A DNA stretch of 64,000 bases. Origin: Paramoeba atlantica (taxonomy: Eukaryota > Protista > Discosea). The notes beneath the pieces were generated by a model, which saw nothing but the letters and a program-made list of their open reading frames with translations, was not told the origin of the DNA and made no database searches. Position numbers and translations under genes: made by a program. This document shows positions 1-64,000 of the stretch, piece after piece. The stretch's first letter is position 1. Each line of letters begins with the position of its first letter. Location: the NCBI GenBank assembly GCA_977017575.1, contig CDRNVI010000049.1, positions 62,001-126,000 of the forward strand, given 5' to 3'.

Positions 1-1231
1 GCTACTAGTTGAGGTTTTATCTTCATTTTCTGTCTTCTTTTGTTGTGCATTTTTGTTCACTTTCTTGTATAAATTTTTTCCCCAGATGTGCCGTTCTTTT
101 GGCTTGATTTTTCTCGACATGGTAGCTCGCATGTCCATTTTCGCCGACTCGGACAGAGTGAGTGCGCAGATTTACATCCAATGGAACACATTAATCCTTT
201 TAGTTGAGATATGGCCGCAGGGTCCATAACCTTGTTCGTAACTAAAGTTAGAGGTGCATTAAAATTTCCAATAACCAACAAGGGGCGCTGTTTTGCTTTG
301 TAATCTACTCCGCGACATGACCGAGTTACTTCGCCTATAAACTCCGTATGTGTGGCTTCAGAGGAGTCCCTCGTTGGGGCATAGACATTCAACAAAAGGC
401 CTTTCCCATCTTCCAGCTGATAAGTGGCACCCATAATCCTCCCACTTACCTTCCAAACTCTCAAAAGAGCCCGCGAACTAATGATACACATTCCATTGTA
501 GGAATCCTGACCTGTGACGGACTGCAAATATATGTGAAACTGTTGTCCTAAGTTGGAAATCTGCCTGTAGAGTACGCCATCCTCGTGGCCGTCTTCTGAA
601 AACTTGTCTCCTGAAGGCACATAATGTCGATCCCCTTTTCTGTCATAAGGGAGAGAATCTTACAAAAACGTGAAGAGCGAAGTATAGAAAATTCATCGTC
701 TCCCTCCAGTTTGAGAGTCGTCACGTTTAGCGTACCAACCGTAGTATCTTTCTTCCCAGCGGAACATCTAGTGTTCTCCAATTCGCGATGGGCATGTATG
801 CCACACGATGCCCGAGGTTTAGGGCGGTGACGCACAACCTTTCGAATTTTCTTAGCAGGATTGCTGAGCAGAGCAGCGCAGAGAACTACGCCAGCAGAAG
901 GATAGGGGGGGAAGGGAAGAGTTGTATTCGTACGCTCCTCGTACCGAACACGAAGCAAGCCAGACATTGAATCACTCCTCATCAACGCCCATCGCACTTC
1001 TTCAACTTTTCCCTTCCAAAACAATAATCTCGAGCAGGTTTCATGACGCCACACTACCCTAATCAACGCTCCAACCTTGGCCATTTTCAAAATTGCACGC
1101 ACCGCCCTCTGGCGGAGTTTTGCGAATCCTTTCCCTGCTCGCGGACGGAAAAGGACTCCCCGAACACGCTTGGTTCGATAGAGAGTTTCAAGAAGCTCTG
1201 TCCCCTCTACCGCGCCGGAAGCATCCGCCAT
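1..1231 (-). mobile_element. Degenerate non-LTR retrotransposon (LINE) 5' part with APE endonuclease domain; continues off the left edge
   Basis: ORFs 548..1231 and 57..620 together give APE motifs in order: VGTLNVTTL, GIDIMCLQETS, LNVYAPT, LVIGNFNAPL. Broken by a TAG at 548-550 and a frameshift. Confidence 0.8.
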
Positions 1232-1700
1232 CTTTTTATAAAAGACATATAAAAAGTGTGTAAAAAGTGTCTAAAAACTTAATAATATTAGTCGGCAGTG
1301 TATAATGCCTAAAATCAAATCAAAAAAAAATATGCATTATCAGTGTGCATTATGCAATATCAGCGTGCGAGTTTTGTGCGTTATCAGTGTGCGAGTGCCC
1401 ACCCCTTATATCAAAGTGATGATTTTTGGAAAATTCTTTTAAAGTCTCATACTTCGCACCCTTCACAATCGATATCTGGACCCATACATCAACATACGCC
1501 CACTACTTTCTTCGGGGAAAGGCAAAACGGGGGCTTTTGCCTTCAGAAGTGAGCTTCGCTCACAGTTGGGGCTTGCTCGTAAAAGGGGGGCTTCTGTCTC
1601 CTGAAGTGGGCTACGCTCACAGTTAAAAAAATTATTTTTTCTCTAATTTTTTCTTCTGAGAAAAATATTTCTTTAGAAAGTTTTGCGCCTCCTTCGAAAA

Positions 1701-1772
1701 CTCCCCGACCGGGAATTGAACCCGGGTCACCCGCGTGACAGGCGGGTATACTTACCACTATACTATCGAGGA
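1701..1772 (-). tRNA. tRNA-Asp(GTC)
   Basis: Reverse complement TCCTCGATAGTATAGTGGTAAGTATACCCGCCTGTCACGCGGGTGACCCGGGTTCAATTCCCGGTCGGGGAG; complete cloverleaf; TTTT terminator follows. Confidence 0.97.
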
Positions 1773-1830
1773 ACACGTCTGGAAGCCTATGTACCAAATC
1801 GAACAACATGTCCGTTCCATTGTAGCAAAA

Positions 1831-1901
1831 TGCGTCGGCCGGGAATCGAACCCGGGTCACCCGCGTGGCAAGCGAGTATTCTACCACTAGACCACCGACG
1901 C
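1831..1901 (-). tRNA. tRNA-Gly(GCC)
   Basis: GCGTCGG/CCGACGC acceptor stem, CTCGC-TTGCCAC-GCGGG anticodon arm, GTTCGATTC B box, TTTT terminator. Confidence 0.97.
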
Positions 1902-1953
1902 GCAACCAGACGAACAGTGGGGCCTAGCAGGATCAAAATAACATCCATTCAAA

Positions 1954-2024
1954 AGGGAAGACCGGGAATCGAACCCGGGTTATTAGAGCCACAATCTAAC
2001 GTTCTGCCCCTAAACTATCTTCCC
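1954..2024 (-). tRNA. tRNA-His(GTG)
   Basis: GGGAAGA/TCTTCCC acceptor stem, TTAGA-TTGTGGC-TCTAA anticodon arm, GTTCGATTC B box. Confidence 0.96.
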
Positions 2025-2081
2025 CCGGGTTGCGAGGAGCGCACCACGAGTAGCATGTTCGGGATGGAAAAATCACTAAAA

Positions 2082-2153
2082 TGACCGCAGCAGGACTCGA
2101 ACCTGCAACCCTCAGATCCGAAGTCTGATGCGCTACCATTGCGCCATGCGGCC
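2082..2153 (-). tRNA. tRNA-Arg(TCG)
   Basis: GGCCGCA/TGCGGTC acceptor stem, TCAGA-CTTCGGA-TCTGA anticodon arm, GTTCGAGTC B box, TTTT terminator. Confidence 0.97.
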
Positions 2154-2244
2154 ACATGCAAGCCATGTCATGTTACTTTGAAAGAGCTTGTAAGGGAAAA
2201 CAAATTAAAACATTTCCTTGTGCATCCTGGGAACTCACTACAGC

Positions 2245-2346
2245 GCTCGCCCTCTGCGGCACCCAAACAATCGAAGTGATACAGAGAAGATTAGCATGGT
2301 CCCTGCACAAGGACGACTAACTAATCGAGAACGGTATCCCCTTTTT
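2245..2346 (+). ncRNA. U6: U6 snRNA (5' end approximate)
   Basis: ACAGAGAAGATTAGCATGGTCCCTGCACAAGGACGAC at 2281-2317 contains the ACAGAGA box, AGC triad and internal stem-loop; T6 terminator at 2342-2347. Confidence 0.93.
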
Positions 2347-2511
2347 TCAGTGAGCTTCGCGCATGTGTGTGTGCAGACACTGCTTCTTCACCTTGTTCGG
2401 TATTGTCGTATTTTCGATGAGTACTCATCCAAACTACCGTTGCCGGGTACCATTGTGAGGGTCAGTGGGCAAGGCTACCCTTCGTTGTATAAGTTACCCT
2501 ACGTAGTATTA

Positions 2512-2672
2512 GTGGCTTCGTTAAACACGGTGGTTGTTTTCAACTTAGAAGTCACTCATGCTGCGCGCTTCGCGTTGAAAGCTCGATTTCTCGGCGAAAA
2601 TTGCGAAATTTTAACCCGAATTTGGGCCGTTTTTGATGCCTTACCAGTAGGGGCAGAAGGCGAATCTGTCGA
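2512..2672. repeat. Dispersed repeat, second copy at about 43280-43520
   Basis: Near-identical blocks GTGGTTGTTTTCAACTTAGAAGTCACTCATGCTGCGCGCTTCGCGTTGAAA and AAATTGCGAAATTTTAACCCGAATTTGGGCCGTTTTTGATGCCTTACCAGTAGGGGCAG in both copies. Confidence 0.85.
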
Positions 2673-3659
2673 ATTGTTGGAGGGAATGGTTTTTCTGCTT
2701 ACCTAAAATATATATAGAAAAAATCTTGCAGAGCTATAGTTTTCAGGCAGAACATGACGATCAAGTTTCATCAGCATCAGATGTGAAAAACACTTCAGGC
2801 GTTCCAGGCCTGCTCTAATCATAGTTGACAAGCCATGCGCATCAAAAGTATAGAGAAGGTGTAAGAAGAGATTAGTGAATGTTATCAAAAGGAAGAGTAA
2901 GAAATTTATTATTATTGACTGGTCATCTAAAACAACAGCATTTCACCATAAGCAAAGATACATATTTATTTGCTCACGATAAGGTTAAAAACAGGTATAT
3001 ACGTATACCTCTTGTATGGATGAATGACGAACTTTATTGAAACGCAACATCTCAGGTTGCAATATTTTTATCAAAGAAGGCTCTGCGCACAGCTCGCTCA
3101 TTTTACTGTTCGCTTTCTAGTCGAAAGTCAGAATGCAAAAATGTCAGAAGCTAAAAATAAAACGAAAGAAAAAGAGACTCAAAATCTCAGGTTACATAAT
3201 TTTTTACCAAAGAAGGCTCTGCCACGGCTCGTTCTTTTTACTGCGCACTTTCTAGACGAAAGTCCGAGTGAATTGTTGCCACATCCAGCACGATTTCACG
3301 CGCCATCTCAGCAATCGAGCTTTTGCACTTTATTTGTTTAATACCGTTAATTTTACACGTCCCCATCTTGGGATGATAGTATCTCGTATTTCGGTGCACA
3401 ACACGGTATCGGTTTGTTTTATTTTGAATTCTTCCGCAGAGGTCTCCAGCGTCAAAGAGTGACTCTACAAGAAGCAACTCGTTCGTAGATAGCATATCGT
3501 GACTGATAAAGTCTTCGAAGCGACAATTGTCAATAGAAGCTGGCTGTTCCTCAGAAATAGTAGTTTTGATGTTCATGCGCTCGTTGGCGCAGAGATACAG
3601 CCCTTGATGCGACAGCCGATATCATCGGCACAATCCGTATTGACGGATGTCGCACCAAG

Positions 3660-4100
3660 GGGGTTTAGCTCGGACTCTGTCGGTAGAGGGGGTCCAGGCA
3701 ACTCGCCCTCTCTTTACGCAGCCGGAGGGGCGCACTGCAACCGACTCGGTCCCAGTCGGTAGAGGTGGTCCAGGCAACTCACCACCTCTTTACGCAGCCG
3801 GAGGGGCGCACTGCAACCGACCGCTGCCTCGCGATAAGACGAGGCAGAGCCACGCCCAGTGGTCCTCAAGGGAGGCCACCATGGCGCATGGCTCCCCGGG
3901 AAGAAAAGGGCGCGAAGGGAAGAAAGCCGGGGAGGGAAGAAAACCCATTCGAGGAGTGAGCCGGGGAGGGGTGATGGGGTGGAAGCGCGTCCCCTACTTC
4001 TCCGAGAAAGAGGGACAGTTTCGGCCTTAGTGCCGGCCGGCAACGGGCATATAAAACAGTAAGATTATGCCCGTTGCCGGGGAAAGAAAAGATGAACTAA
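3660..4100. repeat. GC-rich non-coding repeat module with two 67-nt structured repeats and a terminal 15-bp-stem hairpin; inverted relative at about 13700-14090
   Basis: Direct repeats at 3679-3745 and 3755-3821. Hairpin CCGGCAACGGGCAT...ATGCCCGTTGCCGG at 4037-4080 and 13740-13784. Shared GTGGTCCTCAAGGGAGG core. Confidence 0.8.
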
Positions 4101-4143
4101 AGGGAAAATGTACCAACAAGGTACAGAAACTGTATCTTTATCG

Positions 4144-4556
4144 TTATATAGAATTGCTCACATCACAATTTGTGACGTCTACAGGTTGCTTTACACGACA
4201 TCGAATGGCAGTTTCAGCCTCAACAAGTTCAGGCTTCAGTCTTGAGAGAAGATCGGAGTGCACAAAGCCTACTGAGCTAAATATGCACTCGCAGGCTGCT
4301 TCAGAAGTAACTGCGACCGACAATTTTCGAGCAACGTGTGACAGAAGGGGAAACGTATGTCGGGTCACAAGATCCGACCAAAATGATTGAAAAGAGCTTC
4401 TGTCGTTATATAGACGGATAGTTTCTACTTTATCGTTTTGATGGTCACCACAACACCATTTATTCACCTCATCGATCACTTTGTATTCGGAGTTGCCGCT
4501 TACGTCGCCTGACAATGAGCACAAAAGGGGGAGACAAATCTCCCGTAGGTTTCGGA
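4144..4556 (-). pseudogene. hAT transposase, C-terminal dimerisation fragment
   Basis: FWSDLVTRHTFPLLSHVARKLSVAVTSEAACECIFSSVGFVHSDLLSRLKPELVE fits the hAT dimerisation pattern W...FP.L..VA..L...S.A.CER.FS. Confidence 0.85.
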
Positions 4557-4558
4557 TA

Positions 4559-5506
4559 CTGTCACCCCCCCCCCCCCTTTATACTTCAGGGGGGTCAACC
4601 CCCCTTTATACTTCCGGTTTCAATCAGCACCCAAAAATCCGCGAAGCGGCGCATTTTTTTAAATTTATAACAATTTTCTACATTTTTTTATTAAACGTTA
4701 GAGATGTGTGTAGAGATATTGCTAGATATACATTTAAATTATTTGCCGTATTTTTTCCCATGTCAATACTCACAGTGGGTTAAGCTTTATCCCCCTCTTC
4801 ATCGCGTTCGGCCTCCCAACGAAATAATGGTTTCAAGCGCGGAGCCTGCGACATTACCAGTGTCCGTCGGTTCACCCCAGGGAGGAAAGAACCCAACAAT
4901 GTAGGAGAAGTTGAATGTGCGTCATTCGAGTAGCAGTGCTCCACAAATCAGCGAGAAGTACGGCGTCTGATCTAGAACCATCCGCTCCATCCGAAAAAAT
5001 GGTGTCGGATTTTTCCAGAAAAAAGTAAATCTATCGTAGTCGCAAGCGCGATGGGGTTTGCACAAGGACAAACATGTCGAGCTGCTAAAAAAATGACGAA
5101 CTCCTCCTTAGCGAACTGGGCGGGATGACAGCCAGCGCGCCTGCTGCAGCAAAGGCGAATGTACCTCGTTTCAAAGACTGTCCCTGAAGCTTCTAATGGT
5201 AGATCGTCCCGACACGTATTCACTACAGCGTAATATACAGCGTATGTTGATTGTGTGCAAGAGGAACACGGAAGCAAACATTATGCCCTGCATGTTTGGA
5301 GATTAGATGATTGATTTTTAGCTAGAATAATAGGAAACCAGCGCCGCGAAGCGGCGCATATGTTTTTTGCCCCTTTTTCAAAAATATTTGTTTCGCGGAT
5401 TTTTCAAAAAATCAGACCCCCCCCTTTATACTTCCGAAAGTCAGACCCCCCCTTTATACTTCCAAAAGTACCGAAACCGGTGGAAGTATAAAGGGGGGGG
5501 TGACAG
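4559..5506. mobile_element. Non-autonomous TIR element (948 bp), TA-flanked, inserted in the hAT transposase
   Basis: CTGTCACCCCCCC..TTTATACTTC at the left end and GAAGTATAAAGGGGGGGGTGACAG at the right end; TA on both sides; internal repeats of CCCCCCTTTATACTTCC and CGCGAAGCGGCGCAT. Confidence 0.85.
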
Positions 5507-5508
5507 TA

Positions 5509-5765
5509 TTTCGAATATGCATTGACGACCACTCTATCAGCGGAGATAGTATTCCTATAATCACGTGCTCTACCCGCAAAACACGAATCAAGCGGTCATA
5601 TAAAATGAGTCGGTGGGATGGCTTAGCCTGACTTTGAACTGCTAGCCACATGCGGAGTCCTGCAGCAACTGAACAATGGTCAAGCTCCATAATGCGACGA
5701 ATTGCGCGGTAAGGCTTGAAAAGGTCCAACAATTCCTTCAGCTCACCCTTTTTGGCGTGCTCATC
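5509..5765 (-). pseudogene. hAT transposase, middle fragment
   Basis: EHAKKGELKELLDLFKPYRAIRRIMELD...LYDRLIRVL...IGILSPL; joins in frame to the 8046-8961 fragment when 5766-8045 and one TSD copy are removed. Confidence 0.8.
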
Positions 5766-8045
5766 GGTGGAAGTATAGGAATATTGCATAAGTATAGGAA
5801 TATTGCATAAGTATAGGAATATTGCATAAGTATAGGAATACTGCATAAGTACAGGAATATTGGGTGGAAGTCAAGGACTTTTGCATAAGTCAAGGACTTT
5901 TGCATAAGTCAAGGACTTTTGCATGAGTCAAGGACTTTTGTGGAACACCAAAGATTTTTTTTTGATTTTCATTTTCCGTGCGTTCAGTGTCCTACACTTC
6001 ACTACATACATTGACAACGCGTGCGTAGCGAAAACTACGAAATTCGGTGAGCTTCGCAAATTGCTTCCCACTAACGACGCACAGGGGAATCCTACGCGGG
6101 ATACGGCTCAGGCCCGCTCACGCGGGCCCTCGCCGTTTCGCGGCCGCGCGCACCCCCGCTCACGCGGGGGCCCCCGCGCGGCCAAAATGGGTACTAAAAT
6201 TTGTTATCAAGGTAGTTGGGCTTCGCAAATTGCTTCCCACGAATGGGTACTAAAATTTGTTATCAAGGTAGTTGGGCTTCGCAAATTGCTACCCACGAAT
6301 CTAGAGAGAAGCACAGGTACAATAATTGCACGATTTTCGCTTCCGTTTGTAAGTCAAGGACTTTTGCATAAGTCAAGGACTTTTGTGGAACACCCAAGAT
6401 TTTTTTTGATTTTCATTTTCCATGCGCCAAGCAAGCCCGGTCCGTGAGCTAGCTTATGAGTATATATAATGGTAGCGTAGCTCGCAAAGTAGTTTTTGGC
6501 AATATACTTTTTGAAGAATCTGCATGCCTGCATGAGGGGTGACCCTCGTAAAATGGGCGAAAACGGCGAAAAACGACCATTTTTCACGAAATTGTCCAAA
6601 AATGGTCATTTTTTGCGATTTTCAAAGGGTTACCCCTTATATGAACACCGCTCATTCAAAGTTTTGTGAGCACACACGAAGAGCTTAAGACCTGAAGAAG
6701 GCCTTATGTGATTCCTTTTCAACATTACGCAGTGTACAGAGATATCGTAAGGTCAACATCGCCGAAAAAAGTATTTTTTTGTTATTATTTGTTAAAGTTA
6801 TTTTTTTATTTATTGTTGCCTTCAAATATTCTCCCCAGGACCTAAACCAGGGGGTAATTCGGTAGTATAATGACAGATCTGTATGATGGTGCTATACATG
6901 AGTCGCAATGGACCAACTCATATAAAGGGGGTCCCTGCTAAAAATTAACTTCTGCAAAAGTCCTTTACTTTGACCGGAATATTGCATAAGTGTAGGAATA
7001 TTGCATAAGTATGCGAATATTGCATAAGTATAGGAAAATTGCATAAGTATGCGAATATTGCACAAGTATAGGAATATTTCATAGAAAGGTAAACAAGGTG
7101 ACAATGCATAGGAAAATAAATACACAAGCCGCCCGCACAGACTCATGGGCCCGGCCGGCCCCTCCGTGCGTTCGGCCTCTCATTTCCCCCAAAACAACTA
7201 CCACCTTCCCCCCATTTACCAGGGGTCGCTCGCGCGACCCCCGCTAAATAGGGGGGGAAGGTGGTAGTTGTGGGGTATGGAGGCCTCTCGCAACTCCGGG
7301 GCCTCACCGGGAGCAAAGGTGAGTTCCCATAGCACCCCGCACCAACTTTTGGCAAAAGTTGAAATCGGTGCCTAAAACTTTATGCATGTGAATGTGCTGT
7401 TCCGATGTATAGGAGTATTGCATAAGTATAGGAATATTGCATAAGTATAGGAATATTGCAGAGCCCCTCTAATTTTTTTTAACTTTTGAAAAGTTTCTCC
7501 TGACAAGATCCCACCTGTATTGGATCTTACAAATCATTTTCCTTGTAGTTAAGACTCCAAAGTATATACGCGCATCAAATTTTCCAAAAATGGAAAAGTT
7601 GCATATAGTGGTGACCCCGCCAAAGTAGCCAAAAGCAGGTGAAAATGGGCTTTTTTAAACAAAATCCACGAAAAGTGGCCATTTTAGGGCATTTTGGAAG
7701 GGTCACCCCTTATATGTGAAGTCTTCATTGGAAGTAAAAGTAGTTCAAAGTGAAAGATTGGGGTACGTTGTAGCGTCCATAAGTTCGGTATTCCATTTTA
7801 CCGGGGATACAAATCTATGAGACACGTGACAAATGAAAAAAATCGTATATTTTCAAGAAATACAACACCTGACTAAAGATTTGCTTCGAATTATAAAAAA
7901 TAGGTGGTTTCCAGACAGTGTAATCGCGGATCTATACAACGGTGACAATGGTCTATCGAAATCAAGAAACTCACAATGGAGTTATACAATATTCCTATAC
8001 TTATGCAATATTCCTATACTTATGCAACATTCCTATACTTTTACC
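5766..8045. mobile_element. Foldback/MULE-like element (2280 bp) with minisatellite TIRs and a 9-bp TSD
   Basis: Termini GGT..AAGTATAGGAAT and TTCCTATACTT..ACC. TIRs are built from a 19-bp unit AGTATAGGAATATTGCATA. TSD GTGCTCATC (5757-5765) / GTGCTCTTC (8046-8054). Confidence 0.8.
7145..7335. repeat. GC-rich palindromic module; reverse-complement copy at about 44790-44965, partial copy at about 13490-13535
   Basis: Arms CCCCAAAACAACTACCACCTTCCCCCCATTTA / TAAATAGGGGGGGAAGGTGGTAGTTGTGGGG around an inner GGGGTCGC..GCGACCCC stem. Confidence 0.85.
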
Positions 8046-8961
8046 GTGCTCTTCCCATGATGCACATTTCAAAACCTTCTCTACTTCAATTAACGTAGAC
8101 CACCAGCGAGTTACGCAGGGTGCCTTCCACCCGGGACAATCCTGCGCAATGCTTATTATGCGCTCTTTGTTCTCTACTTTAAAAATTGATTCCATACATA
8201 ATTGCAAAGAATGTACAGAGCACACACTGTATGACGCGTTGTATTCTTTAGCAGATTCGCGAGCGCCCTTCTTTATCGCGGAAAAGGCATCAGTAACGAT
8301 GTGAGCCACTTTAACTTGATATTTCTTAAGCTCAGTGTTGAACAGTTGTCTGAACGTTTCTGCTTCCAAGTTTTCCACTACCGCCAGACTCCAGCTTGTG
8401 GCATTTCCCGAACTCAGAACGCATACTGAACACGTTGTTCGACCATGGGAAGTACCAGTGTCTGCAGCAATTGTTACAAATTTATTACGAAGGAGAGCGC
8501 TCATTTCAGCACGGCAGTTGTCTTTTACTTGGAGCGTGAAACTTCATTGTTTTCTCACAAGGTACAAAGGACGAACCCACGTTCATCAACCATTTGAAAA
8601 GTGGATCCTGAATGGCCGCGTTCGACACTCCATGATCACACTTCCATTTGATCATCTTTTCGAACACCTTCGAAAGCTTTATTGGACTTGACATCAAGCT
8701 GTCAACAGTATTTTCCGTCTCGCGCTTTCTGGCTCGCTTCTCATGCAGCCATGCTTTGAATGTGTTTTCATGAATCTTTTCTATATGGCTCAGGGCAGAA
8801 GAGTATGACGTGCGAATACCTTTTTCGCAAAAAAAAATCCGCTTGTCCGGTGCATTGCAGAGTTGACATTCATATGCCCGCTTTCCAGCCTCCACCTCCT
8901 TATAGTGAGACTCAATAAATTCAGCGCGACTTTCTGGGTTGCTATCTGAGCGTCTAGGCAT
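8046..8961 (-). pseudogene. hAT transposase, N-terminal BED finger plus catalytic region (frameshift near 8505-8530)
   Basis: YECQLCN...SHIEKIH (BED finger), TIAADTGT, IVTDAFSAI, CSVHSLQL, PCVTRWWST. Confidence 0.88.
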
Positions 8962-9648
8962 TGAAAAATTTCACAAAAATAGTACGATTACAACGTAAAT
9001 CATTGACAAAAAAATAAAGGTAGATAAAGGTAGGGAAAAATAAATATAGTTACTTTAGAGTACCTATAATAAAGTTTTATAGTTATTGAGGGAGATACTA
9101 CTCCCTCGCTACCGTAGGTTAATTCGTCGTGCTCGATTTGTGGCCCGATTTGTCGCCCGATATCGTGCTCGATATCGTTTCAGGTGAGTTTTCGAAAAAG
9201 ACGTTTAAAAAGACGTATGAATCGAATTTAGTGACAAGATGACTAGTTTTTCAACAATTCCGATGGGTACCCCCTGCCCCCCCCACCTCCCCACCAGGTT
9301 GATCATAGGAATTTTTGAAATTTTGAAAAACAAAACTGAAAAATTATGGGTGAAAGGGAAAAAATATATTTTTCCCAAATCAACTCCTAGACCGTTTTTT
9401 GAGAGTTTGGGGCCTGATATACGTGTATACGCTTTGGTTTCATTCGATATTTCTCCCTGTTCCGGTAATACACCTACAAAGGCCAAACTTTACCTGGAAG
9501 TGTGTGACACGCAAGGCCGTAGAGGAAGGAGGAGGCGCAAGGCAAAAAGGCAGAACGCGGAGCCTTCTGTCTTTTTGCCGCGGCGACGACGACTTCCTCG
9601 CGTGGGAAGCTGTAAAGCGCCATAGGGAGCATGTTCGGATGGCTATGT

Positions 9649-9842
9649 AATCCAGGCTAAAGTGGACGAGGGAGATACTAAAGGCACCTTTGGAAAACCA
9701 CCTCGAAACTGGAACGGTATCTCCCGATTTGTAAAGGATTCTGATGGGACAAAAGAATCTTTAACGGGAGATACTGTTGCATTTTTGTGGTGGTTTTCCA
9801 AAGGTGCCTTTAGTATCTCCCTCGTCCACTTTAGCCTGGATT
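9649..9842. repeat. Perfect 54-bp inverted repeat (MITE-like foldback, 194 bp)
   Basis: AATCCAGGCTAAAGTGGACGAGGGAGATACTAAAGGCACCTTTGGAAAACCACC and its exact reverse complement; further internal stems GTATCTCCCG/CGGGAGATAC and AAAGGATTCT/AGAATCTTT. Confidence 0.9.
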
Positions 9843-9869
9843 CGGACCCCGGATATTAGTATTATCAGA

Positions 9870-9990
9870 ATCATAAATAATTTAGGGCAGCTTGAATTGC
9901 TAGTTTTGGGCTACAACATGTGAAATTGCTAATTTGATTGCTTGTTTTAAAATATACCCCCCCAATGGACCTTCATGGTTCATGTATTGA
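9870..9990. repeat. Dispersed repeat, second copy at about 20165-20295
   Basis: Shared CTAGTTTTGGGCTACAACATGTGAAATTGCTAATTTGATTGCTTGTTT...CCCCCCCAATGGACCT. Confidence 0.85.
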
Positions 9991-10266
9991 GTAATATAGA
10001 GGTAATGCCGCGTTTCACACTTCTCCCCCCTTATTAATCGGAAAAAAAAAGTTTGAGATAGTTTCTTTTTGATAGAATCTCTGTACTCCGATATCGCACG
10101 CTTGTCACAGCCATCACCTTTGTGAAATTCACACAGGCAATCCGGTCTGCTTTTCCACTCAAGGACCACAGAATCATCTGCATCAAGCGTTTCTACCAGG
10201 GGTCCGATAGACTTCAAAAACTATAAATATAGTACTTTATAGTACTATATTTTTTTTCATGCTATA

Positions 10267-11022
10267 CAGGGGTGGGCGCCTTCAGAGTGGGGGGGGGTCT
10301 AAAATTCGTAAAACTTGACCAATTTTGGAAAGTAATAGCGCATTCGAGAGCTCTCAAGTAGTCTGGTGTAATGGCAACATCCGTTTCCCGTTTTTAGACA
10401 TTCGAGATAAATGACAGAAAAACAAGGAATTTATTTTTCCCCGAAGATGCAATTTTTCAGTTTTTTTTGGCTTTTTTTAGTTTTTTTGCGCCGTTAATGC
10501 CTCAGAAACGTGTACGATCGCGAACATCACGGTTTCCCTTCCAGAGAGATGCTTATTCACCACCTGGGAAGGTAAGGCCGTCGCATCGCATGCTTCTCGT
10601 AGACCATTACTTTCGTTCTGGGTCCTACAATGCTACAGTATTCTCTCTTCTATCGAGAGATAGAAGATCTCCTCTCTTCTATCGAGAGTGCATACGAGGC
10701 ACTTCAAACCGATCTCAAAAGTACTTGCGTGAAGACCATAAAGAGTGTCTCCAAGCGCTTTCAAATCGTTATTGAGAAAAAAGGGGGAAATTGTGGGTAC
10801 TGAGATTTTTTTTTGGAAAAAAAGGACTTTTTCGCTTAAAAAATAAAGTTGCAATTCGTGTTTGGGACCATTCTAGCTTTCTTTGATTCCCGTAAACTTT
10901 CGCAGAGTGCTTTTTACGATTACACCAGACTATTTGAGAGCTCTCGAATGCGCTATTACTTTCCAAAATTGAACAAGTTTTACGAATTTTAGACCCCCCC
11001 ACTCTGAAGGTGCCCACCCATG
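10267..11022. mobile_element. Tc1/mariner-type non-autonomous element (756 bp) nested in the hAT element
   Basis: TIRs of about 110 bp (CAGGGGTGGGCGCCTTCAGAGTGGGGGGGGTCTAAAATTCGTAAAACTTG...ATAGCGCATTCGAGAGCTCTC); TA on both flanks. Confidence 0.88.
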
Positions 11023-11329
11023 TATATTGAAAAACTATATTTTTCACCTAGAGTTTTCGACAATTGAAGAGTGACAGATAACATTTTAAAATATTTTCTT
11101 CTGTGTAATAAAGTATTCCTTAGTGATTTATTGCCTCAAACATAAATTTTGTTTTGTCTATAGAGTTTTGTCTATAGAGCTTCATATCGGCGTTTGACGG
11201 CTCGGCCGTTCAACAGAGGTTTGTTGACTGATCGAGGGTCGTGTAGCACGAACGTTTGGGGTTGGAGGTGAGATCAGGTGGCATATGGGCCATAAAGTAT
11301 TTCAGAAACCAAAGTCCCTGTAGTTATTG

Positions 11330-11700
11330 TCATGTCGCGTACCTATGTATGTCACCAGTATTTTCTCGTGGCGCTACATCTGCCAGCACTATTTCATTCC
11401 CTCAAGAATAATTCGTTGTGTTAATTCGCTTATTATTATGCCAATGCCATAAGAAGAGTTAAAACCCTTATCCAAACTACGGCTCACCACATTATTATCA
11501 GATGCAATAGTAACTAAAGTTGGGTTCAAATCCATCGAGTTGTTTACTTCCAGTTCTAAGGCCAACGCTTCAGCGACGTCGATTCCGTGATTTTCCCATA
11601 TTGCGTATTCTAACTAGTTCATAATATTCGGACGTGCAACGGATATTTGCCAAGCTGCAACCCTTTTTGGCGTGCATCCACAGCAGAGAAGATAGGCTTT
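11330..11700 (-). pseudogene. Degenerate RNase H of a second YR-retrotransposon (VIPER-like) copy
   Basis: Hand translation YLLCCGCTPKRVAAWQ...IDVAEALAL...VTIASDNNGVSRSLDKGFNSS aligns to DLIACDATPFRWAAWT...IESAETYAL...IAVSTDNTVAGRSLERGYSRS of the 14523..16289 ORF. Confidence 0.75.
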
Positions 11701-11913
11701 TGAAAAAAATGTCTGACATAACCCTCTTGACCTTTGATCATTCCCTGCCATAGACCACCTGACGAGCGAAGTACCAGTCCGAAGGCCGAAAATGGTCGCC
11801 TATTTATTTATAGTTTTTGAAGTTTTTGAAGCACTTGTAGCATCAATATAGTACTATATTTTTTTTTTTTGCTATAAATAAAACTTGAAAAGTTTTATTC
11901 GGACCCCTGGTTT

Positions 11914-12695
11914 CTACAGAGTCGTGGTAGAGTTGAATTCGCGATGCTGCCAATGCAAACATTCGGAATTCCAAAGCAGCCCATAAGCTGATTTCACAAA
12001 TCGCCTACTATGTTGATTGTAGTGCATGATTTTATGATGATCCAACCTGCCAAAAAATCTCTCATTTCTGTTTCGGTTTCGGCGGAACTCCAAATCAAAG
12101 TTTTCATCGACAGTAGTGCCCTTTTCCTGACACAGACAATGTCGTACACTATGATAAGCTTTGTCCGCAATCAGAATTTCGTCAACTTTGTGGGTGAAGC
12201 CAGGAACTCCGTGATCTGACAAGCACTCACTATCATGCGTGCGCCCTTCAAAAGGCCCATTCCACGTTAGAGGATATCCATTCAACATGACAAAAACCTG
12301 AAAAGTCCAATATTTCGTAGAGAGCTAGCCATTGTACAGTTCCTTAGGCCCTCTACTGTACATTGGAACCCCGTCTACGATGCAAGTGCACATAAAAAAA
12401 TTGCGCTCCCGCACGCAAAAGCCTCTGTTCATATCAGTATATTACCCACCTTACTGTTCACATTGAGAACAGGGGTTACATAACTCTTGTTTAACCATGT
12501 ACCTGATATGAGATTATCCCCCGAGTAGGGATATAATACAGCAGCGGCCCGTTCCCATGTAAGGTTTAAATGTACTAGCGTCATTGAACAAAAGACCTGA
12601 AGATTCGTGCATGCAATACGTTGGGCGAGTAAAGAAATCACCTCTTCGTCGTACCCAGTAAAGGCATGACACACTTTCCGCCACGATAGTGTCAT
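11914..12695 (-). pseudogene. ISL2EU/PIF-Harbinger (IS5-like, DDE_Tnp_4) transposase remnant; 3' tail probably continues at about 9900-10188 beyond the hAT insertion
   Basis: CIVDGVP..LYNG*..FQVFV..GPFEGRTHD..IADKAY..RNRNERFFGRL, with one in-frame TAG at 12325-12327; upstream helix-turn-helix-like segment 12429..12695. Confidence 0.8.
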
Positions 12696-13641
12696 ATAAA
12701 AGATCGATGAAAAGCTTAAGAACGTAAAAAAAAGTTTAACAAATGCATTGAAAGATTCAAACTAATAAAAAAGGTAATGATTTATACAGAAAGCAAGAAT
12801 AAAACAAACGATTAAAAAGAATGATATCACAAGAATTTAACACGCTTTCCTACATTAACTTAACGCGCTTTGCTTACTTGGGTTCCAATCCAGTAACATC
12901 GTACGCGGTGCAGGTTACGTGGTGAGCGATCCGACGTTCACTCTCCAAATGCCTACTTTGAACATCCTCGCGACAAACCACAAAACTTTGCGACTTTCCT
13001 TCTAAAGCAGAAACCCTTTTTAGTAAATCTTGGCTTTTTTCCAAAGCACTAATCTTTTCTTTGAAGTTTTCCACAGTTTCACGCAACACAGCTACATCTT
13101 CAAGCGCCTTGGAGCTATCAGATTGTGTAACAGACGCCACGCGCTTGAGTTCGCCACTGCGTTGACGAAAACGTTTAGATGCTTCAACTGACCCGCCACG
13201 CCGTCCTGAACCACTCTATCATGACTTCTCTTCCATGAGTAGAGTTTTCGTAGAGCCCCCCATAATACTTCTTGAGAAAGGCACCCATTGCACTTGCCAA
13301 AATTTCTGCAGGTAGCTCAGAAAACGATGACCTCTAGAGCCAGAAAACGATGACCTCTAGCGGGTCACTCCAACACTCATGACACATAAATGCGAGTGGA
13401 ACACTGACAATACTGAGAATCCGCAGGACTGAGAATCGCGAACTGAGAACCTGTGTCTCCCCTTCCGCAGGGTTGTCCAGAGGCAAGGCCCAACTCGCGC
13501 GACCCCCGCAAAATAGGGGGGGGTAGTTGTGGGGTACTGTAGAAGCCCACTTCTGGAGGCAAAAGCCCCCGTTTGCGAAGCAAAGCCCAACTGTGAGCGT
13601 AACCCAGGGACAGAATTATATTTTTTGGCGACCTTTTTTTA

Positions 13642-13710
13642 GGTAACTTATACAATTTGTGGTAACTTATACAGTTTATGGTAACTTATACAATTTATGG
13701 TAACTTTCCC
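13642..13710. repeat. 19-bp minisatellite GGTAACTTATACAATTTGT, about 3.5 copies
   Basis: Direct reading of tandem units. Confidence 0.9.
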
Positions 13711-14522
13711 CCTTTTTCCTTAGTTAATCCTTTCGTTCCCCGGCAACGGGCATACTCAAACTGTATTTTTATGCCCGTTGCCGGGCGGCACTAAGGTCGG
13801 AACTGTCCCTCTTGTCGCTGAAGCAGGGGACGCGCCTTCACCCCTTCACCCCTCCCCGACTCACTCCCCTGGAGTGAGTGTGCTTCCCTCTCTCGGCTTT
13901 CTTAGACATGTTTTTTCTTCTCCGAGAGGGCCATGCGTCACGGTGACCTCCCTTGAGGACCACTAGACGTGTCCTCCGCCGACGAGACTCTCGGCTCTCT
14001 GCATCTGGCGGTCGCCCAGCTCTCCGCACCTCGGCTCTGTCGCAGCTATCTGCACCCGGATTGCCCCCGAAACTGTAATGTAAAGGTTTTCTGTCCTTGG
14101 GCGGAAAACTATATTTCACACACAAGCGCAGAGGGCTGATCTCATAATACAAGATCGTGTATGATTATATGGTGACAGATTAGTAATGCTATGATATACA
14201 TGTAAGGTAGCGTGAGTACATACAGAATGAAAGTATGGTTGTTTTGGGGTTGGTGTGGAGGAGATCAAAAAAAGTGCAGGGGTGTCCTGGACCTCCTCCG
14301 GCGGGCATTACCGCCAGCAGGGTACCTGGAGTGAGCCGCACAGTACGGACGCATAGTTCCGCACCATTGGTTATTCACTTGGTAATTCCTACTGCATTAT
14401 CCCCTGTCTCAAACCTGTATCACATTATTCTCTACTCTCGTACAGGACGGACAAAGTTCACTATTTGATGCGCTCAGTATGTGCCTCTAAATGTACTCAG
14501 CAAATACATGTATGAGTTTTCT

Positions 14523-16289
14523 CTAACTGTGTTCAAGGTCACACCTGCTTAGATACGTCCTACCATATCTAAGATAGTCATGAATAGCAGCATCTAATGC
14601 TTTAACCGTTGAATCCATTCGAGAGGATTCATCCAAAAAGTGATATTCTTTATGCGGCCTAGTTCCGACGTCAGCAATGTTGTCGGTAGTGCGTAAAACA
14701 GCAACTGTGAGGGAAGCGTTACAGTCCTCCAAGCTTTGACATATACTACGAACAATATTGTCTACTTCTTCTGATCTTGAATAGCCGCGTTCCAGAGAAC
14801 GACCTGCTACTGTATTGTCCGTCGAAACTGCTATAGCTTTTGACTTTCTGCGGAGCGCCGCTTCAATTACTTTGTGAAGCGCGTAAGTTTCGGCACTCTC
14901 AATCCGAATTTCTTTCGCAAAACTACCCTCCAGTTTTTCTTGAACTACACCTTCCCTTGTTAAGGTCCATGCCGCCCATCGAAAAGGCGTCGCATCGCAA
15001 GCAATTAAATCAAAGTCATTCGTTGTGAACGAGTTGAACGAACCCGCGTAGGACCATACCCTTTTAAAAGATAGAATCAAGTCTACAAGATTCCCGAGCA
15101 ATACAATAATGCGAGCATCCTCTCGGTCCCAATTTGGATCGTTTTTTCCCAAAACACTTTGCAATTTTGTGTATCTTCCTAAAGTTCTCTTAGGAAGACG
15201 AAACAAAGGGAGAGCAAAGCGTACGAATCCAAGAAAACTAAAATATGTACGTGGGGTTGGGCGACCTGGAAACCTAGCAGCCGCCTGCCATTTTTCAACC
15301 GATGAATTCTCTATAGACCAAGACAGTCCCACGGAGGATTGCTGGATAGATATGCCGCAAAAATTGAACACAGAACAAGTCGATTCTGACTTAAGATATT
15401 TTAGATGCATTTTTGCACGAGATATAAAATTGCCCTTCAATACTAGTTCCCAACGTTTCTGGCAAGAGGCAGAGACGTGCATACAAACTGAATCGTATAC
15501 TACTATAATGTAGCCTCCATCTTCCAAGCGTAAAACGCTTGATGCTTCCTTCCATGATAGGACTTCTTCCGGTACATGAAGCTCAACTCGCTCGGCATGT
15601 GTAAGATTGAGTAACACTCCCCAGACAAGCGTCTGGCATATGCCGCACGCTTTAGAATAACCCATTGGCAGAACACAGGCCTGTAGAACAATATTTCCCA
15701 GGCGAACACAGCAACGTCGCCGTAAGGCTATTCCAATTGGAATTTGATAGTATGCGTTTCTTATGTCAAAATGTATTGCCCTGAGACGACAAAGAGAAGT
15801 ATCGGTTGGGTTCAAAACTTGAAGCATATCTTCGATATTCAATAATGAAAATGCTATCGTGGAGTTGCTCGACATGCTGTTTAATTCGCGGAGATCAAAA
15901 ATAGCTCGTGCCAAGGTTTCTGTTTTATTTACTCCGAAATAACGACTCAATATCGGTCTTCGGGACCCAGCCACGTGGACGTAGGGCTCCAAAACACCTA
16001 CGTCCCAAAGGTATTTTAGATGAGCTGCCCACTTTGTGTTGGCGGGACACGAACTACACAGATCTTCAAATCTAGCTTCCGAAACAGGATCTTCCTGGAG
16101 TAGTTGCAGGGCTTGACAAACGATGACTGTTCCGGTTGACTTGTCCTCAGATGTCTTAAGGATAGCCCCCTTCACATTAACTAATTTATCTAAAGGTGTA
16201 GAAGGATTAGTAATGCTCCCTCGATACGATGCTCTCTGTCCGATGTCATGACTATTTCCCGACAGAAGAGGTTCACTCGGGATGTACAT
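14523..16289 (-). CDS. Reverse transcriptase-RNase H (588 aa, uninterrupted) of the YR retrotransposon
   Basis: HFDIRNAYYQIPI, VLPMGYSKACGICQ, IIVVYDSV (RT); ACDATP, AETYAL, STDNTV, DNIADVGTR (RNase H D-E-D-D). Confidence 0.88.
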   Translation of the reverse strand: MYIPSEPLLSGNSHDIGQRASYRGSITNPSTPLDKLVNVKGAILKTSEDKSTGTVIVCQALQLLQEDPVSEARFEDLCSSCPANTKWAAHLKYLWDVGVLEPYVHVAGSRRPILSRYFGVNKTETLARAIFDLRELNSMSSNSTIAFSLLNIEDMLQVLNPTDTSLCRLRAIHFDIRNAYYQIPIGIALRRRCCVRLGNIVLQACVLPMGYSKACGICQTLVWGVLLNLTHAERVELHVPEEVLSWKEASSVLRLEDGGYIIVVYDSVCMHVSASCQKRWELVLKGNFISRAKMHLKYLKSESTCSVFNFCGISIQQSSVGLSWSIENSSVEKWQAAARFPGRPTPRTYFSFLGFVRFALPLFRLPKRTLGRYTKLQSVLGKNDPNWDREDARIIVLLGNLVDLILSFKRVWSYAGSFNSFTTNDFDLIACDATPFRWAAWTLTREGVVQEKLEGSFAKEIRIESAETYALHKVIEAALRRKSKAIAVSTDNTVAGRSLERGYSRSEEVDNIVRSICQSLEDCNASLTVAVLRTTDNIADVGTRPHKEYHFLDESSRMDSTVKALDAAIHDYLRYGRTYLSRCDLEHS

Positions 16290-16559
16290 GCCGGACTATA
16301 TCCTATCAATAAGATGTACAAGAGTAGTAGTACTGGTTTCATTTAGTGTACAAGACCATTGGAACGTCCATAACATCAAACCCTTTGACGAACGTTAAGC
16401 CGTTCGTATAGAATTCCGCTAATATAGTAGTATCATTAAGTCCCTAATATCGTAAACATACACTTGTAAACAGCAAACATACACTTGTATACTTTGTATT
16501 ATTAATAGTTTTAGTTATTGAAATGTAGGTTTTTAAATAATTCGTGTTCCAATAATTAA

Positions 16560-17494
16560 TGTTCCAATACTTTACTCTTCTGCTTATGAGTTCGTTTGTC
16601 TAGCCCTCGGGTGTAGTGTTGGAGAGATGATCGTGGTATCACAAAGGGCAGCGGGAAACGTGTCTGTAGCTTTCCGTTTCCGGGCTGTGTGTCCCGTGTG
16701 ACGGAGACAATGCGTGGAGAAGACAAGCCCACTCGGCCATCTAAATCTTTCTTCCGCTAATTTTAGTAGCATTGATAGGTGGGTGGATATGCAACGCGAA
16801 AAAAGAAAATCGTTCGATGTTGGCCGTTGCCGCAATAAGCACATACCAGCCTCGGAACACTCGATCCATCCACCCGACGATGCCGTTTTTAGACGAGATA
16901 TGTGAATCGAAGTTTTACCTAGGTCAATCAATTTTAGATAACGAAGGTCACCTGGTCGAATGGGTGCTTCCAAAAATAATTGGGTGGCATCACGGAGCAT
17001 GTTTCGAAACTTTTTATCGTGAACAATTCCTTATTTGTGCACCATGAACAATTTCGACCGATATCTGACTCATTTTTTATCAGACTCATAAAGTCTAATG
17101 TCATTTGTGGCGTTAAAACACCTCGAACCTCATGCTTTCCTTCGCGGCCCGCCCCGATAACCATTTTTCTCATCTCACTTGTGAACAGCCAAGGACTTTG
17201 TACTGAATTGCAGCGTATGGCAAACGCCAGCGCGTTCCAGATCCCGGCCGGAGAACAGAGACCTTGTGCTTTCCAACTTACTAAAAGAGACAAGAATTCC
17301 TTTTCGGAGCAGGTTTCCACAGGCACACTTCTGGTCTTCCTGATGTTCGCTAGAAACGCACAAAGAAGCTTCAAATTTCTTTCATAAGTTTTTAGTGAGG
17401 ACGTTTTTACTGACGCTTTCATTAAGATGTTACGTGCTTTCTTAGTATGGACGATGGAGGCACCTGAGGCTGAGAATGTCTTAGGCTGTGTCAT
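16560..17494 (-). pseudogene. Tyrosine recombinase with two frameshifts
   Basis: N-terminal SSLKTYERNL domain, then IRPGD (R), RLKT (K), HCLRH (HxxR). SSLQHYTR (catalytic Y) lies in a shifted frame near 16590-16620. The first shift is in an A-run near 17010. Confidence 0.82.
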
Positions 17495-18010
17495 GAGTTC
17501 TGTAAGAGCAATGCAATATTTTTTCTAGGATACAGAACGAAGCGTTTTTATTTTTTTCAAGCCCAAATCAAAACAAATATAAGACAGTAGTCTTGTCCAA
17601 GCCTCTCCCGTATATTCAGGCCTGCCCCGCAAGTTTTGATACAAAAGTACTTTATTATGCTGCGAATTGTTAACATCGTAAGAAACTACATACCTCAGGC
17701 TCGTACAACTTGATACGTTTAGTCATTAGTGTTTTGTAACAGAATCCTTCAAAAGAACCAACAATGCATTCTTCACTGGTTAATGTTATTCTTGTTGAAA
17801 AGTCCCCCGTGGCAATATAATTATAGCTTTTTTAATTTGTTAAGGTTTTGCAGTTTCCACTAGGGTTTAAGTATTTCTACGCCAGCTAATTATTTTCGTA
17901 GTGCGAAAAAGGAAATTAATTGGTTTATTATAATTTCATTTCGTTGAAGAACAGAGGCGACATCATGGTAATTCGTTTTTGTGGACTTCAGGCTGCGCAA
18001 AAAACGTTGT

Positions 18011-18850
18011 CTACTTCACTTCTTTTCTATTCCCTCCTTTACATACATTGCATGCTTCCTTCACATATGCATCCTTCACGTATGCATCCTCCCGCCTCAG
18101 CTTGTGCGAGGAGCCTTCTTGAGTGGGACAGTTTCCACTTCGATGACCTATTCCACCACAGCTGAAACATCGGATCACACGATGCCGTCCATCTTCTCGA
18201 AATACATGCGATCCTCCACGTCGAGCATATGGAAAGCGAGGACGGTAAGACACGCGTTGCGGTCCCATTGTAGATTGTCCCATTGGCTGAAAAGGACGAT
18301 CATCGAGACACGCGTCCGCGCCCTTCAAAGTGAATGAAGCTGCACCCCAACCATGTACCACTTGCACAAATTTCTCACGATCTCCACACTCTAGGAGACC
18401 CCGATGACAAAGTACTGAGAGTCCTATAGGAGACAAAAGTCCTCCACGGAAGCCTTTATCAGTAGCTAGTTCACACTGAACTGTTTCGTCTCCGATCAAT
18501 GCTTGATACAAACTATCACAGCATACGTAGTCGTTCGTCTGCTGCTGACGACGACGCAAAGACACAAGAGAAAACAAGTCTGCCAAGATTGAGAAAAACG
18601 AGAGACGGTCTGACGCTGGAGCAACCTTCCAGTTTCTACCACCGCATGGGTTAGCCTCCAGTTCCACAATCGTCTTTGAAAAGACTCCTTCGGCAGCGAT
18701 TCGGGAACGCAAGAAAACCACTTGGCGTAACCCGCCGGTAAGTTCGCCAACCCCAATCGGGAAACTGCGCAGGTGCCGAAGTTTCTCAAGGAATGGTGGT
18801 GATACTTTGGGGGCCAGGGAGGGCATTCGATGAAAATTCATCGAACGCAC
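18011..18850 (-). pseudogene. Gag-like ORF with a CCHC zinc knuckle (5' part probably degenerate)
   Basis: CFSCGGIGHRSGNCP fits CX2CX4HX4C; lies upstream of the YR on the same strand. Confidence 0.7.
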
Positions 18851-18924
18851 GGTGCGTTCGGGTTTAGCGTCGTGATACGCCTACCCATGGCTTCATCATT
18901 CCCCATCTTGCCAGTACGCGATCC

Positions 18925-19278
18925 GTGGTAGTCAGCGATTGTTGGGGGGCTTACAATGGTTTAGACCAAGTTTGTCGTCACTACACCGTGAATCATAGTA
19001 AGAAGTTTGTGAACGAGAAGGGATATCATACTAATGGTGCTGAGAGTGTCCACAACACCATTAAGTATTGGGTAAGACTCCAACACTATAATTTTGGGGC
19101 AACAACGTTGGAGTTGCAGCGAAACGTCGCGCTCCAGTGTGTAAATTATGGGGATACCCATAATGGCCGCGAGCAGTCTTGGCAGAGTCGCTTTGTTCGT
19201 GTAGCCCCACTTTGCGTCATGTACATAGTGGTGAGTTGTTTAAAGCGTCTATATTGCGAAAACATAATCGATACATGA
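18925..19278 (+). pseudogene. Merlin (IS1595/IS1016-like) transposase fragment
   Basis: VVSDCWGAYNGL...HYTVNHSKKFVNEKGYHTNGAESVHNTIK. Confidence 0.85.
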
Positions 19279-19279
19279 A

Positions 19280-20000
19280 AACAGGTATGTTCAAAGAAAA
19301 TCAGTTTTTGTGTATACCAGCTTCGAATTTTGGTTTATTGCATGAGAATACGAAAAATTTAGTTGAAATACTTGCGGATCGGGCAAAGCTAGATAAAAAG
19401 ACAACATTAAATCAATTTTAGTTGCTTATTGAAAAACTGACATGACATGCTGTGACGAAAAAAAATTCACTTGCCAGCTTGGACAGGAAAGCCGCTCGTA
19501 CATTTGCAGAGCAAGTGACCCCCCGAAACCACCTCTAAAAGCTTCGCAAAAGTGGTTTGGGGGGGATGGAGTGAACGTTTGGATGGGTATAAGCTATATT
19601 TATGGAATTTTTTTATCATGTTTTTCCAAACAGGGACAGTAATGGGAAAATTACCATCACTTCAGATGTTTTTAAATGCGCGATGACAAAAAGAGGGGGT
19701 TTTTTAAGTTTCTTAAAGCGTCATAGCGGGGCCCGGGTTGCCATGGATAATGCTCCTTGCCACAATGGCAGTTTTAGAACCTTTAAAGAAAACGAAGTCG
19801 TTGTTTTGGACTTTCCCCCAAAATCCCCAGATCTTAACCCCATTGAAAACATTTGGGAAATTATGGATGCCTTTATTGAAAGAGCGGTTGATTACATTAA
19901 AACAGATGGTCATGACATGCTCATTAACACTTTAAACAGCATGCCGCGGCGTTTCGACATAGTAGTAGAAAAAAACGAGAAAGTTGTAATTATTAGTCGT
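19280..20000 (+). pseudogene. IS630-Tc1-mariner transposase remnant (frameshifted)
   Basis: CCDEKKF, GDGVNVWMGIS, AMDNAPCH, FPPKSPDLNPIENIW, LNSMPRRF; 32 residues between D2 and E as read. Confidence 0.85.
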
Positions 20001-20700
20001 CTAAATGCTTTTTATAATATGATGCTTTTTATAATATTTGTTCATACGCAGTCTTTTTTTTGTGTATTACTTATTTTGCTGGGACTCAGGGCTCAACCTG
20101 ACTGGCTAAAAAAAAAGAAAAAGAAAGAATGGATTGGGCATGAATTGCTTCTTTTTACTATTATAGTTATCAAAATCATAAATAACTTAAGGCAGGTTGA
20201 ATTACTAGTTTTGGGCTACAACATGTGAAATTGCTAATTTGATTGCTTGTTTACAAATCATATGCCCCCCCCCAATGGACCTACTTGGTTCGTCTACTGG
20301 GTAAAAAAAAAAGAAGGGTCTTAACAAAAAAAAAAGATATTTTATTTATAAAAGGATTTTCTATAGACGCAAATAAGCAAAATTTCCTGTTGGAGTTTTT
20401 TGAATCACACTTATTCTGAAATATTTAAGAAACTACGACATTAATTTCCCGCCATCTCAATGCTGGAAAGTCAGCCCTCAAAAAAAATAAAAAAAAATTG
20501 TTTTGGGCGCAAGAATACCATGCAAGCAAGGTTTAATCCTTCAAGACATAAAGATGCTGTTTCTGTACGTGTCCTCAGGATCCCTATTAGTGCGCGCAAG
20601 GGCTATAACCTTTTCCAACGGTAATTCAGTCTCGCTTACAATAAAAAACCAAGCTCCGTTCGTCGAGCACTTTTTTTAACTTTAAAAATATTGCGTTTTC

Positions 20701-20833
20701 ATTCATCGAACAGGACATCCTGTTCGATGAATGATTCATCGAACGGGTCGTACTGCAATCCATTCATCGAACAGGACATCCTGTTCGATGAATATTCATC
20801 GAACGGACAGTGTGTTCGATGAATATTCATCGA
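20701..20833. repeat. Array of palindromes built from ATTCATCGAAC
   Basis: Two identical 32-bp near-perfect palindromes ATTCATCGAACAGGA-CA-TCCTGTTCGATGAAT, one variant, and half-sites. Confidence 0.9.
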
Positions 20834-21200
20834 GTGCCCCCCGTCCTCCTTTGGGGAGTTTCCCAAAGTTGGGAAACTCAAGAGTTCCAATGTCATTGCG
20901 TGCCTGTTGCAAAAGACGGCGGCATACAATACCAAGAGGTTTCTCATGTTTATCGCGCATTTTTTCCCTTTTCTCATTTTCTACCTTTTTCTCTTCACGG
21001 CAATCTTCAGGGACCTCCGATTCAGTGGATGATGATACTGAAGACCAGGAGGGATATCGCGAGCCTCTTCACGTTTTGCGCATGAGTAGAGGAGAAGGAG
21101 GGAACATGTTCCGACTCATATCTCCAGCTGGTGACGACGGAGGACTGCGCACACCCTTTCCTTTTGAATTCGAGTCCTTCGGCCTTTGAGTTTTGGCTGC

Positions 21201-21306
21201 CTCGGGGAACACGCCCCGGCATCCACTCCTCGGGGAATACACGCCCCGGCATCTACTCCTCAGGGAACACGCCCCGGCATCTACTCCTCGGGGAAACATA
21301 CCCCGA
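21201..21306. repeat. 28-30 bp tandem repeat with an internal CGGGG/CCCCG stem, about 3.7 copies
   Basis: Unit CTCGGGGAACACGCCCCGGCATCTACTC. Confidence 0.9.
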
Positions 21307-21719
21307 CGATTACTTCACAGGATATCGGCATTGTCTTTCACTTACAAGCTATACAGTTGCAAGTTCTACATGTATTAGCATTAAATGTTAGTGCTGATAA
21401 TAACCAATAAAGTGAGGTAATAACACAGTAAAGCGTTGTAACCCAAATTAGATCTCTTCCAATTATATCTCCCCCCCTCCTCCTCTGGGTTTTAGGGGCC
21501 CAGTACCTGGCTTGGGACAGGTTAAGCGGAGTTAAGGAAGCCCATTAAGCATGGTGTGTGAAATGGAGATGACGCATCCGGCTCTCTGCACCTGCACAAG
21601 ACAACCGAGCTCTCTACACCTGGGAAGCCAGCTCTCCGCACCCGCACACCTCCGGCGAGGACGAAACCTCACATGATCCACCCGTCGTATGCGGGATAAG
21701 GACATAGTGAGTAAATCTC

Positions 21720-22080
21720 TGCACTATAAGTGCATTACATATAAAACTAACACTATGTGGCCTAGTCACGGAAAACTTCGTTGCTAGTGAGCGGTCCAAC
21801 ACGGGACGTAACTGGTAAAAATCTCCCACGAAAAGTACTATTAGACCACCAAACAACATTTGATCGTTCCCCTTGATTTCTTGAAGGCGAGCGTTGATTC
21901 GTGCAAGAAACGAGGTTCCAATCATAGAGATTTCGTCTAAAATGACGAGGCGGCATATCGTTTCTGATACAAAAGTAGATTGTCCGCCGAGAGATTGGAA
22001 AGACTGCGCGCGGTCTGGTCCACAGGGAGGGCAAGCGACGCGTGTATAGTACAGCAATTTAGGGTCAAAGTGAAGCATTG
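21720..22080 (-). pseudogene. PIF1/Helitron-type SF1B helicase, motifs II-III fragment
   Basis: LVILDEISMIG...RINARLQEIKG...FGGLIVLFVGDFYQLRPV. Confidence 0.85.
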
Positions 22081-22234
22081 TTGCGCCTTTTTTGAAAAAA
22101 AAAAAATGAAGATATTTTTTTTAGGTTTGTGGGCCGCTACTACTTATTTCTTTTGATTTCGCTTCCAAAAAGCTGAGTCTTCACATTAATTAGAGATCTT
22201 CGCACAGCTGTTTTAAAGGATTTCCCTCGCTATT

Positions 22235-22483
22235 TCAGATCTTCAGACCATTGACGACTTCTCCGCTGAACTTTGGTCGATCTTTTCTTTCTTCATCAAA
22301 GCACCCAAGGGCCCCATTCCCCCACCGTACTGCCTTCTTGAGCCTCTCATTCATGCGTTCAACAGTGTTGGTGTGCACCAAAGATCGTCGATGATTAACT
22401 GTCTCATGTCGCAAGTCGTTTCCCAGCGAGCGACTCGCTCGCCAGCAATCAGTGCGCGTTACGATTCGGCTTCCAGCAGACAA
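22235..22483 (-). pseudogene. Merlin transposase fragment
   Basis: GSRIVTRTDCWRASRSL...HETVNH...HTNTVERMNERLK. Confidence 0.75.
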
Positions 22484-22521
22484 CTTAATTAATTGTGCTG
22501 GGTTAATGGATACTTACACTG

Positions 22522-23298
22522 TATATTGCACCCCAAAAAGCATTTTTTCTTCTTTGACATTTCGTTTATGTATTTATCAAAAAAAATCTTTTTCCTTCTC
22601 AGAAATCATATTAACTACATGTCTTACATGTGTTCGTGTTCCAATATGGGCTGTGTGCTTCGATGGAAACACGACGGTGATATTCCTCAAACTACGGGAT
22701 ATATCGAACTGTGAATCACAGCAAATACAGATGAATGGGGTGGATACCGTAGACTCTCTGCCATAAGAGAACATCGAACTGTGAATCACAACAAAAAAGG
22801 AAAATATCGCTTTGTTATAGAAACAGGGGTACATACTAATCATGCAGAGTCTGCCCATTCTTCTGTAAAAAGGGCTATAAGGAAACAAGGAAGACTTTCC
22901 ATGCTCCCACAGAAAGCCGATAAAGTTGCGTCGCTCTGCACGTTGTTTTTTAAGAAAACAAGTTGGCAAGAACGATTTCAAGCGCTTTTAAAGGCCTTGA
23001 AATCAGTCAAAAATATGGAAGAAAGTCAGAAACATCATCTGAGGAAGAAGGTGAAGAAGGAAACGAGGACTGGGATATAATTCAAATTTTAATGATTTAA
23101 TGCTGTAAGAGTATGTCCTGCATACATTGTCGCTCAAGGTTGAAGAAAGAAGATAAATAAACCCCTTTCCCGTTTATATTTGTTGTACCTGTAGCTACGC
23201 ATTGTACCTGTAGCTAGTTGTTGTACCGGGGGGTACATTAACCCGGACGGGCGTTTAGTTTCTGAAAAATTATTTCCTATTTTTTGGGGTGCAATATA
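22522..23298. mobile_element. TIR element (about 777 bp) carrying a Merlin transposase fragment (+ strand, about 22725-23080)
   Basis: TATATTGCACCCCAAAAA / TTTTTGGGGTGCAATATA; internal TDEWGGYRRLSAIREHRTVNH...GVHTNHAESAHSSVK. Confidence 0.7.
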
Positions 23299-23429
23299 AG
23301 TAGTCTGTAGCCATTGTGTTGTTGTGCGCAGTTCATAGTGGTAGACCGTGAAAAAAGTTTGTATTATTTATAATCTGACACACTCTAAAAGAAAACGTAC
23401 TTGTTTTAAACCAATATTTGAAAAATATA

Positions 23430-23795
23430 AAAAAATATCTCTTTGGCGCAATAATGCTTCACTTTCACCCAATTTAGTACTGTAGCGGCTATTCCTGTTG
23501 GAGCCATAGCGACGCATTGCTCCTTCATTTCTTGCATTAAGAAACGAGAAACTAGGCTTTTCCCTGTTCCAGGTCCACCAAGAAGAAACATGCAGCGCTT
23601 CGCAGGGTCGGACCTGCCATTAAGCATATTTTCCAGCTGCATTACGCAGGCTCTCTGCGCAACGGTTAGCGAAAAATGACCGCTGCAGTCACGTAGCACA
23701 AAACTACGATCAAACGTGACATGTTCTATTTGTATATCCCTAGCGATCACTCGATCATCATCAAAAAACAAATGATCATGCAGTTTCGGCTTCAC
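23430..23795 (-). pseudogene. PIF1/Helitron-type helicase, Walker A and motif Ia fragment
   Basis: LTVAQRAC...FLLGGPGTGKS...AMAPTGIAA. Confidence 0.85.
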
Positions 23796-23994
23796 TGTGC
23801 AGGGAGAAGCTGGTGCAGCGAGCCCTCCAAGGGAGTTTCGTTATTTACCAAAACCGCGAAAACCCATCCTGGGCGATGCCGAGCTTACAGTAGGGTGGAA
23901 TGCTCACGAGGAAACGCATTTCGGGCGCTCGGAAACATTGGTTTCTTTTCTCCCGAGCTAACAAGATAGATATATTATATAAATATTTTATATA

Positions 23995-24790
23995 CAGGGG
24001 GGGCCACGAAAACTGACAAGGTCCGCATTTTAGCGTCCTGAAGCCGTTTGAGCTGATTTTTGTTGCAAACGAGAGATCTCGTTCTGAATATCGTGTCTAC
24101 GCTATTTGGAGCCCGTTTCTGCTAATCAAAAAAAATATATTTACAAATTATTGAAATTTTGGGCAAAATATTTTGCAAAAAGTATCGAAAAACGTAAAAA
24201 AGGCTATTTTTTCTTCTTTTTACCTTACTATGGGCAAACGGAATAGACTAAACCGTCGCCAGCTATCACCAGAACAGTGTTCATATCCTGTGCGCATTGT
24301 CTGCGCACACGAAAGACACCGTGGGACATCTATTCCGGATACGGCACGTATGATGAACTGTTCAGAGAGCTCTGTCTCGCGTTTCGATGAGTCAGGTGAC
24401 GTGGCACGTACACCCTACTATCTTTTTTTCCAAAGGCCAAGGAATATTTGTTGAACGAATGTCACGAGGCGTATGTGAATACGCTAAAGAGTCTTCCCAC
24501 GCGCCTCGCTATACTACGTGAGCGTGGAGGTGGGAATACTGGCTATTAAGACCTACTTTTTGGGCCGTGGTACGTAAAAATTACGAATTTTAGACCCGTT
24601 TTTCAATTTGCAAAATCTTTAAAATTTCACTTTTGTAACTCATTGGAAATGTTTTCCGGCGAACGTTTTTGTATTTTAAATAGCGTAGACACGATATTCA
24701 GAACGAGATCTCTCGTTTGCAACAAAAATCAGCTCAAACTGCCTCAGGACGCTAAAATGCGGACCTTGTCAGTTTTCGTGGCCCCCCCTG
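23995..24790 (+). mobile_element. Internally deleted Tc1/mariner element (796 bp)
   Basis: TIRs of about 125 bp starting CAGGGGGGGCCACGAAAACTGACAAGGTCCGC; TA flanks; internal HTH fragment MGKRNRLN...ARMMNCSESSVSRF, homologous to 44149..44682. Confidence 0.88.
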
Positions 24791-25030
24791 TATATACAGT
24801 ATATTATAAGTATATAGTCCAGTATATTATAAATATATTATACATTATATACATTATACATTGTAGATATTATACATTATGTAGATAGATACGTATATCT
24901 TACGTTTTATTAATCTCCTTTTCGTTCACTGATCATACGTATCTATATAACAGTAGGTATATAACAGTGGGTATACAGAATGTATACCCACTGTTATATA
25001 TGTATAACACGGTATATAACACTAGATATA

Positions 25031-25150
25031 CAGGGGGGTGTACGAAAATATGGGGAGGATCAAAATTCTTATAACTCGCCCAATTTTGGAAAATAATAGC
25101 GCATTCGAGAGCTTTCACAGAGTTATGTGTCATGTGATAATGCGTTTCCC
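25031..25150. mobile_element. Solo left TIR of the Tc1-like family
   Basis: TA|CAGGGGGGTGTACGAAAA...CCAATTTTGGAAAATAATAGCGCATTCGAGAGCTTTC, similar to the TIRs at 10267 and 45790; no nearby partner seen. Confidence 0.7.
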
Positions 25151-25614
25151 GCATTTTTAATTTTTTTTAAGAATATAAAAAAATCATGATTTTTCAAAGT
25201 GCAAAATTCTGCAGTTTTTTGAAAAAAATGCTTTTTTTTGTGAATTTATCGACTCTTTTGATCCTAATACAGTACTATGCCCCAGAAAAGGTCATATTCG
25301 AATAATAAAATGGTGCAGAAGCGGAGTAAATTTTGTTATTCGCCTCGTGGGCAACTTAAAGCATCTCACAGGATACTCTTGGTTGTTCTTGTATAATATT
25401 TATTATATTATATAATCTGCACTATACAAATCTGCACTGTAAGTGCATGACTATCAAAATATCCCCCCCGGCTTGGGGTTCGTTCGTTGATTTCTCAATA
25501 AAAAAAAGTTCTAATCCATTAATTTTCCACGAACTTTGCGCTTGATTCTGAAGTAATTTTATGATAAAAAAAATACGCTATGAAAATTGTTCTTTATACT
25601 TTAAATACTGCTCG

Positions 25615-26880
25615 ATGGATTTGCGCGTAGCTGGACGATGGCGTCTGGGACGCAAAGTCGGTTCAGGTAGTTTTGGCGACATTTATCAAGGTACCAATTT
25701 AGAAAGCGGAGAGCCCGTCGCCATCAAACTCGAGCCATTAAAATCGCGGCACCCCCAATTACTGTATGAATCTCGAATATACAAAATTTTGCATCATAAC
25801 ACTTCCAGCGTGACAGCTCACCCTGTTGGGCCTGTCGGCATACCGGAAGTTAAATGGTACGGCACTGAAGGGGACTACACTGTGATGATAATTGATCTTT
25901 TAGGTCCTTCTTTAGAGGATTTGTTTTCATTTTGTGGTCGAAAGTTCTCTTTAAAAACGACTTTAATGCTCGCAGATCAAATTCTGGCGCGCATGGAGTA
26001 CATTCATGCCAAAAGTTTCTTGCACAGAGACATAAAACCTGACAACTTCCTCATGGGGACGGGAAAAAGAGGTCATATCGTGTACATCATTGATTTTGGG
26101 CTGGCAAAGAAGTATCGTGACCCTAGGACAAATCAGCACATCCCTTATAGAGAAGGAAAAAATTTGACAGGTACAGCACGATACTGTAGCCTCTACACGC
26201 ATCTTGGGGCTGAGCAGAGCCGCAGAGACGACCTTGAAGCAGTTGGGTATATCCTCCTCTATTTTTTGCGCGGATCCTTACCCTGGCAAGGGTTGAAAGC
26301 TACAACAAAGCAAGAAAAATATGATCGTATCTCAGAAAAGAAAATGTCAACCTCAGTTGACTCGTTGTGTAAGGGGTATCCGCCCGAACTTGCTGTTTAC
26401 ATGAACTATTGTCGTGCTCTTCGCTTCGAAGACAAACCGGACTACAGTTACTTGCGAAAGCTATTTCGTGATCTATTTACTAAGGAAGGATATGAAACAG
26501 ACTACGTTTTTGATTGGACGGTAAAACGAATTCAGGAAAGTCTCACAGCGAGTCCTGTCCTCGAAACCGATCGGGCAGGAAAAATCGAGAGTACTGCAGA
26601 GAAGAAAGAGTCGAAAGTTAATTTTGTCTGTGGTTCGCACGAAGATGATGCGAAGTCCCCTGGACGAAAACCAGAAAATTGTCGTGTGGTTGCAGGCGAT
26701 AACCGAGGTGCAATGCGCAAGGTAACGGAAGCAAAATCCTTGTCTCGTGGAACGGATCTCACGCGGAGCGCTCCTTTATGTTCTACCTCAGCTCAACCGC
26801 TCAATCGCGGCACTGGTGCTGCTGATTATGTTAAGAAAGGGAGTTCACATATTGAAAGTGCATCTTTCAATACCAAATAG
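25615..26880 (+). CDS. CK1: Casein kinase 1
   Basis: [38 protein letters not shown]; likely start MDLRVAG at 25615. Confidence 0.97.
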
Positions 26881-27476
26881 TTGCTTTTCAAGTATCATTT
26901 TCTATGTGTACTTGTACAAATTTTAGTTCTTTTAGTAGTTCTTCTAGTATTCTGCTTAAATACACTTCGATGAGTATAGATTCTGTTCGAGACTCTCGAA
27001 TTTTATCTCTATTTTACTCTTCGCTATTCTTTAAACAAAATTCTAAACAAAATTCTTTGATTAAGGGACAAAATCAGTTTTTACGTTTCTTTCCTCAATG
27101 CGTACTCACTCCATGTAACATACATACCAGTAGTACAATTGGTACGTACGCACCATGTAAACTCAATAAACAGCGGTAATTAACTTCATTTTTTTCTGTC
27201 CCGTCGGTCGGTACATGCATACATATATTGTCATCTAAAGACGTAGTGTTCACCTTTTACCCTACCACGCAACACAATTATCCAATATATTTCATGACAC
27301 TCCCTAAACACCTTACTTCCTCCATTCTCTTCTCTCCTTTTTCAAATTTTCACCTCTAATTTTGTTTTTCCACCTCATCATCCCATTCTCCATAAAAACA
27401 ACAACAACAACACCATTTTTATCCTTTAAGATTTTACCCTTTAAAACCAAATCTTCTTCCCTCCCCCCTCCCTCCC

Positions 27477-30008
27477 ATGGTCAACTTCACCGTCGATGAG
27501 GTCCGCGACATCATGAACCGCTCCTCCCAGGTCCGCAACATGTCCGTCATCGCGCACGTCGACCACGGCAAGTCCACCCTCTCCGACTCCCTGGTCGCGG
27601 CCGCCGGGATCATCGCGGTACAGAAGGCCGGGGACGAGCGCCTGCTGGACACCCGGGAGGACGAGAAGAACCGCGGGATCACCATCAAGTCCACCGCGAT
27701 CTCGATGTATTACCATGTGGAGAAGGCGGTCGTGGCGGATCTCCCCGACAAGCAGCGGGACTTCCTGGTGAATCTCATCGACTCCCCGGGGCACGTGGAC
27801 TTCAGCTCGGAGGTGACCGCGGCGCTGCGGGTGACGGATGGGGCGCTGGTGGTGGTGGACTGCGTGGAGGGGGTGTGCGTGCAGACGGAGACGGTGCTGC
27901 GGCAGGCGCTGGCGGAGCGGATCCGGCCGGTGGTGATGGTGAACAAGGTGGACCGGGCGCTGCTGGAGCTGCAGCTGGACCCGGAGGAGGCGTACCAGGG
28001 GTTTTGTAAGACGCTGCAGAATGTGAATGTGGTGATTGCGACGTACAATGACCCGGTGATGGGGGATTTGCAGGTGTACCCGGAGAAGGGGACGGTGGCG
28101 TTTGGGAGTGGGTTGATGTCGTGGGCGTTTACGTTGCCGCAGTTTGCGAAGATGTACGCCACGAAGTTTGGGGTGCCGGAGGAGAAGATGGTGGAACGGC
28201 TCTGGGGGGATACGTTTTTTGACGCGAAGAATAAGTGCTGGGTGAAGTCCGCCGAGGGCGCGAACGGTCGTCTGAAGCGAGCGTTCTGTCAGTTCTGTCT
28301 GGACCCGATCTACCAACTGTTCGACGCCGTGATGAACGAGAAGAAGGAAAAGGTGGAGAAGATGCTCACTTCGTTGCAGATTCATCTCACCAACCAAGAG
28401 CGTGAACAGTCCCCGAAGCGGGTGTTGAAGACCGTGATGCAGAAGTTTCTCCCCGCCGCCGATGCGCTGTTGCAAATGATTGTCCTGCAGCTGCCCTCCC
28501 CCGCGAAAGCCCAGAGATACCGTGGTGAGATGCTCTACAACGGCCCCACCGACGACAAGTACTGTCAATCCATCCAGAACTGCAACCCCGAAGGGCCTCT
28601 GGTGCTGTACATTAGCAAGATGGTCCCCACCGCGGACAAAGGGCGGTTCTTTGCCTTCGGCCGTGTGTTCTCCGGCAGAGTTCGCACCGGACAGAAATGC
28701 CGCATCATGGGTCCCAACTACGTCCCCGGCACCAAAAAAGATTTGTACGAGAAGAAAGCCATCCAGCGTACTGTCCTTATGATGGGGCGCTACCAGGAAT
28801 CCATTGAGGACATTCCCTGTGGTAACGTCGTCGGGCTTGTCGGGGTGGATCAGTTTATTGTCAAAACCGCCACCATCACGGATGAGGAGGAGGACGGCTG
28901 CTACCCGCTCAAGGACATGAAGTACAGCGTCTCCCCCGTCGTCCGGGTCGCCGTGCAAGCCACCGATGCCGCAGATCTCCCCAAACTCGTCGAAGGTCTG
29001 AAACGTCTCGCCAAGTCCGACCCCGTCGTGCAGTGCTCCATCGAGGAGTCCGGAGAGCACATTATCGCAGGAGCCGGGGAGCTTCATTTGGAAATTTGTC
29101 TTAAAGATCTCCAGGAGGATTTCATGAACGGTGCGAAGCTGAAGATCTCCGAGCCTGTGGTGTCCTATCGTGAAACTATCACCGAGCCCTCCCGGATTCA
29201 GTGCATGTCGAAGAGCCCAAACAAACACAACCGGCTGTTCTGTAAAGGGGTACCGCTGGGAGATGAGCTCTGTGCGGATATCGAAGACGGCAAGGCAGGC
29301 GCGGATGCAGATATGAAACTCCGAGGCAAGCTGCTGGTCGAGAAGTACGACTGGGATGCCACGGACACCAAGAAGATCTGGTGCTACGGCCCCGAGGGGA
29401 GTGGACCGAATGTGGTCGTGGATGTCACCAAGGGGGTCCAAAACATGCATGAGTTAAAGGACTCGTGTAACGCCGCGTGGCAGTGGGCCACCAAGGAGGG
29501 GGTGATGTGCGGGGAGAACATGCGAGGAGTGCGGATCAATATCGAGGATGTCACGATGCACGCCGATGCGATTCACCGTGGTGGGGGACAGATTATCCCA
29601 ACGGCCCGCCGGGTGTACTATGCGTGTTGTTTGACCGGGGAACCGCGGTTGATGGAGCCTGTGTTTCTGCTGGATATCCAGACCATTGAGACTGCGATGG
29701 GAGGGATCTACGGTGTACTCAACCGTCGTCGTGGGATTATGATTGGTGAGGAGAACCGTCCCGGGACCCCGATCTACAACGTCAAGGCGTACATCCCGGT
29801 CGCAGAGTCCTTTGGGCTCACGGCAGATTTGCGTGCAAACACCGCAGGGCAAGCCTTCCCGCAGTGCTGCTTTGACCACTGGCAGGTGTTCCCCGGGAAC
29901 CCGCTGGAGGCAAACACGATGGCCGCAACCACCGTCGCTGCCATTCGCAAGCGTAAGGGTTTGAAGCAAGAGATTCCCGACCTCAACGAGTACTTGGATA
30001 AGCTGTAA
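27477..30008 (+). CDS. EEF2: Translation elongation factor 2
   Basis: [49 protein letters not shown]; kinetoplastid-like [13 protein letters not shown]. Confidence 0.99.
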
Positions 30009-30546
30009 GTGGGGTACTCTTTGTGCTGGGGTCTTGGTATCCGAAGGAAGGAGGATAAGTTGGTTGATACTCTGCTTTTTATTACTGAACTTGAATTTGT
30101 ATTTTGAGAAAGCGCATCGAAGGATGCTAAATAAAGAGGGCGTAATTATTGTCCTGTTGAAGTTTTTTTGATTTATCATGAGGTTTTATTCCATTTATTT
30201 TTTGGCAAAATAGGCTAGTACTTAAACAGTTTTCAGACATGTAAAGTGATCGATGGGCTACTTAATGAACGTTAATGAAAGTATTCGGAATCTATTTACT
30301 TACCTTTAGCTCATATTTTCGATGGTTCCATACGTCTATTCAGATTCTCTTAAACGAACTTAGTGATACAGTGTATCTATCTAGTAGGGGAACTTGGTAC
30401 CCAAGGTTCCGTTATCTTTTGCTACATATTCCTATGATTTTCAATAAAAAGGCTAGTCGAGTTTTTTCCACGTATGTTTTCTCTAGATATGTAGACCCGA
30501 GCGACCCAGTTTCGCAAAACTTGAGAACTTAACGAAAAAATACAGC

Positions 30547-33500
30547 ATGCCACCTAAGTCCGCTTACGCGCTGCGAGCAAGGATTTGGTCTCCCGGAAAA
30601 GTTTTCTCTGAATCGAATTCTTTAGTCGTCTCAAGGCTCACAAGCGGGTGCTTCACATTTTCAATGAGGAACATCAAAGACGCGATTCGGAGGGGTGAAC
30701 AAACAAAAAACGAATTTTCAGTTCTGGTTTCCGAAAAAATCGTGCTCTTTTCCTTTCCTCCTGAACACCATTTCGTACCCGCTGAGTATTCATCCCATAG
30801 TCCATGTCCGCAAAAAAGACCAACCGCTACACCAACCCGTCCTCTATCCCCAATCCCATCCTCCTCCCCCCACCCACCCCCTCACCACCCCCGCAATTCT
30901 TACCTCTTCTCCCAGACCCGCTCCTACGCCACAACCCCCACCGCTTCTCATCTCTCCTCAAACCCTCATTCTACTAGTATTTCTATTTCTTCGAATTCTT
31001 CTTCTTCTTCTATTCCTTCGAAATCTTCCTCTTCCTCCCCCTCCACCTCCCGTACCGCGACCGATCCCTCCCACCCCTGCCACTTCGCTCTCCACAAAAT
31101 CTCCTGGCACGTGATGACGGGGAAAACGAAATGCTTCGTCGACAGCCTACTCCCCCACGCCCCCCACCTCCTTACCCCCCAGGAGACGCAGCAGATCGAA
31201 AGAGACTACGGCAGTCTCCTCGAGTTTCTACAAAAACATGAAAAGTTTTTTGTGTTGAAACAAGAAGCAGCGGGGGAGGGGGAGAAGGGGGGAACCGCCC
31301 ACACAACAACGACAACAACAACAACAACAGAGGAAACCTCCTGTGGGGGAAATGAACGAAAAGGTCGACGACTGCCCTCAAATTTGTCGTTTATTCATTT
31401 CGCACAGCTCCCGAGTACACAAAAAGAACACAGGGGTTCGAATGGAACCAAAGAGAGTGAAAAACCACAACCCGCACAGCGTTGGGTCGTGACCCATAGG
31501 GTAACGCGGGAGTTACTGGGCCATCTGCAGCATGCAGCGGTGTCGACACTGATGGCTCGAGGGGGTGGGAAGACCCCGTTGAATGTGTCTGTACTTGCGG
31601 GGTATATGCCCCGGGAGGTACGCTCGTTTGCCACAGGTTGTGGGTGTCCCAGCTTTGGGGATTTCCTGAAACGGTATTTTCCGCATTTGATGTCGGTACA
31701 TGTTTCCGCGGTGAAGACGATGATCACGGTGGATCTAGCGAAATCATGTGTGTGTCCTTTCAGGGGTAAAGCGGAAGTTCCTTCTTTGGAAATGATGCGG
31801 CGCAACTTCGTGCTGAGTATGTCCGAAAGCGAACGAGGTGAACGACTGGCGAAGAGTGTAAACAGGGAGACACAAAAAATAGAACACGAATCACGTGTGT
31901 TGAAGACCGCACATGGGAAAAATTATGTACCTGTGTTAGGAGTTGTAGCAGACCTTATCTATGAAGTTCTCCCAGAGGATGGCACACAGATCGACATGGA
32001 TTTAGAGATCAAACCTCAGCTTCCTGTGACCTACAAGATGATTCCTCAATTAGGCAAAAAGCTTGCCTCATGTGAATTCCCAAAGCTTTCCATTAGTCTA
32101 AATGACGGTCGATACCATTTTGGCCGAAGAATGAACAAGGACAATTCACTTATAAAGGACAAGAACGGAAAGGCGTTCCCTATGGTCGATATTCTGACAT
32201 CAACATCTGTCAAATGTAATTTGGATGACGCTTCTGTAGTCACGCTGCCAAGTAGCGCTATCTCGAACCTGGTCGACCAAATGGTACCTCTTCTCCCATC
32301 TGACGGTTCGGAAGTACGCATCGATGATCCCATGTTTAAAGACATTTTCGGTGTCGGGGCTCCCATTCTGGGTCTATCCAAAAAGATATTCAAATTAAAT
32401 CACAAAAAAATCTATACTCGGTACATTGGGACGCAATACTACGTAAAACTTCGACCTGAGGCTGTGGACCAAGATTTAGCCAATGAACGAAAGGCGCTGG
32501 ACATTGCCTTTTGGAATGCCGGGCTCTACCTTGAGCGCTCTCCGCTTCCGATGGAAACGCATCAAGCATTTCGAACACTACGGGATGCGCTTCCCGCGGA
32601 CGGGACTGCGCTGGAGCTCGAGGAGGCAAAAGCCTTACTACCACATCTGGCGCCCTGCTGGCCCGCTGGTATGGCCAAAAAGCTCAACGCGGAGAAGGGA
32701 ATTAAAGTCACCCAGGATGCCGCAAATGGACTGCACTACGTCGCTCGCTCGGATGTGTACGACGGCAGTGAGAGTCTTCTCCAATCTGTGGTCTCGAGCC
32801 TGAACGAACCAAAGGTTTCCTCTTCCCCCGATACAATGAAGGGACTCACTCCGGACTACACGGGTTTGAATCTTGATCTCACGGGGGCGTTTGAGAAATT
32901 GTGGAATATTGTGCCTACAACTTGGGTCGGGACGGACTATTTGATGCCCTACCTGAAAGGAACATTCGCAGATCTCAGCTCCCGACGTATTTTGCTACGT
33001 ATTGCTGTGGAATTTTCAGATTACTTTGAGTTTAGCGTTGGGCACGCAAAAATGAATCTCCTTTTACGGGAAGAGCGTTTTGACATGTATAAAGTCCCTT
33101 TTGAGCCTGTTATACGAAGACGAGTGCGCATCTCACCGGATGCCATTCCTGTGTCTGTCCTTTTGTCTTCCACGTCCGGGGAGAAGCCGTCCAAGGAACC
33201 TGAATTAGGCGTTTCGTCCGAGCCGGACTTCGCGGAAGAATGTGGTGAGCCGATTCGAAATACGAAGCCTAGAAAGAAAGAAAAGTCTTTTCCTAAAGTA
33301 GAGAAATCGAATTCGTTAGAACCAGAGGACAAAGACACCCACTCGACTCCACCATCCGTACTCCCTAAGGAAGGCGAAAAATCCGCTAGCGCTAAGGCCA
33401 GTGCCACAGACGACAGTACTGTGGACAAAGAAGCAGAGGAGGAGGAGGACGAAGAAGAAGACGTGGATCTTGACGAATACGTCTTCCCTGAGTTCTCCCG

Positions 33501-36111
33501 CAAGTCACCGATTCAAGAGCTCACATCTGACTTTGTCCTGCGCCTTGCCTTTGCCACCCCTTCCCACCTCACCCCGATTCCTCGCATCGTGGGAGGATTC
33601 CCCCCGGGCCTGCGGGAGGACTTGGTCAAGCACCGGGCCTACTTCGACGCGATCGCACGAAAATGTCCTTCCCTGTTTCAATATTTAGATCAATCTCCGG
33701 TGGATGATAAGGCAGACGGAAAGAGCGACAATGTGCGAGTAGGAAACGCGTCTACAGGGCTTGTGCGAAGTTTCGTACATGACCTCGCGGCATCTCCAGG
33801 CTCATCTTCCCAACCAACTCCCAAGGAACGCGAGGGAGAGGAATCTGTTCTTCTGCGGCTGCTCATCAACGTGGTACGGGAACTCAGCGGCCGTGCCGGG
33901 GGCTGTGCCGTCGAGGACATCTCACTGGCTCTAAGCCCTGAGGAGCTGAATCGCATGCCACAGAAGGACGTGGAGGGTATGCTCACCGCCCACCCCGATA
34001 TTTTTGAGATCAGCGACGACGGGTCGCTGGTCTCTGTGCGAGCAGAAAAAGAACGCCTGCGTACGCTGTTCTCCTCCAGGAATGAGAAGCGGTCGAGGGG
34101 TCGTAGGAACCGCCATGGGGTCATGGTGCAAATCGACACCCATCGGGGCAGAAAACGCCGCACGGTGGCTCAAATGGTCACCCTCTCCGATGAGCTCCCC
34201 GAGGGGGGCATGTCCGAGGCCGAGATCACCGCCGCCGCCCAATCCTTCGCCGCCTCCCACCCCACCCTCGTCCACGACCTCCACGAGCAACTCCTCAGCA
34301 CCCATCACCCCCTCTCCCGGGACCAAATCACCGCCCTCCTCTTCTACACCACCGACGCCTCCCTGAGCTGGAAACGGGAAAAACGTCTCCTCGAGCGCAT
34401 CCGCTCCCTCAACACCACCACCAACACCTACAACGACGAGCGCTCCCTGATCCAACACATCGTCGACAGCCTCCCCGCCATCGGGGAGGTCAAAGTCAGC
34501 ACCCTGGTCCACGCCCTGCTCGACCACGCCGCCCTCCAGGTCCTCCCCCCCTCCCTGCGGGACCTCTTCGACGCCTACCACGACCTCCTGGCCTACCGCG
34601 TCGACGACACCGGCATGTGGGTCAGCCGGCCTCAACAAACCCAGGGGGTCCTCCCCGAGGGCCACACCAGTGCCTACCAGCGGGAGGACCCCAGCCGGGC
34701 CCGCAGACACCACGCCCGGGTCGCCACGAGCACCGCGACGGCCGCGCTCGACCCCATGGCCTTCCCCTTCCCCCTGCCGCGGGTGGGGGATGAGGAAAAG
34801 GTCCTGGCGTTCGCGATCCCCCCGTTCTCGATGCTCGGGGATGAGGCGGTGAGGTTCCAGCTGCCGCAGACGCTGCGGTACCTGGGGCAGGAGGGGCTGG
34901 TGCGACGGTACAGGGGGGTGCTGGAGACGATGCCGGGGAAGAAGGTACGGTGGCCGTACGTGTGTCGGCGCACGGAGGTGGAGATGGAGGGGGGGGGCGC
35001 AGAGGAGGCGGAACAGGGTCAAAAAGAGTTTCGAAAAGGAGAGAGCCCCGTGGATAAACAAGTGGAACGACGGTGGGTGACCCAGATGATACGGTTGTTG
35101 CCGAAGGAGGGGAAACCACGGCGGCTGGAGGAGATTCGGGGACGGGTACAGCCGGATTTAAGGGCACAGGTCCCGGAGAGTGCGGAGGTGGGGATTTTAC
35201 AGCGCTACCCGAGCTATGTCAATGTGGAGGTGACGAATCTGGGTGGGGGAGGGGGGCGAAATTTTTTGGGCAGCCCCGAGAGGAGGGAGAGCTCAAATGC
35301 AGGAATAACAAAGGAGATGGCCCCAAGCGACCCGTCGTGTATTGTTCGTTTGCGGCGGTCGTTTCGGTTGGTCGCGTTAGGGGAGGCCCGGAGGAATTGG
35401 GCTGTGGTGATGTACGCCCTGGTCGCGCTGAATGTGAAACATGTGCAACACAACGAGGCACGGAAGTCCGAAAGGGACATTCCCGCAGAGAAAAATGCAC
35501 TCGAAAAAGTGTACGTGCCTGAGGTCACGTTTGAGGAGTTCTACACTAACACACTGCCACCGAACATGAAGCAGGTACTTCGACGGGAGGAGATATTGGA
35601 TCTGTTGGAGCGATGTGTGTACGTGGAGCTGTGTGACGCTTCGGGTTCGGGTCCCGCGGACGTGCAGAAGCGTTTGCCCGCCGTCATCGGGTCGCGCTCC
35701 ATGGCAGGGAGTAATAAAGTCATCCGGGAACGTGCGTGCTATGGAGCGAGAATGAATAATGAAGCAGGAGACGGCACGGAGGCCGCCGATGGGGAAAAGG
35801 TACCCGGGGCTCCCCAACGTGTAGACGAGGTGGCGCTTACGGAGGCAGTTGAGGCGGTGCGGAAGCTTACCTTCAACGATACCACCGGTAAAATTTTTGC
35901 AGATCTTTCCATGGTGGGGAATCTCCTCCACCCTTCCCACTTGCTTATGATACGTTCCTTGCATGAGACGTCGGCGAAGTTTTTCGTTTCCTATCCGGAT
36001 GTATTCGAAGTGCATAAAATCAGAACGGGGATACACGGCGTCCGTCTGATTGATCCTAAAAATCTTGACTCCCGACGCGGCCTGCGCTCGAATCAGGCTT
36101 CTACGATATGA
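30547..36111 (+). CDS. 1854-aa hypothetical protein with repeated OST-HTH/LOTUS-like winged-helix motifs; start uncertain
   Basis: Long uninterrupted ORF; recurrent motifs GSLLEFLQKHEKFFVL, SFGDFLKRYFPHLMSV, VEGMLTAHPDIFEI, SLRDLFDAYHDLL, SAKFFVSYPDVFEV. Confidence 0.8.
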   Translation: MPPKSAYALRARIWSPGKVFSESNSLVVSRLTSGCFTFSMRNIKDAIRRGEQTKNEFSVLVSEKIVLFSFPPEHHFVPAEYSSHSPCPQKRPTATPTRPLSPIPSSSPHPPPHHPRNSYLFSQTRSYATTPTASHLSSNPHSTSISISSNSSSSSIPSKSSSSSPSTSRTATDPSHPCHFALHKISWHVMTGKTKCFVDSLLPHAPHLLTPQETQQIERDYGSLLEFLQKHEKFFVLKQEAAGEGEKGGTAHTTTTTTTTTEETSCGGNERKGRRLPSNLSFIHFAQLPSTQKEHRGSNGTKESEKPQPAQRWVVTHRVTRELLGHLQHAAVSTLMARGGGKTPLNVSVLAGYMPREVRSFATGCGCPSFGDFLKRYFPHLMSVHVSAVKTMITVDLAKSCVCPFRGKAEVPSLEMMRRNFVLSMSESERGERLAKSVNRETQKIEHESRVLKTAHGKNYVPVLGVVADLIYEVLPEDGTQIDMDLEIKPQLPVTYKMIPQLGKKLASCEFPKLSISLNDGRYHFGRRMNKDNSLIKDKNGKAFPMVDILTSTSVKCNLDDASVVTLPSSAISNLVDQMVPLLPSDGSEVRIDDPMFKDIFGVGAPILGLSKKIFKLNHKKIYTRYIGTQYYVKLRPEAVDQDLANERKALDIAFWNAGLYLERSPLPMETHQAFRTLRDALPADGTALELEEAKALLPHLAPCWPAGMAKKLNAEKGIKVTQDAANGLHYVARSDVYDGSESLLQSVVSSLNEPKVSSSPDTMKGLTPDYTGLNLDLTGAFEKLWNIVPTTWVGTDYLMPYLKGTFADLSSRRILLRIAVEFSDYFEFSVGHAKMNLLLREERFDMYKVPFEPVIRRRVRISPDAIPVSVLLSSTSGEKPSKEPELGVSSEPDFAEECGEPIRNTKPRKKEKSFPKVEKSNSLEPEDKDTHSTPPSVLPKEGEKSASAKASATDDSTVDKEAEEEEDEEEDVDLDEYVFPEFSRKSPIQELTSDFVLRLAFATPSHLTPIPRIVGGFPPGLREDLVKHRAYFDAIARKCPSLFQYLDQSPVDDKADGKSDNVRVGNASTGLVRSFVHDLAASPGSSSQPTPKEREGEESVLLRLLINVVRELSGRAGGCAVEDISLALSPEELNRMPQKDVEGMLTAHPDIFEISDDGSLVSVRAEKERLRTLFSSRNEKRSRGRRNRHGVMVQIDTHRGRKRRTVAQMVTLSDELPEGGMSEAEITAAAQSFAASHPTLVHDLHEQLLSTHHPLSRDQITALLFYTTDASLSWKREKRLLERIRSLNTTTNTYNDERSLIQHIVDSLPAIGEVKVSTLVHALLDHAALQVLPPSLRDLFDAYHDLLAYRVDDTGMWVSRPQQTQGVLPEGHTSAYQREDPSRARRHHARVATSTATAALDPMAFPFPLPRVGDEEKVLAFAIPPFSMLGDEAVRFQLPQTLRYLGQEGLVRRYRGVLETMPGKKVRWPYVCRRTEVEMEGGGAEEAEQGQKEFRKGESPVDKQVERRWVTQMIRLLPKEGKPRRLEEIRGRVQPDLRAQVPESAEVGILQRYPSYVNVEVTNLGGGGGRNFLGSPERRESSNAGITKEMAPSDPSCIVRLRRSFRLVALGEARRNWAVVMYALVALNVKHVQHNEARKSERDIPAEKNALEKVYVPEVTFEEFYTNTLPPNMKQVLRREEILDLLERCVYVELCDASGSGPADVQKRLPAVIGSRSMAGSNKVIRERACYGARMNNEAGDGTEAADGEKVPGAPQRVDEVALTEAVEAVRKLTFNDTTGKIFADLSMVGNLLHPSHLLMIRSLHETSAKFFVSYPDVFEVHKIRTGIHGVRLIDPKNLDSRRGLRSNQASTI

Positions 36112-37406
36112 CGATCGGGGCTTCAAAGTGGTATGTCCTATAGCGAACGAGCCTCTTAAAAAATGGTTGATGCCATCTTAATATGTGATTGCACTATTTT
36201 ATATAAACAACGTTTAACCGCATTAATGTTTAGAAGTTTTGGGTGGTATGCCTTTTATAGGTGCACAGTTTAAAACAAAGGTGATTCTGTGCATCTGTTT
36301 ACATGGGTGTCCATTTCACTGCTTCGCAGTAGAAGACCTAAAAAACTTTTTATTTTCCCCACATTTCTTTGAATGAACACTAAAGACATTCCTTCGGGGG
36401 AGGTTATCGAGCCATCGGAAAATAGGGCACCCACGATAAGTGCTCAGAAGGCACGAAAGATTGCACGAATATTTGATGAGTATCTTGGTTTTCTGATTGC
36501 ACGTTTCAAGCAGAATCCTCAGCAAGAAAATTCGGAGGTTTTTGTCCTACGAACCTTGCACGAGTGGTCTTCCAAAAAGTTGGAATCTTCTAGGAAAAAT
36601 GTGCAACTGAAATCTATTCCTTAGCGTTTGCTCATACGTTTTCGTTTTTATATGGCTCCGGGAAAACTTGTTTGGCCTGTTCTATTGACGTATATCACGT
36701 GTTTTCCTGTGGGTAGATTTCCACTCTTTTGTACATTCAACCCCCCGATTCGAATACATGTACTTTGTATTCAAACCGCACGTTAAACATTTCGTTGAAT
36801 TCTGCACAAAAAATGTTGATAATCTATTCGAGATCGCTTTTAGTTTCTGGCACCGCACCTGCATCAATGCGAATCCGCCTAAAAATGTGAAACGTCGCAT
36901 TACCGACGGGAAATAGTTTCTACTGGAAACACTTCAGTCTCCAAACACATGTTTGGAGAAGTCTTTGAGAGAAACAATTCTTTCTTTTTCTTTCTTTGTA
37001 CTTTGTTTCAACCAAGAAGTTTTTAATGTTGTTTAAAAAAATGCTTTTTTCATCTTCTGTTTTGTTAAATTCTATAAAAATCTTCCTACTACATATTTAA
37101 AATGAAAATGCAACGTCCCGTAAAAATACACAATACACTTCGAACCATATAACAAAACCAAACCCCATACCATTCCCACCATAACACTCATCTCCCTACA
37201 CCTTTCCATTCATACCCAACACCTATATTATTATACCCTTCACCTTTCCATTCCCACCCAACCTCACCTCTACCCCTATCACCTTTTTCTCCTTATTATT
37301 ATTTAATTTATATTATTATTAATTATAGGAATAATTAAAATTTATTTAATTTTTATTTCCTTATCCACCCTATCTCCTTTTTCTCTTTTTCCCTCTCTCT
37401 CCCCCC

Positions 37407-38180
37407 ATGGGTAAAGTCGTCCTCGCGCAGCGCCGCGGCAAGGGGTCCGTCTTCACCTCCCACACCCACAAGCGCAAAGGGGCCGCGAAGCTCCGCAAGC
37501 TCGACTACCACGAGCGCAAAGGGTACCTCCGCGGGGTCGTGCGGGAGCTGCTCCACGACCCGGGCCGCGGGGCGCCTCTCGCGCGGGTCGAGTTCCGGCA
37601 CCCCTACCGCCTGCGGCGGGTCTCGGAGCTCATGGTCGCGACCGAGGGGATGTACACGGGGCAGTTCGTGTACTGCGGCCGCAAGGCGGACCTCGCGGTG
37701 GGGAACACCCTGCCGCTGGCCGCGATGCCCGAGGGGTGTGTGGTGTGCAGCGTGGAGAGTAAGCCCGGGGACCGGGGGAACCTGGTGAAGGCGAGCGGGA
37801 ACTACGCCCTGGTGATCTCCCATAACCCGGAGACGGGGCGTACGCGGCTGAAGCTGCCGTCGGGGCAGAAGAAGAGTGTGGTGAGTGCGTGTCGCGCGAC
37901 GGTGGGGATTGTCGCGGGTGGGGGGAGGGTGGAGAAGCCCGTGTTGAAGGCGGGGAACTCGCATTGGCGGTTCCGCGGGAAGCGGAATAACTGGCCAAGA
38001 GTGCGGGGTGTTGCGCGAAACCCCGTGGAACATCCTCATGGAGGAGGGAACCATCAGCACATTGGTCACCCCAGCACGGTGTCTCGACACTGTCCCCCGG
38101 GGCAGAAGATTGGGCTGATTGCGGCCCGACGGACGGGGCGGATGCGAGGGGGGAAGAAAGATGTGCGAAAGGAGGAGTAA
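37407..38180 (+). CDS. RPL8: 60S ribosomal protein L8 (uL2)
   Basis: [51 protein letters not shown]. Confidence 0.99.
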
Positions 38181-38486
38181 GGGAAGTTTTGTTCTTGTTT
38201 TTGTTTGATTCAAAGAAAGAGTGAAGAAGGAAGTGTAAAAGGGGTTTGAGAAGATTAATGTGCTATCTAGATAATCATGTATGGAGAAAAGAGGTGTGAA
38301 AGAAAGAATATGAAAAGAGTGTATTTCCTGTTCTTATCTGAAAATGCATAATATCTGAAAATGCAATTATGATTCATTGCGAAATACTTTTTTACGTTAT
38401 GTTGTCTAAGAACGACAGAACCTTCTCTAATCAGCTTCCTTACTTTTATTTTCTCTCTCCCTTATATACGTTTTCTCCTCTCATTC

Positions 38487-39122
38487 ATGGGCCCTATTAG
38501 TAAAACCAAAAAGTTCGTCGCCGACGGTGTTTTTTACTGCGAACTCGATGAATTCCTCCAGCGCCACCTCGCGGAGTACGGCTACTGCGGCGTGGAGCAT
38601 CGTGTCACCCCCCAGCGCACCGACCTCTACATTCGTGTCACAAAGGCACGCGAGGTCATGGGGCCGAAGAACGTCCGGCTGCGTCAGCTTACCGCTCTCG
38701 TCCAGCAGCGGTTTAACTTCCCCGAGGGCGGGGTCGCGCTGTTCACCGACCGGGTCGTTCGCCGCGGCATCAGTGCCGCGGCAATGGCCGAGTCCCTGCG
38801 GTACAAACTCCTCGGGCAGGTCGCCGTCCGCAAGGCGTGCTACAACACCCTGCGGTTTGCCATGGAGAGTGGTGCCCAGGGGATTGAGATCGTGGTGAAG
38901 GGAAAGGTCCGACAACAGCGTGCAAAGTCGATGAAGTTCCGCCAGGGGTACATGATCAAGAGCGGGGACGCCACGGGGTCATTTGTGGATAGTATCAAAC
39001 GGTCGGTGTTGCTACGGCAGGGGATTATGGGCATTAAGCTGTCGATCATGTTGCCCGCAGGGGAGCCTGGTGTAAAGGCACAGCCTGATAAGTTTGAGAT
39101 TCCGGAACCTAAGGTTGTGTGA
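38487..39122 (+). CDS. RPS3: 40S ribosomal protein S3 (uS3)
   Basis: [46 protein letters not shown]. Confidence 0.98.
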
Positions 39123-39386
39123 GTGGAGAATTCGAAGTCAGGAAAGGGTCCAGCGAAAGTAGGAAAGAGGTTTAAGCGGAAAATGAATGAATAGCAAAAA
39201 AGTTGAATGTTTAATACAAGGACCGTTCAGTCATTTGTATTTTAGATCAAAATCATTCGTCAACTTTAGAAAATGTTTTTCATTTATTATGTTTTTATTT
39301 AGGATATTAAAAAAAATCTCCCTATCCCACCAATCTCATCCGAAAACAAAATCTTTTCCTTTTTTCCCTATCCCACTCTGTCTATC

Positions 39387-41036
39387 ATGATGAAACGCGC
39401 ATCTTCTCTCCACCCCCTCCGCCTCTCCTCCCCCTCCCTCCCCTTCCTCCTCTCCCTACGGCACCAATCCCGCCGTGGACCCCCGGGAGGTCCCCTCGGC
39501 GGCTCACCCCCTCCCTTCGGCATGGGTTCCGACCCCCGCGGTCCCCCTCCCCCCGGCTACCCCGGCCATCCCCAACCCGGCTACCCCCCCGCCGGAGCTA
39601 TGGGCTACCCCCCTGACCCCCGCATGATGCCACCCCATGGAGGGCCAGGCGGCCGCCCCCCCATGCCCCCTCCAGGAGCCCCCTCCGGAAACCTTGACCC
39701 CGGTTATGGCTACCCCAGTAGCACTCCACCTCACCCAGGAGCCATGTCTCGAGGAGGAGGCATGTCTTCCTCATCCGTGCCTCCACAATTTCAACAACAT
39801 CAACAACAACAACCTCCTCAATTTCAACAACAACAACAAGCACCATCTCAATTTCAATCCTCACCATCTCAATTTCAACAACCCCAACAACAGCAACCCT
39901 CCCCGCCCCCCTCCCCCCCTCCCCGTCCCTCTCCCCCCCACTTCCTCTCCCTCGAGAACGTCCCCGAGGATAAGGCCACGTCCCCCATGGGGAACGGCAT
40001 CGTCACCCTCTCCCTCGCTCGGGGCAAACAAAACAATGCGCTCCACCTCGAGACCCTACAGGAACTCACCGCCTGGATACACTACCTGGGGAACCACGAC
40101 CAGGTGAGGGGAGTCGTGCTGACCGGAAAAGGAACACCGGGGGGGTTAAGCGCGTCAAAGGAATCAACGAAGGCGTCAAAGGAATCAACAAACGATTCAA
40201 AGAGTGACTCAAAAGACTCAAAAGATGCTTTAAAGGACTCAACCGATGCTTTAAAGGACTCAACCGATGCTGTAAAGGAATCAACAGATGCTTTAAAGGA
40301 ACCAACCGATTCTTTAAAGGAACCAACAGGTTCTTTAAAGGACTCAACAAACTCTTCAACGGTTCTCCCCACGCTTTGTTTCAGCACAGGTCTGGACCTT
40401 GCGGAGTTCATCGCGCCCAACAAGGAGCGCTTCGAGGCCTACTGGGGACTCGTGCAGGAGACCTGGATGCTGTTGACCTCATTTCCCAAGGTCCTGGTGG
40501 CCGCGGTGGTGGGGGAGGCCAGGGGTGGGGGGTGTTTGCTGGCCATGACCGCGGACTACCGCGTGATGGTGAAGCCACAAGCGGGGAGTGGGGGGGAGAA
40601 GAAGGGTAAAGAAAACTCCCCGGTGATTGGCCTGGATGATGTCTCTCGTGGTCTTACGGTGCCTCCGTGGTTGATTGGGCATTTGGCGTATTTGGTCGGG
40701 GGTCGACGTGCGGAGCGTATGGTGCAGCTGGGGGAGTGTCTGGGCGCACAGGAGGCGGCACAGGCGGGGTTGGTGGATGAGGTGTGTGAGGACGTGAAAA
40801 CCTGCCTCGCCCAGGCTCATGAGATGGCGCAAAAGCTGGCGGAGATGCCCGAGCAGGGGCGGTGGATGACGAAGGATATGGCGCGCCGGGAGTTGTTCCG
40901 GTTCCTCAGTGAGGAGGAGGACCGGAAGTATGATGTGGAGTTTTTTAGCAAGTTTGTGCAGCACCCGGAGGTGCAGAAGAATTTGGTCGCGTCAAAGCGG
41001 GAGGCAGAGGGAAAGTCCGCGGAGGGTGAAAAGTAG
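39387..41036 (+). CDS. ECI1: Enoyl-CoA delta isomerase (crotonase family) with Pro/Gln-rich N-terminus and a heptad-repeat insertion
   Basis: LSLARGKQNNAL, FSTGLDLAEF, GEARGGGCLLAMTADYRVM, IGLDDVSRGL, AAQAGLVDEV; N-terminus resembles a mitochondrial presequence. Confidence 0.85.
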   Translation: MMKRASSLHPLRLSSPSLPFLLSLRHQSRRGPPGGPLGGSPPPFGMGSDPRGPPPPGYPGHPQPGYPPAGAMGYPPDPRMMPPHGGPGGRPPMPPPGAPSGNLDPGYGYPSSTPPHPGAMSRGGGMSSSSVPPQFQQHQQQQPPQFQQQQQAPSQFQSSPSQFQQPQQQQPSPPPSPPPRPSPPHFLSLENVPEDKATSPMGNGIVTLSLARGKQNNALHLETLQELTAWIHYLGNHDQVRGVVLTGKGTPGGLSASKESTKASKESTNDSKSDSKDSKDALKDSTDALKDSTDAVKESTDALKEPTDSLKEPTGSLKDSTNSSTVLPTLCFSTGLDLAEFIAPNKERFEAYWGLVQETWMLLTSFPKVLVAAVVGEARGGGCLLAMTADYRVMVKPQAGSGGEKKGKENSPVIGLDDVSRGLTVPPWLIGHLAYLVGGRRAERMVQLGECLGAQEAAQAGLVDEVCEDVKTCLAQAHEMAQKLAEMPEQGRWMTKDMARRELFRFLSEEEDRKYDVEFFSKFVQHPEVQKNLVASKREAEGKSAEGEK

Positions 41037-41450
41037 TGCGGAAGAAGCTGTCCATGTTTTAGCGAGCGAGGTGTTGATGGCGATAATTATTTTTAATGAA
41101 AACGAATGGATCCTGTAGGCGACGATGGTAGGCTTCGTGTAATTTTTTTTGTGTGTGGCATAAAATTCTTTTCTACCGCACTTATTACACAACTTTTGTT
41201 TGTTGCATGTTAATTTTCCTTTGATAAGTAAGAACAAATCAATACCTTTGTATGCATCGATACCTTTTTTACGTATTGATCTGTGCCGTCTGATAACGGT
41301 CTTTGTCCCGGACAGTACTATTGATGCGAAATTCAAATTGCATTGAAAAATATCAGTAAATACCCGCAATATCGTTATTTTTTGATGAGCTAGTCGATCA
41401 TAGGAATACATCACGCTACTATTTCCGTTTATGTCCGATTTCTACTAAAC

Positions 41451-42227
41451 ATGTCAAAAAAGAAGCATGCACGCAGAAAGGAAAGGGTCGTGAATGAGAG
41501 CTCTGATCAAACTACCCGCCAAAGCAATGACGAGGAACAGACAAACGATTTATCGGCCGTTGAACAAAATCTAAGAAAAATAAGTTTGGCTAATCAGCCT
41601 TTGCAAGAGAATGAGCCTCACAAACCCTGCGTTCTTTCCGAGCTCTACACCGTCCCGCACCGACTCCCTGAGGTAAGTTACTATTTCACGCAGTACAGCG
41701 GCCGTGAAGAGGAGCTCGATGCCATTATGCAGCTCATGGCAAGTGATCTCAGTGAACCCTACAGCATTTTTACCTATCGCTACTTTCTAAACACCTGGCC
41801 CGATCTTTGTGTGCTGTGCAAGTTGCAGCAACAGAATCCCTCGAAAGGGACAGCGAAGTCGAGTTCTACGGGAGAGAACGTCCCAGAATCTGGAACTAGC
41901 CTCTCGGATGCAAGCGAGGATCCTATCATTGGATGTATTATTAACAAAGTAGACCGAAAAAGTCAGGCACATCCTCTGCGGGGATATATTGCCATGCTTG
42001 CGGTGGAGAAGAAATACCGAAAATGTGGCATCGGGTCCGAACTTGTGTGCGCAGCGGTTGATTTAATGAAACAGACAAAATGCGAGTGGGTGTATTTGGA
42101 GACTCCAATTGAGAACAACGGAGCGCTGCGTCTGTACGAGAATCTCTCCTTTGCCAGAGACAAACGATTGGCGAAATATTATCTTTCCGGGAGTGACGCC
42201 TTCCGTCTTAAGCTTTGGCTTTCCTAA
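41451..42227 (+). CDS. NAA30: NatC catalytic N-acetyltransferase (Mak3/NAA30)
   Basis: DLSEPYSIFTYRYF, RGYIAMLAVEKKYRKCGIG, LYENLSFARDKRLAKYYLSGSDAFRLKLWL. Confidence 0.95.
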   Translation: MSKKKHARRKERVVNESSDQTTRQSNDEEQTNDLSAVEQNLRKISLANQPLQENEPHKPCVLSELYTVPHRLPEVSYYFTQYSGREEELDAIMQLMASDLSEPYSIFTYRYFLNTWPDLCVLCKLQQQNPSKGTAKSSSTGENVPESGTSLSDASEDPIIGCIINKVDRKSQAHPLRGYIAMLAVEKKYRKCGIGSELVCAAVDLMKQTKCEWVYLETPIENNGALRLYENLSFARDKRLAKYYLSGSDAFRLKLWLS

Positions 42228-42479
42228 ATCGCGTGCGTTTGAATGGGTCGTACGATAAAAGAAATGGCAGCATCACTCACTTGTATTCATATTCGACGTT
42301 AATAAATCGACGTTAACGTTCTAAGGCTTATAGTCTGCCAGTAATGATATTTAGTTCTAACTACTAATCTCTTTTTGGGAATGCGTATATTTACACTTTT
42401 CAAACTCACAAGCAAGGGCACTAGCATCAGACTATTCTCTTCGAAACGTTTAATAAATGCATTTTTAAATGCAAAAAAA

Positions 42480-43121
42480 ATGCATTCAATTTTGCTGGAC
42501 ACAGCTGACTTGCCATCTCGCTCAGCGAAGGTGCGAGGAGCTAACTTGCCACAAGAATTCACTCTGTCACAGTTCATAAGCCACATTGAGACTTCCGAAG
42601 ATTCTTGGGGTTCTCACACTCCTGCATGCGAATGGTCTTTTGTTGTATGTAATTCAGAAAAGCAAGTAACCGATCTACGATGGGGCATTTCCTTTTTCAA
42701 GGGTCGGCACCCTACCCTAAAGGGCGAATTCTTGTGGAAATACTTACCCGACACACTGTTAGATTTCGACGCAAGGCGTCACTTATTGAAAGGTCCTGTA
42801 GAACTTCCTCTTTTACCTCCTCATTTGCAAGATTGTCGCCTGAGTTCAAATGCGTTTACCGGAACGTTAGATCTAACACAGCTACCATCCACACTTTGGC
42901 GCTTGTATTTGGATAGAAATAAGTTTGTAGGTAAGATTGACGTGTCACGCCTTCCAACATCGATCCAATATATCAACTTGAGTCACAATAAATTATGTGG
43001 GAAAGTGGAGCTTGTAAAACTCCCGAAGAGTTTATTAGAATTCGACATCTCTTTCAACCTTTTATCAGTGCCTAGTTTTATGTCCGGGGTCATCAAAAGT
43101 GGAGGCCAAAACGTTTCATGA
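42480..43121 (+). CDS. Leucine-rich repeat protein
   Basis: ACEWSFVVC cap, then LxxLxLxxNxFxGxLDLTxLP repeats; likely start MHSILL at 42480 (ORF is open from 42375). Confidence 0.85.
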   Translation: MHSILLDTADLPSRSAKVRGANLPQEFTLSQFISHIETSEDSWGSHTPACEWSFVVCNSEKQVTDLRWGISFFKGRHPTLKGEFLWKYLPDTLLDFDARRHLLKGPVELPLLPPHLQDCRLSSNAFTGTLDLTQLPSTLWRLYLDRNKFVGKIDVSRLPTSIQYINLSHNKLCGKVELVKLPKSLLEFDISFNLLSVPSFMSGVIKSGGQNVS

Positions 43122-43695
43122 TGATTAAACTACAATCATCGGTAGAAAACGAAGTGGGTAAAGGAAAAGTGTTTAAGGGGAAAGTTAAGCGTAACTCTAA
43201 CATACATGTAGTTAGGAAGAAGGATGAAGTTCAAGGGGCTATGATTTTTCGTGAAACACTATAAAATTTTCTAAATAGGCTCTTCGTTAAACGCAGTGGT
43301 TGTTTTCAACTTAGAAGTCACTCATGCTGCGCGCTTCGCGTTGAAAACTACCACCGCGTATAACGAAGAGCCTAAAAAAGAAAAATCTCCAGTATATCTT
43401 GAATAATCTAGTTTTTCGGGTGAAAAACCTCGATTTTTCGCCAAAAATTGCGAAATTTTAACCCGAATTTGGGCCGTTTTTGATGCCTTACCAGTAGGGG
43501 CAGGAGGCGACTCTGTCGGAAAAAACGTCGTAGAATGGTAGCTGGGGTCCCAAACTCCTAAAACACGTTTTAGGAGTCGATTTTGGAAAAATAATATTTT
43601 TGCTTTTTTTGGGTCAAAAAAAGATTTTTTTTGGTCATCCCAAACAATCAAGATTTTGAAGATTTCAAAAAACGACGTATGCCCCCCCCCCACTC

Positions 43696-45400
43696 GCACA
43701 TTGATAATGCATAGTTACTGCACATTGATAATGCATAACGTGCCGCACATTGATAATGCATATAGCACATTGATAATGCATACAGCACATTGATAATGCA
43801 TATAGCACATTGATAATGCATATAGCACATTGATAGTGCATACTAAGCGGCACATTGATATTGCATAGTTACTGCACATTGATAATGCACACAGGGGGGA
43901 TCACCAATATCGGGACACCCGCCGTTTTTGTGCCATGTGTCCGTTTCACCTGATTTTTGTTGCAAAAGGGAGATTTCGACGCGAATATAATCGGAACGAC
44001 ATTTTGCGCCTATTTAAACACACTTGCAAAAAATGGTATAAAAAAAATAGAAAAAATCTCCAAAAAATATGCAAATTTATGTAAAAATTGTGCAAATCCC
44101 GTTAAAATTGTCTATTAAAGGACACATTTCTCTTTTATTAAGTTCCAAATGGGAAAACGACATAGATTAAACTTCCGTCATGTATCCCCCGAGCATGCAT
44201 CCTACGGCACACGGATTGTGAGCGCGCACGAAGTGCATCAAGGCAAGTCTATGAGGGAAACAGCATGTTTGATGAATTGCGGAAAGAGCAGTGTTCATCG
44301 CTATGTTGAGCGATTTGCCAAAACAGGTGATGTGCAACGGAAAAACTACGTACGTAGTCCAACGGTTATCACAGACGAGTTTAAGCAAACGCTTGTTACT
44401 CTTGTAGAGAGTAAACGTAGTAACCCGTACGGGTGTCCGGGATTTAAATGGGTGTACAAAAGACTTGATCGAAACCTCTACCCCTGCGGTCTCATGACTG
44501 TGAAACGAGCCTTGAAAAAGATGGGGTACGTCATGAAGACGATGATTCGAAAGCCTGTACTAACTCCTTTACATAAGGAAGTCGAGATCTCTCTTTTGCA
44601 ACAAAAATCAGGTGAAACGGACACATGGCACAAAAATGGCGGGTGTCCCGATATTGGTGATCCCCCCTGTATAGCACATTGATAATGCATATAGCACATT
44701 GATAATGCATACAGCACATTGATAATGCATACAGCACATTGATGATGCATTATTTGGAAATTGAAGGTGTTTTCAAGAAATAGTGAACACTCGTCTCTGC
44801 TCCCGGTGAGGCCCCGGAGTTGCGAGAGGCCTCCATACCCCACAACTACCACCTTCCCCCCCTATTTAGCGGGGGACGCGCGAGCGACCCCTGATAAATG
44901 GGGGGAAGGTGGTAGTTGTTTTGGGGAATATGAGAACGCACGGAGGGGCCGGCCGGGCCAATGAACCCAGACACCATACCCAACCCCTAGCGAAGCCTAG
45001 GCCTTGTTTACCCGTTTGCAAGACAAGAATGTGTGTCGTTCGAAGCAATTTGCGAAGTCGAAAGGCTGTGTGATATTAGTGTAACGCGCATAAGTACATG
45101 CCCGTGTATATAAAGGACGCACATTTATGGATAAGAATCGGATGTCTTTGTCACTCTTATCAATGTGTTACATATATGCATTATCGACGTATATGCATTA
45201 TCGAGATATATGCATTATCGACGTATATGCATTATCAATGTGCCGCTTAATATGCATTATCAATATGCCGCTTAGTATGCATTATCAATGTGCTATATGC
45301 ATTATCAATGTGCTATATGCCATATCAATGTGCTATATGCCATATCAATGTGCTATATGCATTATCAATGTGCCGCTTAGTATGCATTATCAATGTGCGG
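43696..45400. repeat. Opposed arrays of a roughly 20-bp minisatellite GCACATTGATAATGCATA(TA/CA): + at 43696-43890 and 44672-44750, - at about 45160-45400
   Basis: Direct reading; foldback-like arrangement enclosing a Tc1 element and the palindromic module. Confidence 0.85.
43892..44669 (+). mobile_element. Internally deleted Tc1/mariner element (778 bp) inserted in the minisatellite
   Basis: TIRs of about 90 bp CAGGGGGGATCACCAATATCGGGACACCCGCC...; internal ORF from 44149 with ETACLMNCGKSSVHRYV and TVKRALKKMGY..RKPVLTPLHK (Tc1 DNA-binding region). Confidence 0.9.
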
Positions 45401-45789
45401 GCGCCTCCCCCTGGACCCCCCCATGGATCCCCCCCATGGACACCCCATTTTTTACAATTTTTTTTTCAATTTTGGACCACCGGGGCCCCCCTTTATATTT
45501 TTTTCTTCTATTATATTACTGTGTTCCTCTTTATATTTTCACTGTTTTTGTTCACTTTTTTTTCAATAATCGAGGGTAGAGCGGTAGTTTTACAACCACC
45601 GCAATGCATATTAGCACACTGATAATGCTTATAGGCACACTGATAATGAATAAAACTCGCACACTGATAATGCATAGTAATATGCAACCACCGCTAGTAG
45701 TATACAACCACCGCAATTACTGTGTACCTCTTTATATTTTCACTGTCTTTGTTCACTTTTTTTGCAATAATCGAGGGTAGACTAAACTA

Positions 45790-46553
45790 CAGGGGGGTTC
45801 AGCTTGATCTGGGGGGGTCTAAAATTTTTAATACTTGGCCAATTTTGGAAAATGATAGCGCATTCGAGAGCTCTCACATAACCCTCTGGTGGATATCGTT
45901 TCCCGTGAAATTAGCAGTATCGTAAAATGGTAAGAGGACCAAAAACGTCAATTGCAAGTTTTTTAAGAAATTTCACCTTTTTGGCATAAAATTGAGCAGA
46001 CGAACCTAGTACCCACAGTGTCCCCCTCCTTTTCTATAACAATCCTCATTCTGTTTGGCACACTTTTTAATGTGCGTTCAACGAAACGAACTTCACTAAG
46101 CAGCTCATTGTACGAAGCTGTGGTGGATTCTTTCAATAAATCACAGTTCAGTGGATTTTTTCTGCACTTTATGACATCCATCATTAACCATAAATTTTAG
46201 ATAGGAGTCATATCTGGAGTTTTGGGTGGCCATTCCAGCATTCTGACCCCGTTATTCTTGAAAATGTGCACCCTTCGAAAATGCACCCTTCGTTGTGGCA
46301 TGAGTGATCAATAAATGGGGAAAAAACAGGAAAAATCCAAAAGCGAAAATAGAAAATGCAATATTTGCAACACAAAAAAAATATTTTTTTTTGACGAAAT
46401 GCGTTTTGCGTAAAAATGCGGGAAACGATATACACAATATGGTGTATATACCACCAGAGGGCTATGTGAGAGCTCTCGAATGCGCTATTATTTTCTAAAA
46501 TTGGCCAAGTTATATGAATTTTAGACCCCCCCAGATGTAGCTGATCCCCCCTG
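45790..46553 (-). mobile_element. Internally deleted Tc1/mariner element (764 bp)
   Basis: TIRs of about 115 bp CAGGGGGG(T/A)TCAGCT..ATCTGGGGGGGTCTAAAATT; TA flanks; C-terminal fragment TLKSVPNRMRIVIEKEGD on the minus strand. Confidence 0.88.
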
Positions 46554-46693
46554 TATATTTATAACGTCTTTGGGACCCTTGGTAAGTAACGCGTGATTTT
46601 AGCGCGTTGTAAGTAAATTTTAGCGCATTTTACTATAGTCTTCTGTTCCAACAGTTTTTTTTTAAAACCCTCGCCGCTGACTTACTCTACCCC

Positions 46694-47308
46694 ATGCCTG
46701 CTGCGAGGATCCAGCCCCAAAACCTGCTCACGCGCTATGCCAATCTCTTCCGTCACTATCCCATTCGTATGAATATGGTCAACGGGGGAATCATCATGGG
46801 CGTCGGGGATGCTACCGTACAATATATCGAGCGTAACCGCGACCTCACAAACTCATCCAACAGCGGACACAGTTTTCGTCGTAGTGCTGTGATGGTCTCG
46901 TATAACATGTTTCTGTCCTGTCCCTACTGGCTGGGCTTCTTTCGCATGCTCGACGGTCGTTGGCCCGTGGACACGTTTCGCGCAAGTCTTAAAAAGTCAC
47001 TCATGTGCTGGGCGTTCGGTGGCACGACCTCCAGTCTGCTGTTTGTCACCTATAGCACCTCTCTGGAGTATTACTGCATGCCGCAGAGGTCGTCGGGAGG
47101 GAAAGTGCAGGAGCCTTTCTCGCTCTATGAGACGCTGCAGAAAGATTTTCGAGCCAAACTACCCGCCTTGGTGACAGGTGCGGGGTTGTTTTGGATTCCC
47201 AACAACACGTTGTTGTTTTATTGTATGCCCCGACACCTTAGACTGCTCTTCGGTAACACCGTAAGTGTGTTTTGGAGTAGCTTTATGAGTTGGATACAGC
47301 ATAAATAG
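46694..47308 (+). CDS. Mpv17/PMP22 family membrane protein
   Basis: GGIIMGVGDATVQ, hydrophobic helices, FWIPNNTLLFYCMPRHLRLLFGNTVSVFWSSFMS. Confidence 0.9.
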   Translation: MPAARIQPQNLLTRYANLFRHYPIRMNMVNGGIIMGVGDATVQYIERNRDLTNSSNSGHSFRRSAVMVSYNMFLSCPYWLGFFRMLDGRWPVDTFRASLKKSLMCWAFGGTTSSLLFVTYSTSLEYYCMPQRSSGGKVQEPFSLYETLQKDFRAKLPALVTGAGLFWIPNNTLLFYCMPRHLRLLFGNTVSVFWSSFMSWIQHK

Positions 47309-47609
47309 AGCTAGACACAAAGCGTAAGTAAGACACACAGTATAAGTAGAGCTAGACACCCTTTTTTCTATTTTTTTTTTCTTTTTCTTTTGAAAGTAAT
47401 TGTCCTTAAACATTCTTACGTCTTTGTGCTTGTACTTTTGACTGAAAGTTCAAAAAGAAAATTTCAAGCAATGTTACAAGTTGCTTTAAACCCCCATATG
47501 GACACATGTAGAGATACATTGGCCACTATGGTGGATAAAATCTTACCTCTTTTCTTCGATTATAGCTTTGTTCTCTAGCCTCTCTCTGCCTCTCTCTCAC
47601 TCCCCTCCC

Positions 47610-48176
47610 ATGGAGGTCAACGAGGCCATATGGAAAGCTCAGGAAGATGTCCATCGACTCCAGGACGAGCATGAACAAGAGTTGATGCAGCTGGAACAAA
47701 AAATGTGGAATGAGATCCAACCCGCTTTGGACCAGCGCGACACCCTGGTGGGAAAAGAGTTCCCCTCCCCTGGGGAGTTCTGGTGGCGTGTGATGACACA
47801 TCCCAGCTCGCCGATGTTTGAACACGTCGACAACGCAGACGAGCGTTTCTTTCGAGCGCTCACCGATGTGAAACTCACCGCCCATGGCAATTTTATGAAA
47901 CTTACCTTTCGGCTCTCTGCGAATCCCTTTGTACAGGATGGGGAGCTCTGGCGTGTGGGGCGATTTACCGACCCGGAAGTGGTCCCGGATAAACTCTTCA
48001 GCGGGGTAAACTGGAAGGATGGCACCGAGAAGATGCGTGAGAGCAGCTTTTTAAACTTTTTTTGTGAAAAAGCAGATGAGGATCAGGTCGGGGAGGTCTT
48101 TGAAGCGCTGTGCAATGATGTGTATCGCAGTCCGTTGAAGTATTTGAGTTCAGGGGCGGTTCCGATTGCGCTTTGA
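47610..48176 (+). CDS. NAP/SET-family histone chaperone
   Basis: N-terminal helix, then EFWWRVM, KLTFRLSANPFV, SGVNWKDG, SSFLNFF, CNDVYRSPLKYL; start MEVNEA follows a pyrimidine tract. Confidence 0.85.
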   Translation: MEVNEAIWKAQEDVHRLQDEHEQELMQLEQKMWNEIQPALDQRDTLVGKEFPSPGEFWWRVMTHPSSPMFEHVDNADERFFRALTDVKLTAHGNFMKLTFRLSANPFVQDGELWRVGRFTDPEVVPDKLFSGVNWKDGTEKMRESSFLNFFCEKADEDQVGEVFEALCNDVYRSPLKYLSSGAVPIAL

Positions 48177-48626
48177 TGGTTGAGGTTGCGGTTTTGCACC
48201 GTTAGGTTTTACTTCGAAAAATACGGTTAATAAGTTGGGTGCCAACGTAGCTTGGGACCCCCACATACTATGATCTCCATCACAGTGAGGTAAAGATTTT
48301 GTTTTCTTCTAAAAAACATTCAACATTTCAGGGAAACTCATCGTTCTTTCTGAACATCGTTCACAACGTTATTCATTGTCTGGACGTAAAACTTAAAAAA
48401 ATGTCGTTGACTTGTCATTCTCATAAAAAAAGATACCTTAAGTCCTCCGACTGCGCATGTGGCTATACGCGTACATGTACTACTTCGTTGTTTAACACAT
48501 CGCCAAACAAAATGTTGTACAGAGAAGGTTAACCATTTTTAATTAATTTATTTTTTTTATTCGTACGGAAATAAAGTGGAAATAGAGTGCACATTTTTAG
48601 ATTGTATGATCAGATAGTAATACATA

Positions 48627-50567
48627 ATGTCCAATGAGCAAGATGGTTTTGCTACCGAGGTGCAAAGCAAAATTCGGGCTTACGATGCGTTGTATTTTAA
48701 AGACGATGCCGACTTTTGGCGAGAAATGATTGGTGTGTCATCAAAAGGTATTTTTGCAAAATCGGCTGTTTTGGCAAATGAGTTGGCCGCCTGTAAAGCG
48801 CTTGAGAAAATATCATTGTCGAAGGGCTCAGGAGAGTATCTTACGAAGTCTTCAAACAACCCTTATGTTTGCGTTCAAGCAGAGTTGAAGCATATCATTC
48901 AAATCTATCAAAGCACATTGAATATGATTCACACAGGGAACGCTGCGGCGCAGATATCGCTCTTCCTGAACTCTGTTTCAGAAAAAGAATGTGTAAAAGA
49001 GATTTTTAGTACTCTTTTTCCCGACGAGTTTCGTTCTTTCGAGTGGTACCAATGTGTGCTCCTTGCAGGGACAGTTTACTGTCATCTGCAAGAGTGGGAT
49101 GTAGTAGCAAGATTGCTTGATCTAGCGCAATCTGATTTGGAATACGAGAATCAACCAACTCGTGTTAGCGAATACAGCACTGAAATGCGCGGTCGATTCC
49201 AATTCCTCCAAGGGAGGATATATGAACGCACCCTTCAATTGGAAAAGGCAACTGATGAGTACTTTTTTTGTCTGTTGCTTGATCCTTTTTGCTTTTCCGC
49301 GTACCAAAGGATGCGCAAAGGAACTTTGTTGAGCGTGAAAGATCTATCGACAAGGTTATCTGTGCTCCCGCACAACCTGCTTCAAACTCTTTACAAGTCT
49401 CTACTGTATCACGAAGATGAGTTCCAGGTACGTAGTCACCCAGCAATAAAACATGTTTCTGAAATTCTATATCCTTCCAGAGGCACTTCCTTGTTCTCAC
49501 GTACTAAAGCTCTTAGTCAATTTCATTTAGCTAACTTTTTCCTTCGGCGGTCACGAGTCTGTGATGCTTACGATATTCTTCGTAAGTTATCACTTTCAGA
49601 GGAAACGTCAATCTTTTGGCCAGAGTACGTTCTAACCTTTGCTTCATTGCTTTGTAATATGCGCAGACAAAGCGAGGTGCAGTCATTGCTCGATCTCTCG
49701 TTTCAACGAAACAATGTATGTTATCCGTATATAAAAGGTTGTCTCTGTTATTTGCGAAACGAACATGAAAGGGCAAAAAGATATTTCTCTGAAATGCTGG
49801 ACGAAAATCCACGTAATCTGGCCACTCATATTGCCGCAGCTCATTGTGTGCAATCACTGGACGGTGCGGATCTGTCCGGAAAGTCCTATCGCGCGATCAT
49901 ACAAATGTTCCCCTGCTCACCTTGGGGATATTTCTACACTGGCATGTGTTACAATGAGGTCCAGTCGTGGTCGCTAGCTCGTGTGTATCTTCGTCAAGCT
50001 CTGGAATACGATCCGAACAATCCTGAATTTTTAAATGAGCTCGGGGTCTGCGAATTTCAATTAGGAAATATCTCTCAGTCGTGTCAGTACTTATCCATCG
50101 CTGCAGGTTTATTTCCGTATAGATATGATGCAATTCGCGAGTCTCATTGTGCTCATCGCACAATAGAGAGCGAGGAAGTTGTCGCATCCTTTTTAACCTC
50201 TGAGTGGCCCCCCCCTGAGGTAAAGCAAGCCTGGGAACCGATTTGGTACAACTATGCGACTGTTTTACGTCGTCAAAAGAGGTATGATGAGGCGATACAG
50301 TATTTCCAATATTGTCTTGGCGTCCCTTACCCTCAAGCGTTCGCCGGGATTGCTTTTGCCTATCACATTTCAGGAAATTTGGTTCCCGCACTGGAATACT
50401 ATCGGAAGGCAATGGGGCGAGAGGAGAACCTTGATTTCGTGCTGAACATGATGCATATTGCGATCGTACAGGTGAATGAGCAAGAAGAAAGGGCAGTAGT
50501 GGAATCACCGGATCATCTGAGAGAAGCTCAAGATAAAGCTGCGGTTGAAGTTGGGCGTTTTAAGTAA
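48627..50567 (+). CDS. CDC16: TPR protein, APC/C subunit Cdc16/APC6-like
   Basis: LDPFCFSAY, YRAIIQMFP..FYTGMCY, FLNELGV, WEPIWYNYATVLRRQKRYDEAI, GIAFAYHISGN. Confidence 0.8.
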   Translation: MSNEQDGFATEVQSKIRAYDALYFKDDADFWREMIGVSSKGIFAKSAVLANELAACKALEKISLSKGSGEYLTKSSNNPYVCVQAELKHIIQIYQSTLNMIHTGNAAAQISLFLNSVSEKECVKEIFSTLFPDEFRSFEWYQCVLLAGTVYCHLQEWDVVARLLDLAQSDLEYENQPTRVSEYSTEMRGRFQFLQGRIYERTLQLEKATDEYFFCLLLDPFCFSAYQRMRKGTLLSVKDLSTRLSVLPHNLLQTLYKSLLYHEDEFQVRSHPAIKHVSEILYPSRGTSLFSRTKALSQFHLANFFLRRSRVCDAYDILRKLSLSEETSIFWPEYVLTFASLLCNMRRQSEVQSLLDLSFQRNNVCYPYIKGCLCYLRNEHERAKRYFSEMLDENPRNLATHIAAAHCVQSLDGADLSGKSYRAIIQMFPCSPWGYFYTGMCYNEVQSWSLARVYLRQALEYDPNNPEFLNELGVCEFQLGNISQSCQYLSIAAGLFPYRYDAIRESHCAHRTIESEEVVASFLTSEWPPPEVKQAWEPIWYNYATVLRRQKRYDEAIQYFQYCLGVPYPQAFAGIAFAYHISGNLVPALEYYRKAMGREENLDFVLNMMHIAIVQVNEQEERAVVESPDHLREAQDKAAVEVGRFK

Positions 50568-50806
50568 CGCTTTTCGCTTTCTTTTTACCGCCATGGTAAC
50601 ATCAGAATCTCCTCATAAGAGAATTTATGAGCAAGTTCGTTGTGATACCCATTAAAATTTACCCCTTGATTCGACCTTACAAACCTAAATCGGTATAATA
50701 TTTTTTGGCTGTAAAGAATATTTTGAAAGTTGTATGCAATGGCAAGATTTGAAAACCTTTACGCAGTGTCGTAATACGTAAACTACACAAATATTCATTT
50801 ACTAGA

Positions 50807-52324
50807 ATGGGTGATCATTCTGCTGATTCCAGTGAAGACGTCAGCCGTAGGATCCCAATGCATATCTCAGACGAACTGGATGAGAATTTGCAAGTTTGTG
50901 TATCGGAACTTGAGCTTTCTTCAAGAGCCAAAGAATTATATGAATCACTGGCACGGATGATGTCGGATTCCTCCACCTCAGGTGACGTCAAGGAATTAGC
51001 TCAGGCATTAAAGGATCAATGGTCCGAACAGAATGAAGACGCGACGGATTTCGAGGTAGAAGAGTTTTTGTATGACCTTGCAAAGGCGCTGGATGAATAT
51101 GAGTTGAGGAATTTCTCTGCAGAGGAGCGAGTTCTTCACGAAAATCAAATCGGGTTACATTCTAAGGCTCTCATGGAAGATTTTACAAGAGAAGAAACAA
51201 GTCACACAAGACGTAGCGTAAAGAAGAGGAAACGAAATAAAACTGAAGATACGATGGAATCAAGTCTTATAAATCCCGAAAATATAGGACTTGGCGAAGA
51301 AAACAGTAGCATTCCGGAGACACAGGATCTCCCGCTCACAGAGGATATGTATCCAAATTTTGCACCCGCATCCGCATGCAAGATAGAGGAGCTCTCCGGA
51401 ATCACACTTGGAGCTCGCACTCTTCGCCACCATCTCTTACGCCCCACATCATGGGAGCATATGAAAAACATGTATGTGCGTGTGCGGCATACTCACGGTT
51501 ATACTCTCATGTTAATTCTCGACATTACGGAGTTATCTCAGCCGTACACCTATGGGGCAACGCAACAAATTGTTGCCATAAACGCACTAAGCGTGAAACG
51601 CGTTAAACATGAGATCCACCTTACAGTCGTAAGCAATACGCCTCCTAAAAAAGAAGAGTACGAAGAGGCGAAAAACGCAGGACTCATTCCCGATTTCTAC
51701 ACCATGAAGGAGCTCTACGAAAACTGGACCAACGACGCGCTTAATCGACCGATGGACCGCGAAGCGGTCCGGTTAGCGCTGTTGCTGCAGCGACGCGCAG
51801 AGCAGTCGGAGCAGTCGCTCACCCCCTCTAAAGGTAACATTGTTGGAGAAAAAGTCTATCTTGACCGTCTTCTCGATATTACTCTTCCCCAGGAGGCGAA
51901 ACACAGCATTGAAAATCGTCTGTCTCAAACCGTATCGTCTTCCCAGGAGTTTGTTGCTCAGAGAACCTCCACGGTCCGCATGTATATTGACAAGACCAAT
52001 CGGAACAAGAAAGTGAACCAACGCCCCCCGGAGGTATGGGAGGCTGTGGCGAACACCGTGCATGCCCGAGGGGATGGGCGTAGCACCACATTCTGGGAGG
52101 ATTCGAATGACGCGACTTTGGAGACCCCAAGGGATACGGAGGAGATACCTCCAGAGGAGTCTGTGGCTGCCGCGCACCCGTTGTCCGCGGGAAGACGAAA
52201 TCTCACGGAAGATGTGCTTCGCGGCCTACCCATTCCCACTTTGGAACAACTGGAAGAGTGGAGAGCGGTTTTAAGGCAACGCAACGTGGGGGGCATACCC
52301 GCACAGACACCTGCTGAAGCATAG
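50807..52324 (+). CDS. RTF1: Plus3-domain protein, Rtf1-like
   Basis: ITLGARTLRHHLLRP..EHMKNMYVRV...YTLMLI...PYTY...IHLTVVSNTP; acidic N-terminus. Confidence 0.7.
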   Translation: MGDHSADSSEDVSRRIPMHISDELDENLQVCVSELELSSRAKELYESLARMMSDSSTSGDVKELAQALKDQWSEQNEDATDFEVEEFLYDLAKALDEYELRNFSAEERVLHENQIGLHSKALMEDFTREETSHTRRSVKKRKRNKTEDTMESSLINPENIGLGEENSSIPETQDLPLTEDMYPNFAPASACKIEELSGITLGARTLRHHLLRPTSWEHMKNMYVRVRHTHGYTLMLILDITELSQPYTYGATQQIVAINALSVKRVKHEIHLTVVSNTPPKKEEYEEAKNAGLIPDFYTMKELYENWTNDALNRPMDREAVRLALLLQRRAEQSEQSLTPSKGNIVGEKVYLDRLLDITLPQEAKHSIENRLSQTVSSSQEFVAQRTSTVRMYIDKTNRNKKVNQRPPEVWEAVANTVHARGDGRSTTFWEDSNDATLETPRDTEEIPPEESVAAAHPLSAGRRNLTEDVLRGLPIPTLEQLEEWRAVLRQRNVGGIPAQTPAEA

Positions 52325-52649
52325 AAATGCGGAATTGGAACGCTACGGGCTTTGTGCCTCGCATAATTTTTTATCACAAACTGTAACGGAGTTTATATCT
52401 ACAATTATGAAATCTATCCAGCTGAATCTACGTTATGACACATTGCATGGTGTCTGTATTGTAGAAAATATATACTGTATGTTTTCTAGAGAAGCTTTTG
52501 ATTCAGTATATTCGTCCACTTCTTTTGTTTTTTACTCATCTTTAGCTTTTACTTTTTACTCATTTCTGTCCTTTTTTGTTAATTATGATTGGATTTACTT
52601 AGCCATCGTTCCAGAGAGAAGGAAACTTCAGTTGCACACAGCATACTGC

Positions 52650-54500
52650 ATGAGCACTACATCTACTTGCGATGTAGACGTTTCATTCATTGAGAAAAGC
52701 ATTACTCGTGACCATCAGTTCAGAGAAATACTACTCCCATCGTCTAATGTTTTATTTACAGACCGTGCGCAAGAAAATCGTTTCGCACCTCCCCAGCATT
52801 ATTTTCGTTCGTATCCAATTAGTTTCGGACTTGAACCTTGCATAAGAAAGAGTGCGTTATGCGGAACTGCGCAAAGGGGCCCGAACATAACTTCTTTAGA
52901 GCAGAAGTGGTCTCCGAACGATTCGTCATCTTGTAGTCCATATAGTGCTTTAGGAGTCTCCAAATGTGAATCTCAACCTTGTGGAGAAGAAGTACCTCAA
53001 AGTGCTTCCGCTATGTTTGATTCCGTCACACCATTGGGTCCTTCAGACAAAATTCTTAGCGTTCCATCACCTAATCATTCTTCTGAAAAAGCAATCCTCT
53101 CCTCCCGCCTTTTGCACGCTCAAAATAAAACAGAAAAAAATATTATCGAAGAAGCCCCAATACGCAACAATAACGAAATTCTTATGCAGTGTCCAACACA
53201 ACCAGTTACTGGCGATCCCGAAGACGCTGTAGTCGTCGTCAAAGACGTAGCGCACATCAACGATGCATCTTTACCATGCAGTTCGAGCACTCTTCCTGAT
53301 GACACATGTCGAGCTGAGGACATGCCTGTGCTCAATATTGCGGAATGCACGACACACGATGAGTCAAATAAGGGTTACAAGTTGTCAAGTCAAGACAATA
53401 CAAATGAATCTTCGCATTTAACCTTGAAATCTGTCAACGACGCTGTGTCTAAAAGACCGAAAAAACGGGAAAAGCCGCGTTCCAAGCAAAAAATAAAATC
53501 CGAAAAACGAACCGACGACTCCCCTGAAGATTCTAACGAATGTTTAAAATATAACACAACAACCATGGAACGCTCACCGTCTATTTCAAGGAAACGTTCT
53601 AAGAATAAGGAATCCAAGGAGAAACCCCCTCGAAAGCCTCGAGTAAAAGCAAAAAAAATGCCCTCTTTGCGGGGGAAACAATCTAAGTTAGAGCGCGCTA
53701 TCGTAGGTACAACGAGTGGCATTTTGGACGAGGATATCTCGGACACAAGCCACAGCGAATTCTCACCTTCGGAACCATCCCAAGATAGTTCAGCGTCATC
53801 ATCTCTTGCTCATACTTCAATGGACAGTGCTTCCCATATCGGAACGTTTGAAAATAGTGGTCCTAGCGGATTTAAAAGCGACCACCTTCCTAAAGATTCC
53901 GCCGCAACAGTTCAACAGCCGTTTCGTCACGATAGCACGGCTGCAGCACCTGAAGCAAGAAATTTTGATTGCGATAAACCTTCTCCCATCAAACAAGATA
54001 CAAAGTCTTTAACTCCGGAAAGAAAAACACAGTTATCTGATCGTACGCCAAAGGTTTTGTCTGATCAGAAACCCAAATCTCGAGTAGAAAATTCGAATAA
54101 GAGGAAGGAGCGTTCTCACGATCGGCCTAAAATGGGGAGGAGCAAAGAAAATACTACAGAGTCTGCGGTGAAGTCCTACAAGGCGTTGCAGTGGAACACT
54201 GGGGTAAAAGATATCCCGTATCGCAAGGTGCTGAAAACCAAGGAAGGCTTCTCGACGACTGGAGAATGGGTTTCAGAAGATGTCGAAATCTGGGTCCATC
54301 AAAAAGAAAATGAAGTGGACGCTTCGATAGTCCTTCAATATCAGCGCAGCTCTCAGAAACCACTGAGCATGACGATTACAAAGGAAAGGAAACCAGTGAG
54401 GAATGAAAGTTCAATCCAAAAAGTGGCGGAAAAGAAAGAATCGAAAACCGCGGCGGACTCTCGTTCAAATGTCCCCCTAACTCGATGGTTCAAGAAATAA
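52650..54500 (+). CDS. Low-complexity protein with a POLD3/Cdc27-like C-terminus and PIP-box-like end
   Basis: RKVLKTKEGFSTTGEWVSEDVEIW and terminal NVPLTRWFKK. The ORF is open from 52335, but that upstream part is a pyrimidine tract. Confidence 0.5.
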   Translation: MSTTSTCDVDVSFIEKSITRDHQFREILLPSSNVLFTDRAQENRFAPPQHYFRSYPISFGLEPCIRKSALCGTAQRGPNITSLEQKWSPNDSSSCSPYSALGVSKCESQPCGEEVPQSASAMFDSVTPLGPSDKILSVPSPNHSSEKAILSSRLLHAQNKTEKNIIEEAPIRNNNEILMQCPTQPVTGDPEDAVVVVKDVAHINDASLPCSSSTLPDDTCRAEDMPVLNIAECTTHDESNKGYKLSSQDNTNESSHLTLKSVNDAVSKRPKKREKPRSKQKIKSEKRTDDSPEDSNECLKYNTTTMERSPSISRKRSKNKESKEKPPRKPRVKAKKMPSLRGKQSKLERAIVGTTSGILDEDISDTSHSEFSPSEPSQDSSASSSLAHTSMDSASHIGTFENSGPSGFKSDHLPKDSAATVQQPFRHDSTAAAPEARNFDCDKPSPIKQDTKSLTPERKTQLSDRTPKVLSDQKPKSRVENSNKRKERSHDRPKMGRSKENTTESAVKSYKALQWNTGVKDIPYRKVLKTKEGFSTTGEWVSEDVEIWVHQKENEVDASIVLQYQRSSQKPLSMTITKERKPVRNESSIQKVAEKKESKTAADSRSNVPLTRWFKK

Positions 54501-54793
54501 GACTGTGGCACTGTGCATCTATTAAACCGAAAGTTGTACTATCGAAATTCTCCGGTTTGATGAAATTCTTAAAAGTTCCCCAATCTTGCAATAAGTTCCT
54601 CGAATACCCTTATTGACAATAAGGGACGCAGCAGAAAAATTTAGGACGACAATATTCCTATAAATATCAATTTTTCTGTTTTTAAGCGTTGCTCACCGCC
54701 CGGCATTCTTTTTATTTACAGTGTTATATTTAATTACGGTATTATTTAATTACGCTTTTAAGGTTATTTTTGGCTAAAATTAATCTTCATTAA

Positions 54794-54905
54794 ATTAACC
54801 GTAATATATTCCACTCGTAAAATAATAATTCTTGAACAAAACTTTTTGAATAACGTTTTACTCGCCCAAGTCATTTTATAAATGCTTGTATTTCGTATGT
54901 AATAT
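54794..54905. repeat. Dispersed repeat with copies at about 58790-58950 and 59045-59090 (pogo 5' subterminal region)
   Basis: Shared AACCGTAATATA(T/A)TCCACTCGTA...TTGAACA.ACTTTTTGA.TAAC...CGCCCAAG.CATT. Confidence 0.75.
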
Positions 54906-55020
54906 AAATGCGTAGTTTTGCCAAATACTTTTTTACTAAACGCTTACTCGGTAATTACCCATCCTGTTTTCTATCAATCTACTAAATCTATTAAATACTT
55001 AATATTAAGTATTAATATTA

Positions 55021-55949
55021 TAAACCCCCCACAGCGAATAAGTCACCCCCCTCTTTTTTTTGTACAACGAGGCTTAGGGGGGTTGCGGCACCACTTTTTC
55101 GTTCAAAATTTTGAGATCTGCACGTTCCCGCTGTTTTTAGACCTCTTCACAGATAACAAATTAAAACTCATTTTTTTAATGACGTTTTTACATAGTCATG
55201 CCAATATTACCCGAAAAATCTCATGTTCCTCGACCAGCGGGGGAGAAGGGGGTCAACATGAAAATGGTGTCACAGATCTTCGCTAGGGGAACGAGATCTC
55301 TCGATTGCAACAAAAATGATCAAAAACAGATAACAAACATTCAATTTGTCACGTGGTGGAATATTTGTCTTTGATTGTTTCTTTCTTGAAACGGTGATTA
55401 ATCAACTTTTTTAAGCTGTCACCTTTACTTTTTGCTTGAAGGGGCCTAAGGGGGTTAATATATCATTTTCTCGTTCAAAATTCTGAGATCTACACGTTCC
55501 CACCATTTTTAGATAATTTTAGAAACTGAAAAAGAATATAGTTTTTAGGTTCTATTTTTTTGCATCGTCATAACACACTAATTTAAGAAAACAAACACTC
55601 CGCGGCCAGGGGGCACAAGTGGGTCAATATTAAAGAATAGCGGCAAAGATTTTTGCTAGGAGAACGAGATCTCTCGTTCGCAACAAAAATCAGCAAAAAC
55701 GGACAAAAATAATTGAATTTCTCATGGGAGGAGAAGATTTATTTTGTTAAAGTGTGAGAAATTGGTCTCTTGAAAAATGTGAAGAAAGTGATAATCCATC
55801 TATCGGATGCACGCATTTGAGATCCTTGGTGCCATGCTATAACGCGCAAAGTCTTTGTGTTGGGAACAGCAAAATGCAACACAAATGAGCTCAAACGGAC
55901 ACTTGGCTGAAAAGTTAGAGGGGGGTGACTTTTCGCTGTGGGGGGTTTA
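55021..55949. mobile_element. Non-autonomous TIR element (about 930 bp) with two internal diverged direct repeats
   Basis: TAAACCCCCCACAGCGAA(T/A)AGTCACCCCCCTCT at both ends in inverted orientation; TA flanks; internal duplicated GAACGAGATCTCTCG..GCAACAAAAAT. Confidence 0.8.
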
Positions 55950-56205
55950 TATTAAATAGTTATATATTAAATACTTAAATCTATGACTCTCGATTTGTCC
56001 GAAGGAGCGTCTGTGTTGCTCGGTCGCAATCCTATGTCGTAATGCATATTGCACTGCCGGATCCCAGGAGTTCTTCTAGAACTCGCGTTTTCACCAAGTC
56101 TTTTCTTCCACGTAATTTCAACCAGGACAGGTGGAATCGGTCGGGATCGTAAATCTCTAGTTCCAACCCTCTAAGTATATCATTTATGCCCGCTTTCTTA
56201 AAGAA

Positions 56206-56905
56206 TCACCGGACGCTTCGAGTAGAGGCCTTGTGTTTACTTTTTATTTCTTCCACAGTAACTGTTTTTCGGGGCCTTCCGATGTTCTTCACAAGCTGGA
56301 GAGGAAATTTTCGCCAGGGAATTGGGAAAGATCCGGACGGAAGACTTGTTCGTCTCGCATTTCTTGTTGAATTGCTGCTTGAATCACGATGATCAGAGAT
56401 ATCCTCAATGTCACTATCGCTTGGAGGGTCTTCAGAAATTTCAACGGTTTCCAAAAGATTTCCAGACTGCTTTCTGTTTGAGATCGTCGATCAATGGACG
56501 TCTCCGTGGCTCATACCCCCACATTTCTCTTCGAATACCAGTGGCATCCCAAGACGCCAAAATGGAACTTTCACTAAGGTCATCTATCGCTTTGGCTAGG
56601 AACGAATATTTTCTTTGACGTGCGATATGTTGAGAAGTGAATACCTTGGCTATGGCGCTATCCGGTTCATGAGACGAAAAAATATCCGAAACAAATTCAT
56701 TCCACATTGACTGCGCCTTTGACTTCAGGCAGGCAATGACATACTGATCAGCAGGTTGGTAAATGTGGGTTAGTCCTTCGGGAACACTGATGATAATGAT
56801 GTTATGTTCCATGCAGATGTCCGCCATGCCTTCGAAGTTGTGTTGCGGGGCAGCATCGAGAATAAGACAAATCGTATCGTTTACTTCGCTTCTACGCTGA
56901 ATAGC
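56206..56905 (-). pseudogene. pogo-family transposase, C-terminal DDE_1 part
   Basis: ICLILDAAPQH...VPEGLTHIYQPADQYVIACLK (35 residues between D2 and D3). Confidence 0.85.
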
Positions 56906-56911
56906 CAACGG

Positions 56912-57874
56912 CGGATTGTCAACACCAAAACACCACTTTTTTTTCAAATGAGAATTTTTTTTGTCATTCCCAGTACACCACGTTTTCCTAAAAACTATAT
57001 TATCATTTCCAATGCACCATCAAATATTCAGAGAAGTACTAAACCACCGTCCGGGTTATTATACCTAGGGACACCTGAGGGGCTGCGAATGACGTAAAGC
57101 GTTGTTTCGCGGTGTTTCAACACTAGGTAAGTCAAAAAGGAAATAAGTTACTTATAAAAGTAGCTATTTTTTATTTGAAATAACCAATGAATGAAAGCAG
57201 AGTAGGCACTCGAGGGGGGCAAAATTCGGGAGTATGCCGCGGTGATCTCCATGCGTAAAAAAGATTAAAAGATTAATGTACTATACATTTCAAAACTGAG
57301 CTTCACACTCATTCGCAAATAATAAAAAAGTTGAACACATTTCAAATACTGTAACCCCCTTTAACGTAGAATAATGCGTTTTGTCTCTATGATAGGGGGG
57401 TTGGGGGGGGGTATATTAAAGGGGGGTTACAGTACTGTACTTGGTGCTGATCTTCTCCACTTTACACTTTCGCACTTTGTATTGTTTTTTTCGCCCGATA
57501 GCGTTTTACTCGAGCTCGGGAAATCGAATGACACTGCCCGATAGGCCCTTTGCAGGGCATTCCACTTGGTCACTTTCCACTTGGTTGCTTTCAGCGCTTG
57601 CTTCGAGGGAAGTGGAAGCTTTCATGCGTTTTTGGCGCCATGCTGCGCATTTTGTAAAGGTGAATAAATTCTTGTCTAATAAAGTTTCTTACTCAAATCT
57701 TACACGTGTACTACGCTTTATTTAAATACTCTGGGTAAATTTTTATGGTGAAAGGAAAAAGGAACGATGTTCGACTATGGTGAGGCGCAGAAAACGGGAA
57801 CGACCATCGACTATGGTGAAAAAAGTGGTGCGCTGGAGTTGACAATGGGGTGGTGCACTGGAGTTGAACATCCG
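56912..57874. mobile_element. Insertion of about 960 bp with imperfect TIRs splitting the pogo transposase; contains an 84-bp mini inverted-repeat element at 57349-57432
   Basis: CGGATTGTCAACACCAAAACACCACTTTT vs AAAAGTGGTGCGCTGGAGTTGACAAT..GTTGAACATCCG; mini element TA|CTGTAACCCCCTTTAA...TTAAAGGGGGGTTACAG|TA. Confidence 0.65.
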
Positions 57875-58739
57875 GGAACTCAACAAAGCACTCAAACCAC
57901 TTTTGAAAGGTGTCGGTGGTTTGAAAGTGAGACTTTTCATTGTGGTGTTGTTGAATTTTTGGATGTTCAGTCTCTACCTGGGCGTGCACTCGATTCGTTT
58001 TTCCCTTCCAAATAATTTGCATGTTTATCAATTCCCCGTTCGCTGATGTGAGGACCGAAGCTGTAAAACCGGCCTTCTTTTCGCGCACAACTATTCGACG
58101 TTTGTCCCTACGAAGATGCCAAGTCCAACGCCGGGTGGAACCGTGTAAAAATGCAAAAAATTCGTCCATATTGTACGTATTCTACTGTTGTGCGGAAGTG
58201 CATTTTAATTCCTTATAGAACTCGCCGCCTACAATCGCCTTCTGCACGTTTGTAACGAGTGTGCTTGTCGCCGAATAAACGCTCGCCCCATGTTTTTGAA
58301 GAAAACAACGAGCCCAGAATGTACTGAACACATGGATTCCACCATTTTTGCGCAAAGAATTTCCTAGCTGACGCTTTCGAAAAGCGGCTATGACAAGGGA
58401 AACGATTAATGATGTGTCAACCGTTTCTCCATTGTCCCGAATCCTAATGAAATTTTCTAGAACCTCGTTTTCACACGACTCCGTTAAAATTGAGACTCTA
58501 CCCCGTTTTCGAGGTGTGAAATACGTCTTACACTCCTTATAGTACGATAGCCAACGACAAACGGAAGAATACGTAACTTTATTTTGGTTTTTAGCAATCC
58601 ATCGTTCCACAGCGCTAGTGCTTCCAAAAGTGCGTGCAAGATATGTTATGGTCTTGATTGCTTCCGTCCCCCAAACTTCGCGAGAGGATGAACGATCGGA
58701 GGACGCAGAACATAAAGTGAGGTCGATGGGGATAGACAT
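57875..58739 (-). pseudogene. pogo-family transposase, N-terminal CENP-B-like HTH and start of DDE_1
   Basis: VTYSSVCRWL, RKRGRVSIL..ENEVLENFIRIRDNG, FSTFWARCFLQKH, NMDEFF, GFTASVLTSANG..QIIWKGKT. Confidence 0.82.
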
Positions 58740-59159
58740 AAAAAAAGGATTTTTTTTCGGGGCTTAAACTAATCTAAATAATCTAAAAAATAACCGTAAT
58801 ATAATCCACTCGTATTTGAATACTTCACTGTAATCCACTCGTAAATTAATAATTTTTGAACACACTTTTTGAGTAACTTTTAGGCGCCCAAGCCATTGGA
58901 TTTGTCTGTGATATTTTTATGAAGGTTTCTGTTTCGTATGAAAGTGAGGTCGATGGTGATAGACATGAAAAGAAGTATTTTTTTTCGCAGCTAAAAAGAA
59001 TCTCAATTAAAAATAACCGTAATTATTAATTATATGTTTAATGATTAAACATAACCGTAATATAATCCACTCGTATTTGAATACTTCACTATCTTTTTCA
59101 TTTCTTATTTCTAAAGAATTGAAGATTGCGAGAAAAAGCGCCACTACGACACTCCGTAT

Positions 59160-59236
59160 TTCGAGAGCTCTCCAGGCGTTATTATTTTCCAAAATTGGAC
59201 AAATTTTACCAATCTGCCTTTTTCGTATACCCCCCG
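59160..59236. mobile_element. Solo right TIR of the Tc1-like family
   Basis: CGAGAGCTCTCCAGGCGTTATTATTTTCCAAAATTGGAC...TTTCGTATACCCCCCG|TA. Confidence 0.65.
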
Positions 59237-59586
59237 TATAGCATATACAGGGCATATAAATTTACATATGTATCCTTTACATTGTATGTATAGAATGTAT
59301 GGCATATGGCAGTGTATGGCATGTATGTATGGCATATGATCCGATGTACACAACAGTACATCTGGTGCTGTGGATGAGGTCCAAACGAGATCACGCGAGA
59401 CAATACTAAACCAAATCAGACAGAACCAAATCAGATAGTAGCGAGTAACACCGCGCAAATAAAACTGTCTGACCGCATCCAGTATTTTTTTAGATTTTAC
59501 CGTTGGGAAAATGTCCTTTTTGACCGGAACGTTTAGTGCTGATCAATCGAATTTATATTGATTATTATTTAAAACAAATACCTCAT

Positions 59587-60465
59587 ATGGCTGAAACACG
59601 GGGTAGAATTCGCACTATAACACTCCCTCTTGAGGTCCAGCTGTACCGCGTTGTGCAGGGGATAAAAAATCCCCATTCTTCTTGGAACACTACAGTACCC
59701 GGATGTGAGTGGGGAGGCGTATATTGTGACAAGAGTGGGATTCTGAATGAGATAAACTGGAGTTGTGGAAAATTTCTGGGTCATATTCAGTTGCAATTTA
59801 TTCCCGAAACGCTGATTAGGTTTGAGTTGGGAGGAAATTTTGGTTATCGGTGGGGCCTATGCAACAATTTAACAGGCGTTGTTCCTTTTGACTCTCTTCC
59901 AGCATCTCTCATCTTCCTTGACGTTTCGGAAAACAATTTTCAGGGAGGTGTCGACCTTACATCACTTCCTATGCAATTTGAACACTTGAACGGGAGAGAG
60001 AATAAGTTTCGAGGGACTTTAGACCTTACCCTCCTTCCCGCTTCTATGGTTCACCTTGAGCTTGCCATGAATAACTTGCATGGGACTTTGAACTTCACTA
60101 ACCTTCCGAGATCTCTCAACTGGCTTACCCTCAACGATAACAATTTTTCGGGTACAATTGATTTTCGTTACTTACCGAAATTGGAAATGCTGTACTTGCG
60201 GTCCAACCAATTCGAAAAATGTGTGGGCTTGAATTCATGTGAATTGTGCTGCTCTTTGCAGACGCAAGGCCATTTCTCCGAAACAGAGCGCCACACACTT
60301 TCCATAAACTTCACCTTGGCGACGGGGAGCAAAGACTCTTTGCTCCCCTCTTTAAGAGGGGATCTTCTTCGAGATCCGCACTGGCCTCTCCAAGGAAGTA
60401 CACGCTCCGGTAACAGACGCTCGGAAGAAGATGCGACGATCAACCACGTGGAACAGGACGCGTAA
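59587..60465 (+). CDS. Leucine-rich repeat protein (C-terminus appears to leave the LRR register)
   Basis: CEWGGVYCD cap; LIFLDVSENNFQGGVDLTSLP, HLELAMNNLHGTLNFTNLP repeats. Confidence 0.85.
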   Translation: MAETRGRIRTITLPLEVQLYRVVQGIKNPHSSWNTTVPGCEWGGVYCDKSGILNEINWSCGKFLGHIQLQFIPETLIRFELGGNFGYRWGLCNNLTGVVPFDSLPASLIFLDVSENNFQGGVDLTSLPMQFEHLNGRENKFRGTLDLTLLPASMVHLELAMNNLHGTLNFTNLPRSLNWLTLNDNNFSGTIDFRYLPKLEMLYLRSNQFEKCVGLNSCELCCSLQTQGHFSETERHTLSINFTLATGSKDSLLPSLRGDLLRDPHWPLQGSTRSGNRRSEEDATINHVEQDA

Positions 60466-60861
60466 TGGACCTGGTGAATTCAATGCCGCACACAGAACGT
60501 GCAATACTTAAAAAGTTGTTCATCGTGCGTTTCACCCGGACTGCGATCCTTCGTTCTAAAAGAACGATTCGTTCCGCACAATAAGTTCCAAAACTAAACA
60601 ATTTTGGAGTAAAAAGTTTACTCGCGGTTTAGTAAATTTGAAAACGATGAAAATCTAAAGAAGTACGCAAACGTAGGTGTTAATTTGAGCTTTATTTTGT
60701 GCAGTGACTTATAATCTTCTTTGGGTGAGATTATCAGCAACCCAGTGAGGGGTCCGAACAGAAGTGTGCAAACTAACGTGATCTATATTAAAAACATATT
60801 GTGTAGCAACGAACTATCTTTATATGATTTATCTTTATTTTGATAATAAATTAATTGGAAT

Positions 60862-61302
60862 ATGGGTTTGACAAGCTTTCGAAAAGCATTATCGCGAGTG
60901 TATCCTGGGTCTTCTTTGCTAACTACAAAGAATGCAGGCAAAGAGGTTCAAAAAACATCACAAGATGGATCCAGTTGGTCTTTAGCTAAATCAGCCTTGA
61001 AGTCGTTTTTGTCACCAGTTGATGACGGGCAAATTTATGGCGGGGAGACAGGAAAAATGCCTATTAATGACTGGGCTTTTTGGTTGGAGCGGACATGGCG
61101 GTGTCCTTGTGGACATACTTTCCGCGCTGCCGGCACGTGGGTTCCCACTGAACCTTCGCTATGTGAAGCGCCCGGATGTCCAAATCCCAGGTTTTTCACT
61201 TTAGAGAAAAACAAGCATCTACTAAAATTGACTCACAGTTCGGATAAATCAATAAAACTTGGAGCGAAAACAAATGTTGCTCCTGGTCCAAAGGGCTCAT
61301 AG
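60862..61302 (+). CDS. Small hypothetical protein with a CxC..CxxxxC putative zinc finger
   Basis: WRCPCGHTF...LCEAPGCPNPRFF; on the same strand as the gene array. Confidence 0.65.
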   Translation: MGLTSFRKALSRVYPGSSLLTTKNAGKEVQKTSQDGSSWSLAKSALKSFLSPVDDGQIYGGETGKMPINDWAFWLERTWRCPCGHTFRAAGTWVPTEPSLCEAPGCPNPRFFTLEKNKHLLKLTHSSDKSIKLGAKTNVAPGPKGS

Positions 61303-61921
61303 CATAGGTACGCTTTCATTACTTGTACAATATTGCATAATGCAATAAAAGGAACCGGAACAGCGTGAAGAGTAGTTTTCCTTGGTATGGGATGTGACGA
61401 TTGTCTCCAAACATACCCTATCTTGTAGCCCTCTGGCTGTTATTTCGGTGGTCAAAAGATTATACATTGTATATGCAGATGTACATGACACATACAGTAC
61501 ATGTACACATGTAGTGCTGACATGTACAGCAGATACACGTACATGTACGTGTGTACTGTAGACGTATTTCGCAGATATACCACGTATCTTGTACCGCGGG
61601 AACCTAGCTGTGCCAGGATTAGTAACTATCGATAATAACTATCGTTTCGTAACATTTGTGGCTAATCTGCTGCTTATTTGCGAAGGGGTTTGTTTCAGCT
61701 ACATGTACTTTTCTTTGTACAAATAGTCAACATACGATTAGCCAGTATTGCTGCTGAAAGCAGTGTAGGTCGTAAAATAATAACTACAATGTAGAAACAG
61801 TAGGGGAGTGATAGACATGCTAGATTTTGAGGTCAAATGCATTTCAAAGTACATCTGCCAAAGTACATTTCAAATGAAAAGTTCAGGAGTAAAAGTACAT
61901 TCACATTTTCATGTTACTGTA

Positions 61922-62746
61922 ATGTCCCGCAATATAATTCTAATTGTCGAGCACTTGGAAGATGGCATTGGTCAATGGACCAAACTTGAATACTTGCATA
62001 TCTTGCAAATTGCAGAAGCGCTATGGAGAGAAACTATTACTAAACAAAAAAACCTTGTTGGAAGGCAATCGGAACAGGCAATCAACTTAGAGATTGTCTT
62101 TTCAAATATGAGCGAGAAGGAATCTAATGAGCTGGGCCAAATCTTCACAACTCCACTAGGAGTCGGTTGTTCGATATTTTCAATCACTATTTCGTCCCTC
62201 ACATGCGCGGAATACGCGATCAGAAAATGTAAAGCTTTTTCAGAAGAATATTCAGCATGTGGAATTCCGCTTGTTTGCGTGTTAGATCCTCAATCCTCAC
62301 ACAGACTCACTGAAGAAATTTTTCCTACGGATGATAAACATGCTGAGACTTCTTCACTACTTGTATTATCCGTAGGTGGCATTCTAGGGGCTCATCCTAT
62401 GGATGGACGAACTTATCGTGAATTGACCTCTACTTTTGGAGAAGCTCTTCATTCTAGTGTTCAGCGCGAATATTTCAAACTTTGCACGGCTCACCTAGGA
62501 CATAAGCAAATGACCACAGATACTGCAGCGATAGTTGCGCTGAAAGTTATTTTGCAAGAAGCGAAACTAGAAGGGCTTGAATACGTCGATGATCCAAAAT
62601 TTCGTCTGTCCAAAATAGAATCTATAAAAATGAACGGATTTAGGTATCTTTGTGACTCGAATAGAAAAGATCTCACGCGTCGAACAGCTCTTTTGCCGAA
62701 AGGCATGCTTGACTACTGGAAATCCGAAGATTTTACTTTGAATTAA
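61922..62746 (+). CDS. SFM1: SFM1-like SPOUT protein-arginine methyltransferase
   Basis: IVEHLE..QWTKLEY, LDPQS, VGGILGAHPMDGRT, HLGHKQMTTDTA, YVDDPKF, MNGFRY; likely start MSRNIILIVEHL. Confidence 0.85.
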   Translation: MSRNIILIVEHLEDGIGQWTKLEYLHILQIAEALWRETITKQKNLVGRQSEQAINLEIVFSNMSEKESNELGQIFTTPLGVGCSIFSITISSLTCAEYAIRKCKAFSEEYSACGIPLVCVLDPQSSHRLTEEIFPTDDKHAETSSLLVLSVGGILGAHPMDGRTYRELTSTFGEALHSSVQREYFKLCTAHLGHKQMTTDTAAIVALKVILQEAKLEGLEYVDDPKFRLSKIESIKMNGFRYLCDSNRKDLTRRTALLPKGMLDYWKSEDFTLN

Positions 62747-62774
62747 AGCCGCACAAGAGTAATAGCTAGAAGTA

Positions 62775-62986
62775 CTGTGCCCCCCACTTCTTTTTCGTAG
62801 TCCCCCCCACCTGAATTGTCCTTTTTGACGAAACTGGGCATGAGGCTTTATCCGAACGCTTTGGAGATTCCTAAAATAATGAAAAAAAGTTTGGGACCTT
62901 TGTTTCATCTAACCAAATAAATTGACCCCCCCACTTAATTGTTCTTTTTTCGAAAAAGTGGTGACAAATAAGTGGGGGGGGCACTG
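62775..62986. mobile_element. Short MITE-like element (about 212 bp)
   Basis: CTGTGCCCCCCACTT vs AAGTGGGGGGGGCACTG; internal repeat CCCCCCCAC.T.AATTGT.CTTTTT..CGAAA. Confidence 0.6.
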
Positions 62987-63603
62987 TGCTTTTTTTTGAG
63001 TTTCTTTATCTTTACCAGGGGGCATGGATGACTCCAACTCGTCGCAGAAGTGTCTAAAAGGGTGACTACGAGTTTGGGATTCATAGTTTTAGCACTTTGG
63101 CGCATGAGTCATGTACAGAAGTCGAATACTCAAATTTGTAAACTCTTTCAGGGAATCTAGTGAATTCTGGGTATCGAAGTGCGATATCGGGTGAGGCACC
63201 GTTTACTTGCCTTCTCAACGTTTATCTCTGGAGGCTGATACCGTCGGGCGACTGAAAGTCTGTTGTTTCAGTAACATTGATTCGCATATTGTTTAGCGCA
63301 TCATTTTCCTTATCCTGAAAACACGACCACAGGGAAAAAAATCGAAAGTCACACGAAAAAACTGAAATCAATTCATTGTTTCAATAATGGAATTTTAATA
63401 ATAAATTAATTTAGCGCTTGTTAACAATAAACGAATATTAACAATAAACGAATCATTCTTTAAATCCTTGCAAAACGTCAAGTCTTGCCAATCGGGGAGT
63501 TTTTTCCCTTTGCACTTTCGTTTCTGAGATTCACAGTTTCTAATCTCTATCTCTACCGTTTACTTCAAAAAATACCGTTTACTCGTTTATACATCACGAA
63601 TTC

Positions 63604-64000
63604 ATGGAGTCTTTTTGCGGCGACAAGGACGCACTGCAATCGTACCTTCATGAAGCGTTCGCTACTATCGAAGCGTGTTCCAAAGCAGCGGCTCAGCTTC
63701 CTCGTGGGGACGAGTTCGACTACGCGAGTGTCTTCGAAGAGTTTTCCACCCCGATACAGCAAAGCACGGAGGCTCTTGTTCAAGTACTACGGTCTTTGTG
63801 GGGGTCGCACTTAGGAGAAAACAGTGAAGTTTTGCAGTCCATTCGAAGCACTCAAAACGCTGCCACACTGCAGTCGATCGTGCTGCAAGGATTGCGCACG
63901 ATGCTAGAAAACGTAGATACCTGTCTCGATGAACTCTCGGGACAGAAAATGAAAGGCGGCGATCAAGAGGCTCTTCAGTTCGACAATAATCAGACTGCCT
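63604..64000 (+). CDS. RRP6: Exosome subunit RRP6, N-terminal PMC2NT region (runs off the window)
   Basis: Hand translation MESFCG...KAAAQLPRGDEFDYASVFEEF...MLENVDTCLDELSG. Confidence 0.7.
   Translation, partial: MESFCGDKDALQSYLHEAFATIEACSKAAAQLPRGDEFDYASVFEEFSTPIQQSTEALVQVLRSLWGSHLGENSEVLQSIRSTQNAATLQSIVLQGLRTMLENVDTCLDELSGQKMKGGDQEALQFDNNQTA

Follow-up and report, generated by a model that had tools for sequence, protein, structure and literature searches.

Mirror-image C-to-G skew islands inside genes of a Perkinsela-like kinetoplastid

When a strand skew accompanies transcription, replication or recombination, it usually amounts to a few percent and requires genome-wide averaging. Here, within a single gene, silent sites that are about 90% C give way to silent sites that are 100% G, the same pressure drags along amino acids of conserved proteins, and close relatives are free of the effect. 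Which DNA transaction makes so strong an asymmetry, and why so locally? The window is the whole stretch of DNA that was analyzed (64,000 nucleotides; Paramoeba atlantica assembly GCA_977017575.1, contig CDRNVI010000049.1, positions 62,001 to 126,000), and coordinates refer to it. The genome carrying the islands is that of a Perkinsela-like kinetoplastid of the prokinetoplastid lineage.

Islands of reversing skew along the window

The original prediction was that C-rich stretches of the plus strand switch repeatedly to G-rich stretches inside genes. At the places it named, GC skew in 300-bp windows ranged from about -0.75 to +0.46. Minima of the cumulative skew, which mark C-to-G flips, were found at 27591, 31180, 34778, 37611 and 40101, with a weaker one at 47928, and the switch in RPS3 was located near 38830. 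The mirror-image skew along gene stretches is thus real and strong. On the plus strand, the left arm of an island is C-rich and nearly without G, and the right arm is G-rich and nearly without C. The islands are 1-2 kb long (Table 1), and whatever sequence they cover has been rewritten by a directional pressure that acts on the DNA.

Table 1. Skew islands and related features in the window.
Feature	Position	Strand	Description
Island 1	27100..28300		Covers the 5' end of EF2
Island 1, C arm	27100-27650		Begins ~330 bp 5' of the spliced-leader site (27430)
Island 1, flip	~27590-27650
Island 1, G arm	27651-28300		4-fold sites up to 100% G
Second EF2 cycle (weaker)	28350..29750		C-rich 28350-29050; flip near 29100; moderately G-rich to 29750
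Mature EF2 mRNA	27430..30370	+	Based on transcript contig L005; spliced-leader tail joins after AG 27428-27429; CDS 27477-30008; poly(A) site near 30370
Island 2	30700..31800		At the start of the large gene
Island 2, C arm	30700-31250		Mainly 5' of the likely ATG at 31114
Island 2, flip	~31180-31300
Island 2, G arm	31440-31800		Moderate
Island 3	34070..35700		Mid-gene in a 1665-aa conserved gene (CDS 31114-36111)
Island 3, C arm	34070-34700		Sudden onset
Island 3, flip	~34700-34780		GC 0.73
Island 3, G arm	34780-35700		Decaying
Island 4	37100..38330		Covers RPL8/uL2 (CDS 37407-38180)
Island 4, spacer	37100-37392		G-free (1-3% G)
Island 4, flip	~37560-37610
Island 4, G arm	to ~38330		Extends through the C-poor 3' UTR
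Island 5	38400..39250		Covers RPS3/uS3 (CDS 38487-39122); flip near 38830
Island 6	39250..41100		Covers the enoyl-CoA hydratase (ECH) gene (ORF 39387-41036)
Island 6, C arm	39250-40050		Coding for an N-terminal extension rich in Pro and Gln, without Pfam match
Island 6, flip	near 40100		Adjoins an A-rich repeat insert (40100-40350)
Island 6, G arm	40400-41100
Weak island	41500..42100		GNAT acetyltransferase gene; flip near 41780
Weak C-to-G gradient	47568..48176		NAP-domain gene; cumulative-skew minimum 47928
Further strong island, left edge	63950..64000		Continues past the window end, inside RRP6 (L132 7800-9100, about window-equivalent 63950-65250)

GC content is highest at the flip (0.56-0.73 at island centres), and the flip is only ~150-300 bp wide. 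Arms are 0.4-1 kb long and then fade, neutral sequence following within the same gene; the nearest flips are 1.2-1.4 kb apart. Longer genes do not have longer islands, and four of the strongest flips sit 150-350 bp past an ATG. Runs of three or more G are concentrated in the G arms on the sense strand and runs of three or more C in the C arms, and no palindromy was found between arms. The observed/expected ratio of CpG is about 1 throughout (0.86-1.19 at island centres and most non-island extrema, with two weak outliers of 0.44 and 2.07). It is not raised over a depleted background as in a CpG island, and there is no methylation contrast.

For each gene, clustering of C versus G along the sequence was tested with 2000 permutations. 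It was significant for EF2, the large open reading frame (ORF), RPL8, RPS3 and ECH (p<=0.0005 each; variance ratio 4-8) and not significant for CK1, the CDC16-like TPR gene and the Plus-3/RTF1 gene, three genes that had been expected to be free of the pattern. An assembly artefact was ruled out by a second assembly (99.65% identity over 22 kb), by Logan contigs from two runs covering 33500-38378, and by transcript contigs with 99.9% identity to the window sequence.

The islands lie within one same-strand gene run (25.5 to 54.5 kb). EF2 and an ORF of 1854 aa were each said to hold two cycles. This is correct for EF2, the second cycle being weaker; in the 1854-aa ORF, the C arm of the first cycle is mostly upstream sequence, the Perkinsela alignment beginning well downstream and an independent gene call starting near 31114. 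Full mid-gene islands, with neutral sequence on both sides, were found in this large gene and in RRP6. The large gene is colinear with its Perkinsela orthologue across island 3, so that corrected gene models do not explain the pattern. A uniform dense array, also proposed, is contradicted by a 21.6-kb locus elsewhere in this genome that has no island; in locus L011, eRF3 shows a mild form of the C-to-G pattern.

Silent sites, amino acids and flanks

The pattern is present at 4-fold and at 2-fold sites, in amino acids that can be replaced, and also in non-coding flanks beyond the mature mRNA. The predicted reach into silent sites held in all five genes with significant clustering, where the sign of the skew changes at 4-fold sites. 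In EF2, these sites pass from C22/G5 (27477) to C0/G30, 0/25 and 0/23 (27852-28002), the change being completed in about 400 bp. The G arm stops after ~820 nt of the 2.5-kb CDS, and the sites revert to C22/G5 at 28902 before becoming weakly G. Corresponding C/G counts are 27/3 (34147) to 2/26 (34822) for island 3 in the 1854-aa ORF, 21/9 to 4/27 in RPL8, 16/2 to 4/13 in RPS3 and 27/1 to 3/12 in the ECH gene.

At 2-fold sites of the C arms, Y-sites are 81% C and R-sites 65% G; in the G arms, R-sites are 86% G and Y-sites 53% C (background about 40%). Each arm thus favours one S base (81-86%) and the other much less (53-65%), and the disfavoured base is partly replaced by T or A where transitions alone are silent. 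The switch had been worded as one from C/A to G/T. This applies at 2-fold synonymous sites, the only sites with T enrichment in the G arms; overall, T is not enriched there and the AT skew does not change sign at the flips.

Flanks 5' of EF2 and RPL8 contain 1-4% G and 34% C at a GC content of 0.35-0.38, and downstream flanks contain 7-11% C and 24-26% G. In flanks of non-island genes, C is about equal to G (0.15-0.19). G and C are thus exchanged in the AT-rich island flanks with total GC unchanged from background. Two such flanks, one almost without G and one poor in C, had been singled out beforehand; the first is the spacer of island 4, and the second (38181-38369) has 6% C. The skewed flanks lie outside the mature mRNA, the spliced-leader site of EF2 being at 27430 and the RPL8 transcript contig beginning at 37393. 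A pyrimidine tract for trans-splicing is insufficient as an explanation, as had been argued: G is about equal to C upstream of non-island genes, and the AG dinucleotide is not specifically depleted in C arms.

The predicted shift in protein composition persisted under orthologue control. At codon positions 1-2 of aligned codons, G-C was -26 in the C arm versus +4 to +24 in three orthologues, and +27 in the G arm versus -6 to -15. Amino acids are thus shifted relative to orthologues by the same pressure. The same genes show no flip in three Perkinsela-lineage genomes, and these relatives use C throughout at 4-fold sites. Because non-coding flanks are covered, amino acids are shifted and three relatives lack the skew, the skew is due to a lineage-specific pressure at the DNA level, and not to codon preference or gene-model error.

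Candidate mechanisms

The islands follow one rule: the strand whose 5'-to-3' direction points away from the centre loses C, mainly to G and partly to T. These substitutions are unpolarised, there being only 54 strain differences and no close outgroup for polarising them. The rise in GC in the core is due to something other than C loss.

We tentatively favour putative R-loop-prone transcription running outward both ways, which may leave the outward 5'-to-3' strand recurrently single-stranded. Sense transcription over the G arm and antisense transcription over the C arm, both starting from the centre, would form R-loops, and the displaced strand would lose C by deamination or through abasic sites bypassed with C insertion opposite. 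G enrichment would make the RNA more R-loop-prone and bring the strand closer to the directional elements, rich in G and T, of T. brucei Pol II promoters, so that the skew could reinforce itself. In that case the islands would be to a kinetoplastid what CpG-island promoters with skew in both directions are to mammals. Consistent with this are the flips at silent sites and their permutation significance, the single S base favoured per arm, the GC-neutral exchange in flanks outside the mRNA, the amino-acid drag, the relatives without flip, the mid-gene islands, the placement of G and C runs, and the lack of palindromy between arms. The polarity is shared with T. brucei transcription start regions, which have a coding-strand G/T-run bias and elements that drive directional initiation (Wedel et al. 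2017, PMC5579346), and in mammalian CpG islands bidirectional asymmetry occurs together with a W-to-S signature (Polak & Arndt 2009, PMC2817419).

Several points count against outward transcription. An intragenic divergent promoter would be unexpected in the polycistronic gene units of kinetoplastids; sense transcription starting from the flip would leave out the 5' part of the host gene; C loss alone does not give the core GC rise, so that a second force, W-to-S biased conversion or codon selection, is needed; and the position of four of the strongest flips after an ATG also suits a gene-anchored process. A more specific version is possible but doubtful, namely that each island is a putative gene-internal bidirectional Pol II (possibly replication) initiation zone, inside the polycistronic units of one prokinetoplastid lineage, kept by a runaway loop of G-richness, R-loops and C loss.

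Replication origins, which had been proposed for this polarity, are a weaker rival to outward transcription with R-loops. Efficient bidirectional initiation zones would expose the lagging-strand template to C loss and produce an upward skew jump. The C-left, G-right order does fit centre-out processes, resembling bacterial origins and the jumps at mammalian CpG islands and N-domains (PMC2817419); the flips are sharp, and low-efficiency initiation sites can number in the thousands in kinetoplastids (PMC12890776). However, the short arms do not persist to a terminus as on the replicon scale, the flips are too closely spaced, and the GC peak is unexplained. An origin also requires an upward jump of both GC and TA skew, and here the A/T effect is seen at 2-fold sites only. 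The proposal is further weakened by mapped T. brucei origins, which differ in location and have the opposite polarity (PMC13179062). We consider origins unlikely.

Similarly improbable is a greatly exaggerated version of the gene-anchored skew of unicellular fungi, whose coding strands are C-biased 5' and G-biased 3', with 4-fold sites, amino acids and flanks affected (PMC3315797). Mutational regimes would differ by phase of transcription or RNA processing and be amplified in GC3-rich, highly expressed genes. A single end-anchored C-to-G change, with skew reaching both flanks, is seen in RPL8, RPS3, ECH, GNAT and NAP, and mild gradients occur in Perkinsela PAP genes and in eRF3. Such a process fails for EF2, which becomes C-rich again within its CDS, and for the mid-gene islands of the large gene and RRP6. 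It also does not agree with an island size independent of gene length, and transcription phases should be common to all genes of one polycistronic unit. The fungal skew is a weak statistical trend that occurs once per gene; the islands have a fixed size, may lie mid-gene or recur in one gene, and bring silent sites close to saturation.

We also give little credence to recombination or repair hot spots with GC-biased, strand-specific heteroduplex correction. Nascent-strand-directed repair with T- or A-removing glycosylases, for example, would give G the advantage on a strand whose resynthesis proceeds outward from a break. The central GC peak decaying over about 0.5-1 kb has conversion-tract geometry, one S base is favoured per arm with the other nearer background, and meiosis genes are reported in related Perkinsela (PMC5601477). 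Against this, near-loss of the other S base in flanks at unchanged GC is not predicted, and the polarity would be reversed if resected 3' overhangs were deaminated at a central break. Breaks in AT-rich troughs would suit the short genes but not EF2, the large gene or RRP6. A W-to-S enrichment treating G and C alike, as in GC-biased gene conversion (gBGC), was not found, given the unequal S bases at 2-fold sites and flanks at background GC; to our knowledge, strand-asymmetric gBGC is established nowhere.

Selection on the transcript is very improbable, be it avoidance of mRNA structure, a codon ramp, avoidance of cryptic splice acceptors or pyrimidine tracts, or long-range pairing of C-rich with G-rich parts. 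It would suit the very abundant mRNAs among the strongest cases (EF2, RPL8 and RPS3), and predicted pairs in RPL8 are somewhat longer-range than in synonymous shuffles (mean span 194 versus 119 +/- 33). An association with highly expressed genes had been predicted and agrees with these three, but not with the mid-gene islands of the large ORF and RRP6. The native RPL8 and RPS3 CDSs are at least as stable as their synonymous-codon shuffles (z about -1.1), and AG is not specifically depleted in C arms. The G-free spacers, which the mature mRNA does not include, are missing upstream of non-island genes, amino acids are dragged along, relatives share the same biology without the pattern, and a preferred codon would not change within one mRNA. 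Translational codon bias was rejected, the preferred 4-fold base going from C to G within single genes and relatives keeping C.

Likeness to known systems

The feature had been called undescribed, and in the literature searched we found no paper describing such islands at comparable strength. GC-rich islands with outward G-rich strands on both sides are what we observed. Mammalian CpG-island promoters (PMC2817419; Ginno et al. 2013, PMC3787257) are likewise GC-rich, about 1-2 kb long, and have a central sign change, an outward G-rich strand and a W-to-S core. They differ in that the islands here are intragenic, in coding sequence of a polycistronic unit, with far stronger skew (4-fold sites -0.9 to +1.0) and a CpG ratio of about 1.

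In the dispersed GT-rich Pol II promoters of T. brucei, coding-strand G runs set direction, and a divergent region reads C-rich and then G-rich, as here. Those start regions carry H2A.Z and are located at the boundaries of polycistronic units; the present islands are inside genes, within a same-strand run, and show T enrichment at 2-fold synonymous sites only. Near-saturated 4-fold skew is also a property of animal mitochondrial DNA, where the explanation given is that one strand stays single-stranded for long. That asymmetry is genome-wide, of single polarity and of transition type, without local mirror-image islands.

With its high contrast, the genome is a natural system in which to ask what DNA transaction makes local strand asymmetry and whether kinetoplastid polycistronic units hold initiation zones. 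If the islands were initiation zones, this would be a kinetoplastid with local transcription control at the level of single genes, and a case of natural mutational self-organisation able to rewrite conserved proteins. In practical terms, gene callers fail on the islands (truncated EF2, fragmented RRP6, long spurious antisense ORFs), and codon-usage or phylogenetic analyses assuming stationary composition will be misled.

[quoted passage not shown] As here, strand-specific G-rich elements flank a centre in a kinetoplastid, and the origins overlap R-loop signal. The island centres are intragenic and GC-rich, with G runs downstream on the plus strand; resemblance to these origins is limited to the AT-rich troughs that separate islands. 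In the one trough examined, a pyrimidine tract comes after a purine-rich 3' UTR, the polarity seen in T. brucei origins.

Skew islands in a prokinetoplastid gene run

Between about 25.5 and 54.5 kb, the plus strand of the window holds a run of genes in one orientation, comprising CK1, EF2, a large conserved ORF, RPL8/uL2, RPS3/uS3, ECH (enoyl-CoA hydratase), a GNAT acetyltransferase, and others. The EF2 protein is 89% identical to the cluster with Perkinsela sp. CCAP 1560/4 EF2, 85% identical to EF2 of the free-living prokinetoplastids PhF-6 and PhM-4, and 76% identical to that of Bodo. The eRF3 encoded on the same contig in the second assembly shares only 71% identity with Perkinsela eRF3, compared with 84-86% for other Perkinsela lineages. 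Based on these identities, the genome belongs to a prokinetoplastid outside the sampled Perkinsela clade, probably another Perkinsela-like endosymbiont. In the EF2 transcript contig, the spliced-leader tail TCTGTACCTTGTTG, which is similar but not identical to the published Perkinsela SL primer, is joined at 27430 after an AG, and the poly(A) site lies near 30370. A metagenome scan with the 14-nt spliced-leader tail gave chance matches only, and a scan for a transcript spanning the internal island of the large gene gave no match.

Within the run, GC skew ranges from approximately -0.75 to +0.46 in 300-bp windows, and GC content peaks at 0.65-0.74 at the sign change. Each island comprises a left C arm (G nearly absent), a central flip, and a right G arm (C nearly absent). 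The original prediction of a sign change was borne out at 4-fold degenerate sites, where the switch is nearly complete: C22/G5 to C0/G30, 0/25, and 0/23 in EF2, C27/G3 to C2/G26 in the large ORF, and 21/9 to 4/27 (C/G) in RPL8. C and G are clustered along the gene more strongly than in any of 2000 permutations in EF2, the large ORF, RPL8, RPS3, and ECH. This was not the case for CK1, the TPR (CDC16-like) gene, and the Plus-3 (RTF1) gene, in agreement with the prediction that these three lack the pattern. The predicted switch from C/A to G/T held for A and T only at 2-fold synonymous sites; AT skew as a whole keeps its sign across the flips. The same sequence was recovered in a second assembly (99.65% identity over 22 kb), in Logan contigs from two runs, and in two transcript sources, which rules out an assembly artefact.

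In three Perkinsela-lineage genomes, the orthologous genes keep to C (and T) along their whole length, with G scarce and no flip, and the flip is also absent from two metagenomic EF2 relatives. At aligned codon positions 1 and 2, the G-C balance of the C arm is -26 here versus +4 to +24 in the three orthologues, and that of the G arm is +27 versus -6 to -15. Relative to the orthologues, the C arm has gained Leu, Thr, His, and Gln, and the G arm Val, Arg, Gly, and Glu. Thus, the proposed shift in protein composition is found at the same aligned codons, and the skew pressure overrides protein sequence. GC3 of the island codons exceeds that of the rest of the gene by 8-14 points in Perkinsela and by about 25-35 points here. 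Ancestral GC-richness of these codons is therefore only slight, and the GC rise largely belongs to the lineage-specific phenomenon. The gene that hosts the internal island aligns colinearly with its Perkinsela counterpart along almost the entire length, so the switch survives a gene-model check and is not a gene-model error. The feature is a real, very strong, lineage-specific strand asymmetry that overprints coding sequence.

Anatomy and placement of the islands

Four strong flips lie 150-350 bp past an ATG (EF2, the large gene, RPL8, and RPS3). The EF2 G arm stops after about 820 nt, and C-rich usage resumes downstream in the gene. The most conserved part of the large gene holds a complete island, and RRP6 (PMC2NT, 3'-5' exonuclease, and HRDC domains), just past the window end, contains a mid-gene island in which 4-fold sites change from C23/G2 to C1/G23. 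A separate 21.6-kb locus, approximately 65-87 kb upstream of the window and on the same contig of the second assembly, has genes with low GC3, |skew| ≤0.30, and no island. Given these flip positions, the EF2 reversion, the mid-gene cases, and the island-free locus, islands share a characteristic size, lie independently of gene ends, and are scattered unevenly along the chromosome; genes for abundant proteins are enriched for them, but islands are not confined to such genes. No strong skew island was found at 1-25000 of the window, upstream of the gene run, where there are many transposon-like ORFs (DDE transposase, PIF1 helicase fragments, and a repeated 139-nt segment). The analysis covered about 90 kb of this genome in total.

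The noncoding flanks follow the switch, as was originally proposed. The 250 nt preceding EF2 and RPL8 contain 1-4% G and 34% C, and the 200 nt following them 7-11% C and 24-26% G. These AT-rich flanks have total GC at background level and A ~ T, indicating a simple exchange of G for C or the reverse. The upstream G-free stretches precede the spliced-leader site and are thus absent from the mature mRNA. In the flanks of non-island genes, here and at the 21.6-kb locus, C and G are about equal (0.15-0.19), so the upstream stretches are not a general trans-splicing pyrimidine tract, again as predicted.

At 2-fold sites, where the background is about 40%, codons ending in a pyrimidine have 81% C and those ending in a purine 65% G in C arms; in G arms, purine-ending codons have 86% G and pyrimidine-ending codons 53% C. 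One strong base per arm is clearly favored, not both. On the plus strand, runs of three or more G concentrate in G arms and runs of three or more C in C arms, and CpG observed/expected is about 1 at island centers and most other skew extrema. The arms are compositional mirror images, and no inverted repeats between them were found. The motif CCCGGG, although present at flips, was rejected as a shared flip motif: it occurs at 20 places in the window as well, a count only slightly above chance expectation. The pattern reduces to a single rule: the strand running 5'→3' away from the center has apparently been stripped of cytosine, mainly by C→G where tolerated and by C→T where only transitions are silent, and core GC is also raised.

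Candidate mechanisms

The mirror symmetry, the sharp central flip, the arms of 0.4-1 kb, and the independence from mature mRNA point to a DNA-level process running outward from the center. The C-losing strand is the displaced (nontemplate) strand of outward transcription and also the lagging-strand template of outward-moving forks. We tentatively favor R-loop-prone divergent transcription from the island center. Transcription in both outward directions would form R-loops, and the displaced nontemplate strand would lose C; a G-richer strand would promote R-loops and further C loss, a feedback that would explain the near-saturation of the skew. Arm length fits R-loop size, and G-run clusters, which start and extend R-loops, lie in the appropriate arms. 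Two known systems are relevant. In Trypanosoma brucei, coding-strand G/T-run elements drive directional Pol II initiation (PMC5579346), so a divergent start region reads C-rich and then G-rich. Mammalian CpG islands likewise are asymmetric in both directions and carry a W→S signature (PMC2817419).

Gene-anchored skew of the fungal type (PMC3315797) fits the short genes, as well as the weak gradients of Perkinsela PAP, but fails to explain the mid-gene islands; it is an unlikely cause. Similarly improbable is strand-specific biased gene conversion, which accounts for the GC peak and the 2-fold-site pattern but leaves unexplained how the flanks lost the other strong base while their GC stayed constant. 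Replication origins, also raised in the original prediction, have a lower likelihood: the skew fades instead of persisting, flips can be only 1.2 kb apart, there is no swing in AT skew, and the origins mapped in T. brucei lie between genes and have the opposite G polarity (PMC13179062). Selection on mRNA is contradicted by the non-transcript flanks, by folding controls (z of about -1.1 versus synonymous shuffles for RPL8 and RPS3, with no sign of selection for weak structure), and by AG statistics, as AG observed/expected in C arms resembles that of other NG dinucleotides and of control genes and thus does not indicate avoidance of cryptic acceptors. Translational codon preference is ruled out because the preferred 4-fold base switches within single mRNAs and relatives lack the flip. 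Breaks in AT-rich troughs with resection suit short genes but fail for EF2, the large gene, and RRP6. A break at the island center, with deamination of the resected overhangs, would produce a skew of the wrong polarity.

The closest known relatives of the islands are skew of the CpG-island type and the gene skew of fungi, and the islands differ from both in strength and location. No description of the pattern in Perkinsela or other kinetoplastids was found in the literature searched.

Observations at individual loci

Coordinates of features discussed in this section (window positions unless stated)
Feature	Position	Strand	Remark
Antisense ORF, 669 aa	27441-29450	-	over island
Antisense ORF, 376 aa	33931-35061	-	over island
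Antisense ORF, 286 aa	37353-38213	-	over island
EF2 3' UTR	30009-30370	+	360 nt
Interval without substitutions	35700-40006		4.3 kb
Contig of run X4	34449-35475		1050 nt, exactly over internal island
ECH N-terminal extension	39387-39980	+	about 200 aa, Pro/Gln/Ser-rich
ECH internal insert	40100-40350	+	Lys/Ser/Asp/Thr repeat
RRP6 exonuclease domain	L132 (contig continuing past window end) 8230-8620		~window-equivalent 64380-64770
Poly(A) polymerase	L011 (21.6-kb locus) 1-1810		two adjacent ORFs, 249+ and 390 aa

The long antisense ORFs arise as by-products of the skewed, GC3-rich sequence, and annotation could mistake them for genes. EF2 is truncated to 758 aa in an independent gene call. In the ENA assembly, the RRP6 exonuclease domain has a frame change in the island core beside a seven-C run, and the gene caller split the gene into short ORFs, some on each strand; the probable cause is a homopolymer error in the long-read assembly, the alternative being a real frameshift. 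The two ORFs called for poly(A) polymerase, a classic intron-containing gene of kinetoplastids, are about 10 nt apart, which points to a frameshift, misassembly, or a very short intervening sequence.

The ECH N-terminal extension coincides with the C arm. Neither it nor the repeat insert matches a Pfam family, and at 400-464 aa the Perkinsela orthologues are shorter. Two Perkinsela-lineage assemblies (ERZ25071330 and ERZ25074155) carry two identical EF2 copies head to head around a GNAT gene, with differing outer neighbors, and in a third (ERZ24894578) the two copies fall on different contigs; in the genome of the window, only one EF2 occurs at this locus, and the gene order is unlike theirs.

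Differences between assemblies or strains are very uneven, with about 13 in the EF2 3' UTR and only two 1-nt indels in the substitution-free interval. The contig from run X4 has a depth approximately 3-6 times that of its neighbors and a 23-nt unmatched end, reflecting either GC-biased DNA coverage or a distinct RNA; depth in this run is uneven, this contig included.
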